Source: Raja brachyura
Taxonomy: Eukaryota
Assembly (NCBI GenBank): GCA_963514005.1
Contig: OY740815.1
Span: 2,232,001 to 2,296,000 of the forward strand
Direction of reading: 5' to 3'
Length of the DNA: 64,000 nt
Part shown: positions 1 to 64,000 of the stretch, one piece after another
How the letters are laid out: the number at the start of each line of letters is the position of its first letter
How positions within the stretch are numbered: the first letter of the stretch is position 1
Translations under genes and position numbers: made by a program
The notes under the pieces: model-generated
What the model saw: only the letters and a program-made list of their open reading frames with translations
Database searches by the model: none
What the model was told of the DNA's origin: nothing

Positions 1-3000
1 GAGCGTTCATATATGCCTATCACCTGTTACACAAACTTACAGCGACCACTTTATAACCAATGAAGCTTGCTCAAGAGTCGAGTGTGTTTTATTGTCTAAT
101 GTCCCAGATAAAACGATTAAATTCTTACTTGCAGCAGCACAATATGATTTGGACATATTTTGAAAAAGGCTTTATACTTGGAAAAACTAGACCATGGATG
201 TTCTGATTTTTTTCATGAAAAGTCTTTTCTTTTCGGGGGGGGGGGGGGGAGTATTTTCTGTTGAAATATTCCACAACTTTCTTTTCCATTTTTGACATCT
301 GCTTTGCAGTAACACAGCGACTCTGTCAACAGCAATCCAGCACGCAAAAATTAAAAAATAAATCCAATTGTGCAGAAAAAGGGTTGCACTTTTGAACCTA
401 CACAAATGACAAAATAATTAAGAATAATTACAGTAAAGGGTAAATCAACCAATAGTATAATCTGATATCCTGTATAATGAGTGTATGAAAGAATAGCAGA
501 TGCTGGTTTAAATCGAAGGTCGACACATCCAGTAGAGTGACATATGTGACCTGTTTGAAATTGCTGTAACTTGGAAGTGCAGGGTTGATTACTTCATGAA
601 CACAGAGATGAAGACATTTAGCACCTCCAGCTTGTGCAGGGATTATATCCACCACCAAAGATAACAGGAATTCTTGGGGGTAACTCCGCAGGACAGACAG
701 CATCTCTGGAGAGAAGGAATGGGTGATGTTTTGGGTCGAGACCCTTCTTCAGACAGATGACACATCACCCGTTCCTTCTCTCCAGAGAAGCTGTCTGTCT
801 CGCTGAGTTACTCCTGCATTTTGTGTCTATCTTTGATTTAAACCAGCATCTGCAGTTTCTTCCTACGCAGGGATCCTTGGGGATTGTGGTCGATTGTAGT
901 AAAGTTGTCACACATCTCTTTGGCCTTAAAGCCGTGACCACCCAGGGGAAAAGGTTCTGACTGAATACTCTATCTATGCCTCTCAAAATTGTATATATTT
1001 CTCCCCTCAAACCTTCTTCTGCAGCCTCTCCAAAGCCTCCACATCCTTCCTGTAATAGGGTGACCAAACGCCATGCATTACTCCAAACACAGCTTGAGCC
1101 AAAATATATTTCCTACAGTCGAGTTGTCCTCAGCTACAGGATACTCTACTCAGTAACTGTAACGATTTGTAACGGTATACAAATGCTGTCTTTTGTTAAA
1201 TCAATTGATTTTGTATTATTATTTTTCAAAATTATGTAACTATTTCTGCATTTAACAATTTAATAATCTAACACTCTAATAATTTATAAACTTAAGATAT
1301 TTCAAATCAATCAAAAAGATCAAATAAACAAAATCACTTGAAATGGCCCAAAATGAAAATTATTTTATTTTTAAGCAGTTGGAGTGTTCAAATCTAATTC
1401 TAAATCTGATATGTTTGTGTCTGGAACTGCAGATGTTCACGTAATTTTCTACATTAAATAGAATTTTGCATGACCATTGTGAAATTAAAATTGATACAAC
1501 TTCTTCCAATTTCAATTCAGATTAATATTTTATTAGCTGAAAGGGAACATATATTTGATAAAGCATAGTGAAAGAGAACGCACACAATTACACGCACAAC
1601 AGTAAGGTCAACCATGCTGCTCTTTCTTCTTGTACCGTTGCAAATGATTGCAAAAATAAAAATAAAGTGTATGTCCATAAACGCCAGCACTTACACCAAA
1701 CGATAAAAGGTGGCGAGTTGAACACAACTTGTGAAGTTTGTAGCACCAAGTTATTTGTGATACTGTCCTTAAAATGTAACACAAGCTACTCAATTTATAA
1801 GTTGGGAGAGGAGCAGAACTTTTCATTACTCATATATTATTACCATAAGTAAGCAGCTCTAAACCCGATCTAGAATGTGTGTCACTGACAAGAATATTGG
1901 TGTTGGTTTATTCTTGTGTCTCGCAAGAGACATTGAAGCGTGCTATCCAAGCGATTCACGCCAGACACGAGGACATCAGGTAGTGCAAAAGAGAAAACAG
2001 AGTTGAGAATAGCGTAACAGCAACGGAGAAACTGCAGATACATTAAAAGTGCAAGGGCCACAACAAGGTAGATTGAGAGATCAGGTGCAAGTATAGGAGG
2101 AGTTAACAGGGGGTGGGTACCTGGTCTATGTGTAGGAAAGAACTGTAGATGCTGGTTTACACCGATGATAGCAAGCATGTTTATTTATATAACACATTTC
2201 AGCAACAAAGCAATTCAAAGTGCTTTACACAAAGCATTAAAGAGCAATCAAAAGCAATTAAAAACAGTCATTAAAAAGATTAGAAAATAAAAACAAGCTA
2301 AAATATAATAAGACTAGTATAAAATACAAGAATAAAAGTCACAGTTATAGACTCAAAACGCTGGAGTAGCCCGGTGGGACAGGCAGCGTCTCTGGAGAGA
2401 AGGAATGGGTGACGTTTCAGGTTGAGACCCTTCTTCAGACAGAGTCGGGAGAGGTCTATGTGATTCACAACTATCTGCAGTTCCGTGCAGAGTTGGGCCA
2501 AGCAGTTGCAAAGCTGTGCTGCATCCTGATAGATGCTGCCTCACCCGCTGAGTTTCTCCAGCATTTTTGTCTACCTGCACCCTGACTAGATGCCTTCTAT
2601 GGTACATCTGTGGAAATTAGTAGGAGGGAAGAGGTGGCATGCCAAACTTCCTTAGCCTTCTGAGGCTAAAGGCATTGGTCTGCCATCCAGGCTGCAGCTT
2701 CAAGGTGGCTGGATGAGGATGAATTGTTGGCGGGATTTACACTGAGGAACCTGAAGTTCTCAACCTTCACCACGTCAGCACTGTTGATACAGCCAGGAGG
2801 GTCCTCCGCCCCACTTCATTAAGAATAAGGAGTAAGCCACTTAGAACGGAGATGAGGAAACACTTTTTCTCACAGAGAGTGGCGAGTCTGTGGAATTCTC
2901 TGCCTCACAGGGCAGTGGAGGCAGGTTCTCTGGATGCTTTCAAGAGAGAGCTAGATAGGGCTCTTAAAAATTGTGGAGTCAGGGGATATGGGGAGAAAGC

Positions 3001-4606
3001 TGGAACGGGGTACTGATTGGGGATGATCAGCCATGATCACATTGAATGGGGCGGTGCTGGCTCAAAGGGCCAAATGGCCTACTCCTGCACCTATTGTCTA
3101 TTGTCTATTTTACTGACATTGAGGGAGAGAGGGGGGAGAGATTGGTGCTGTTTGTTTTTTACTCCAGATTACAATATCTGCAGTCTAACCTCCGTTAAAT
3201 CTAATGAATGTTTCCTCTCGAAGCCGTAATATATAGTTCAAATTCCTCCCCCCACGCGCCACCCCCCCCCCAAACTCACCAACAGAATAGACAACCTAAA
3301 GATTTAACAAACTGAAAGAAGAACCACACATCCATCACTTACATGCAACCTCAAAATATTGATGCATGCACTCGATAAGTAAAACAAACTGTTGTCAAAT
3401 TTCAGGTAATATTTCATGATCTTTAGAGAACTGGGCTCACATAGTTTAACTCAACTCAAAACAATGTTGCACGTTTCTGGGAATCAAAACCCTTCTTCAG
3501 ACTCTTCAAAAATCTAGGTTCTATCATCAGTGTGAAGAAGGGTCTCGACCCTAAACGTCACCCATTCCTTCTCTCCAGAGATGCTGCCTGTCCCGCTGAG
3601 CTACTCCAGCATTTTGTGTCCATCTTCGGTTTAAACCAGCACGCGTAGTTCCTTCCCACACATGCCAGAAACAGTTCAGGCTCACACAGCAAGACACAGC
3701 AGCCGAATGGTGCTCGTGCCAAGGATAGAGAAGCTATGCCCCAAGCAACCTAAAGCATCATAACTTGGACCGCTAGATGTAGAGGGATTGGAGCCAAACG
3801 TGGCGAGGTGACACTGGTTTAGAGGGATATGGGCCAAAAGCGGACAGGTCGGCATGGGTCAACTTGTCTATGCCGGCCAAGATGCCCCTGGATGAGTTAG
3901 GCCAAGTTAGGGTAAGTTGGGCCAAAGTGATATATAACTTGTGAGACAGACATATGTGAGAGGAGCAGAATTAGGCCATTTGGCCCATCAAGTCTACCCC
4001 ACCATTCCATGACGGCTGATCTATCTCTCCCTCCTAACCCCATTGTCCTGCCTTCTCCCCATTACCCTTGACACCCATAGTAATGATGAATCAATCTATC
4101 TCTGCCTTAAACATATGCATTGACTTGGCCTCCACAACCTTCTGAGGCAATGTGGTTCACCACCCTCCGACTCAACATGGCTGCATACAGCCAGGTGGGA
4201 GACCCATACGAGCCAGAGCATCCACGTTAGCCAGAGGTACGATGACCCACATTGCCACCTCAAAGCAAACCTCTTGCAAATCTTTTGTGAAAGTATTCTG
4301 CGTACAAGCCAAGTAGAGAACGGGACACTAATATTTATTGGCTTTGCAATGATCAACTAAGTAAGCAATCTCTAAACTGTACTTATTTATCAAAAGAATT
4401 AAAGGGGGTTGTATGGAAATTATCAGTGACGTTGAGTTAAGTTTGGAAACGGTCTAACTGTGAATGTTGCAGGAGTTTGCATTGTTTGATGTTACCTGGC
4501 CAGTACTTCCCTTCTGCTCCACTAGTTTTACAAACATGTTGTAAATATTTGTATTCATTATTTTTCATTCATGACTAAATACTACACCGCAGTTCCCTAA
4601 TTGTGC

Positions 4607-4612
4607 TTTATT
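4607..4612 (-). terminator. Candidate POLB polyadenylation signal AATAAA (second candidate at 4334-4339)
   Basis: tttatt on + strand about 220 nt past the POLB stop, in unique AT-rich sequence. Confidence 0.5.
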
Positions 4613-4829
4613 GATATTACTGCATGGGACCTTGAACAAACATTGATCTCTATAAATACATAACATGCTAGCCATATGCGCATTACCAAGGCCTTGAATA
4701 AAGATGTTGAGAATTCCTTCTGAAATATTTCACTCGGTTCTATACTTGTCAAGATTCAGCACATTCCCGCTCCCACTGAACCCTGGAGTGTTCTGTGAGG
4801 TGATTCTGTGCGTGATCGTCAGCTGGCAC

Positions 4830-4924
4830 TCACTCACTTCGTTCTTTCGGTTCCCGGTATCGCCATTCAATGTATTCGAAGATGTCGCTTTCACTCTCCA
4901 CTGGTAGCGGCTCGCCAGGGATTC
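4830..4924 (-). CDS. POLB: POLB exon 14, terminal coding part ([31 protein letters not shown])
   Basis: acggcag acceptor; C-terminus matches Pol beta ...YREPKDRSE; TGA at 4832-4830; the 14 exons sum to 1008 nt. Confidence 0.97.
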
Positions 4925-4976
4925 CTGCCGTCAACACAGCACAACGTCAATGATGCAACAACCATTTCACTCAATA

Positions 4977-5972
4977 TGTTAAAGCAGGAACTGCAGATGC
5001 TGGAGAATCGAGGGTTACACAAAAAGCTGGAGAAACTCAGCGGGTGCAGCAGCATCTAAGGAGCGAAGGAGATAGGCGACGTTTCGGGTCGAGACCCTTC
5101 TTCAGACTGGTCAGGGATCAGGGAAACGATATAGACGGTGATGTGGAGAGATAAAGAACAATCAATGAAAGATATGCAAAAAAGTATCGATGATAATGGA
5201 AACAGGCCATTGTAAGCTGTTTGTAGTGTGAAAATGAGAAGCTAGTGCGACTTGGGTGGGGGAGAGATAGAGAGAGAAGGAATGCCAGGGCCCGAGGCCT
5301 GAGGGAGAGGTGGGAAGGGGAGGAGGCAGCCTGGGTTAACAGAATTGAGGAAATTCAAAGTTTAAGCCCAGAGGATGCAGACTCCCCAAGCGGAATATGA
5401 GGTGCTGTTCCTCCAACTTGCGGTGTTGCTCACACTGGCCGTGGAGAAGGCCCAGAACGGAGAGGTCGGATACGGAATGGGAGGGGGAGTTGAAGTGCTG
5501 AGCCACCGGGAGGTCGGGTTGGTTATTGCGGACCGTGCGGAGGTGTTCGGCGAAACGATCGCCCAGCCTCCGCTTGGTCTCACCGATGTAGATCAGCTGG
5601 CATCTGGAGCAACGGATGCAGTAGATGAGGTTGGTCTCCTCCATACCCCGCAACACTGCCCTCTCTCCCCATTCCCCCACTCACAACAAGGGCAGAGTCC
5701 CCCTGGTCCTCACCTTTCACCCCACCAGCCAGCACATACAACAGATAGTCCTCCGCCAGTTTCGCCACCTCCAACGCGACCCCTCCACTCGCCACATCTT
5801 TTTTGCATATCTTTCATTCGTTCTTTATCTCTCCACATCACCATCTATATCTCTCGTTTGCCTGATCCCTGACCAGTCTGAAGAAGGGTCTCGACCCCAA
5901 ACGTCGCCTATCTCCTTCGCTCCTTAGATGCTGCTGCACCCGCTGAGTTTCTCCAGTTTTTTGTGTAACCCC
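4977..5972 (-). mobile_element. Penelope-like element: GIY-YIG endonuclease fragment with inverted pseudo-LTRs
   Basis: ORF 5336-5680 NLIYCIRCSRCQLIYIGET...RFAEH...PVAQHFN; ~5010-5183 is inverted relative to ~5797-5971; 15-bp TSD ccatttcactcaata at 4962-4976 and 5973-5987. Confidence 0.88.
5078..5107 (-). ncRNA. Minimal type I hammerhead ribozyme core (Penelope pLTR), sense to POLB pre-mRNA
   Basis: Minus strand GTCTGAAGAAGGGTCTCGACCCGAAACGTC = CUGAAGA, stem II GGGUC/GACCC, GAAA, palindromic ACGU, GUC site. Confidence 0.65.
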
Positions 5973-6097
5973 CCATTTCACTCAATACATCAACTCAGTG
6001 TGCAAGAAAACTGGCGCGGCAGTAGAGTTGCCGTTTTACAGCATCAGAGACCTTGGTTTGATCCTTCCCTCAGGTGCTGTCTGTACAGAGTGTAGGG

Positions 6098-6464
6098 CAG
6101 GGGTCGGCAACCTACTGCCCCCGGGCCGAATGCGGCCCGTAACCCGTAATCACCCGGCCCACAGGCGCCGAGCTCTGGCTGTACCGCATCCTGCGCAAAG
6201 CCGCCAGCACGGCTGCGCACCTTCTGTGAACACGTTTAAGAAAAAACTTCAGATGCTGCAAAAATCGAAGGTAGACATGCAAGGATTGCATGATGCTGCC
6301 TCACCTGCTGAGTTTCTCCAGCACTTTTGTCTACCTTCTGTGAGCGCATGATTTGATGCCTGCCATCCGGGGCGGGATCCATGTGTACTCGTGATAGATG
6401 TGGCCCGCCATCCGCTCACAGACATGCGTCCTGGCCTCTATAGAGAACATATTGCCCACCCCTG
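6098..6464. mobile_element. hAT (Charlie-like) non-autonomous element with a nested Penelope mini-element (6230-6332)
   Basis: Ends CAGGGGTCGGCAAC ... ATTGCCCACCCCTG; 8-bp TSD gtgtaggg / gtgtagag (6090-6097, 6465-6472); inner TSD accttctgtga. Confidence 0.75.
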
Positions 6465-6784
6465 GTGTAGAGGAAGGCGAGCCAGGATAAAGAGGTGAGC
6501 AGGAGGGGTGAGACAGGCTGGTCGTGAAGAGACGAAGGGCAGTCAAAATGACAGAGTGAGCACAATGAGAGAGGACTCTTAGAACTCACAGAGGAGAGGA
6601 GAAATTCTTCAAAGTAAGCATACTTCAAAATAATTGAAGAATGCTTACTTGAAGGGGCAGGTGAGGCAGATTGAGGCAGGTACTGACAGCATTTATCTAT
6701 CTTCATTTAAAAGCATTTTAAAAGCATCTTCATTTAAGACAGCATTGAAAAGACATTTTGACAGGTACATGAATAAGAGAGGTT

Positions 6785-6925
6785 CTTCTTCTCCTTGCGT
6801 GTGGCGTGCACAGCCTAAAGTTGCAGGACAACTTGTTCTATTTGATCTTATTTGATTGTGCACGCCAGGTTGATTGCATTTGTCGAAACAGGGCGGACCA
6901 CGTGAAGGTTGCAATCTCCCACCCC
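6785..6925 (-). mobile_element. Short (AGA)n-tailed retroposon inserted into a CR1 3' UTR
   Basis: Minus strand ends ...gtgcacgccacacgcaaggagaagaagaa; CR1 UTR continues on both sides with a degenerate duplication. Confidence 0.5.
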
Positions 6926-7324
6926 GATAGGGGAGGTTGAGGCATATGGACCAAAACACGGAATGGTGGCACTACAGTAGATGGGGCATCCTGGTCAGTA
7001 TGGGGAAGTTGGGTCGAAGGGCCTGATTCCATGCTCGATGACTCTATGAGAATCCGAGTGGAATGCAGTAATGGGATGGAGACACAAGCAACTGCAGCTG
7101 TGGAATGTGGAGCAAAGACTAGATGGCTGCAGGAACGGGCAGCAGCTGTAGAGACTGTGAGATGTTGACATTTCTAACCTAGCCATCACAGCTTATGAAG
7201 ATACAAGGACCTGCAGATGATGGAATACAGAGCGAAATATGAAGTGCTGGAGTAACTCAGCAGGTCAGGCAGCATCTGTGGAGGGAAACGGACAGGCAGT
7301 GTTTCGTATTTGGGATCTTCCTTA

Positions 7325-7659
7325 AGGGCCTGACCCACTTACCCGATTTTTTCGGTGGCTTGCTGGCAGCCGTCATAGTTGCAGCAGGTTGCCGAAAATG
7401 TTCAACATGTTGAAAATCCAGCAGCGACCAGAAAAAGGTACGACTCTTTGGCCGACTACTCACAACCATACAGGCGTCACGTGCTGATATATCGTGGGGT
7501 GACGCCTGTTTGGTGGTGAGTAGTCGCCCAAAGAGCCGCACCTTTTTCTGGTCGCCGCTGGATTTTCAACATTTTGACATTTTTCGGCGACCTGCTGCGA
7601 CTATGACGGGTGCCGGCAGTCGCCAAAAAAAAAAACCAATTGCATGTGGGACAGGTCTG
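7325..7659. mobile_element. PIF/Harbinger-like palindromic MITE inserted in a Penelope fold-back remnant
   Basis: TAA then AGGGCCTGACCCACTT ... GTGGGACAGGTC ends; long internal inverted repeat; partial copies at 20478-20582 and 22807-22966. Confidence 0.7.
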
Positions 7660-8654
7660 TCGATTCCCTCCCACCCCACCAAGATGCTGTTTGACCCGCG
7701 GACTTCCAGCATTTTGTGCTTTTCTCCGCAGCTTGGAGTCATAATCATCTGCAGTTGGACGAGATTCGAAAACCTCACCGGTAGGGCTGACAGACAATCA
7801 TTTGCATCCCATGCGGTCCAGGGCAGCCTGACACACTAATTTCACATCAGAACGTGGTCAGTTTGGCATCGAAAGTTTCTTCCAACACATGTAACTTCAC
7901 AATAAAACAGACCTTTCAGTTTTCAATGAATGTACCACTTGTAATTTAGAATCTCTCCCAGCATTGACCTTCTGTGAGATCATCCCTTTCTTACCACCCA
8001 GGACTAAATGGTCTCAATTGCATTTATCTTAGTAGTGGTGACCCAAACCATTGACGCAGATATAACTTGATGAGATCGGAAAGCTATTTTCACACCACAA
8101 TCAAAAACATATCGTACCACAGTACAGACGTTTATTGCATTCTCTCTAAGGTTTCTTTGAGTAGAGAAATATTAAAAAAAAAGTATTTTATTGAAACCAT
8201 CATTAAATGTTGTCTAACATACGTGGTGTCAGATCTATAACAAACTAGTTTTTCAGCCAAGCTCTCCTGCTCCACATATGCCTCCCATCCTCTACTCCCA
8301 ACATTATAAACATAGTATAATAAATGATTGTAGACTCATAGAGATAGAGCACTGAAACAGGCCCTTCGGCCCACTGACTCCATACTGACCATCAACCACC
8401 CACTAACCATATCCAACTTTACTCTCTCTATATTGTCATCAATTCCCTACACACAGCACCAGGAGTACCCGGAGTATTGTGTGCAGTTTTGGTCCCCTAA
8501 TTTGAGGAAGGACATTCGTGCTATTGAGGGAGTGCAGCATAGGTTTATGAGGTTAATTCCCGGGATGGCGGGACTGTCATATGCTGAGAGAATGGAGCGG
8601 CTGGACTTGTATGTAGAACGATGAGAGGGGATCTTATTGAAACATATAAGATTA

Positions 8655-11600
8655 AGATTTCAAGATGGCGTCGCGTGCACAACGCGAGGCTCTGCGTCTC
8701 CGTAGTTTTAGCGAGATAGTTTTTTTTTTCCTATTTATACTTACCTTAGTTTTCGCCCGGAGCACTCGAGCGAAGACTCTGTACGGCCGTCAGGAGCTAC
8801 TGGAGCTCGGACGTCTCTACGAACCGGACACCAGAAGCCACAACTTTAAACTGCCGCCGGAGATCATCAGGTCACCGTGGTCTCGCGGACCCGCTCTCCC
8901 AACAGGTAGTGTCCGGAGGCGGCGCAGGGACCGCAAACAGCGACGTGGGAAACGCGGAGGCCACCGGGCTAGGCTGAGATCAGACCCGCACCAGCCAGCT
9001 CTGCCCAGCATCTTCCTCGCGAACGTCCGGTCCCTGGTGAGTAAAACCGACGAACTTCGGCTGCGCATCACCACACACAGACGGATCGCCGACCGCAACG
9101 CCATGGTCTTCACCGAGACATGGCTCACCGACAACATTCCCGACAACGCCGTCGAGCTGGAGGGGCGCACTGTCTTCAGGGCCGACAGATCTGCGGAGGA
9201 ATCCGGTAAGACCAAGGGCGGCGGACTGTGCATCTATGTAAACAACTCATGGTGCACAGACGCTGTCAGGATTGGTAGCCACTGCTCTGCTGACCTAGAA
9301 TACCTGATGTTAAAGTGCAGGCCCTTCTATCTTCCCAGGGAATTCACATCGACTTTTTTTAAATTTTTTTTTAAAATTTCAAAATAGACTTTATTCAAGT
9401 AATAAATATTTACAATACATCAACCGTGCGAAAAATCCATCCGACATTTTCGGAGGCTATACAAATTCTTCCATGCAGTCTATATACATTTTTCAAATTT
9501 TACTAATTAATCCCCCACCCGTGCCACTCATGTGGCCCCCCGGCATGGGATACCTTCCCTTATTTTGAGGGGCGTCTCCACCATACAGTGCCCCCCATGT
9601 CCAGCAGCGGAAGGACCTTAGACTGTGGCCCTCCCCCACCGAATTCACATCGACTGTCATCACTGCAGTCTATGTACCCCCGGACGCTAATGCCAGGCTT
9701 GCAATGGAAGAGCTGCAAGCTGCTATCAGCAAACAACTAACTGCCCACCCAGAGGGGGCTTTTATTGTTGCTGGCGATTTTAACCACTCCAACCTAAAAA
9801 CTGTGCTCCCCAGATTCCACCAACATGTCTCCTGCCCAACCAGAGGTAACAATATTTTGGACCTAGTATATACTAATATTACTGAAGCATACAAAGCCCT
9901 TCCCCTCCCCCACCTGGGACAGTCTGATCACCTCTCTTTGTTCCTGCTCCCCAAATACACACCTCTGATCAGACGTGTGAAACCTACCGCGAGGACAGTG
10001 AAGGTCTGGCCTGAGGGGGCTGTCTCTGTCTTACAGGAACAGTTTCAGCAAACAGACTGGAGTGTGTTTGCCACCCAGGCCACCTTTAACTCCCAAGTGG
10101 ACATAAATTCATACACCTCAACTGTTCTGGACTACATAAGATTCTGCACTGATAACGTCACCACCCATAAAGTGATAAAGACCTTCCCTAATCAGAAGCT
10201 GTGGATGAGCAGGGAGGTCAGACTCCTGCTGAAGGCTCGAGACGCCGCTTTTAAATCTGGCGACGCTGAGGGATACAGCTCATCCAGGGCCAATCTGAAA
10301 AAGGGAATTAGGAATGCTAAACTCAATCACAAGCAGCGGATTGAGGAGCATTTCCGAAACAACTCTGACCCCAGGCGCATGTGGCAAGGAATTAAGTCCA
10401 TTGCCGACTACCATAAAATCAACACCCCCCCCCGGACAACGCCTCCCTTCCTAATGAGCTAAACCACTTCTATGCTCGCTTTGACCGGGACAACAAAACT
10501 CCCGCCATCAAAGTTGCTCCACCCCCGAATGAACAACCCCTCAGTCTCTCCACCTCTGCTGTACAAGACGCACTGAGCAAGGTGAATGAGCACAAAGCTG
10601 CCGGCCCCGATGGCATCCCCGGGCGGGTGCTCAGGGCATGTGCCGGACAACTATCCCTGGTCCTCACTGACATTTTCAATCTGTCACTGGCCCAGGGTGT
10701 CGTCCCCACTTGCCTCAAGACATCTACCATTGTGCCAGTGCCCAAACAATCAGCGACAGGGAGTCTCAACGACTACCGGCCAGTGGCACTCACCCCTGTC
10801 ATCGCTAAGTGCTTTGAGCGGCTGATCCTGGCTCACCTCAAAGCCAGCCTCCCCCCCACACTGGACTCCCACCAATTTGCCTACCGGTCAAACAGGTCTA
10901 CAGAGGACGCCATATCGACGGCCCTACACTCTGCCCTGACCCACCTGGACAGCAACAACACCTACATCAGGCTGCTGTTTATTGACTTCAGCTCTGCCTT
11001 TAACACTGTCATACCCGCTAGCTTGATCACCAAACTCAGCGGTCTTGGCATCTCCACCTCCCTCTGCAATTGGACACTGGATTTCCTCACTAACAGACCA
11101 CAGTCTGTTAGGGTCAACAACCTCACCTCCTCCACTATAACACTGAACACCGGCGTGCCACAGGGTTGTGTGCTCAGCCCTCTCCTCTACTCCCTCTTCA
11201 CGCATGACTGCATCCCCAAGTATGGCTCCAACGCCATCATAAAATTTGCCGATGACACCACGGTGGTAGGACTGATCAGTGATAATGACGAATCAGCCTA
11301 CAGGGAGGAGGTCCAGCACCTGACTACCTGGTGTGCCAACAATAACCTCGTCCTCAACTCCCAGAAGACGAAGGAAATAATTGTTGACTTTCGGAAGAAC
11401 AGAGGGGGCAGACACACCCCCATCCATATAAACGGGACTGAGGTGGAGCGGGTCTCCAACTCAAATTCCTCGGGGTACACATCTCGGAGGATCTGTCCTG
11501 GTCCCTCAACACCTCAAAGCTAATCAAAAAGGCACAGCAGCGCCTTTACTTTCTGAGGAGGCTCAAAAAAGCCCACCTGTCCCCCCAGATCCTGACGAAC

Positions 11601-12107
11601 TTCTACCGCTGCACCATCGAAAGCATCCTGACCACCTGCTTTACGGTATGGTACAGCAGTTGCACCGTGGCAGACAGGAAGGCACTTCAACGGGTGGTGA
11701 AAACCGCCCAGTACATCGTCGGTGCCCCGCTCCCTGCCTTGGATGCCCTCCACCGAAAACGGTGCCTGAAGCGGGCCGGGAAGATCATCAAGGACCCCTC
11801 ACACCCTAATCATGGACTGTTTGCCCTCCTCCCATCAGGGAGGCGGTACAGGAGCCTCAGGTCCCGCACCAGTAGGACGAAGAACAGCTTCTTCAACTAC
11901 ACCATCCGACTGCTGAACTCGGAGCCCAGCTGATAGATTTGTCTGTACCCTGTATTTATTTATTTTCCATATTGCTACCACTGCACTCTGTATTTATTTT
12001 TCTATATCGCTATCACTAAGAACGACGCTAAACTGCATTTCATTGTACCTATACTTGTATTTGTGCAATGACATTAAACTTGAATTGAATTGAATTGAAT
12101 TGAATTG
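8655..12107 (+). mobile_element. Near full-length Rex1/Babar-type non-LTR retrotransposon (APE endonuclease + RT), disrupted
   Basis: ORF pieces 8665-9354, 9656-10462, 10582-11523, 11667-11933 with APE motifs (LANVRSL, FTETWL, AGDFN, SDH) and RT motifs (QFAYR, GVPQG, KFADD); (GAATT)n 3' tail; TSD aagatta at 8648-8654 and 12108-12114. Confidence 0.9.
9355..9640 (-). mobile_element. 5'-truncated A-tailed retroposon (L1/Tx1-like 3' end) inserted in the Rex element
   Basis: Minus strand ends AATAAAGTCTATTTTG plus an A-rich tail; exact 15-bp TSD gaattcacatcgact at 9340-9354 and 9641-9655; removing it restores the Rex frame (PREFTS|TVITAVY). Clade assignment is inference. Confidence 0.75.
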
Positions 12108-12204
12108 AAGATTATTAAGGGTTTGGACGCGCTAGAGGCAGGAAACATGTTCCCGATGTTGGGGGAGTCCAGAACCAGAGGCCACAGTTTAAGAATAAGG
12201 GGTA

Positions 12205-13989
12205 TTCTTATTCTGGTCCATTGGAGAGACCGAGTGGACAGCTATCTGCAGAGCCAAAAGAGATGGGGGAGATATTGAACAATTTATTTTCTTCGGTATT
12301 CACCAAGGAGAAGGATATTGAATTATGTGAGGTAAGGGAAACTAGTAGAGTAGCTATGGATACTATGAGTTTCAAAGTAAAAGAAGTACTGGCACTTTTG
12401 AAAAATATAAAAGTGGATAAGTCTCCAGGTCCTGACAGGATATTCCCTAGGACATTGAGGGAAGTTAGTGTAGAAATAGCCGGGGCTATGACAGAAATAT
12501 TTCAAATGTCATTAGAAACGGGAATAGTCCCCGAGGATTGGCGTACTGCGCATGTTGTTCCATTGTTTAAAAAGGGCTCTAAAAGTAAACCTAGCAATTA
12601 TAGACCGGTTAGTTTGACTTCAGTGGTGGGCAAATTAATGGAAAAGATACTTAGAGATAATATATATAAGTATCTGGATAAAGAGGGTCTAATTAGGAAC
12701 AGTCAACATGGATTTATGCCTGGAAGGTCATGTTTGACTAATCTTCTTGAATTTTTTGAAGAGGTTACTAGGGAAATTGACGAGGGTAAAGCAGTGGATG
12801 TTGTCTATATGGACTTCAGTAAGGCCTTTGACAAGGTTCCTCATGGAAGGTTGGTTAAGAAGGTTCAACTGTTGGGTATAAATGCAGGAATAGCAAGATG
12901 GATTCAACAGTGGCTGAATGGGAGAAGCCAGAGAGTAATGGTGGATGGCTGTTTGTCGGGTTGGAGGCAGGTGACTAGTGGGGTGCCTCAGGGATCTGTG
13001 TTGGGTCCTTTGTTGTTTGTCATATACATCAATGATCTGGATGAAGGGGTGGTAAATTGGATTAGTAAGTATGCAGATGATACCAAGATAGGGGGTGTTG
13101 TGGATAATGAAGAGGATTTCCAAAGTCTACAGAGTGATTTAGGCCAGTTGGAAAAATGGGCTGAAAGATGGCAGATGGAGTTTAATGCTGATAAATGTGA
13201 GGTGCTACACCTTGGCAGGACAAATCAAAATAGGACGTACATGGTAAACGGTAGGGAATTGAAGAATACAGTTGAACAGAGGGATCTGGGAATAACCGTG
13301 CATAGTTCCTTGAAGGTGGAATCTCATATAGATAGGGTGGTAAAGAAAGCTTTTGGTATGCTAGCCTTTATAAATCAGAGCATTGAGTATAGAAGCTGGG
13401 ATGTAATGTTAAAATTGTACAAGGCGTTGGTGAGACCAAATCTGGAGTATGGTGTGCAGTTTTGGTCACCCAATTATAGGAAGGATGTCAACAAAATAGA
13501 GAGGGTACAGAGGAGATTTACTAGAATGTTGCCTGGGTTTCAACAGCTAAGTTACAGAGATAGGTTAAATAAGTTAGGTCTTTATTCTCTGGAGCGCAGA
13601 AGGTTAAGGGGGGACTTGATTGAGGTCTTTAAAATGATGAGAGGGATAGACAGAGTTAATGTGGACAAGCTTTTCCCTTTGAGAATAGGGAAGATTCAAA
13701 CACGAGGACATGACTTTAGAATTAAGGGACAGAGGTTTAGGGGTAACATGAGGGGGAACTTCTTTACTCAGAGAGTGGTAGCGGTGTGGAATGAGCTTCC
13801 AGTGGAAGTGGTGGCGGCAGGTTCGTTGGTATCATTTAAAAATAAATTGGATAGGCATATGGATGAGAAGGGTATGGAGGGTTATGGTATGAGTGCAGGC
13901 AGGTGGGACTAAGGGGAAAAGGTTGTTCGGCACGGACTTGAAGGGCCGAGATGGCCTGTTTCCGTGCTGTAATTGTTATATGGTTATAT
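12205..13989 (+). mobile_element. Young 5'-truncated CR1-clade LINE with an uninterrupted RT ORF (12221-13912, 563 aa)
   Basis: RT motifs QHGF, DFSKAFD, GVPQGSVLGP, KYADD and a CR1 C-terminal domain; (GTTATATG)n tail; short ggta duplication at 12201-12204 and 13990-13993. Confidence 0.92.
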
Positions 13990-16139
13990 GGTAAGCCATT
14001 TAGAACGGAGACGAGGAAACACTTTTTCTCACAGAGAGTTGTGAGTTTGTGGAATTCTCTGTCTCAGAGGGCGGTGGAGGCCGGTTCTCTGGATATTTTA
14101 AAGAGAGAGTTAGATAGAGCTCTTAAAGATAGCGTAGTCAGAAGATATGGGGAGAAGGCAGGAACGGGGTACTGATTGGTATCATGATCACATTGAATGG
14201 CAGTGGTGGCTCGAAGGGCCAAATGGCCTACTCCTGCACCTATTGTCTAGTGCCAGTAAACCTACCAACCTGCACATCTTTGGGTTGTGGGAGGAAACTA
14301 GAGAACCCAGAGGAAAACCATGTGGTCACCAGGAGACAGACTGTGCGAACATGCCTGGATGGATTACTAGGTTTCAAGGGAGATCTTAAGCACCTTTCCA
14401 TTGGCAACTAAGGATGGCCAATTAAATACTGGATCACCCTGTAAAGCGCACATCCCTTTAATGATTATATAAAAGTGTAATATCCTCTCATATTAACATC
14501 ATGAATCTTTTTGAGTCTCCTCCAATTCTTTTCTTTCTTGGAGACGAAAACCATGTATAGTGCTCCCAGCGGGGTCAAGCAGTACTGTGATGCATTTTTA
14601 TATACAGTTTCTGCTTTTAATTTGTAAGCTAATTTTGTTTTTTAAACATTGCTAGAAATCCAAAATAAAACCTAGAACATTCAGGGATGGAGAATACACT
14701 AAAGTTCCCGTCTCACTTACCCAATGTTTTTCAGCGTCCAAATGCTTTATTTCCATATCCCTTGATTTTGTTAGCCCTAAGAGCGATATCTGACTCATAA
14801 CGTTGGGCACATATATCTGGACTATCTCAGCGGGTCAGGCAACATCTCTGGAGAGAAGGAATGGGTGACATTTCCGGTTGAGACACTTCTTCAAACCCTG
14901 ACCTCTGAAGAAGGGTCTCGACACGAATCATCTCCCATTCCATCAATCCAGAAATGCTGCCCGTTCCGCTGGGTTATTAAAGCATTTTGTGTCCACCTTT
15001 GATATTTGTTTATCTTTTTCCACTTGTAGATGAAACTTGGCGCATTATGGTAATCTGCTTCACACCATTACCAGCATTGAGACCACATCATTTTGTCAGC
15101 TATTCAGTGATTTTAGCCACAATATTTTAAGCACGCTCTTGTTCCCATATCGCTCACCAGCATTGGTAATGTTGGCTACAGTTCCTTTATGGTTTGGAGT
15201 GTTATATGCGAATAAATGATAAGTTTAAAACTTTGCACATTCTGCAAAATAGTTATAATAAAGTCCTAGAGTCATACAGCACAGCAACAGGCCCTTCGGC
15301 CCAACTTGCCCATGCTGAGCAAGATGCCCTATGTACTAGTCCTACCTGCCCACAATTGGCCCATGCCCATCTAAACCTTTCCTATCTATGAACCTGTCCA
15401 AATGTTTCTTAAATGTTGCTACAATACCTGCTTCAACCACCGCCTCTGGCAGCTCATTCCTTATACCCACCATCCTCTGTGGAAAAGGTTGCCCGTCAGG
15501 TTCCTATTAAAAGTTTCAAATCTCACCATAAGCCTCTCTCCCCTGGTTCTTGAACCCCCCCTACTCTGAGTAAAAGACTGTGCATATATTTGACTCTGTG
15601 GATCCCATAAGATCTAATCTACGTCTGAAGAAGTGTCTCAATCCAGCCTACCATGGAAAACCTTATCAAATGCTTGTCGACGTCCATGGCTTTGTTCTCA
15701 ATAATCTTTTTGGTTGCTTCTTCAAAAAACTCAGATTCATAAGACACAATCGCCTGTATACAAAACCATGCTGACTAGCCCTGGTCAGCCCCTGTCTATC
15801 CAAATGCATATATATCTTACCCCTCAGAATACTCTCCAGTAACTCATCTCCAAATAGCTCCGTTCTATCTGCACCACCCCTGTCCAGTCCTGATTTACAT
15901 CCGAGACACCTCACATGTCCTCCACCACGTCTGTAACCTCAATTTTTAGGCACCATCCCCACCATGATGTCTAGTCCCTTTGCACCCCCACTCCCCACCA
16001 GGAGGTCCTCAGGTCCATCTGTTCTCTCCACAGATGCTGCCTGACCAGCTGAGTTCCTCCAGCACTTTATGCTTTGCTCACGATTCCAGCACCTGCAGTT
16101 CCTTGTGTCTCTATGCTTCCAAAAGCATTCAGCTCCTAC

Positions 16140-16279
16140 CTGTCACTCCCAATGGACGAATAGTGTACTCATTCAATGTGAAGCCTTTTTCCAGGGCATG
16201 GGTCCTCATGTTCTTGTTAAAAAGATCACTTCCAGTGAAATAAAGCACACCACAGAAATACTGATCCTTTGGAATGAGC
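16140..16279 (-). CDS. POLB: POLB exon 13 ([46 protein letters not shown])
   Basis: cctgcag acceptor, G|GTAGGA donor, 140 nt; YFTGS, N279, R283, E295. Confidence 0.97.
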
Positions 16280-17121
16280 CTGCAGGGGAAACGTACACAG
16301 TTAGCAACCTTTGGCCAAAGGGCAATAAGCTACTGAACAACGGATATGGTTCATTCCTCAACTCATTCACGTTGGGGAACGTGTTCACTTGCCCAATTTC
16401 TGAAATAGTGCCATTTGGAATATCCCTTTTAAATATACATGAATACAAGTACATAAAGGTAATGGCAAGGCTAGATATAGCGACCAGTATTGTTAGAAGC
16501 AACAAAGGGCTCCCAATGACCGCACAGATGAAACCAATTGAAGACTACCATCCTTTCATCGTGAAACAGCCAACAAAAAGTCATACTTCAGCATATATTG
16601 TTAATTTTTAGTTATGCACTAAAACAAAATCATTTTATAATGTTTTAATCTCGTGTGCAATTTAGCAATCCACTTGTTCATCGGCTAATGCACATTGTAC
16701 CATCTAGATCTTATTGTTAGATCTTTGTTTCATCCATTGAAGGGAAAGGGGAGGGATCAGGCTGGTAGAGCTGCTGCCACAAACCACCAGCGACCTGGGT
16801 TCAATCCTGACCTTGGGTGCTGTCTGTGCGGAGTTTGCACGACCTTCCCTGTGACAGTGTGGGTTTCCTCCGGGTGCTCCAGTATCCACATGTCAAAGAG
16901 GTGCGGATTGGTAGGTTAATTGGTCGCTTGTGTGTCGGGTGGAGTAGGATCTGAGGAGAATCAATGACAATATGGCGAGAATAAAGATGGATTAGATTAG
17001 TGGTAATGGATGGTTGATGCTCAGTTTGGGCTCGGACGGCCAAAGAGACTGTTTCCATGTTGTATCTTTCTCACTCTCTCGCTCTCTCTCATTTTTATTT
17101 TTATTCCAAGGCTAAAATTGA

Positions 17122-17438
17122 TTTTAGTTTAGATTTAGTTTAGATACAGCGCGGACACAGGCCCTTCAGCTCACCGAGTCCGCACCGACCAGCGATCCCC
17201 GCACATTAACACTATCCTACCCACACTAGGGACAATTTACACTTATACCAAGCCAATTAACCTACAAACTTGCACGTCTTTGGAGTGTGGGAGGAAATGA
17301 AGATCTCGGAGAAAACCCACGCGGTCACTGGGAGAACGTGCAAACTCCCTACAGACAGCGCCCGTGGTCATGATCGAACCCGGGTCTCTGGCGCTGCAAG
17401 CGCTGTAAGGCAGCGACTCTACCTCAGCGCCACCGTGC
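17122..17438 (-). repeat. tRNA-derived SINE (HE1/V-SINE-like), representative copy
   Basis: A-box TGGCGC..GGTAG, B-box GGTTCGAT, CR1-like 3' tail GGGCCTGT..CCGCGCTGTATCT(AAACT)n; other copies at ~16760-17065(+), 18790-18980(-), 26715-27028(-), 29710-30017(-), 33117-33441(-), 44055-44630(+), 47230-47450(+), 50178-50484(+), 55951-56241(-), 56960-57240(-), 60753-61023(-), 61795-62080(+), 63390-63645(-). Confidence 0.85.
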
Positions 17439-17649
17439 TACCCTTTTCTCTTTATCTTAATCTATAGTTCAACTATTTTTCTTGATCTTAATGTTTTTAA
17501 TTAATTGCAGATACTTTAGTGTGAGTTCAATTAAAGTTCCCGTTTCCTTTACCTTTTAAAAGGAGCCACCCATCTTCCAGTTGATGGTCCAATACCCGAT
17601 GGAAAGAGTATGTTTTTGAGTAAGTTTAATTATTATTTAATTAGCTCAC

Positions 17650-17714
17650 CTGATGTCAATTCTCCTGAATGGATACTCACTGCCATCACTCTCTTCTGGT
17701 AATCGGCAAACACC
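17650..17714 (-). CDS. POLB: POLB exon 12 (GVCRLPEESDGSEYPFRRIDIR)
   Basis: gaacag acceptor, AG|GTGAGC donor, 65 nt; catalytic D256 in RRIDIR. Confidence 0.96.
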
Positions 17715-20700
17715 CTGTTCAAAAAGGGCAGGGAAAGAGAGAGTTAACAATTCACCAATCTTTATCAATTGTCAGAAAAACAAGCAGCACGAGTAAAGAA
17801 TCAATTCTTGAACAGTCGGGCAACAAAAAAAACCACAGAGACATATTGTGGGTATTTTTGCAATGAAAAGGAAGCATGGATTTAATTGTACTAGTACATT
17901 GTGTGCCGTATGTAAACAAGTTTAAGAACTATCTTTCTTACAGATTAAACTAAAAGTGTGAACAGACCAATATTTTTCATTGATTGCACGATTTGGTGAT
18001 CAGGCAGCAACTGTGCAGAGAATTGCACCATCAAACTAGATAAGTTGCATAAAAGTAGACAAAAAATGGAGAGAAGGGGTAGGTAACGTTTCGGGTCGAG
18101 ACCCAAAACGTCGCCTAGTCCTTTTCCCAATGGATGCTGCCTCACCCGCTGAGTTTCTCCAGCATTTGTTGTCTACTTTTGATTTTTTTCAGCATCTGCA
18201 GTTCCTTCTTAAACAAGTTGCAATAAAATCCAGTTTTCTGAGAAGGGATGTAATATAAAGGAACTGCAGATGCTGGGTTATACCAAAGATAAGCACAAAG
18301 TGCTGGAGTAACTCAGCGGGTCAGAGAACATCTCTGGAGAACATGAATAGGTGACATTTTGGATTTGAAGAAGGGTCCCGACCCAAAATGTCACCTATCC
18401 ATGTTCTTCAGAGATGCTGCCTGACCCATTGAGTTACTCCAGCACTCTGTGAAAGGAATTGTCTTGATGAAAATGACACAGATTGATTAAATATTCCTCT
18501 CACACCACGAGCCACATCTTTAAAGAACTCAGTTATTGCCAAACACCAAGTGGGGAATAGTTTAAACTTGCTCAAAACAGTAACATTAACACTAATTTAT
18601 GCATCATTAAACAAGTAACATTCTGTCCTCTAAAGATTGGCGTCTTCAAATTTATTTTCACTTAAAAATAATTCTTGGGATGATTTGTGGCAATATTGTG
18701 AAATATAAAGAGAATGTAAAGATAAATTGCAAGAGACTATAAATGGTGTGGTAGAGCAGGCAGGCGCAAGTTGATGATATTTAATACACTTCAGCCCACC
18801 GAGTTGGCTCCGACCAGCGATCCCCGCACACTCACACTATCCCACACAAGCTAGAGATCATTTCCAATTATGCCAAGCCAATTAACCTACAAACCTGTAC
18901 GTCTTTGGAATGTGGGAGGATACCGGAGCGCCAAGAGAAAACCTACGCAGGTCACGGGGAGAACGTACAACCTCCTTACAAGCAAAGGTAGACACAAAAT
19001 GCTGGAGTAACTCAGCGGGTGAGGCAAATGGTGACGTTTCGACCAGTGTGTGTTAAGCTTGAGAGACAAGGTAGCTCATGGAAAATCCATGTACAACGCT
19101 CCATCCAAAAACTGTTTCTGACAGGAGCAATTTCATTTGGGAGGCAAAAAAGTGTTGAATCCAATGTATTTTTGTTCATTCAGAAACAATGAATCATGGG
19201 TGTACTGTTAGACGTAAATGTCCCAAAACGTCACCCATTCCTTCTCTCCAGAGATACTGCCTGTCCCGCTGAGTTACTCCAGCATTTTGTGTTTATCTTC
19301 CATCTAAACCAATATCTGCAGCTCCCTCCGACACATGGGCGTACAGTTCACAACTTCTAATCGACCATCAGCATTATTAAACAATCTGCAATCCGACTTT
19401 TAGAAAAATAGTTGCAAGTGTAAATATATATCGAATGTATTTTCTGCAGTTCGAAACAGTTCATTACAGGAGAAATTTTACAATACGATACAACTTTATT
19501 TATCCAAGGAGGGAAATTGATCTGCCAACAGATCAATTGAATTTTCTATTCAATTAGGACATTATATAATTTTGTTAAATCCATATATATATTCTAAAAC
19601 TGCAACGCCTATGCTGATAGTGACATTGTTCATAACTTACATGCTGAAGAAATGTCTTACTTAAGTATAATCCAACCTTGTTTTATTACTAACCACAGAT
19701 ATGCAATCCTCCTCAATGTACACTGAGCATAGAATAGTGCACCTACAAGCAGCTGCATGTACGTGGCTCCTTCATTAAAGGCCGCCTGCATGAACTTTGC
19801 CAAATTCATTTGTTTGATGGACGTTATCCATCTTCCTCGGAATTTATTACTGACAATTTAATTGTTATGCAAATACAAATTAGAAATAGAATGAGAAGAA
19901 GGAACTGCAGATGCTGGTTGACACCGTAGACACAAGAAGCTGGAGTAACTCAGCGGGGTAGGCAGCATCTCTGGAGAGAAGGAACAGGCCACCTATTACT
20001 TCACCGCTGCAATGTTGTTGACAATGCAGTTGAACTCCAATGATCATTGGCTAGGAGTTGCTTACAATGTGCACACAGCAAGGGCTGATCTGCTAAGAAT
20101 CCTCTGTGAGCAAAGACCCTATGTCAGTCTCATGAAGGAGCAATGTGTTTGAGGCTATGATTTTTAGTTCAGGTAGTGGTTTAGATGTACAATGTGGTTC
20201 TGTGTGGAGCGCTGGGCATCCTATGGGTTCAGTCTATCGCACTCTACCTCATGTAAAAGCGACTCTTTTGAGAAACCCTTCTGCCCATGCTGCCAGTTAC
20301 TCTTGATGTGAGAAGGACAAAACTGTGCCCAGTTAAAAGGCCTTTATGAAATGGTGAGTTGCAAACTGAGAAGTATTGTGGTTGTCACCGTGTAATGATC
20401 AATGGGCCAAGTAGTTCAGGGTTTCTTTGATCCTCATCATTAAAGGCAGCGCATTAAATAGCCTTTAAGGTTACAAGCCGCCGAAAAATGTCAAAATGTT
20501 GAAAATCCAGCAGCGACCAGAAAAAGGTACGACTCTTTGGGCGACTACTCACAACCATACAGGCGTCACCCCACGACATGTCAACATTTTGGGTGACCTA
20601 TGACCTATATACAGCATGGAAATAGGCTCTTTGGCCCACTGAGTCCACTCCGACCATCCATCTTCCATACACTAGTCTGAACGACACCACACTGAACTAC

Positions 20701-22110
20701 ACTGCACTTCTGCATCAGTCTGAAGAAGGGTCTGGAAACATATAGGTCAAATCAGGATATTAGGGTTACAGAATATACTGTAAGACCACAGTAAGGGAAG
20801 GCCGGTCTGAGCCAAATGAAGTTTACAATGGCTCTGTTGTTCAAAACTTAATAATACTTCCTCATCGGTGTCTCCAAAGCAGCTGTCACAAAAAGTCTTC
20901 TTGGGCCGGCTGCTCCAGCAGGTAAGCAGGGAAGCAGAGACAGCAAGGTGCAATGCTGTGATTCAACGGGCAATCAATATTCAGACAAGGTAGTAAAACA
21001 GACTATTGCCTGATCGATGCCTCCACTATCAAAGCTTCAGGCAAAGTCTCAACCAGCACTTCAAAGATGCACAACTATCTGATAATAGTTCATTCTAAAC
21101 AGACCAACAGGCAGCAGCTGCCTCACCACTAATAACACTGTATTCAATTTAGCTCAGTTACAATTAACCACAATCCATACCACCCGGCATCCACTTTTAT
21201 TACAAACAGTGGTCATGGCTCTTTCCGCTGAGAAATAGGTTATAATTAAAAAGTGATAGTGTATGGACATGATTAAATACCACAAATCATTCTATTTCAG
21301 GGTCTTGCAAATTTTTCATTTTAGCAAAAAACCTATCGAACAAGTTGCCAGAAACGTGAAGCCAAGAATGGCAGGGTAGCTATTTTGTCACTTTCTTGCA
21401 GTTTAGTTTAGTTGAGAGATACAGCTCGGAAAAAGGCACACTTTTCATATCTCCATTTTTTCTCTCCCCTGACCCTCATTCTGAAGGAGGTCTAGTCCGC
21501 AGCGTCACCCATTCCTTTTCTCCATCAGATAAATGTGGTCTGGATGGCAGTGATTCTGGTGGATCCATTGCTTAAATGATTAGGCTAAATATTACTGGCA
21601 ATTGTTAACATTTTACTAAGTTTTGGACAGAATTTGCCATTGCAGAATTCCAAAACATATTGACTAATATACAGCAGCAAATTCATCACTACCTTCCAAT
21701 CCACAGCAGTATCGGCACTCAGACACCATTTAGATCTGAGATTCTAAAGACATTCATGGGTTTGAACGGGGAGAGAAAGATTAGTTTTTTTTAAATGTTT
21801 TAGTTATTTTTAAGAATGTTGTGTTTTTAAATATCAGAGAACAAATGTTGAGCCAAATCTCTGCTGCCCACCTTATCTTCTGTCTGAGCCTGTCTGGGTG
21901 AGAGTGTCAGACCTGCATCACTGAAACCTAGTCGTCCAACCGGTAGCTGTACAGAAGGCAAGTGAGATTAGTTCTCTTCTCCGGTAGATTAGTGTTAGAG
22001 ATATAGCATGGAAATAGGCCCTTTGGCCCACTGAGTCCACTCCGACCATCCATCTTCCATACACTAGTCTGAACGACACCACCACTGAACTACACTGCAC
22101 TTCTGCATCA

Positions 22111-22140
22111 GTCTGAAGAAGGGTCTCGACCCGAAACGTC
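22111..22140 (+). ncRNA. Minimal type I hammerhead ribozyme core (Penelope pLTR)
   Basis: GTCTGAAGAAGGGTCTCGACCCGAAACGTC, intact consensus core. Confidence 0.65.
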
Positions 22141-23016
22141 ACCCATTCCTTCTCTCCAGGGATGCTGCCTGCAGAGAGTTTTACCACTGCGCCACTGACG
22201 ATTCTAGGTGTGTGGCCAGACCAGCTCCTTATAGGGAGGTCAAGTATTTTGAACGCCACAGGTTTATTACTGCTCTGAAGAACGTTAATGGATTTTTACA
22301 TTTTTAACCAATACGTTAAAAGCTTAAAATGACTAAAGAAATAAAAAATGTCTTTCTGTTCTGAGATGCTAAATGAAATTGGTTTGGGGCAGTTACATGT
22401 ACAACATTAAATCAATTATATTTGACACCTTTGTATTCAGGTACTTTGAAAATAACGTCAATGCATGTAAAATTACCTTTAACAATTTGTACAAGATTTT
22501 TCATCGACTCTAAATTACAGCTGCAAGCATTGCGTTTCATTAAACCTCTACTTTCATGAGGTAGCTACTGAGTTCAAAGTAACAATTAAATCAATTATCA
22601 GGCCAAAATGGACCTGCATACAATTATCTAGAAGTCTCCTGCTTCCTACAGACCATACCATTCACAGCCTTTGGAGAGACCACATCCTGCAATTCTTTTT
22701 TCTGTTGTGAAAGCCCTTCTTATCCTTCTTCATGGTATGTAGCTCTCAAATCTCATTTCCTCATCACTGCTACAGGCGTGCATACCTACAGGGTTGTTGC
22801 ATGCTTATGGGCCTGTCCCACTAATGCATTTTTTTCGGCGACTGCCGACACCCGTCATAGTCTCGGCAGGTCGCCAAACATTTTCAACATGTTGAATATT
22901 CAGCGGCGACCAGAAAAAGGTACGACTCACTGGGCAACTACTCACGACCATACAAGCGTCACCCCAATGTGAGGGGGAATTTTTGCTACAGAGGATTGTT
23001 GCAGATGGTGACAGTA

Positions 23017-23172
23017 TACACACACAGAGACACATATGCACAGACACGCGCAGACACACACGCAGACACGCACACAGACACGCACACAGACACATGCACA
23101 CACACACACGCGTACAGAGACTCACACAGACAAGCTCACAGACACATGCACGCGCACACACACACACACACA
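23017..23172 (+). repeat. Imperfect (CA)n / CACAGA microsatellite
   Basis: Direct inspection. Confidence 0.9.
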
Positions 23173-23510
23173 ATATTTAGGAAGCATCAAGGGACAAATA
23201 CTTGAATCGCCAAGGCAGAGAAGGCTACAGACTTAATGTGGATAACAGATTCGCATGGATGGGTACAATGGGGACATGGATATTGAGACTAGAGGGCCTG
23301 CTGCTGTGCTGTGCTGTGACGCTATCACTTCTCGCTCGTGTTAGAGAAAGGTGAGTAAGTGTTGGCCCAGGAAGGGCACGTTACTCAGGACTACATTCAC
23401 ATCCACATCACATCCACTGTGTAGCCCATAGGACATGATGCCCTAACAAAGAACTGCAGATGCTGGTTAATACACAAAAGGGCACTGAGTGCTGGAGAAC
23501 ATGGATAGGT

Positions 23511-23540
23511 GACGTTTCGGGCCGAGACCCTTCTTCAGAC
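23511..23540 (-). ncRNA. Minimal hammerhead core, sense to POLB
   Basis: Minus strand GTCTGAAGAAGGGTCTCGGCCCGAAACGTC; stem II retained via a G-U pair. Confidence 0.6.
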
Positions 23541-23829
23541 AGAGGAGGAGGACAAATAATTTATCTGCTGTTGAAGGAACGTCACAAGCACCTAAAGGAG
23601 ACAAAATAAATCTGAATAATTGTTTCTTTCTTCACGTGCTGACTGCGGTCATTAAGCTGGTTTATTGTAATCCAAACTACCATCATTGGCAGACCTCAAA
23701 GCACATTTTGTAACAGCCACAACCCTCAAATCAACACTCAAAATATTTATGCAAATGCCATCTAAAACCAGTTTAAAGTAAACAGCCTTGTAATTAAATT
23801 GCATCATTACATGAACCACATCCAGCATA

Positions 23830-25448
23830 CAGTGCCCTCCATAATGTTTGGGACAAAGACCCATCATTTATTTATTTGCCTCTGTACTCCACAATTTGGT
23901 ATATGTGATAGAAAAAAAACAGATGTGGTTAAAGTGCACATTGTCAGATTTGAGTAAATGCCATTTTTATACATTTTGGTTTCACCATGTAGAAATTACA
24001 GCTGTATTTATACATATTCCCCCCTTTTCAGGGCACCATAACGTTTGGAACACAGGCATTTGTATTGCTCAGGTGTGTTTAATTGCCTCCTCAATGCAAG
24101 TATAAGAGAGCTCTCAGCACCTAGTCTTTCCTCCAGTCTTTCCATCACCTTTAGAAACTTTTATTGCTGTTTTTCAACATCAGGACCAAAGTTGTCCCAA
24201 TGAAAGTCAAAGAAGCCATTATGAGACTGAGAAACAAGAATATAACTGTTAAAGACTTCAGCCAAACCTTAGGGCTTACCAAATCAACTGTTTGGAACAT
24301 CATTAAGAAGAAATAGAGTACTGATGTATTAACTAATTGCAAATGAACTGGCTGGCCAAGGAAGACCTCCACAGCTGATGACAGAAGAATTCTCTCTATA
24401 CTGAAGAGAGATCCCCAAACAGCTGTCCGACAGATCAGAAACACTCTTCAAGAGTGGATTTGTCAATGACCACTGTCCGCTGAAGACTTCAATAACAGAA
24501 ATACAGAGGCTACACTGCAAGATGCAAACCACTGGTTAGCTGTAAAAATAGGATGGCCAGGTTACTGTTTGCCAAGAAGTACTTAAAAGAACAACCAGAG
24601 TTCTGGAAAAAGATATTGTGGGCAGATGAGATGAAGATTAACTTATATCAGAGTGATGGCAAGAGCAAAGTATGGGGGAGAGAAGGAACTGCCCAAGATC
24701 CAAAGCATACCACCTAATCTGTGAAACACAGTGGTGGGGGTGTTATGGCCTGGGCATGTAAGGCTACTGAAGGTACTGACTCACTTATCTTCATTGATGA
24801 TACAACTGCTGATGGTAGTAGCATTATGAATTCTGAAGTGTATAGACACATCTTATCTGCTCAAGTTCAAACAAATGCCTCAAAACTCATTGGCCGGCGG
24901 TTCATTCTACAGCAAGACAATGATCCCAAACATACTGCTAAAGCAACAAAGGAGTTTTTCAAAGCTAAAAAATGGACAATTCTTGAGTGGTGAACTCAAT
25001 CACCCGATCTGAATTTATATGATGAAGAGAAAACTGAAGGGGACTAGTCCCCAAAACAAGCATAAGCTAAAGATGGCTGCAATACAGGCCTGGCAGAGCA
25101 TCACCAGAGAAGTCACCCAGCAACTGGTAATGTCCATGAATCACAGACTGTCCATGAATCAAGCAGTCATTGCATGCAAAGGATTTGCAACAAATTACTA
25201 AACATGACTAGCTTCATTTACATGACATTGCTGTGTCCCAAACATTGGGAAATGGGGGAACTATGTATAAACACTGCTGTAATTTCTACATGGTAAAACC
25301 AAAATGTATAAAAATGGCCTTAATTAAAATCTGCCAATGTGTACGTTAACTACATGTGACTTTTTTCTATTACAAATCTCAAATTGTGGAGTACAGAGGC
25401 AAATAAATAAATGATGGGTCTTTGTCCCAAACATTATGGAGGGCAATG
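23830..25448 (+). mobile_element. Tc1/mariner DNA transposon, IR/DR type, with a decayed transposase (~24178-25201)
   Basis: TA then CAGTGCCCTCCATAATGTTTGGGAC...; about 220-bp terminal inverted repeats with inner and outer direct repeats; motifs ILWADE, QQDNDPKH, SPDLN; frameshifts and stops, and the catalytic E region is deleted. Confidence 0.9.
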
Positions 25449-25699
25449 GATATGGCATAAAACCAAAGGTTTTAATGGGCTTGCAGCCACAGCCTCAGGC
25501 ATGTCAGCAGCTGTACTGATCATTTAGTTTTCATTGATACCTTATGATCTTCACCCCACCCACTTCAATAATTAAAAAACAAAAGTTACAGGAGCAGACG
25601 GCCAGGTAGATATTCTTTTTCAAGTTCTCCATAAATTATCTCATGCCTTTGGGCTTGGCAGCAACATGAATTTTAAACCTTTTCAAAAGTAAAACACTG

Positions 25700-26275
25700 C
25701 AGATGAATGAATGAATGAATGAAGGAAGTTTATTGGCCAAGTATGTACACATACAAGGAATTTGCCTTGGTGCTCCGCTCGCAAGTAACAACATGACATA
25801 GTAAACAAATAAGAACAAAACATAAAACATTAAAACATTAAAACATTAAAAATAAACATTATAGTTTAAACAAGTGAATGAAATAAAATACCAGAGCAAA
25901 AGGAAGCTTCAGACTTTTGGTTATTGAGTAGTGCTACTGCTCGTGGAATAAAGCTGTTTTTATACGGGGCTGTGGCGGTTTAGACAGTCCGGAGTCGCCT
26001 TCCAGAGGGAAGGGCCAGAGGGGCAGAGACGACCTTACCCGCTCGCTTCCTGGTCCTTGCAGTGTACCGTTCATCGATGGGGGGGGGGAAGAAAGGTTGC
26101 AGCCAACAACCTTCTCCGCTGATCGAACGATTCGCTGCAGCCTCCGGATGTCGTGCTTGGTGGCTGAGCCAAACCTGACCATGATGGAGAAGGTGAGGAC
26201 AGACTCGACGATGGCTGTGTAGAATTGGACCATCATTGCCGTGGCAGATTGTGTGTTTCCTCAGCTGCCGCAGGA
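25700..26275 (-). mobile_element. Rex1/Babar-type 3' fragment (same family at 41030-41160 and 54710-55160)
   Basis: ORF MMVQFYTAIVESVLTFSI...; shared tail aagtttattggccaagtat...acaaggaatttgcct. Confidence 0.75.
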
Positions 26276-26396
26276 ATGCGGAAAATCTGAGAAACCGAAG
26301 ATGCTGGAAAAGTTCATCAGGCCATCAGCTTTGTGGTCAGAGCAAAGAATTCATGTAACTAGGTGACTGATCTTAATCTGAAATATTGACTTTGTT

Positions 26397-26602
26397 AGAC
26401 ACAAAATGCAACTCAGCGGGACAGGCAGCATCTCTGGAGAGAAGGAATGGGTGACGTTTCGGGTCGAGAACCTTCTTCAGACCAAATCTAATCGTCTGAA
26501 AAAGGGTCTCGACCCAAAATGTCACCCATCCCTTCTCTCCAGAGATGCTGCCTGTCCCACTGACTGTCTGTGTTCGGTTTAAACAGTTCCTTCCTATACA
26601 GG
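26397..26602. mobile_element. Fold-back Penelope-derived mini-element with hammerhead-like cores on both strands
   Basis: Minus core at 26453-26482, degenerate plus core at ~26495-26525; TSD ttgactttgtt at 26386-26396 and 26603-26613. Confidence 0.75.
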
Positions 26603-27086
26603 TTGACTTTGTTTCTCCTTTCAGAGATAATTATTTTCTTTTTGAAATTAAAGTTCCCAAGAAATTATAAAGAGTGTAGTGCATTTGAATATAAACATTA
26701 CTTTAGAATTTAGCTTATTTTAGAGATACAGCATGGAAACAAGCCCTTGGGCCCACCGACCGAGTCTGCGCAGATCAATGATCACCCAAGCACAAGTTCC
26801 ATGTTATCCCAGTTTCGTATCCTACCCACTAGGGGAAATTTACAGAAGCCTAATAACATGAAAACCTCTATGTCTTTGGCGTGTAGGAGGGAATCGTAAT
26901 GCCCGGAGAAAACCCATGTGGTCACAGGGAGAAAGTGCAAAGTCCATACAGACAGCACCCATGGTTAGGATCGAACCTGGGGATCTGGCGCTGTAAGGCA
27001 GCAACTCTACTGCTGCGCCACTGTGCTGTCTAAAGTATCCCAGTTGTCTACTTATCCAGTCGGGTGGTTCAGTTGCCTAATAACAG

Positions 27087-28066
27087 TACAGTACAGTAGG
27101 GGGGGGGGGGGTTAAAATGCAGTTTTCCCCTGCCTTCCGGAGTTATATTTTGTCGGGGCGCGAGTTTTTGCTGAAGATTCGTTCCGAAAAGTGAAATGTG
27201 AATTTTTTACTTTTTTTTTTTTTTAATTGTCCGCCAATTTCAACGCTGGAGTAAAATAAAAAATAGCTCCTAATGCCGTGAACGGCGCAACGGGGACGGA
27301 TTTTACGTAGGGGACAGGTAAAGGAAAGCCGTTTATTTTACATATAAACTTGCTTGTTAAGGTGACCTTAATCAACATTTCATGTTGCGAAACAGTGATT
27401 TATTCCCCATACGAACCGGCAGTATTTTTCCTGCCGATATGGGATTTAAATTCACCGCAACCACAACGTTTCAACTCATCATGTTCCATAAAATCCCACT
27501 CACAAGATGATTTAAATGGCCATTCATTTATGGGAATTAAACACTAAATTCCTTCAATTTGGCCTATAAATTCATGACAGATTTAAAAATCATGTTATAT
27601 TGTGAATTCTTGTGTGAATGTTATTTGGACACTTAGGCTTTTAAAAAAAATTTAATATTTTCTTAAGAAATGGATAGATGTTTAGATCTAGTAATTTAAT
27701 TTTGTAATTAGCTACAATTGGGTAATTAACTAATTATATGCTTTAATTTCAGGTCATCCAAGTAAGATTGTTTCAGGTTTGTTTCAGAATGCTTCAAACG
27801 ACAATAACTGAAAATTTCTTTCAGGTCTCTTAATTTTTAAGAAAGTTATGGGCTTTTGACTGTCCTCGATCACAACTTTTGTGTTAAGTCAATGGAAAAA
27901 CAATAGGGAACAAGATGCTAATTTCCGAGGATGGAAATGGCCATAACTTTTTTAATACTGAAGATATGAAAGTGAATTAGATGTCAAATTAAACTTCTTT
28001 TTATGCTTTATCTGATGGGATAAATTGCAGACTAGATATTTTAAATCTCAAAATTTTGTAACATTG
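27087..28066. mobile_element. Unclassified ~980-bp AT-rich non-coding insertion splitting a Rex-type 3' fragment
   Basis: Direct repeat ctaataacag at 27077-27086 and 28067-28076; the host sequence ggttcagttgcctaataacag|ctgggaagaaactgtc rejoins; no terminal inverted repeat or ORF seen. Confidence 0.6.
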
Positions 28067-28469
28067 CTAATAACAGCTGGGAAGAAACTGTCGCTGTATA
28101 TGGAGGTGTGGGTTTTCACACTTCTGTACCTCTTGCTTGATGGGAGCGGGGAGAAGAGGGAGTGACCGGGGTGCAACTCGTCCTTGATTATGCTGGAGGC
28201 CTTGCCAATGGAAGGGAGGGGAGTGTGTGATGGTCTGTGTGATGGTCTGGGCTGCGTCCACATTTCTCTGCCATTTCTTGCAGTCTTGGCTGGAGCTGTC
28301 CCCAAACCAAGCTGTGATGTATCCCAATAAAGAAAAACCACTAACTATAGTAGTTGAACCTCCAGCATAACTGTAAAAGTTCTGAACCACAACTCTAATT
28401 GAAAACAGGAATTTAGTTTAAGGCCTTCAAAAAGGTACTGCTAAATAGATTCAAGCCATGATAGAACAT

Positions 28470-29450
28470 ATGGGTAACACAGTCTGTTAGGTTGGATAAC
28501 CATTCCTCCTCTACCCTCACCCTGAACACTGGCGTACCCCAGGGCTGTGTGCTGAGCCCCCTCTTCACCTACGACTGCATACCTGTACATGGTACCAACA
28601 CCATCATGAAGTATGCAGATGATACGACGGTGATTGGCCTCATCAGCGACAACGATGAGTCGGCCTACAGGGAGGAGGTTCAGCTCCTAACAGCATGGTG
28701 TGCCGATAATAACCTGGCCCTCAACTCCAAGAAGACCAAGGAGCTCATTGTGGACTTCAGGAGATCGAGAGGCTGCACGCACACCCCCATCCATATCAAC
28801 GGGACGGAGGTGGAACGCGTCTCCAGCTTCAGGTTCCTGGGGGTCAACATCTCCGATGACCTCTCCTGGACCCACAACACATCCTCGCTGATCAAGAAGG
28901 CTCACCAGCGTCTCTTCTTCCTGAGGAGACTTAAGGAGGTCTACCTGTCTCCCCAGATTCTGGTGAACTTCTACCGCTGCACCATCGAGAGCATCCTTAC
29001 CAACTGCATCACAGTACGGTACGGTAACTGCTCTGTCGCCGACCGGAAGGCTCTGAAGAGGGTGGTGAAGATCGCCCAACGCATCACAGGCTCCTCACTC
29101 CCCTCCATTGAGTCTGTCCATAGTAAACGATGCCTGCGCAGGGCGCACAGCATCGCCAGGGACAGCTCACACCCCAACCATAGGCTGTTTACCCTCCTCC
29201 CATCAGGGAGACGCTAAAGGTCCCTCCGCTGCCGGACCAGCAGGCTCAAGAACAGCTTCTTCCCTGTGGCTGTCACACATCTCAACGCTGCACCTCAATG
29301 ACTGCTTGTCACCACCCCTCCCCTGGACACCGTATATGTATAGACGTATAATAACTCATACTACTGCGCAATTACTTGTTCATTCGTAAGTTCGCCCTTC
29401 GGAGATACCAACTGCATTTCGTTGTCTCTGTATTGTACACTGCACAATTG
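28470..29450 (+). mobile_element. Rex1/Babar RT C-terminal fragment
   Basis: ORF 28492-29217 with [10 protein letters not shown] and KYADD, homologous to 11100-11930. Confidence 0.88.
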
Positions 29451-30019
29451 AGTAGCAGAACTAAAAACAAGCTGAATACAAAACTGAAAGCAGAAAGGGT
29501 TAACAGAAGTAACTCAAATGACTAATGAATGCTTCACATTTAAAGTTTGGACTTCACATCTAAAGATGGACCCGCTGCTTTCACAACTCTGCCATTTTTT
29601 TGTTGGACCAAACAACTGCCATATCAACTTGCGATACATTCCAATAGATCGCATTATATTGGTGTGTCAATAGAAATTGGTAAGAGTTATTGGAGAGATG
29701 TCAATTTTTTTTAGTTTAGTTTGGAGATACAGCGTGGAAACAGGCCCTTTCGGCCCACCGGGTCCGCGCCAACCAGCGATCCCTGCACATTAACATTATC
29801 CTACACCCATTTGGGACAATTTTTACATTTACCAAACCAATTAACCTACAAGCCTGTACATTTTTGGAGTGTGGGAGGAAACCGAAGATCTCAGAGAAAA
29901 CCCACGCAGGTCACGGGGAGAACGTACAAACTCCGTACAGACAGCGCCCGTAGTCAGGATCGAACACGGGTCTCCGGCGCCGCATTCGCTGGAGGACAGC
30001 AACTCTACCGCTGCGCCTT

Positions 30020-31560
30020 CTGAGGAAGTAGAGGTGTTGGTGTACATTCTTGGCCGTGCTAGGACAGTAGGTGATACTTGCTGTCGGTGATATTTACACA
30101 GAGCATACCTTAAGCTTCTGACCGTCCCCACTGATGTAGACTGGGACGTGTACACCTCCCCACTTCCTGACGTTATTGACCAACTCTTGTATTTTGCTGT
30201 CACTGAGGGAGAGGTTGTTGTCTTGACGTGACGCTACTAAGCTCTCTGTTTCCTCCCTGTACTCTGTTTCATCATTGTTCCAGATCTTGCTCAGCTTGGT
30301 GGTGTCATCAGCAAACGTATAAACGGAGTTCGAGTTGAATTTGGCCACACAGTCTTGAGAGTTTATGGAGGAAAGTAAGGGGATCAGAATGCATCCTTTT
30401 GGGGCAGTGGTGTTGAGAATTTTGGAGGATGTTTCGTTGCCTATCCTTACTTATTGCAGTCTACAGATCAGGAAGTCAAGGATCCAGTTGCAGAGGGCAG
30501 CGCTGAGCCCTTCATCCAGGAGTCTGGACTTGAGTGGCCAGCACGGCCTTGTTGGCTTCGGAAGCCGCGGACTCCGGTAAGGAAGCGGCCGTTCCAGGTG
30601 TCCCAAGCCGCTGAGAGGATTCTCCCGATGCCGGAGCACCATCACCCGGCGAGAACGGCCTGGAACATCGGGCCTCCGTGAAGGCGACTGCGGAGGCCTC
30701 GATAGGCCCGACTATGGGTGGACATGGGGATGCGGACTGGACATTGTGCCTTCCCTCATAATGGGAACCATTGTGGGGGGGAGTTTTCTATGTTTAAAAT
30801 CTCTTTATTATTGTTATGTTTGTATTATTATTTTTTTTAAATGTGCTGCATTGGCAAGAAACATTTCACTACACCAATTGGTGTACGTGACCAATAAAAT
30901 AACCTTTGAACCTTTGAGTTTGTTTGGAATTCTGGCATTGAATGCGGAGCTATAGTGAATAGAGTCATATCTACATCAATGCTATCCTGATGTTGCGGGG
31001 ACGAGGGTGGGGCCATGGAGATGTCATCTGCCAAGGACTTGGACAGATGGCAGTGGATCAAAGCTGTCTGGGAAGCCGATGATGATGCGCACCATGACCA
31101 GCCTCTTGAAGCACATGCTGATTGATGATGGATGTCAGATCCACCGGGCGGTAGTCATCAAGGCACGCTACCTTGCTTCTCCTTGTCGCCATGAGGATAG
31201 CGGTCTTCTTCAATCAGGTGAGAATCTCAGTTTGGAGTAGGAAGAAGTTAATTATGTCAGCGGATACTTCTGCCAGCTAGTCCGTACAGGTTCTGAGGAC
31301 ACAGACAAGTCTCCTTCCTTGCCAGTCAGTTTCCAGGGGTTTCAATCTCAGAAAGACCGATCTGATGTCCGTGATGGTGACTGTGGGTAGAGATCCCCCC
31401 CCCCCCCCCGAGGCTGTTGGTGCAGTCGACATCAGCCCATTGATCTACTGTTCAAAATCACCACAGAACACATTGCGCTCATCAGGGAGGGATGTGTCAT
31501 TGCCGCGGACTCTGCCGACTTCGCTCTGTAGCCCGTTACAGCAATCTGAACCGTGTCACA
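30020..31560 (-). mobile_element. Degraded Rex1/Babar RT fragment, interrupted by a short element at ~30536-30920
   Basis: Minus ORF fragments FADDT...YREE and LCNWILDFL; the insert is homologous to 34530-34755 in inverted orientation. Confidence 0.7.
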
Positions 31561-32589
31561 ATCAACAAAATCACGTTACATCTTGACATGAGTTAATAAG
31601 CTCTTTGTTTGGAAGACACCGTTATTGTGCTTGTAACTGAACACCAAAATTAATTTTGATATTTATATATCAAATTGTACTTCACACCTCTTTACGAGCA
31701 AAATCAATTAACTCGTGTTTTCAAAAGCCACGAGAGTTGCAGGTGAACAGACACCACAGTGTCTTTCATGATGATCTTAAACCAAGATCAATGAACAGAC
31801 TTCTGAAGTGTAAACCAGCAGTGTTCTGCCACTCCCACAGAAGGCTCGCCACACTTGTCAGAATACTTCAAAAGCAGAGGGAAAACATGTGATTAAAAGT
31901 TCAAAACCTTCCTCAGATCAGGTGCTTCAAGTTGCAAGAATAGCAAGGACTGAAATGATAAAATGAAGGTGTCAGTTTACCCACAGGAAGCAATTTAAGA
32001 TAAACATTACTGACTTGATTTCAAAGATCTGGATGAAACCCAAAGTGCATCCTCTTACATTCCTTTGTAGAGGTTCATATTGATTAGCAATAACTCAAGC
32101 TCAACTCGTTTGTTTTACGGGTGCTTGTTTTGAGACGACAAATGAAAATCTTCAAAGTTTTGATAGAGTAGATTTAGGAAAACAGGAAACAGTATTACCA
32201 GAAGCTATCATGATTCAATTACCAAGAAATTAGAACATTCCAAATAAATTGTTATATCAAAAGAGTGGTGAAAATGTGCAACTCCCTGCTCCAGGGAGTG
32301 GGTGAAATGGATAGTATCGATGCATTTAAGATGTTTAGCTTCAGGTTTATTATTGTCACCTGCACCGAGGTACAGTGGACAGCTTTGTTTTGCACGCTAT
32401 CTAATCAGATCAGGTAATACTAGATATAAATACAACCAAGTTAAACTCAAGTACAATAGATAGAGCAAAGGGGGAGACACAGAGTGCAGAATGTAGTTCT
32501 CAGCATTGCAGCGCATCAGTGCCACAGACAAAGTCTAATTTGTCGTCAAAGCAATGGCCCCAAAACCACCCAGTACTGAATACTGAATG

Positions 32590-33110
32590 GAGCACAATAT
32601 GGAGTTCTGGTCACCCAGTTAAATGACAGATATCATTCAGCTGGAAAGGGTGCAGCGTAGATTCATCTGGATGTTGCCTGGGTTTGCAGGCTTGGATTAC
32701 ATGGAGAGGTTAGATAGGCTAGGACTTTTTTTATTTGGAGCATAGGAGGCCGAGGGGTAACATTATTAAGATGTACAAGATCCTGAGCGGCATGAATAAT
32801 GTGAACGCTCACAATCTATTTCAGTGTCGAGGAATCTAAAACTAGACGGCATAACTTTAAGATCCTGATGATCTTAAGCCTATATCTTAAGGAAGATATT
32901 TATGAGGAACTTCAGGGGAATCGTTTTCACTCAGAGTGTAGTCCATATCTGGAAAGAACCTGAGGAAGCTTTGGAAGTGGATACAATTATGACTTTTAAA
33001 AGACATTTGGGCAGGATAGATAGGAATGGTTTAGAGGGCTATGGGACAAACGCAGGCAAATGGGACTAGCTCAATATGACAAGGTGGGCTGAAGGGCCTG
33101 CTTCCATGCT
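32590..33110 (+). mobile_element. Old degenerate CR1 3' fragment (similar ones at 2820-3105, 34255-34935, 60070-60515, 15260-15845 minus, 59400-59750 minus)
   Basis: Recognisable CR1 C-terminal and 3' UTR sequence with many substitutions. Confidence 0.7.
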
Positions 33111-33638
33111 GAACACAGTTTAGTTTAGTTTAGAGATACAGTGCAGAAACAGGCCCTTCAGCTCACCGAGTCCGCACCGACCAGTGATCCCCGCACATTA
33201 ACACAAGCCTACACACACTAGGGACACTTATACCAAGTATACAAACCCAAGCCAATTAGCCTAGAAACCTGTACATCTTTGGAGTGTGGGAGGATACCGA
33301 AGATCTCGGAGAAAACACACGCGGTCACAGCGAGAAAGTACTAACTCCGTAGAGACAGCACCCGTAGTCAGGATCGAACCTGTGTCTCTGGCACTGCAAG
33401 CGCTGTAAGGCAGCAACTCTACCGCTGCGCCACCGTGCCACCACAGGTCTATGATTATGACTAGGATATCAGTCTATACATATTTGATGAAGTCATCTAA
33501 AATCCACTCTTCCATCATTTTACTTGTGATTTTAATACAATAGGTGAAAGAGAGACAATTCCAGACTAACCAAAAAAATAAAAATTCTGCATTTGTTTCT
33601 CATTTTCTCATTGCAGCAACTGGAGAAATATTACTTAC

Positions 33639-33725
33639 CATGAATTTGGAATCTCCCTTGGAAAGGGTGTTGGTGACAAAACCTGTTGCTTCCAGGCATT
33701 CCACAACTTTATGAAGAAGCTTTGG
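33639..33725 (-). CDS. POLB: POLB exon 11 (PKLLHKVVECLEATGFVTNTLSKGDSKFM)
   Basis: tttcag acceptor, ATG|GTAAGT donor, 87 nt, symmetric phase-0 exon. Confidence 0.96.
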
Positions 33726-35624
33726 CTGAAAAAGATCCAAAAGAAATCTCAGTAACTGAGCTCCAGTGAATCTCAAATAACATTAATCTGTGCAATTATT
33801 TAGCTGGTGGGACAATTGGAGGCTATACCAGCACACTTGCAAGTTCATTAATAGGTTCTTCATTTTATTCTTATACTGTTCAAATCTATTGCAATTTTGA
33901 AAGAACACAAAACTGCAGTATTGTTGCTGAGTCTTTTACACAACTCACTTGAATATTTAATAAGAAGTTAATTTGCTCCCCATAACTTTACTGGCAGTGA
34001 GAGCTCTAAGACAATTCAATAAACTGCAGTTCATACCATAAACCACCGTCTACATTTCGAAGAGGTTTGCAAATCTACAGAATAACACAAAAATCCTAGA
34101 ATATAGAACTACCGCTGCACTACCCTGCTGCCCAAATATTTCTATTCCACAGAAAGGCTAGTGAAATAACCCTGAGCGCACTATCTGTTGGTGCTAATAC
34201 AAATCGATCCTTTTGATGTTTTTACTTAATTATATCGGACGGTGGATGCCCTTAAGCTGGAAAGAGTGCAGTGAAGATTTCCAAGGATGATGCCAGGACT
34301 CGAGGGACTGAGCTACAGGGAGAGGTTGGGCAGGCAAGAACTTCATTCCATGGAGCGCAGGAGGATGAGGGTGATCTTATAGAGGTGTGTAAGATGAGGG
34401 GACTAGATAGGGTGAAAGGACAAAGTGCTTTAACGAGACAAGGGGAAATCAATAACTTGAGGACATAGGGTTAAGGTGAGAGGGTGAAGATTTAATAGGA
34501 ACCCAAGGGGTGACTTTTAACAAAGGGGGTTCAACGGTTATTTATTGGTCACATACACCATAGGTGTAGTGAAATGCTTCTTGCCAATGCAGCACATTAA
34601 AAAAAGAATAAAGACATAACAATAATAAAGAGGTTTAAACATAAAAACATCCCCCCACAATGGTTCCCATTATGAGGGAAGGCACAATGTCCATTCCCCA
34701 TCCCATGTCCACCCATAGTTGGGCCTATTGAGGCCTCCGCAGTCGCCTTCACGGAGATGGTGGGTAAGTGGAACGAGCTGCCAGAGGAGGTAGTTGATAA
34801 AAGGCATTTGGACAGGTACATGGTTAGGAAAGGCTCAGATGGATATGGGCCATACATGGCCAGGTGGGACGAGTGTGGACAAGAGAACTTTGTCAGCATG
34901 GGCTGAAGGAAGGGCCTGTTTCCGTGCTGTGTGACTATATTATAGTAAACCATCTAGAGAAAGATTGCTTCCTCTCTCTCCATTTATACATTATTTTCCA
35001 GTGTCTGGAATTTATCCTCTATGCTAAGAGGTGGATAGCGACAAAGAATTGAATATTGTAAATCCTAGGCTGTAAAGATATCAGCACCTCTAAATACTAA
35101 ATGCCTTATCATCACTGCATTTGTTAGCCTTGCAAATCTCCTCTTATCCCAAATGACATTCAATTCAAATGCAGGGTCACAGTATTAGGCACACATGGTA
35201 CATACAGTCATTATCCTTTGGGCCAAATGGCTATCACTGACTAAATGTTAAGTAGTTATTCTATTCCAACTGCGACATAAATGGCTAGAACTGGTGAGTA
35301 TTTTCTATTTTTTTCTGTTCTGGAAAACATGAGAGTTTAATTGTGTTACATTTCTACATATATATAGGTTAACATAATCTCATCAAAATGTGAGAATTCT
35401 ATTTATTTTCCCACTTGCTTGATGAGCGACTGTGTTGTTGTGAGGGGATTGTTGTTGAAAGGGAATAACATAAATCCTGTGGTCTCAGCGTCCCCACTCA
35501 TATACATAAAATAAAAATGAAAGAACAGCATGTTCATGGATGAAATAAGTTAATGGAAATTGGCAAAGATCAGGCTAAACTTGCTATTCAGGGGAGATAT
35601 TTTGCTGCATTTATTTATTATTTT

Positions 35625-36245
35625 ATGTTAGAAACATAGAAATTAGGTGCAGGAATAGGCCATTCGGCCCTTCGAACCTGCATCGCCATTCAATATGATC
35701 ATGGCTGATCATCCAACTCAGTATCCCGTACCTGCCTTCTCTCCATACCCTCTGATCCCCTTAGCCACAAGGGCCACATCTAACTCCCTCTTAAATATAG
35801 CCAATGAACTGGCCTCAACTACCCTCTGTGGCAGAGAGTTCCAGAGACCCACCACTCTCTGTGTGAAAAAAGTCCTTCTCATCTCGGTCCTAAAGGATTT
35901 CCCCCCTATCCTTAAGCTGTGACCCCTTGTCCTGGACCTCCCCAACATCGGGAACAATCTTCCTTCATCTAGCCTGTCCAACCCCTTAAGAATTTTGTAA
36001 GTTTCTATAAGATCCCCTCTCAATCTCCTAAATTCTAGAGAGTATAAACCGAGTCTATGCAGTCTTTGTTCATAAGACAGTCCTGACATCCCAGAAATCA
36101 GTCTGGTGAACCTTCTCTGCACTCCCTCTATGGCAATAATGTCCTTCCTCAGATTTGGAGACCAGAACTGTACGCAATACTCCAGGTGTGGTCTCACCAA
36201 GAACCTATACAACTGAAGTAGAACCTCCCTGCTCCTATACTCAAA
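35625..36245 (-). mobile_element. HER1/CR1 3' fragment
   Basis: ORF 35718-36251 LVRPHLEYCVQFWSP...GTGY; (tctatgtt) tail; near-identical shorter copy at 38035-38265. Confidence 0.88.
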
Positions 36246-37646
36246 AGACAACTCACTGCATATTCAGAAATAAAGAGCCACAAAAACCTGCAGATGCCTG
36301 AATCTTGAGCAAAAGAAAAATAACTGGAGAATCACAGAGGGACAGTCAGCATCTGGGGAGGGAGGGATGAACCCTGCACAGTTGCTGCCTGACATGCTGA
36401 GGTCCTCCAGCACTTCATGTTGTCTGTCCATTCCCTCCGCAACTGCTGTCTGAACAACTGAGTTCCTGACTTCACAAATGGCTGGATTTGTGCTTCAGTA
36501 TAGAGTCATGGAATTGCAAGGCGCATAAGCAGGCCCTTTGGCCCATCGAGTCCATGCCAAACTTTTTCTCATCCACACCAATCCAGCAAAAATGGCAACT
36601 GAGAGAGATCTCATCCATGCCAGGCAATATATCACCCTGATATCTAATAGCTCCTCCTTCTCAATCGCTGGCTTTACCTTGCACTAAACGTTATTCCCTT
36701 ACCATGTGTCTATACACTGTGAATGGATCGATTGTAAACATGTATTGTCTTTCTGCTGACTGGATAGCACGCAACAAAAGATTTTCACTGTACCTCAGAA
36801 CATGTGACAATAAACTAAACTCCTACGAATTCCATGGTGCTAAAATGCAGCTGCCTCCTTCAGTGAAGGGGCAGTTTGATCAAATTCAACCATTAGGTCT
36901 GTCATTAATGCCCATCAAAATATTTTCAATTTCTCAGTTAGTTTCACCAACTAGGCACCATTCCCATTTGTCCAAACCCTTTTGCTCCAATCTTCTTCTG
37001 GCATTCTAGTAAGTAGCCTAGCAAGGCTGGATTTAGTTTCCTTGCTGTGTCCACTTGTGGCGCCAGGACTGAATTAGCAACGTCAGTGATCAAACTAGAA
37101 TCCCATTTATCAAACAACATACAATAATGGAGCTACTATGCACGATTTAATGATGTGAACAATCAGATGGGAATTGGTTCCTTACCATGGCTAGTGAAGT
37201 GGGATTCAAATTAAATGCACATGTAGCCTCGACGCTTGTAAATAAATGTATTACAAAATGTGGTAACGTTGCACGGCATGATGCTAACATGAAACCGTCC
37301 AAATGGTTCAAAGTCAATCTTTTAAGTCGCTCAGCATTTTTGTCGGATTTCGTTCCCCAGCCAATTTTCTCACACTCTATTTCTGTTAATGTACTGCTCC
37401 TTGGGAAATCCTTCACTTTGTATGTTCTAAATGAATTTCAAAAGGGTGTTTGCTCATCATCAAGCATACCTGTGGATAGCTTGATTGTAATCACATATAG
37501 TCTTTCTGCTGACTGGACAGCACACAACAAAAAAGCTTTGCCTCGGCACACGTGACAATGAAAAACTCAACCAGACAGCATCCAGGTGACATTTATTTAT
37601 GCAAGAAACCTGAAAATGGAATTGGAACAGTCCAGTCAATATTGAG

Positions 37647-37806
37647 TTTAAGAAGGAACTGCAGCTGCTGGAAAATCGAAGGTAGACAGAAAATGCTGGA
37701 GAAACTCAGCGGGTGCAGCAGCATCTATGGAGCGAAGGAAAAAAAAATCCTTCGCTCCATAGATGCTGCTGCACCCGCTGAGTTTCTCCAGCATTTTTGT
37801 CTACAT
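37647..37806. mobile_element. Fold-back (palindromic) Penelope-derived mini-element
   Basis: About 58-bp inverted arms around an A-run; TSD tcaatattgag at 37636-37646 and 37807-37817. Confidence 0.8.
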
Positions 37807-38907
37807 TCAATATTGAGAATGGCCTAAAGCTGTCATGTGAAAGTAGCCTTGAAATTATTCTTGCATTGCAAAATTTGACCTAATTACTCTACCTCAACTC
37901 CAATCACGTTGGTATGACAGGCTCAATTATACATTAGTAATGAAATTAAAAAAGGCATGGTTGAATAACATGTTGAGCAAAACACCTTTTTGAAATTCAT
38001 TTTGAAGATCTGGACATTGCCCATCCTTAGTTCCACATGATACATAGAAATTAGGTGCAGGAGTAGGCCATTCGGCCCTTCGAGCCTGCACCGCCATTCA
38101 ATATGATCATGGCTGATCATCCAACTCAGTATCCCGTACCTGCCTTCCCTCCATACCCTCTGATCCCTTTAGCCACAAGGGCCACATCTAACTCCCTCTT
38201 AAATATAGCCAATGAACTGGCCTCAACTACCCTCTGTGGCAGAGAATTCCAGAGACTCACCACTCTGGAACTCTCTGGTGTTCCACTCGATACGGTGGTG
38301 ATGGGCTGCCTCTTTGAGCTCATCGAAACATTCACGAAGCAAGGGGTCAGGTTAAATAGAACCCATCGCTGTTGTGAAGATTCATTAAGTGAATGACCAC
38401 CAACAAGGGAAGACCTGCACAAATACACCTGTTCAGGTCAATGGGCATCATGTGAATGAAAGGTCGCTGACCTAACATGTTAATGCTGTTTCATCTAAGA
38501 TGCTGCCGGTCATGTTAAATATTCCCAGCACTTTCTAGTTTTATCGCATTGGGCTATATATAGTGAGGTCACAAATTACTTTCCTAGATCCAAGTAACTT
38601 CTAAACAATTTGAATTAATTTTCCACAACAAAAATTGATTATAGACGGCTTCAAATTTGGACTTAATTTGATTGGTATCATTTTAAGAATGCAAATTCTT
38701 CACTCAAAACGGCAGCAGGTAGGTAGCATGCACTCTTGCCAGCAGCATCAGCATGGGCGAGTTGTACCCTGGCCACTCCCTCTTCTCCCCTCTCCCATCG
38801 GGCAAAAGGTACAGAAGTGTGAAAACGCACACCTCCAGATTCAGGGACAGTTTCTTCCCAGCTGATATCAGGCAACTGAATCCACCCCATTGGTGATCCT
38901 CAGACTA

Positions 38908-39077
38908 AGAAAGAACTGCAGATGCTGGAAAAATCAAAGGTGGACAACAATGCTGGAGGAACTCAGCGGGTGAGGCAGCACCTATGGAGCGAAGGAATAG
39001 GTGCCGTTTCGGGTCACCTATTCCTTCGCTCCATAGACGCTGCCTCACCCGCTGAGTTTCTCCAGCATTTTTGTCTA
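38908..39077. mobile_element. Fold-back Penelope-derived mini-element inside a Rex-type 3' fragment
   Basis: Inverted arms; TSD cctcagacta at 38898-38907 and 39078-39087. Confidence 0.78.
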
Positions 39078-39939
39078 CCTCAGACTATCTTTGATCGGAC
39101 ATTCCTAGCTTTACCTTGCACTGAACATTATTTTCTTACCATGTATCTAAACATTGCGAATGGCTCGAATGTAATCATGTATTGTCCTTCTGCTGACTGG
39201 ATAGCACGCAACAAAAGCGTTTCACTGTACATCGGTACACGTGACAATAAACTAAACTGAACTTTTCACAAATTCCTTCAAAAGGTGACCAAAGATAACC
39301 TTAATCGTAGCCATGTCTGCAGGATTTATTTCCTATATTAAAGCATTCAGTCTTTATTCTGTAGTTTAATATTGCAACGTGATGATGGTGAGCATCCTCT
39401 TGCAAAGACACGGTTTTCAGCAATTAAAAACCGTTTAAGGCAATTTGAGATCAGCACTAGCATCTAATTCCTTCAGTCTATCTGTATCCTAGGGAAGAAG
39501 TACAGTGCCCTCTGCTGTTGAACAATGCCTGAATGTGAACAAAATGCATGGCCATGACTAGGTATAGGAAGCACACACCTTGTCATAGGGTAGGTAGAAT
39601 GGGGACACAAGAAACTGCAGGTGCTTGAATCACGAACAAAACACAAAAGGAAGTCAACAGATCAGGCAGTGTCCATTCCCCCCACAGATGCTGCCTGACC
39701 TGCAGAGTTCCTCAGACACTCTGTAATTTAATAAACAAAATGGGGAGAGGTCAATTAAACCATTTTAATTTATTCAGGGATTATAATAATAGACCACACT
39801 GCCGATGGCGCAGGCCAGCAGAAACAGGAATAGCTTTTCATTATTCATTCACAGCCAAGGCCAATGCAACGTCCATCCATTGCCAAATACACGTGTGATG
39901 ATGAATCACCTTCTTGTACAACTGAAACCCATATACTGA

Positions 39940-40327
39940 TGTTTAAGAAAGAACTGCAGATGCTGGAAAAATCGAAGGCAGACAAAACTGCTGGAGAAAC
40001 TCAGCGGGTGAGGCAGCATCAATGGAGCGAAGGAATAGGCGATGTTTCGGGTTGAGACCCTTCTTCAGACTGATGTCCGGGGGGGGGGGAGGAAAGAAAG
40101 GAGGAGGCAGAGACAGTGGGCTATGGGAGAGCTGGGAAGGGGGAGGGAAAGGAGGGAGAAAGCAAGGACTATCTCAAATTAGAGAAGTCAATGTTCATAC
40201 CGCTGGGGTGTAACCTGCCCAAGCGAAAATGAGGTGCTGCTCCTCCAATTTTCACTGGGCCTCACTCTGGCAATGGAGGAGGCCTTTACAGGACAGAAAG
40301 GTCGGATTCGGAATGGGAGGGGGAGTT
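39940..40327 (-). mobile_element. Penelope-like element 3' fragment (GIY-YIG C-terminus + pseudo-LTR)
   Basis: Reverse complement is homologous to 43110-43450 and 5340-5490. Confidence 0.8.
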
Positions 40328-40873
40328 TTGCAAACCATGGCATACAAAGAGCGGCCACATAAGGGGGGCCGACAAAGTTACAGAGTACCCCCTTTATTTG
40401 CCCCAATGGCCCCCCTCATTCCCCCATCGTTCTCGGTTGCCTTCCACTCCGGGGCCCCTTTGTTCTCGGCATGCTTGTACTTGACCACTTTGACCTAGAT
40501 GTTTTTCAAAAATAATGGATGTGCACCCATTCAGGCAAGGAGACAGTATTCCATCCATCAGTTTAGAGAGACCGCATGGAAGTAGGCCCTTTCGCCCACC
40601 AAGTTCACATCGACCCATTCACACTAGTTCTAGGTTATCCCTGTTTCCGGACAAGGGCCAGACTCAGGCACAACTAATCCTCACTGTTAGAATCTTTACA
40701 AGAACGCGGACTGTAGCAATGGCAAAACATAAACCATGTGCCTGTCTGTTGAAATAGCTCGGTGATGGACAACAACTGCTTACAGCTGAAACTCTATGAC
40801 ATGACGGTGATTATGTACATGCTGAATACCAACATATGAAATTGTAAACTAACATCTCTAGTAATCAACTTAC

Positions 40874-40944
40874 TTTTTTTAATGATTCCGAGGTATAGTC
40901 CGGATGAGTCAAGAGAATATCCATATCACCACTGGACTCAGCGC
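40874..40944 (-). CDS. POLB: POLB exon 10 (GAESSGDMDILLTHPDYTSESLKK)
   Basis: ttctcag acceptor, AAA|GTAAGT donor, 71 nt; catalytic D190/D192. Confidence 0.97.
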
Positions 40945-41159
40945 CTGAGAACAAGAGCAATATTGCTTTTGATCCATACTCCCTACATTTTTGTTGCATT
41001 TAGTAGTCATTAAACAAATAGAAATAGTAAGTAATTAAGTTTATTGGCCAAGTATTCACATACAAGGAATTTGCCTTGGTGCTCCGCCCACAAGTAACAA
41101 CATGACATACAGTGACAGTTACGAATGACTCGGAAAACACTAAACATTAATAATAATAA

Positions 41160-42390
41160 AACAGCCAGTTCTCTATCCACATCAATACTGAACCCCCAAT
41201 ACGTATGCTTTAAGTTTCTATACTAATCTCTTATGTGGGACCTTGTCAAAAGCCTTCTGGAAGTCCAGATACACCACATCCACAGGTTCTCCCCTATCCA
41301 CGCTACTAGTTACATCCTCGAAAAATTCTATAAGATTCGTCAGGCATGATTTACCTTTCGTAAATCCATGCTGACTTTGTCCAATGATTTCACCACTTTC
41401 CAAATGTGCTGCTATCCCATCTTTAATAACTGACTCTAGCAGTTTCCCCACTACCAATGTTAGACTAACTGGTCTGTAATTCCCCGTTTTTTCTCTTCCT
41501 CCCTTCTTAAAAAGAGGGGTTATGTTTGCTACCCGCCAACCCTCAGGAACTACTCCAGAATCTAAAGAGTTTTGAAAGATTATCACTAATGCATCCACTA
41601 TTTCCAGAGCTACTTCCTTAAGTACTCTTGGATGCAGCCTATCTGGCCCTGGGGATTTATCGGCCTTTAATCCATTCAATTTACCCAACACCTACTGACT
41701 AAGCTGGATTTCACTCAATTCCTCCTTTGACCCGCGGTCCCCTGCTATTTCCGGCAGATTATTTATGTCTTCCTTAGTGAAGACGGAACCAAAGTAGTTA
41801 TTCAATTGGACCGCCATATCCTTGTTCCCCATGATCAACTCACCTGTTTCTGACTGCAAGAAGACATAGAAACATAGAAAATAGGTGCAGGAGGAGGCCA
41901 TTCGGCCCTTCAAACCAGCACCGCCATTCATTGTGATCATGGCTGAATCAATAACCCGTGTCTGCCTTCTCCCTATATCCCTTGATTCCACTAGCCCCTA
42001 GAGCTCTATCTAACTCTCTCATAAATCCATTAGTGACTTGGCCTCCACTGCCCTCTGTGGCAGGGAATTCCACAAATTCACAACTCTCTGGGTGAAAGCG
42101 TTTTTTCTCACCTCAGTCTTAAATGGCCTCCCCTTTATTCTAAGACTGTGTGGCCCCTGGTTCTAGACTCGCCCAACATTGGGAATATTTTTCCTGCATC
42201 TAGCTTGTCCAGTCCTTTTATAATTTTATATGTTTCTATAAGATCCCCCCCCTCATCCTTCTAAACTCCAGTGTATACATTCCTAGTCTTTTCAATCTTT
42301 CCTCATATGACAGTCCCGCCATCCCAGGGGTCAATCTCGTGAACCTACGCTGCACTGCCTCAATCACAAGGATGTCCTTCCTCAAATTAG
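41160..42390 (-). mobile_element. Two adjacent CR1 fragments (RT N-terminal part 41160-41860; 3' end 41865-42390)
   Basis: ORF 41218-41691 KSPGPD...NYRPVSLT...QHGF...DFQKAFD; CR1 3' UTR. Confidence 0.85.
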
Positions 42391-42722
42391 GATGAAAAGC
42401 CTCATCTTGGGAGCAGATGTGGTAGAGATGGAGACATTGAGAGGAGCGGATAAGTCTCAAGATCACAAGTGATACGTTCTCCTGTTTTTTTCAAGACCCA
42501 CGGTTAACCAGACTGAGCGCTTATCCAGTCCCCTTCAGCTTACGGTGAATTTGCACACATCCTTGGCAATTTTTTTAATCTACTTTTAAAGCAGACAACA
42601 TTTAAAAAATAGTCAAGGAAAAGTTAAGAAAATCATCAAATGGTATCCTGGTTTAGGCACAAGAGCAAGTATTCCATTTGCCATTTTTCATTTTACTAAT
42701 CCAGAAATCAGAATGTACCAAC

Positions 42723-42795
42723 CTCGTCTGAAGCTGCCACAAACGGTGGCGACATATTTAGAATCTAATTTTTCCACCTCCCGCAGAGCTATAGC
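42723..42795 (-). CDS. POLB: POLB exon 9 (AIALREVEKLDSKYVATVCGSFRR)
   Basis: ttttag acceptor, G|GTTGGT donor, 73 nt; PolX nucleotidyltransferase motif GSFRRG. Confidence 0.96.
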
Positions 42796-42952
42796 CTAAA
42801 AAGTAAAAAGACAAAAATAATTAAAATTCACGATGGTAATTAAAAGCAGAAGTGACATTCGTGACTGTGTGGCAGATCTATCATTCACTTCAACTCTACT
42901 GTGGTAAAATTACGTGGATATGCAGGGATCATGTGCAGGCAATGTTTAAAGG

Positions 42953-43451
42953 CGATCTCCTCCAACCTCATCTATTGCACCCGCTGCTGTAGATGTCAGC
43001 TGATCTATATCGGTGAGATCAAGCGTAGGTTTGGCGATCGTTTCACCGAACACCTCCGCTCGGTCCGCATTAACCAACCCGATCTCCCGGTGGCTCAGCA
43101 CTTCAACTCCCCCTCCCATTCCGAATCTGACCTCTCTGTCCTGGGCCTCCTCCATGGCCAGAGTGAGGCCCACCGGAAATTGGAGGAGCAGCACCTCATA
43201 TTCCGCTTGGGCAGTCTGCACCCTAGTGGCATAAACATGAACTTCTCCAATTTCCGGTAGCCCTTGCTGTCTCCTCCCCTTCTCAGCTCTCCCTCAACCC
43301 TCGGGTTCCTCCTCCTCCTTTTTCCTTTCTTCTCCCCGCACCCCCCCCCCCCCCCACCCTACATCAGTCTGAAGAAGGGTTTTGGCCCGAAACGTTGCCC
43401 ATTTCCTTCGCTCCAGAGATGCTGCTGATTTTCCCCAGCACTTTTGTCTAC
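42953..43451 (+). mobile_element. Penelope-like element 3' part (GIY-YIG + pseudo-LTR with hammerhead core)
   Basis: ORF ...NLIYCTRCCRCQLIYIGE...; CTGAAGA at 43369 and GAAAC at 43389; TSD caatgtttaaagg at 42940-42952 and 43452-43464. Confidence 0.88.
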
Positions 43452-44785
43452 CAATGTTTAAAGGAGATGTGTGGGGCAGGTTTTTCAGTTTTACACAGAA
43501 GGAAGGTGGTGTGTGCCAGGTACATGCTGCCAGTTGTGGCAGATGAGGCAGATACGATGGGGTATCTTCTGGATAAGCACATAGACATTCAGGGAATGAT
43601 AGTTGCTGAGCACCAAACTTAGGAATGGTGTGGCAGTTTTTCCTAAAGAGCAGAGATTTACTAAATGATTACAGGGATTCATTATTCCCATCTATTCATC
43701 GGCGTTTTATAAATCATCGAGTTTGAGATTGTTCTCCTTGCAATAGGGAAAGACTAATGAGATTAGACGCAAGTGTGAAAATAATGAAAGGTTTAAATAA
43801 GTAGTGTGAAATGGTTTCCAATGGCTCATGGTGAAAAACCAGAGGATGTTTATGAGGACTAAAGACGTGGAAAAATTTGACTGATGGCTTCTTAGAACCA
43901 ATTTCAACAAGTTTTCAAAAGAGAACAATAATTATCGATTTTAAGAAATTGCAGGAGAGGTCGAAGGGGAAATAAAACGCATTTGTGCAATTCCTTCCAT
44001 TACGTCAGAACCTCCCAAGCTTTGAGACCAATGAAGTAACTACAACATTTAAGGGTGGCACTGGGGCCCAGCAGTGCAGTTGCTGCCTTAGAGCGCTCGA
44101 AACCCGGGTGCTGTCTGTACGGAGTTTGTACGTTCTCCCCGTGACCTGTTCGGGTTTTCTCCGACATCTTTGGTTTCAATAGACAATAGTTGCAGGAGTA
44201 GGCCCTTCGAGCCAGCACCGTCATTCAATGTGATCATGGCTGATCATCTCCAATCAGTACCCCGTTCCTGCCTTTTCCCCATATCCCCTGACTCCGCTAT
44301 CTTTAAGAGCCCTATCCAGTTCTCTCTTGAAAGCATCCAGAGAACCTGCCTCCACTGCCCTCTGAGGCAGAGAATTCCACAGACTCACAACTCTCTGTGA
44401 GAAAAGGTGTTTCCTCGTCTCCGTTCTAAATGGCTTACCCCTTATTCTTAAATAAGGGGTAAGTCTCTAAGTGTTTCCTCCCGCACTCTAAAAACGTAGA
44501 CTTGTAGGTTAATTGGCTTGATATAAATGTAAAAAATTGTCCCTAGTGTGTGTAGGATAGTGTTAATGTGCGGGGATCGCTGGTCGGTGGGGACTCAGTG
44601 GGCCGAAGGGCCTGTTTCCGCACTGCATGTCTAATCGAGACCCAAAACATCACCCATTCCTTCTCTCCAGAGATGCTGCCTGTCCTGCTGAGTTACTCCA
44701 GCATTTTGTGTCTACCTTCGATTTTAACCAGCATCTGCAGTTCTTTCCTGCACATCTTACCCAGTTTAAGGTCTCTTTGCCTTAC

Positions 44786-44840
44786 CTGCATTTTCACCAT
44801 TTCTGTCCGAGGAATTCGCTTTTCAAAGTCTTCAAAATAC
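44786..44840 (-). CDS. POLB: POLB exon 8 (YFEDFEKRIPRTEMVKMQ)
   Basis: ctgtag acceptor, CAG|GTAAGG donor, 55 nt; visible within track ORF 44693-44878. Confidence 0.97.
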
Positions 44841-46879
44841 CTACAGGGATCAATAAAATAACTATGAGCACGTGGCAATTGGAAAGCAGTTCCATCTGTA
44901 CTCGCCTATTATAGGTCGCCCTGCAGGTTAAATGTTCAGTTTAAAGCTCTCTCTGTTATCCTGCATGACTTAATTCAGGTCATCCCTTACGTTTAAATGG
45001 TTCAGGTTTCGCATCAACGAAAAATAACAACTACTTTGCCACAATACGAAGGGAGTACCTTCATATCTCGCCAATCCTCCTGCACTACGTATAATATACT
45101 AACTAACATGAAGCACAAGGCAGAAACTCAAGTTTCAGATCCAAACTATAATTCTGCGATCCATGTAACACATTAAACATTGTGTTACTGCCCAGCCTCC
45201 ATTTTGAAATCCATTTCAAGAAAAACATTTCCGAGATTATTACATGTAGCACAGTGTGACTAAGTTATTGTCAGAGGTAATGGGGAGAAGGCTGGAGAAT
45301 GAGGTTAAGAGGGAGTGATAGATCAGCCATGATTGAATGGCGGAGTAGACTTGATGGGCCGAATGGCCTAATTCTCCACCTATGACATTATCTTATTGTC
45401 CAAAACTAGAAGTTGTTTAGTTATCCCTTTTATTGCATTTAACACATCAAGCAAATACATGCACAACACAATTGCTCAAAGTTAAGAGAAACTATCTAAA
45501 AAAATGAAATGATTACATTTTTTCCCCAACTCCAATTTTAGTTAGAGTAAAAAAATAAGCAAACAAATTAAACACAAAGGATGTGACATTAACGTAAAAC
45601 ATTTTGAAGTATTTAAGGTTAATATATTGGGAAAATGAATGCTCAATTATTGTGGATAATTTCAGATTAGTCTCCATATCCTTTAAAGCACAACAGGGAG
45701 ATTTAACAGGTTCAAACTACCTTTCTTAACCAAGGAGTAAAATGAAATAGCTGGCTGAATCGTGAATTCCCATAAAACTATTTCCTCCAACTTGAAATTA
45801 CAATGGGTACAGTAAAACTTTAATAATTGTTTGCAAGGCTCTGATTACAAAGATATACTTCACCTTTCAGATTTAAATGGAACATACACCTGCCTGTCAG
45901 TTCTCTAAAAATCCAATTATGCCCATTTTGTGTTGTATAAAATCATTTTGACCACAAGCTCTTTGCCATTATTACTGTCCCTTCAAAGTAATTTTCCTCC
46001 AAATGACCAATAGACATTTACACTCTTGCAGAGAAAAGTTATATGGCAGGAGAAGTCAAAGGAGAATAAAGGTGACTGTCTGGGTCCAAAGAGGACTGTA
46101 AAGGTTTTGTGATTAACAATAAAGTAAGGCAGGGGGTGGTGCCCTCTTTCAGACCTTCACTTTGGCTCTCTCTGCTGTTCTGGCAAACTCACAAACTCTC
46201 GCAGAGGGAAAAGATTTAATAGGAACCTGAGAGGAAACCTTTTTTTTTAAACGCAAAGGGTGGTGGGTATATGGAACGAGCTGCCAGAGGAGGTAGTTGA
46301 GGCAGGTACTACCACAATGTTTAGAAGACTATGTTCAGACAGGTACGTGAATAGGTCTGGTTTAGAAGGATATGGGCCAAACGCAGGCAGGTGGGACGAG
46401 TGTTGATGGGGCATGTCAAGAGTGTTTTATTGTCATAGGTCCCAGACGGGACAATGAAATTCTTACTTGCTGCAGCACAACAGGATATGTGAATATGTAA
46501 ACATAGCACATAACGGGAGAGAAAAAAAAAGTTCAATAAATAACAAATATAGTGCAAATAACAAATAATAACATAGTCTTTTGCAGTTCAGAGCTCATAG
46601 CTTATTTGTTGTGTTTAATAGCCTGATGGCTGTGGGGAAGAAGCTGTTCCTGAACCTGGACGTTACAGTTTTCAGGCTCACGTTGCCCATGTTGGTCTGC
46701 GTGGGCAAGTTGGGCTGAAGAGCCTGTTTAAATGACTGTATGTTGATTTAGGCACCACAACAAACAATTTGCGGCAAGCAAAGTTGCTCACTGCACCAAA
46801 TCTTACGCCATTAATACTCGATCCCGTGCTGTATCTCATTTCATTTCTGACAAAATGGCTCCACCACGAAAACACTTAC

Positions 46880-46931
46880 TTCAAGCCAATCCGCTGATGA
46901 TAATTCAGTATGTGTTCATTCTCTCTCAGAT
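46880..46931 (-). CDS. POLB: POLB exon 7 (DLRENEHILNYHQRIGLK)
   Basis: ctacag acceptor, AA|GTAAGT donor, 52 nt. Confidence 0.96.
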
Positions 46932-47723
46932 CTGTAGATCAGGGAAATTATATTTCAAATCATTAATAGTCATTTAGACTTCAAACGAAAGAAAAAAATT
47001 ACTGCCAAGACTTAGATCAAATTGTTTTCCCGTTCCAGAGGGCTAAATGTTCCTCTCACAAGGAGCGGTACATTTAAAGATGATCATCACTGTGGCCATG
47101 TAAATGGGTTTGAGCTGTGCACTTAACACTTTACCTTCCCATCCCTATATTCAACTCCAGCCCCATAGTTCTCTAGATGTGACCTCTTACTCATCCCCAA
47201 TTGTAAATGCTCAAAAAGGAGGGCCCTGCCTGGGTTGCTGCCGCAGAGCATCAGAGACCCGTGTTCGATGCCGACTACTGGAGTTTGTACCTTCTCCCCG
47301 TGACCACGCGGGTTTCCTCTGGGTGCTCAGGTTTCCTGCCACATTTTAATGTGTAGGATGGAATTAGCATTGGAGTGATTGCAGGTCGGAGTGGACTCGG
47401 ACTTCCAAACGGCCTGATTCCACGCTGCATCTCTAAACTAAACTAAACATGTTGCATGGCCTGCCGTGTTTCTCCAGCATTTACTGGTTTTATTTTTTTT
47501 TTAACTGCTGATTTTTGTTTTTCATTATGAATGACCAATCATTAACAGAACGCTGAAGTGAAATAAATACATTTTCAGGAAATATATTGCACATGCATAG
47601 CAAAGAATTAAAGGAACATTTTCATATGTATTTTTATTTATGGGCAATTAATTTTTAAATTTAAGATTGTAACTTTACAGCCTGGTGTTGTAGTTTAAAA
47701 AAATGGGTGCTTAAATATCGTAC

Positions 47724-47773
47724 CATCCAAAGTCTTGATTCCCTCCTCCACAAACTTCCTCGCTGCCGCAGGT
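47724..47773 (-). CDS. POLB: POLB exon 6 (PAAARKFVEEGIKTLD)
   Basis: tttgcag acceptor, G|GTACGA donor, 50 nt, frame continuous. Confidence 0.96.
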
Positions 47774-48528
47774 CTGCAAAGTAGCAACACACATTAGTAC
47801 GTGACTGGGTATAATCCCGTTTAAATCCCTTCCAAAATATTTCACCTCATTCCTGTTATTTTCCTTTTGCCCATTATTTTAAATTGATCAGGACACTAAC
47901 TCACTTACCGTGGCAAATCCTAGCCCTTGCACCATCAGTTAAACATAACTTTTAGTTATTCTGAGCTGAAAACGTCCGAGGTCTCCAATCCCTTAAACTG
48001 CATCCTGGTAAACTTCCTCAAACCATCGCACATTCCTTCTCCCCAGAGATGCTGCCTCACCCGCTGAGTTACTCCAGCATTTTGTGTCTACCTTCGATTT
48101 ATACCGGCATCTGCAGTCCTTTCTTACTCTCATTGCTGTATCTCTGAAAGCAATAAATCCATTGATATCCATATTGTCTTTCTATTGACTATTGTTAGCA
48201 CACAACAAAAGCTTTTCACTGTACCTCAGTACATGTGACAATAATAAACTAAACTATACTGGTATCAGCAACAACAAATATTGGGATAGATGGAATCCTG
48301 TCCATTTCCAACAGAGAGCTAGATAGCGCTCTTAAAAATAGCGGAGTCAGGGCATATGGGGAGAAGGCAGGAACGGGGTACTGAATGGGGATGATCAGCC
48401 ATGATCACATTGAATGGCAGTGCTGGCTCGAAGGGCCAAATGGCCCACTCCTGCACCTATTGTCTATTGCCTATTTTGCCAGATAATGAAGTACCACTGT
48501 AATAAATGTTATTGCCGTCAGAACTTAC

Positions 48529-48587
48529 CCTATTCCGGTTACTCTTGTTAAAAAGTTAATAGATGAACTGGTATCATCTTGACGAAT
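48529..48587 (-). CDS. POLB: POLB exon 5 (IRQDDTSSSINFLTRVTGIG)
   Basis: ttttctcgcag acceptor, GG|GTAAGT donor, 59 nt; second HhH motif. Confidence 0.97.
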
Positions 48588-48646
48588 CTGCGAGAAAAGA
48601 AAGCAAAATTTCAATGTAATCATCAACATATGAAAAGTCTAAACTC

Positions 48647-48985
48647 CATCATCATCAGCAGTCACTGGAAACGAGTACGACTGTCCTCTCCTCTCCATAG
48701 AGTCGTCTACTTGTAGGTCTGCAGATGTCTGTCGAGGCCGATCTGTGATCCACACACCTTGGTGTAACGTTGGCAGTGGAGACTGGTGGTGGTCGGTAGT
48801 CATCGAGCCCCCTTCTCTCTCTCTCCTTACGGTGCTGTTGCTTTGTCTCTGCAACACGGCGTAGTTCCATTTTGTGCCGTGCAGCTCCTTCCTGCACGGA
48901 TTTCCTCCAGGAGCGCCTGTCCAGTGCAATGTGCTCCCAGTTGCTCGATGTGATGTGGAATTTCTTTTTACACCATTTACACCAT
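48647..48985 (-). mobile_element. RTE-clade LINE 3' end fragment
   Basis: ORF ...WEHIALDRRSWRKSVQEG... typical of the RTE C-terminus; (GAT)n tail ending about 60 bp before the POLB exon 5 acceptor. Confidence 0.65.
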
Positions 48986-49620
48986 ACGAAGGTAGACACA
49001 AAACGCTGGAGTAACTCAGCGGGTGAGACAGCATCTCTGGAGAGAAGGAATGGGCGACGTTTTGGGTCAAGACCCTTCTTCAGAGATGCTTCATAATAAT
49101 TGTTAAGCCATTTTGAAAAAATTGAAGTTCTACATTTATAGAAAATGTGGAAATCAATTTAGTTAGAGCAAGATTTCACAACAGTAACAGATTTTAAGTA
49201 TACCAACCCCACTGGTAAACATATGGGGTTGGGGTTGGGTGGACTACCCTCTTTTTAAAATGTACAGTGCTTTTTGGTATAGGAAGGACTGCAGATGCTG
49301 GTTAACACCAAAGATAGACACAAAATACTTTAGTAACTCAGCCAGGCAGGCAACAACTCTGGACCTGAAACGTCTCCCATTCCTTCTCTGCAGAGCTGTT
49401 GCCTGTCCCGCTGAGTTACTCCAGCATTTTGTGTCTTTTTTGTATCCACCTAAGTGAACTGAAGAACTTCTTTGCAAAACATACATGGCTTTCTTTTCGC
49501 GCCTGATAGATGTCTTACTTTGGATGATTGTTCGACCATCCCGTACCATTAATCTGGAATAAATCTAAACAGGTGATTAATACTCAAAAGGGTTAATTGA
49601 ATAAATAATCCATGCTGTAC

Positions 49621-49695
49621 CTTTTCCAGCTTTTGCAACTTTCCTGTTGCTAGAAACTCGTCAATCTTCTTAGCAATCCTGTCACCAACTCCTTC
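49621..49695 (-). CDS. POLB: POLB exon 4 ([25 protein letters not shown])
   Basis: ttttag acceptor, AAG|GTACAG donor, 75 nt; HhH GVG motif and dRP-lyase K72. Confidence 0.97.
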
Positions 49696-49863
49696 CTAAA
49701 ACGTATTGCAAATATAAATGAATGCATCTAACACTACTCGGATACCCTGTCATTTTAACTCATTTAAGATGTTTTAAATGATGCAAATATTGGGAAGAAT
49801 AACTAAAGTTTACAACATTTTGAAACGTAACAAAAATGTATTTTTTAGTATTGAAATGCTCAC

Positions 49864-49930
49864 CAGTTTTTTAGCTTCTGCACCACTCTTGATTATTGTT
49901 GGATATTTAGCAATAACTGATGCTGCTTTC
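49864..49930 (-). CDS. POLB: POLB exon 3 (KAASVIAKYPTIIKSGAEAKKL)
   Basis: ctgacag acceptor, CTG|GTGAGC donor, 67 nt; visible within track ORF 49810-50076. Confidence 0.97.
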
Positions 49931-50914
49931 CTGTCAGAAGATAACAAAAAGTACAAACTTGCATTCCAAATGTCTACTTTGTTTTGGTAATCATTCTGCA
50001 GAATAGAAAGCCTCGATAAAGTATTAATTTTGTAAAATTGTATTACACGCATTCTCCCTTTCCATGTGAGCCTCACATAGAAAGCAGGTACACTGCAAAT
50101 TAAGAATCTAATTTACAGATGACAAACTCAGATTGAAAGTGTATTTCTATTTATAACCCGACAACCACGGGACAGCTGCGGCATGGTGGCGCAGCAGTAG
50201 AGTTGCTGCCTTGAGCGCTTGCAGGGCCGGAGACCCGGGTTCCATCCCGACTACAGGTGCTGTCTGGATGGAGTTTGTATGTTCTCCCCATAACTGTGTG
50301 GGTTTCCTCTGAGATGTTTGGTTTCCTCCCACACTCAAAAGACATGTAAGTTTGTAGGTTAATTGGCTTTGGTATCAGTGTAAATTCTCCCTAGTGCTAG
50401 TGTGCAGGGATCGCTGGTCGATGCAGACTCGGTGGGCTGAAGGGCCTGTTTCCGCGCTGTATCTCTAAACAAAATAAACTAAACCAATTAAAATGTGAAA
50501 TTAAAATTTGAAGTAAACTCATCATGTGGTTCATATTAGGAACCATTGCTAGAGTAACTCATTAGTTTGTACAGAAGATCATTCTGGATCCATTGGGAAG
50601 CACCCCCTGATAGGGATGATGAACTGGGTTTACTGAGGCGACCAATATTAAGCAGGAGCCATTGACCCAAGTCATACCCCTGTCACTTGCTCCAGCCCTA
50701 CCTCTCTTTTCCAGCTTACTTCCCCCCCCTGCTCCATCAGTATGAAGGAGGGTCCCGACCCAAAATGTCACCTGTCCATTCCCTCCACAGATGCTGCCTG
50801 ACCCGCTGAGCTCCTCCACCACACTGATTGTTGATTAGGTCAGGAACCCTGGGAAGAAATGCAACTGTTAGCTGGGATCTTACGGACATCAATGCTGCTG
50901 ATAGTGAGGATTAC

Positions 50915-50972
50915 CTGTAAGCATTGTACTTGTGCATTGCTCGATTCACATTCCTCTCAAAGTTAGCCAGTT
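50915..50972 (-). CDS. POLB: POLB exon 2 (ELANFERNVNRAMHKYNAYR)
   Basis: ttttgcag acceptor, AG|GTAATC donor, 58 nt, in frame; H34/K35/Y39 lyase-domain residues. Confidence 0.97.
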
Positions 50973-51164
50973 CTGCAAAATAAAACAACCAGGTATGTTT
51001 CAAAGAAAGGGCAGTGGGCGGGTGAAGGCAACAGTTACCCCAGGGGGAGGGGGTAATTGTAACCACGGGGGGAAGGAGGGTGTGGGGGGGGGTGAGGATA
51101 ACTATTATCCTCGGGAGAGTGGGGACAGTGGGGGGGGGGGGGTGAGGATGACTGTTACCCCGGG

Positions 51165-54100
51165 GGGGGGGGGAGGGGGGAGAAGAGGGGAAGGGGGGAG
51201 AGAGGAAAAGATGGAGAGGGGAAGGGGAAGGGGGGAAGAGGGGAAGGGGGGAAGAGGGGAAGGGGAAGAGGGGAAGAGGGAAGGGGGGAGGGGAAAAAGG
51301 GGGAGAGGGGAAAAAGGGGGAGAGGGGGAAAAGGGGGGGAGAGGGGAAAAGGGGGGGAGAGGGGAAAAGGGGGGAGAAGAGGGGAAAAGGGGGGAGAAGA
51401 GGGGAAGGGGGGAGAAGAGGGGAAGGGGGGAGAAGAGGGGAAGGGGGGAGAAGAGGGGAAGGGGGGAGAAGAGGGGAAGGGGGGAGAAGAGGGGAAGGTG
51501 GGAGAAGAGGGGAAGGGGCAGAGGAGGGGAAGGGGGGAGAGAGGAAAAGATGGAGAGGGGAAGGGGGAAGAGGGAGAGGGGAAGGGGGAAGAAGGGGAAG
51601 GAGGGGAAGAGGGGAAGAGGGGGGAGAGGGGGGAGAGGGGGAAGGGGGAGAGGGGGAAGGGGGGAGAGGGGAAAAGGGGGGAGAGGGGGAAAGGGGGGGA
51701 GAAGAGGGGAAAAGGGGGGGAGAAGAGGGGAGAAGAGGGGAAAAGGGGGGGAGAAGAGGGGAGAAGAGGGGAAGGGGGGAGAAGAGGGGAAGGGGGAGAA
51801 GAGGGGAAGGGGGAGAGAGGAAAAGATGGAGAGGGGAAGGGGGAAGAGGGAGAGGGGAAGGGGGAAGGGGGGGAAGAGGGGAAGAGGGGGGAGAGGGGGG
51901 AGAGGGGGAAGGGGGAAAGGGGGAGAGGGGGGAGAGGGGAAAAGGGGGGAGAGGGGAAAAGGGGGGAGAAGAGGGGAAAAGGGGGGGAGAAGAGGGGAGA
52001 AGAGGGGAAGGGGGGAGAAGAGGGGAAGGGGGGAGAAGAGGGGAAGGGGGGAGAAGAGGGGAAGGGGAGAAGAGGGGAAGGGGGAGAAGAGGGGAAGGGG
52101 GAGAAGAGGGGAAGGGGGAGAAGAGGGGAAGGGGGAGAAGAGGGGAAGGGGGGAGAAGAGGGGAAGGGGGAGAAGAGGGGAAGGGGGGAGAAGAGGGGAA
52201 GGGGGAGAAGAGGGGAAGGGGGAGAAGAGGGGAAGGGGGAGAAGAGGGGAAGGGGGCAGAGAGGAAAAGATGGAGAGGGGAAGGGGGAAGAGGGGAAGGG
52301 GGAAGAGGGGGAAGGGGGGAGAGGGGAAAAGGGGGGAGAGGGGAAAAGGGGGGAGAGGGGAAAAGGGGGGAGAGGGGAAAAGGGGGGAGGGGAAAAGGGG
52401 GGAAGGGGGAGAAGAGGGGAGAAGAGGGGAAGGGGGAGAAGAGGGGAAGGGGGGAGAAGAGGGGAAGGGGGGAGAAGAGGGGAAGGGGGGAGAAGAGGGG
52501 AAGGGGGGAGAAGAGGGGAAGGGGGGAGAAGAGGGGAAGGGGGGAGAAGAGGGGAAGGGGGAGAAGAGGGAGAAGAGGGGAAGGGGAGAAGAGGGGAAGG
52601 GGAGAAGAGGGGAAGGGGAGAAGAGGGGAAGGGGGGAGAAGAGGGGAAGGGGGAGAAGAGGGGAAGGGGGGAGAAGAGGGGAAGGGGGGGAGAAGAGGGG
52701 AAGGGGGGGAGAAGAGGGGAAGGGGGGGAGAAGAGGGGAAGGGGGGGGAGAAGAGGGGAAGGGGGGGAGAAGAGGGGAAGGGGGGGAGAAGAGGGGAAGG
52801 GGGGGAGAAGAGGGGAAGGGGGAGAAGAGGGGAAGGGGGAGAAGAGGGGAAGGGGGGAGAAGAGGGGAAGGGGGGAGAAGAGGGGAAGGGGAGAAGAGGG
52901 GAAGGGGGAGAAGAGGGGAAGGGGGAGAAGAGGGGAAGGGGGAGAAGAGGGGAAGGGGGAGAAGAGGGGAAGGGGGAGAAGAGGGGAAGGGGGAGAAGAG
53001 GGGAAGGGGGAGAAGAGGGGAAGGGGAGAGAAGAGGGGAAGGGGGAGAAGAGGGGAAGGGGGCAGAGAGGAAAAGATGGAGAGGGGAAGGGGGAAGAGGG
53101 GAAGGGGGAAGAGGGGGAAGGGGGGAGAGGGGAAAAGGGGGGAGAGGGGAAAAGGGGGGAGAGGGGAAAAGGGGGGAGAGGGGAAAAGGGGGGAGAGGGG
53201 AAAAGGGGGGAAGGGGGAGAAGAGGGGAGAAGAGGGGAAGGGGGAGAAGAGGGGAAGGGGGGAGAAGAGGGGAAGGGGGGAGAAGAGGGGAAGGGGGGAG
53301 AAGAGGGGAAGGGGGGAGAAGAGGGGAAGGGGGGAGAAGAGGGGAAGGGGGGAGAAGAGGGGAAGGGGGAGAAGAGGGAGAAGAGGGGAAGGGGAGAAGA
53401 GGGGAAGGGGAGAAGAGGGGAAGGGGAGAAGAGGGGAAGGGGGGAGAAGAGGGGAAGGGGGAGAAGAGGGGAAGGGGGGAGAAGAGGGGAAGGGGGGGAG
53501 AAGAGGGGAAGGGGGGGAGAAGAGGGGAAGGGGGGGAGAAGAGGGGAAGGGGGGGGAGAAGAGGGGAAGGGGGGGAGAAGAGGGGAAGGGGGGGAGAAGA
53601 GGGGAAGGGGGAGAAGAGGGGAAGGGGGAGAAGAGGGGAAGGGGGAGAAGAGGGGAAGGGGGGAGAAGAGGGGAAGGGGGGAGAAGAGGGGAAGGGGGGA
53701 GAAGAGAGGAAGGGGGAGAAGAGGGGAAGGGGGGAGAAGAGAGGAAGGGGGAGAAGAGGGGAGGGGGGAGAAGAGGGGAAGGGGGGAGAAGAGGGGAAGG
53801 GGGGAGAAGAGGGGAAGGGGGGAGAAGAGGGGAAGGGGGGAGAAGAGGGGAAGGGGGGAGAAGAGGGGAAGGGGGGAGAAGAGGGGAAGGGGGGAGAAGA
53901 GGGGAAGGGGGGAGAAGAGAGGAAGGGGGAGAAGAGGGGAAGGGGGGAGAAGAGGGGAAGGGGAGAAGAGGGGAAGGAGAGAAGAGGGGAAGGGGGGAGA
54001 AAAGGGGAAGGGGGGGGAGAAGAGGGGAAGGGGGGAGAAGAGGGGAAGGGGGGAGAAGAGGGGAAGGGGCCAGAGGAGAGGGGAAGGGGGGAGAAGAGGG

Positions 54101-54203
54101 GAAGGGGGCAGAGGAGAGGGCAGTAATACGCTTAGCAGCGTCTACACTGCCGGAATCCTACAAGAGGGGGTTAGAGGAGAGAGGGGGAGGGGAAGGGGGG
54201 GGA
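51165..54203 (+). repeat. 3 kb polypurine minisatellite (unit ~GGGGGAGAAGAGGGGAAG) in POLB intron 1
   Basis: Almost only G and A on the + strand; recurring landmark AGAGAGGAAAAGATGGAGAGGGG at ~51200, 51540, 51815, 52260, 53065. Confidence 0.95.
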
Positions 54204-54227
54204 GTGCCGCTCCGCGGCCTCCATTAC

Positions 54228-54288
54228 CGATCAGGAAGTCTGTGATCCCCTCGTTCAGCGTCTCCTGCGGCGCTTTCCTCTTGCTCAT
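54228..54288 (-). CDS. POLB: DNA polymerase beta, exon 1 (MSKRKAPQETLNEGITDFLI-)
   Basis: ATG in a GCCGCCGCCATG Kozak context inside a CpG island; N-terminus matches vertebrate Pol beta MSKRKAPQETLN; donor G|GTAATG; 61 nt. Confidence 0.97.
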
Positions 54289-54394
54289 GGCGGCGGCGGC
54301 GGCGGCTCTCGGTGCAAGGCCGGCCCGAACAGCAGCCTCCTTTCCCCGCCGCCGTCACAATGTCAGCCCAGGCTTCTGCTGCGTCGCTAGGCCG

Positions 54395-54490
54395 CGTGCG
54401 TGCGCGCCCCCGCCGCCCGGGGATTTAAACCGTGCGTGCGCGCCCCCGCCGCCCGGGGATTTAAACCGTGCGTGCGTGCGCGCCCCCGCC
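54395..54490 (+). repeat. 36-bp tandem repeat (two full copies plus a partial) in the POLB promoter
   Basis: cgtgcgtgcgcgcccccgccgcccggggatttaaac at 54395-54430 and 54431-54466, partial copy to 54490. Confidence 0.9.
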
Positions 54491-57319
54491 CAGGCCTCTG
54501 GCTGCAACCTGCCCTACACTATATTTATTAACCTATTTATACGGTTCCTTTATTGGCTTTATTGCAGAGAGAGAGTGCAGAAACCCCAATAGAAAGTCGG
54601 GCAACGTGTCCCTGGGAATGCCACGTCCACATGCATGGGGAGCTCTGCAAATTATTTCAGAAATATGCATAGAAAATGCTGTCATTGTATTGCATTTGTG
54701 CCATCAAGTAAGTTTATTGGCCAAGTATTCACATCAAAGATCCTATATCAAAGCTCCGCTATAGGATCTTTGATTCACATACAAGGAATTTGCCTCGGTG
54801 CTCCACCCAGAAGTAACAACATGACATACAGTGACAGTGACGAATGATTCAGAACACTAAACATTAATAATAATAAAACATTAATGATAAAACACCATTG
54901 ATCAAGCATGTGAACCAACACAATACCAGATCAAAGGGAGGCTACAGATTTTTGGCTGTTGAGTAGAGCAACTACTCGTGGATAAAAACTGTTTTTATGT
55001 CTGGCTGTGGCAGCTTTGACAGTCCGGAGTCGCCTTTCAGAGGGAAGTGATTCAAAGAGTTTGTGGCCAGGGTGAGAGGGGTCAGAGATGATCTTGCCCG
55101 CTCGCTTCCTGGCCCTTGCAGTGTACAGTTCATCAATGGAGGGAAGGTTGCAGCCATCAAATAGAGTCACATACATTGTGCCTTCAAATAGAAATAAAGC
55201 ACTAACAGGCCGTTCAGCCCAACTCGGCCATGCTGACCAAGATGCACCATCTAAGTTGGTCCCATTTGCTTGCCTTTGGTCCATATCCCTCAAAACCTTC
55301 CCTATCCCTGTACCTGTTCAGCCAGTGTCTGTTAACAGGCCTCTGAACAGTCCTTCCATAAGCAAAGGTACTTTCCGTCTCACCTCTATCCCATTGAGGA
55401 CATTGGGAACATTGGGAAAATAAATGATATGCTACAACGCTGAGAACTATATTCTGCACTCTGTATCTTCCCCTTTGCTCTATTTATTGTATCTGTGTTT
55501 GAACTGATTGTATCTGTGTATGGTATATCTGATCTGCTTGGATAGCATGCAACACAAAGATTTTCACTGTACTTCTGTATATATAACTAACAATCCTAAA
55601 TGTTGTTACTATAACATTTTATTTACAATGCATCAATGCCACAAACGTTTCCACTTCAAACTTTGTAGAGTTTGGTCACATTTTGCAAAGGGAATATATT
55701 GTTAATGAGGGCAGTCAGAGGGTAACTAGGTGTGGAACAGTCTGCTGGAGGATCTGTGGGTTGAGCAGTATCTGCGGCAATTATTTTCCCCTCATGGCTG
55801 CTGCCTGGCCGTTGAGTTCCTCCGGCAGATTGTTTGTTGCTATAAAGAAGTGTGATGAGTCGTAAAAACATGTGTTAATGGAGAGGGGACAAAAGAGAAA
55901 AAATAACCCGAGCCAATATCACAGATAATTACTTGTAGCAAAAAGTGACCAGTTTAGAGATACAGTGCGGAACCAGGCCCTTCGGCCGACCGAGTCCACG
56001 CCAACCAGCGATCCCCGCACATTAACACTATTCTACAGGACAATTTACATTTCTGCCAATCCAATTAACCTACAACCCTGTACATCTTTGGGATGTGGGA
56101 GGAAACCAGAACACCCGGAGAAAACCCACGCAGGTCACGGGGAGAACGTATAAACTCCGTACAGACAGCACCCGTAGTCGGGATCAAACCCGCGTCTCTG
56201 GCGCAGTAAGACAGCAACTCTACCGCTGAGCCACCGTGCCGCACACAGTTCTGATATAGTCAAAGAAAGCAAGTTATCGGAGGTTGGGAAATTTGATATT
56301 GAGTCAGGAGGCTGCAAGGATAGGAGGTCTGGGAATGCTACATAAACAAGGTAAAAAATCCTCCTCTCCTTGGAAGTTTTGACGATCCAAATATTTCCCT
56401 GATTTAAGGTCTCAAAGAACGAAAACACATGATGTTTAAAAAATTGATAAATTTAATAACATTGGAATCACAAAATGAACATTTAATTATTATAAAAAAA
56501 TATTCTGTCAGTTTATTTACAGATCTGTGAGAAACGTCACCAAAAGACTCAGAAAGCAAAGTGTGCCTGCCGTAGCTCCAACTTGTTTCCTGCAGTCCAG
56601 AAATGTCTCCGTTTAAAAGCCTGCGTGGTAAAGGAACAAGAACAAAACCATAATTCAGAGGATTTCATTTATTAATTTGGCTACAAAATAGGTTTCATCT
56701 TGCATAAACTTCTAAATTTAATTCAGAGATGGACAAAATCACTCGTTTTCAAAAGGTAATTTTCGTAGAATTACGAAATTACCTTTTTGTAGAAATGGTA
56801 AATTTCCTAATCCTGCACCTATTTTTCTATGTTTCTAATTTTCTATGAAGATACATAATTTTCTATGAAAATTAGATACATAGAAAAATAGGTGCAGGAA
56901 TAGGCCATTTGGCCCTTCGAGCCAGCACCTACATTCAATATGATTGATACTGCATAGAAACAGCACCTTCGGCCCACCAAATCCACACCAACCATCAATC
57001 ACCCATCCACAATAATTCCACTTTTGCAACCACTCCCTACATTCTAGAGGTAGTTTACAGAAGCCAATTAACCTACAAACCTTCATGTCTTTGTGAAGTG
57101 GGAGGAAACCGGAGCACCCGGAGGAAATCCACACAGTCACAGGAAGAACATATAAACTCCACGACACTCGGGATTGGGATCAGGATCAATCCCAGGTCTC
57201 TGCTGTTGTGAGGCAGCAGCTCTGCTCGCTGCACCAGTGACAAGGTGCCCACTTGATAACCCCAGTGACATGTCTGCCTAGCCTTTCTCAACATCGGAGG
57301 ATCGTAGGTGAGTGCATAA

Positions 57320-57771
57320 AGGGCCTGTCCCACTTACGCGACCTTGGCTCACAAATTATGCAACCTCGTGCTCGTTTGAGGATTACGGGCACCGTATGGC
57401 CGCGCGGGGCCGGTCCCACTTACAAGCGTGGAGTTGTGCGGGGCTGGTCCCGACATCACGCGGGGCTCTGAAATTCTGGCAGTTGCCGAAGTCTTCGTGC
57501 GCGAACGGCCTGTCGGCACGCAGGCGCATTGCAGTCGTAGGTAGCGTCTTGACGCCGTACGCCTAGCGCGTGGCTTTGCGCGATGATGCCACCGCCCGGC
57601 GTAGCATTCCGTAATGACGTCACCGCCTGACGCAGTGCGACGCCCAAATTCAGTCGGCCCACCTCCTGCCCAGCTGATTGGTAAGCGTGATGCAAATGAC
57701 GTCACGCGCGAACTCCGCTTCCGTTTGGTCGCGCCAAACGCACGCAATCGCATGCAAGTGGGACAGACCCT
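57320..57771. mobile_element. PIF/Harbinger-like MITE, CpG-rich, about 200 bp past the ENKD1 stop
   Basis: TIR AGGGCCTGTCCCACTT / AAGTGGGACAGACCCT; TAA TSD at 57317-57319 and 57772-57774. Confidence 0.8.
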
Positions 57772-57972
57772 TAAGGCTTCCATATTTGGCATTTTGGATT
57801 TTTAGCATCTTGTCCTGTGTATTTGGTAACTGATTCAATTTGTTTTCATACACCTCAACTCTCTTCTCCCCATTCACATTACAACCAAGCCTTTCACATC
57901 ATAACCATTATTCCAAGCAATAACCAGAAACAGACATCTTGCTACAACCTGAATTTTACCTTTCTGAGCTGC

Positions 57973-58133
57973 TCAGACATTAACTTTAATGAAAACTTTG
58001 GGCCGAGAGAAGATTTTAATGGCCTCTTCGATCTCTGCCAGTTTCTTCTCAAGGTCAGCGCATCTATTCTGCATGCCAATCGTATCCACTCGCACAGGAA
58101 ACATCAGCAATTGCTTGATCAGCTGTTTTTGGG
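57973..58133 (-). CDS. ENKD1: ENKD1 terminal exon (TQKQLIKQLLMFPVRVDT...IEEAIKIFSRPKVFIKVNV*)
   Basis: cctag acceptor; enkurin-domain C-terminal EEAIKIFSRPKVF; TGA at 57975-57973. Confidence 0.94.
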
Positions 58134-58691
58134 CTAGGGGAAGGGGTTGGCAGGAAGCAGATTAAACAAGATGAGCAGGTAGTTCAAGTTAATTAAAACA
58201 TAAATACTTTAAACATTCAACTTGCATCACCAATGTAGCTTGAATTGTTCACGGGCTCTGATGAGTTCAAGTTCAAGTGAGTTTATTGTCATGTGTCCCA
58301 GATAGGACAATGAAATTCTTGCTTTGCTTCAGCACAACAGAACATAGTAGGCATTAACTACAAAACAGATCAGTGTGTCCATATATCATTACATAAATAT
58401 ATACACACATGAATAAATAAACTGATAAAGTGCAAATAACAGATAATGGGTTATTAATGTTCATAGTTTTGTCCGAGCCAGGTTTAATAGCCTGAAGGCT
58501 GTGGGGAAGTAGCTATTCCTGAACCTGGTCGCTGCAGTCTTCAGGCTCCTGTACCTTCTACCTGAAGGTAGCAGGGAGATGAGTGTGTGGCCAGGATGGT
58601 GTGGGTCCTTGATGAAATGTCATTAACCCAAAATATTGTCTTTTTTTTCCCTTTGATACTGCCTGACCTGCTATATATTATCACCATGTTC

Positions 58692-58837
58692 AAGAAGGAA
58701 CTGCACACGCAGAAAATCAAAGGTAGACAAAAGTGCTGGAGAAACTCAGCGGGTGCGGCAGCGGAGGTCCATCTATGAAACTCGCTCCATAGATGCTGCC
58801 GCACCCACTGAGTTTCTCCAGCACTTTTGTCTACCAG
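58692..58837. mobile_element. Fold-back Penelope-derived mini-element in an ENKD1 intron
   Basis: Inverted arms; 17-bp TSD atattatcaccatgttc at 58675-58691 and 58838-58854. Confidence 0.8.
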
Positions 58838-59224
58838 ATATTATCACCATGTTCTGCTTCTAGTTGAGACTTCCAGCATCTGCAGCTCTTGCTTTTCGAA
58901 ATGCAAAATGGCTTTACTTATTTGTTTTAAACTTGCAATCACTGGGCACTGCTTTGTCCGAGCGTGATCTGCACACGGTACATTCTCAGCGAGTGTATGG
59001 GGCGAGCTGGACTGAAATGCTTGTTTCACCCAAATGTAGAGTTGGTACAGGAGCAAGTGTTATCCACATACTGTTACCCTGTCAATAATTCATCCGAGGA
59101 TAGACACAGAAAGCTGGAGTAACTCAGCGGGTCAGACAGCATCTCTGGATAAAAGGAATAGGTGACGTTTCGGGTCATCCTAGAGATGTTATCCTCTACA
59201 GCAGGGAGAGCACAGTAAACTTAC

Positions 59225-59361
59225 TTTGTTCGAGGGAACTGAGTGTTTCCAGTCTCTCATTCTCTGGCATCCTGGTGTGACCTGGAGGCATGCTGGGGTC
59301 GGGGATATTTTTCTGTCGCTCTTCCGCCTCTTTCCTCCATTGATTCCGCCGTTCAATTAAA
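59225..59361 (-). CDS. ENKD1: ENKD1 exon (LIERRNQWRKEAEERQKNIPDPSMPPGHTRMPENERLETLSSLEQ)
   Basis: tttccag acceptor, A|GTAAGT donor, 137 nt; PDPxMPPGHTRMPENxRLETL is a characteristic ENKD1 segment. Confidence 0.94.
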
Positions 59362-60168
59362 CTGGAAACACGGAGAGGATTTATGAGAGGATTTATAAGG
59401 TCATAAGTGATAGGAGCAGAATTAGGCCATTCAACGCGTCAAGTCTACTCCACCATTCAATCATGGCTAATCTATCTCTCCCTCCTAACCCCATTCTCCT
59501 GCCTTCTCCCCATAACCCCTGACACCCGTACTAATCAAGAATCTATCTCTGCCTTAAACATATCCATTGACTTGGCTTCCACAGCCTTCTGTGGCAAAGA
59601 ATTCCACAGATTCACGTCCCTCTGACTAAAGAAATTCCTCCTCATCTCCTTCCTAAAGGAACGTCCTTTAATTCTGAGGCTACGGCCTCTAGTCTCTAGA
59701 CTCTCTCACTAGTGGAAACATTCTCTCCACATCCACTCTATCCAAGCCTTACATTATTCGATATGTTTATTGAATGTTTTGAGAGAAAAAGAAAATGGAA
59801 AATGTAGTTTTTACTTAAAGGAAGAAAAGCAAATGACATTTAATTTGACATTTTCACTCTGGAACAAAGGACATGCCTTGTACGTCTTCCACTTTTCAAA
59901 CTTAGAAACCTTGCTAAAGGATTTGGGTACGACCGAGGTATATAATCATAATTATTGCAAATGGATTGAACAGGATTAACCAGCAGCTAATTGTGGGCGA
60001 GTGAGGGAACCCAAAGCATGAAACCCTTCAGTATAAGTTGCTTTCAATGCTGAGGGGATGGTGGAAGAGTGTATTAGCTACAAGGAAAGGTTAGACAAAC
60101 GTAGAGTATTTTCTGTGGAGCGTTGGAGGTTGAGGGGAGACGATAGAAGTTTATAAAATTATGAGGCG

Positions 60169-60191
60169 TATATATATATATATATATATAT
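60169..60191 (+). repeat. (TA)n microsatellite inside a CR1 fragment
   Basis: Direct inspection. Confidence 0.85.
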
Positions 60192-61171
60192 GGAATGCAA
60201 ACAGAACCTTTTTCCCAGGATGGAAATGTCAAAGACCAGAGAGCTTAGTTTTAAGGTGAGAGATGCAAAGTTTAAAGGAGATGTACAGGGAGGTTTTGTT
60301 TTTACACAGAAGGTGGTGGATGCCTGGAATGCACTGCTAGGGTGGTGGTGCGGGCAGAATCAATAGTGGCATTTAAGAGGCTTTTGGATAGGATGGTGGA
60401 TATGCAGGGAATGAGGAATATGGATCTTGTGGAGGAGAGGAGAAGAGTTTATCCTGGCATCATGTCCGGCACAGACATTGTGGGCCGAACAGCCTGTTCC
60501 TGTGCTGTACTGTGTCCTACTTGACACAGGTGAGGGGGCAAAGGGCCACAAGTGCAAGACTCTGGGTTCACCACCTGAGGGACAGTCGTGGACACGGTGC
60601 CGTGGTCGGCTCGGCGTGCGAGATTCAACGCTAGTCGATCTCACAGGGTAGCAGACGCCAAATGTAGCTCTGGAAAAGATGTAAAGGAATCGCCAGAAGC
60701 AGGGATGATCAATTGCAAGACCGTTCAAGGCAGAGCAGAGCAGGCCATCTTTGCTTAGTTTAGTTTAGAGACACAGTGCAGCAACAGCCCCTTCGGCCCA
60801 TCGAGTCCGCGCCGACCAGTGATCCCCGCACACTAACGCTATCCTACACACTAGGGACAATTTACAATTTTCCCAAGCCAATTAACCTACAAACCTGTAC
60901 GTCTTTGGAGTGTGTGAGGAAACCGGAGCCTCCGGAGAAAACCCACAGGTCACGTGGAGAACGTACAAACTCCGTACAGACAGCGCCCGTAGTTAGGATT
61001 GAACCTGGGTCTCTGGCGCTGTATGGAGATATGTGGAAGGTTGTGTCGGGGATTGAGTAGGAGGTTAAGGTGAGTGAGGCAGGGATAATCTATGAGATAA
61101 AAGCTACCAATAGCACCCACTTACAGCGGAAGAGGTGAAGGAAAAGGACTGATGAATAATGCATTCCTTAC

Positions 61172-61341
61172 TACTGCGGTAGCTGTCCTTTATTCTGGCT
61201 GATGTAGTCCCGCTGCTCTTTCTCTTTCCTGTCCAGCACGTCCGTCAGGGACTGCAGGGATTTGGAGCGTCGCACTGGCATTTTCCTTGCATTCTGGGCG
61301 TTGTGCCTGATGAAATCTATACCGACGCCTGTGACTTGAGC
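61172..61341 (-). CDS. ENKD1: ENKD1 exon (AQVTGVGIDFIRHNAQNARK...NKGQLPQY)
   Basis: ttgcag acceptor, TA|GTAAGG donor, 170 nt; DFIRHNA motif and KGxxPxY start of the enkurin domain. Confidence 0.92.
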
Positions 61342-62100
61342 CTGCAATTAAAAAACAAGCAGGTTAGTAATTCTGATCAGGAAACAAAATTCACTTTCAT
61401 TACTCGCATTAACCGCAAATTTACAGAGCGGTTATATCAGAGATTTAAGGTGTAGTTTCAAGGTGAGGGGGCAAAGTGTAAAGATGTGCGTGGCAAGTGT
61501 TTTTTTTACACAGAAGGTGACGGGTGCCTGGCAATTAAGAGACATTTAGATAGGCACATGGATATGCAGGGAATGGAGGGATATGAATTATGTGCAGGCA
61601 TACACTTGGTCTTGACATCATGTTAGGCACAGACATTGTGGGCTGAAGGGCCTGTTCCTGTACTGTACTGTTCTATGCTCTATGATTATCAAGACGTTCC
61701 CACAAAAGTCTTTCCCAGACACGTTGTAGGCAATGAGTTTGCAAGTAGGTAATATTGTCCTTGGATTGAATAATGCTTCAGTTTGATCATTTGGGCAGCA
61801 CTGTGGCGCAGCTGGTAGAGCTGCTGCCTCACAGAGCCAGAGACGCAAGTTCAATCCTGACCTTGGGTACTGTCTGTGTGGAGCATGCACGTTCTCCCTG
61901 TGACCAAGTAGGTTTGCTCCCACATCCACATCCCTAAGACATGCGGCTATGCAGGTTGATTGGCTCTGTCAATAGCCCCCAGTGTGCATGGAGTGGATGC
62001 AAAACTGGGATAATGTGGAACTAGTGTGAACAGGTGATTGTGGGCTCAATGGGACGAGGGGCTGTTTCCGTGCTGCATCTTTAGTCATGTTTAAATACTT

Positions 62101-62288
62101 AATGTTTAAGAAGGAACTGCAAATGCTGGAAAAATCAAAGATGGACAGAAATGCTGGAGAAACTCAGCGAGTGAGGCAGCATCTATGGTGCGAAGGAATA
62201 GGTATCGAGACCCGAAACGTCGCATATTCCTTCGCTTCATAGATGCTGCCTCACCCGCTGAGTCTCTCCAGCATTTCTGTCTACCTAC
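62101..62288. mobile_element. Fold-back Penelope-derived mini-element 40 bp from an ENKD1 splice donor
   Basis: Inverted arms; TSD gtttaaatactt at 62089-62100 and 62289-62300. Confidence 0.8.
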
Positions 62289-62328
62289 GTTTAAATACTT
62301 GGTGAGTTCTGTCCAATATTTCACTCAC

Positions 62329-62478
62329 ATTTGCGATAGAATCTTCTGGAGCCTCGACACACGTCTCTGCTTTGGTTGGGCTCGGGGATGTGGATCTCTT
62401 GGGACCGACCCCAGTCCCACATCGCGAGTGAGCTTTAAGGTACTGCTGATTATCCAAAGGCTTGGGGGGCGAGTTGTC
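62329..62478 (-). CDS. ENKD1: ENKD1 internal exon (DNSPPKPLDNQQYLKAHSRCG...EDSIAN)
   Basis: ttctcctcag acceptor, AAT|GTGAGT donor, 150 nt; YLKAHSRCG resembles human ENKD1 FLRAHSRCG; earlier exons lie beyond the window. Confidence 0.85.
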
Positions 62479-64000
62479 CTGAGGAGAAATGACAGAAAAG
62501 ACAGCAATCAGTCAGCTTTTGGGCAAGTCTGCAAGCCTGGTAACAGGCATGTATTCACTGTGACTGTCTTTGACCAGACACAAATCGGAAATGCCTTTGG
62601 TAATAATTTAAGGAACTCTGCAATGCTCAGTTATGCTGCAGGTTCCGACTCGCTCATCTTGTGGAAGAAATTAAAATAGAGAAATGAAAGCCAAGGTGTC
62701 AGCCCCAATGTATGGGGGGGGGGGGGGGGGAAGCAGGAACGGGGTACTCATTTTGGATGATCAGCCATGATCATATTGAATGGTGGTGCCAGCTCAAGGG
62801 GCCGAATGGCCTACTCCTGCACCTATTCTCTATGTAGTCAGCTTATTTGACCTCCTCATGATACTTACAGTCATGACTGAGTACCAGAGACACAGGAGAT
62901 TGCCAATGCTGGGATCTAGAGCAAAACACAAAGTGCTGGAGGATCTCAGTGGGTCATCAGCATCTCTGGAGGGGATGGACAGGCAACGTTTCAGGTCAGG
63001 ACCCTTCTTCAGGCTGAAGAAGCCATAACGTCACCTGTCCATTCCCTCCTGAGATGCTGACTGGCACAGCGAGTAATTCTAGTTCATTTTCCTAAAAATG
63101 TAGTTTTAAAGTGTCCAGATAATGAATAAAGGGAAACCCTACTATTAGTGTGTCCTTTCCTTAGTGCATTTTGAGATTAGTGTCCTGGACAGTTTGGGTG
63201 TGTTGTCCCTATACTGATGGAGCATCCTTTCAATACACCTGACATTAATCAGAGATACACAAATATACAATATGTCCGTCCACAAACCAACAGCTTTGAA
63301 AATACAAAATCATAAGTTAGAGCAATAAGGTTCACAAACCTTACATTGAAAAGTTTAAAATGTTTTTTTGGTCTTGGAGATAAACTTGTCTTTCAGCCCA
63401 TCGAGTCCATGCCGACCATCGACCCCCCGTTCACACTAGTTCTATGTTATCCCACTTTCACATCCACACCCAACACACTAGGGGGCAGTATACAGAGGCC
63501 AATTCATCTGCAAACCTGCGCGTTTTTGGGATGAACCTGCGCGTTTTTGGGCAACCTCCACACAGCCAGCGTCCGAGGTCAGGGTCAAACCCGGGTCTGT
63601 GGCATCGTGAGGCGGCATCTCCACCAGCTGTGCCACTGTGCCACCCTGAAAGTGTACCACTTTGATAGCAAAAAAGTGACAATCATGGCGTGCCAGGAGT
63701 AATTTAGTTGGAATTAACAGCTACAATTTTGTTTAAAATAAGCAAAAGTCTGAAGAAAGGTTTCCACCCAAAATGTTGCCTATCCATTCCGTCTGCACAT
63801 GCTGCCTGGCGGGCTTGCTCAAGCACTATGTGGTTTACTTTTTAAAAAGATGGTCAGATTTCTACAATAGTGAACTGGAAGATGGTGCATTATATTTTAT
63901 TTTTCCTCCTCCTTAAGTTATTTAATATAATTCCATACATAGTCCACAGTTACAGCAGAGTTTGTCCCCAGGCTCTACTGACATATAATGAGGTTTGTCA

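Follow-up and report, generated by a model that had tools for sequence, protein, structure and literature searches.

Do hammerhead-ribozyme cores scattered through the introns of a host gene cut the pre-mRNAs that carry them, and by what route did so many copies arrive? A sequence-only reading of the window (the whole stretch of 64,000 nucleotides that was analysed) had described its most common short repeat as a hammerhead family with intact cores in the sense strand of POLB introns. A motif scan placed POLB on the minus strand, from ~54288 to 4830, and the identity of the gene was settled by exon 13, which matched DNA polymerase beta in a PDB search (E 1e-25; the same search with the 30-aa last exon returned no match). 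The six cores that had been named all lie where they were placed and on the strands given, and the repeat is indeed real and abundant: the window holds 20 copies with at most 9 mismatches to the 30-nt reference core 22111-22140, compared to a mean of 0.1 and a maximum of 1 in first-order Markov resamples (n=30). The POLB exons and the copies that matter here are the following.

4830..4924, minus strand: coding part of the last POLB exon (translation; a spliced contig joins it to exon 13).
16140..16279, minus strand: penultimate POLB exon, exon 13 in the usual numbering (PDB match E 1e-25; contig joint).
5078..5107, minus strand: intact minimal core (CUGAAGA, bulged A, stem II, GAAA-CG-UC), sense to POLB, with a predicted cut 3' of 5078.
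23511..23540, minus strand: intact core that belongs to a short copy and lies sense within a POLB intron (reference-core match, intactness check).
22111..22140, plus strand: intact core that belongs to a short copy and runs antisense to POLB (reference-core match, intactness check).
26410..26569: head-to-head palindromic pair of short copies, both damaged, with cores at 26453-26482 (minus) and 26494-26523 (plus).
42922..43427, plus strand: 5'-truncated copy of another subfamily, antisense to POLB, with an endonuclease remnant at 42922-43257 and a core at 43367-43396.
39941..40327, minus strand: truncated copy with an endonuclease remnant and a core at 40041-40070 whose ACGU palindrome is broken.
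2351..2440, minus strand: short copy with a core at 2411-2440, downstream of the POLB stop codon.

The predicted cut site of the 5078 core lies 154 nt from the last POLB acceptor, as had been estimated (about 150 nt). Six sense cores do lie within POLB introns, but an intact state, judged by core, palindrome, four pairs in stem II and two in stem I, is limited to those at 5078 and 23511, because the core at 26453 has a stem II mismatch and that at 40041 a broken palindrome. The core at 2411 is in no POLB intron but sits 2.4 kb downstream of the stop codon, and the core at 43367, correct in place and strand, is not the intact form it was called but a variant with a GUU triplet and G-U pairs that, like 22111, is antisense to POLB. 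Three window cores (5078, 40041 and 43367) come directly after GIY-YIG remnants detected by tblastn.

The cores have a type I layout (GU, CUGAAGA, an unpaired A, stem II GGGU/ACCC, GAAA, CG, UC, then AC or GC), with CUGAnGA and GAAA-NN-UH in type I order, a G10.1-C11.1 pair in stem II, an unpaired base after A9 and an ACGU palindrome at 15.2-16.2 without a true stem III. Stem I measures 2 bp in 63 of 83 descriptor matches, in agreement with the earlier estimate, and at most 4 bp in all 83; the stem I of 4-5 bp expected of Penelope-like element (PLE) hammerheads was not found in the skate cores. Across subfamilies the 2-bp stem I is kept as U-A or U-G and one subfamily variant retains stem II pairing as G-U, and no two-sided compensatory change in stem II was seen across the subfamilies compared. 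The exact 28-mer core occurs 50,608 times in the genome of 2.70 Gb (25,374 forward, 25,234 reverse), versus 0 matches for the reversed-sequence control. A generic minimal-hammerhead descriptor, a check that had been proposed, gave 83 matches in 1,425,375 bases but none in any of 5 resamples, and 81 of the 83 belong to the Penelope-like pseudo-LTR (pLTR) core family. The other proposed check, an Rfam scan, produced no hammerhead match in the window; its 25 matches were at chance level, mostly to miRNA-like hairpins, and 0 reached the gathering score. The catalytic G12, which lies within a CpG, is the most changed core column (kept in 235 of 310 copies, G->A in 66). Among these copies, which were selected by core likeness, A13, A14, A15.1 and U16.1 are changed in 25/992 positions (2.5%) versus 259/4,712 (5.5%) in the flank, and the non-CpG catalytic bases are changed in 2.5% and 8.6% versus 5.5%. 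Genomic copies would decay neutrally via CpG loss.

The source of the cores became apparent from a search with a shark relative, which uncovered many long open frames; among 20 such loci examined, six had frames of 1,203-1,221 codons. At five loci (L063-L066 and L071) the core is present at both ends, ~4,030 nt apart and with the same flanks as at 5078, so that the full-length element reads pLTR - ORF - pLTR with identical cores. This agrees with the earlier assignment to the known minimal type I hammerheads with a palindromic ACGU of Penelope pLTRs. The single ORF of L064 encodes 1,209 aa, reverse transcriptase (RT) followed by GIY-YIG endonuclease (RVT_1 E 5e-4 and GIY-YIG E 2e-3, both under the Pfam cut-offs), and its relative P0018 passes both cut-offs. 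The ORF contains the motifs DKG, GTRMGP, YIDD and IYIG. Its linker, CNRKRCYTC at aa 1076, has the form CX4CX2C and fits the CX2-5CxxC pattern common to Neptune and Nematis, which points to a position in one of these two clades (PMC8557442). L064 itself forms a partial tandem, and its inverted 5' copy is missing the final 33 nt (the tail), an arrangement known for PLEs (PMC8557442, PMC3846280). Genomic copies are 5'-truncated, often with an inverted 5' arm, flanked by target site duplications (TSDs), and end +66 or +100 past the cut site; thus pLTRs, partial tandem, inverted 5' copy, tail and TSD, the traits of endonuclease-positive PLEs, are all present. Opposite-strand cores lie within 1.5 kb of 141 of the 310 cores. 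We also note that three annotated skate proteins (P0001, P0002 and P0003) end in the endonuclease of the Penelope-like element, P0001, a LINE RT fragment fused to it, being probably a gene-model artefact, and that ~0.45-1.11 Mb of G000:C54 holds 10 of the best 150 endonuclease matches, three with identical scores, which suggests a locally amplified block.

The family had been interpreted as non-autonomous and retrozyme-like. Most copies are in fact short and non-coding, yet the full-length elements of 1,203-1,221 codons, the GIY-YIG remnants and the lack of a regular tandem array do not conform to that description. Only 20 of 267 same-strand gaps measure 500 nt or less, with no run of three units at one spacing in 1.43 Mb of genes, and neither tandem units of 150-450 bp nor a canonical type I hammerhead with a 6-bp helix I was found. 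Non-LTR retrozymes resemble the skate copies in being short, non-coding, hammerhead-bearing and pLTR-related, but they are described as tandem repeats of 150-450 bp that have canonical type I hammerheads and form circular RNAs, whereas the skate copies carry minimal motifs and are scattered as solo or inverted stubs (PMC7229834; bioRxiv 10.64898/2026.07.22.740005). The latter reports tandem retrozymes from one chondrichthyan and cleavage of 1/9 Xenopus dimers. Because full-length elements with open frames carry this core and its flanks at both ends, the core family is the pLTR hammerhead of an autonomous element, not a retrozyme array. It is close to certain that the cores are minimal hammerheads carried by the pLTR of a young, autonomous family of Penelope-like elements; they may self-cleave as dimers or with the element protein.

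The core nearest to the last POLB exon belongs to such a truncated element, a 996-nt insertion with 93-96% identity over aligned bases to 18 full-length or long copies. Its parts are as follows.

4977..5972, minus strand: single 5'-truncated Penelope-like insertion with an inverted 5' part, the endonuclease end, and a 3' pLTR with hammerhead and tail (BLAST to L064).
4962..4976, no strand: target site duplication, left copy, 15 nt (flank comparison).
5973..5987, no strand: target site duplication, right copy, 15 nt (flank comparison).
5342..5635, minus strand: GIY-YIG endonuclease remnant, end of the element ORF (tblastn; Pfam GIY-YIG E 0.0015, below cut-off).
5633..5800, plus strand: inverted internal ORF fragment (98% to L064 element positions 7069-7236).
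5798..5977, plus strand: inverted partial pLTR without tail (BLAST to L064).

Relatives of the endonuclease remnant carry RT plus GIY-YIG, and the closest, 85% identical, is named from Leucoraja erinacea, which suggests that the host is a skate-like cartilaginous fish. The core of the inverted pLTR (5876-5905) has lost G12, and 124 nt of the inverted arm are 96% complementary to 5006-5129. The same last intron contains a LINE (8656-11933, plus strand) with APE and RT remnants in several frames, and the plus strand of 12119-13912 carries a 597-aa open CR1-like RT frame (RVT_1 E 5e-35) of a young LINE fragment. Intron 1 of POLB is filled by a 3-kb purine-only, GA-rich low-complexity tract (51100-54100) with frames of >1,000 codons on both strands; in the assembly it may be expanded or given a wrong size. 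Elsewhere, 20609-20733 and 22001-22126 form a 126-nt local duplication, 97.6% identical, that ends within the hammerhead core and leaves a half core at 20718. Head-to-head pLTR stubs form perfect or near-perfect hairpins at 37642-37803, 58688-58833, 18258-18454 and 682-862; they score as miRNA precursors, though below gathering thresholds, and may be a source of dsRNA or small RNAs. ARAGORN found no tRNA in the window, and a faint resemblance to an A-box and B-box on the antisense strand was therefore set aside.

The claim that sense cores dimerise within a pre-mRNA and cleave introns often enough to have an effect on POLB and other genes draws on the intact core, stem II and palindrome at 5078 and 23511 and on the weak activity of PLE minimal hammerheads as dimers in vitro (PMC4209133). 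These two cores, however, lie 18.4 kb and two exons apart, and the ACGU duplex that would join two cores has 4 bp and -3.1 kcal/mol. Both are moreover predicted to be sequestered by antisense copies: the inverted arm (5977-5854) is transcribed ~800 nt before the 5078 core in the POLB pre-mRNA, and in the predicted fold this core is fully paired to 5876-5905 with a stem II probability of 0.0, while the 23511 core, with a complementary core 1.4 kb downstream in the transcript, pairs with 22111. None of nine local minimum-energy folds (0/9) contained the hammerhead. In addition, a 1,636-nt contig, presumably of a transcript, from run X14, identical to the window, has joins at 4923-16139 and 16278-17649 with GT..AG ends; it splices the last POLB intron normally across the 5078 insertion. 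Run X14 further includes a contig with a skip of ~300 nt between 9339 and 9641, inside the LINE at 8656-11933.

The proposed depletion of intact sense-strand cores from introns was likewise not seen in a strand census of 22 spectrin-repeat and myosin genes plus POLB (23 genes, 1,425,375 bases), for which gene spans and strands were taken from Pfam exon matches, one 276-kb span was assumed to be a single gene and nested genes were included unscreened. Intact cores numbered 36 sense and 33 antisense (sense fraction 0.52, 95% interval 0.40-0.64), exact cores 20 and 18, and all cores 160 and 150 (310). Eleven intact sense cores fall within the 276-kb spectrin-repeat gene (again if its span is one gene), and intact pairs no more than 10 kb apart comprise 6 sense and 9 antisense. 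When intactness was defined less strictly, sense cores outnumbered antisense ones by 80 to 56 (p 0.048, one of eight contrasts), a deviation towards excess and not towards depletion. The census rules out only strong depletion of sense cores, nothing finer. As hammerhead cleavage within an intron may leave splicing intact and slow cleavage is tolerable (PMC2995048), missing depletion is no proof of silence and cannot separate no cleavage from tolerated cleavage. We therefore regard low-level cleavage compatible with splicing as something that may occur at intronic cores and gene-affecting dimer cutting as very improbable; the cores in host introns are, with good confidence, inert passengers. 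A lone core in a host pre-mRNA, with a 2-bp stem I, no stem III, no near partner and often an antisense arm, would have no meaningful cleavage rate.

How the copies arose can be approached through their 5' ends, for which young copies were anchored 3' of the cut site (position 0) and aligned to a natural full-length copy. Among 50 young copies, 21 of the 40 at risk began within -34..-28 (0.075 per base), compared to 1 of 19 within -100..-35 (0.0008 per base) and 2 of 50 within -8..+8 around the cut site (0.0024 per base). In roughly two of every three young copies the start falls 28-34 nt before the cut site, at the 5' edge of the ribozyme. Across the genome, 26,834 exact cores reach -29 but only 9,216 have native sequence to -40, so that about 16,000-17,600 copies start between -40 and -29 (the patterns compared are not identical at the 3' end, and perhaps a tenth of the lost long copies is due to mutation); short copies thus exceed long ones ~2:1. 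By hand count of the first 100 copies listed, the commonest apparent start is -30 (40 copies), followed by -31 (28). The G at -30 is kept in 88 of the first 100 listed copies, and G is enriched at -31, where it makes up 25 of 40 non-native cases (hand count), many of these being template jumps on the internal GGGTCT. A cap-derived extra G between TSD and start was not consistent in short copies. Near the cut site itself 280 genome matches begin, as retained by a filter that passes about half; the first 100 listed (hand count) comprise 48 at exactly 0, 11 at -1 and ~27 at +1, and a wider view revealed no clear peak (~6 of roughly 50 truncation starts over 17 positions, hand count). A small cleaved fraction among the templates may exist.

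Of 46 short copies, which include 11 inverted ones and a few of other subfamilies, 12 are flanked by exact TSD-like repeats of >=7 nt (7-14 nt), and in 13 a colinear repeat bridges the two flanks. Since TSDs and colinear flanks abut the start, the short copies carry no upstream exon. Their 3' ends lie at +62..+74 or +99/+100, as in long copies. At the 5' side, fold-back junctions whose loop measures 3 nt fall exactly on -32, and template jumps on -30.

We consider a young autonomous PLE that leaves inert intronic stubs and run-off short copies to be the best overall explanation, with a probability of about 0.7. Its run-off step, in which the short copies are cDNAs that ran off the end of an RNA starting at the ribozyme edge, is somewhat favoured on the basis of these genomic ends. 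The element transcript would start at ~-31 in the upstream pLTR, where CCAGTCT or TCAGTCT, which fits the initiator consensus YYANWYY, would serve as initiator. Reverse transcription would start at the +66/+100 site, which is present in both pLTRs: from the 3' pLTR it would give long truncated copies such as 4977-5972, and from the 5' pLTR it would run off the RNA 5' end after 100-130 nt and give short copies. The templates of the short copies would have been uncut, because these copies read through the cut site, and the fold-back junctions at -32 and jumps at -30 fit a physical template end. That the majority class consists of "strong-stop" products, with transcription starting on the first hammerhead base and the hammerhead doubling as core promoter and transcript 5' end, has in our estimate an even chance. 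Against a start at -31 stand the inconsistent cap G, the mode of apparent starts at -30 and the Penelope element of D. virilis, in which an intron separates the hammerhead from a start site well upstream of it (PMC2377424, PMC4209133).

The sharp common 5' boundary, the TSDs and the ~2:1 ratio would also be expected if the short copies were a self-propagating non-autonomous family, SINE- or retrozyme-like, in which a few 130-nt masters whose first bases are those of the hammerhead are transcribed and mobilised in trans, and animal retrozymes have been proposed to be pLTR-derived (bioRxiv 10.64898/2026.07.22.740005). Short copies, however, were found in every one of the seven subfamily groups, have the same +66 and +100 ends as long copies and show both variants of a marker at +13 (18 G, 2 A), as long copies do (22 G, 1 A), and the 267 same-strand gaps include no three-unit run at one spacing; we judge such a family improbable, although some short copies may have been mobilised secondarily. 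A boundary set by processing, whether by splicing at an acceptor (polypyrimidine, CTGAC, CAG|TCTGAAG), by a barrier to RT, by a snap-back hairpin or by the element endonuclease nicking the edge of the hammerhead, is a more serious contender but still unlikely. A pyrimidine tract, a CTGAC-like word and CAG lie just 5' of the core in all long subfamilies (e.g. 5108-5135, minus strand), the D. virilis intron ends at helix I (PMC4209133), the fold-back junctions fall at exactly -32, and a fold that joins -28..-19 to the tail is weakly predicted (z -1.6). Conversely, TSDs and bridged flanks adjoin the start without an upstream exon, the -30 G, the last intron base if the boundary were spliced, is kept in 88 of the first 100 listed copies, and long copies with the acceptor-like tract are distributed 50 sense to 43 antisense in introns. 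Inspection of the L064 3' UTR by eye showed no obvious splice donor. As a separate structural observation, the 5' catalytic strand of L064 (-28..-19) is predicted to pair with tail positions +90..+99, which excludes the hammerhead fold (z -1.6, weak); the 131-nt unit folds weakly better than shuffles (z -1.61).

The motif, the element and the shapes of its insertions are already in print. Minimal hammerheads in the pLTRs of metazoan PLEs are said to have been treated by Lunse et al. as well. That work is cited on PLE minimal hammerheads in PMC6765202, and Cervera and De la Pena described metazoan PLE pLTR minimal hammerheads in 2014, including solo copies and close opposite-strand pairs (PMC4209133). 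The skate cores share with these the type I order, the CUGAnGA and GAAA boxes, the extra base 9/10.1, G10.1-C11.1, the palindromic 15.2-16.2, thousands of solo copies from truncated elements and close opposite-strand pairs; they have a stem I of 2 bp, versus typically 4-5 bp and 2 bp in D. virilis, a stem II of 4-5 bp, and at least 50,608 exact copies versus ~9,000 in the richest genome named there (PMC4209133). Like endonuclease-positive PLEs with a Zn-finger linker (Neptune/Nematis, PMC8557442), the skate element is built as pLTR - RT - CX2-5CxxC linker - GIY-YIG - pLTR, with partial tandems, an inverted 5' copy, an optional 30-40-nt tail and TSDs; it differs in that its 1,209-aa ORF has a long proline-rich N-terminal part and begins 135 nt after the cut site, and in that copies of 100-130 nt sharing a single 5' boundary predominate. 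In Poseidon PAc of Anolis carolinensis, RT starts internally at two tail-defining sites and works mainly on uncut RNA, and the ribozyme depends on protein (Frangieh et al. 2024, PMC11167929). PAc and the skate element have in common two tail-defining 3' ends, a hammerhead near the ORF start and an uncut RNA template; by contrast, the PAc start codon lies inside the hammerhead, and the RT start sites were mapped there, with no clustered 5' ends at the ribozyme edge reported in the available text. No published account of the skate family or of its 5' clustering was found in the literature searched, which included one PMC4209133 supplement without any skate or shark term; another supplement of that paper, beyond the search, may hold a chondrichthyan motif.

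For the host, the modest 23-gene test indicates that letter-perfect cores, by the tens of thousands, are tolerated in the sense strand of introns, with no hidden transcript burden. For the family, 5' ends at the edge of the motif and not at the cut site lend genomic support to the use of uncut RNA as template, which was found in vitro. The clustering also names one base at which to seek a transcription start; if the strong-stop reading is true, >16,000 insertions would record, in vivo and base-resolved, the use of uncut RNA in Penelope integration.
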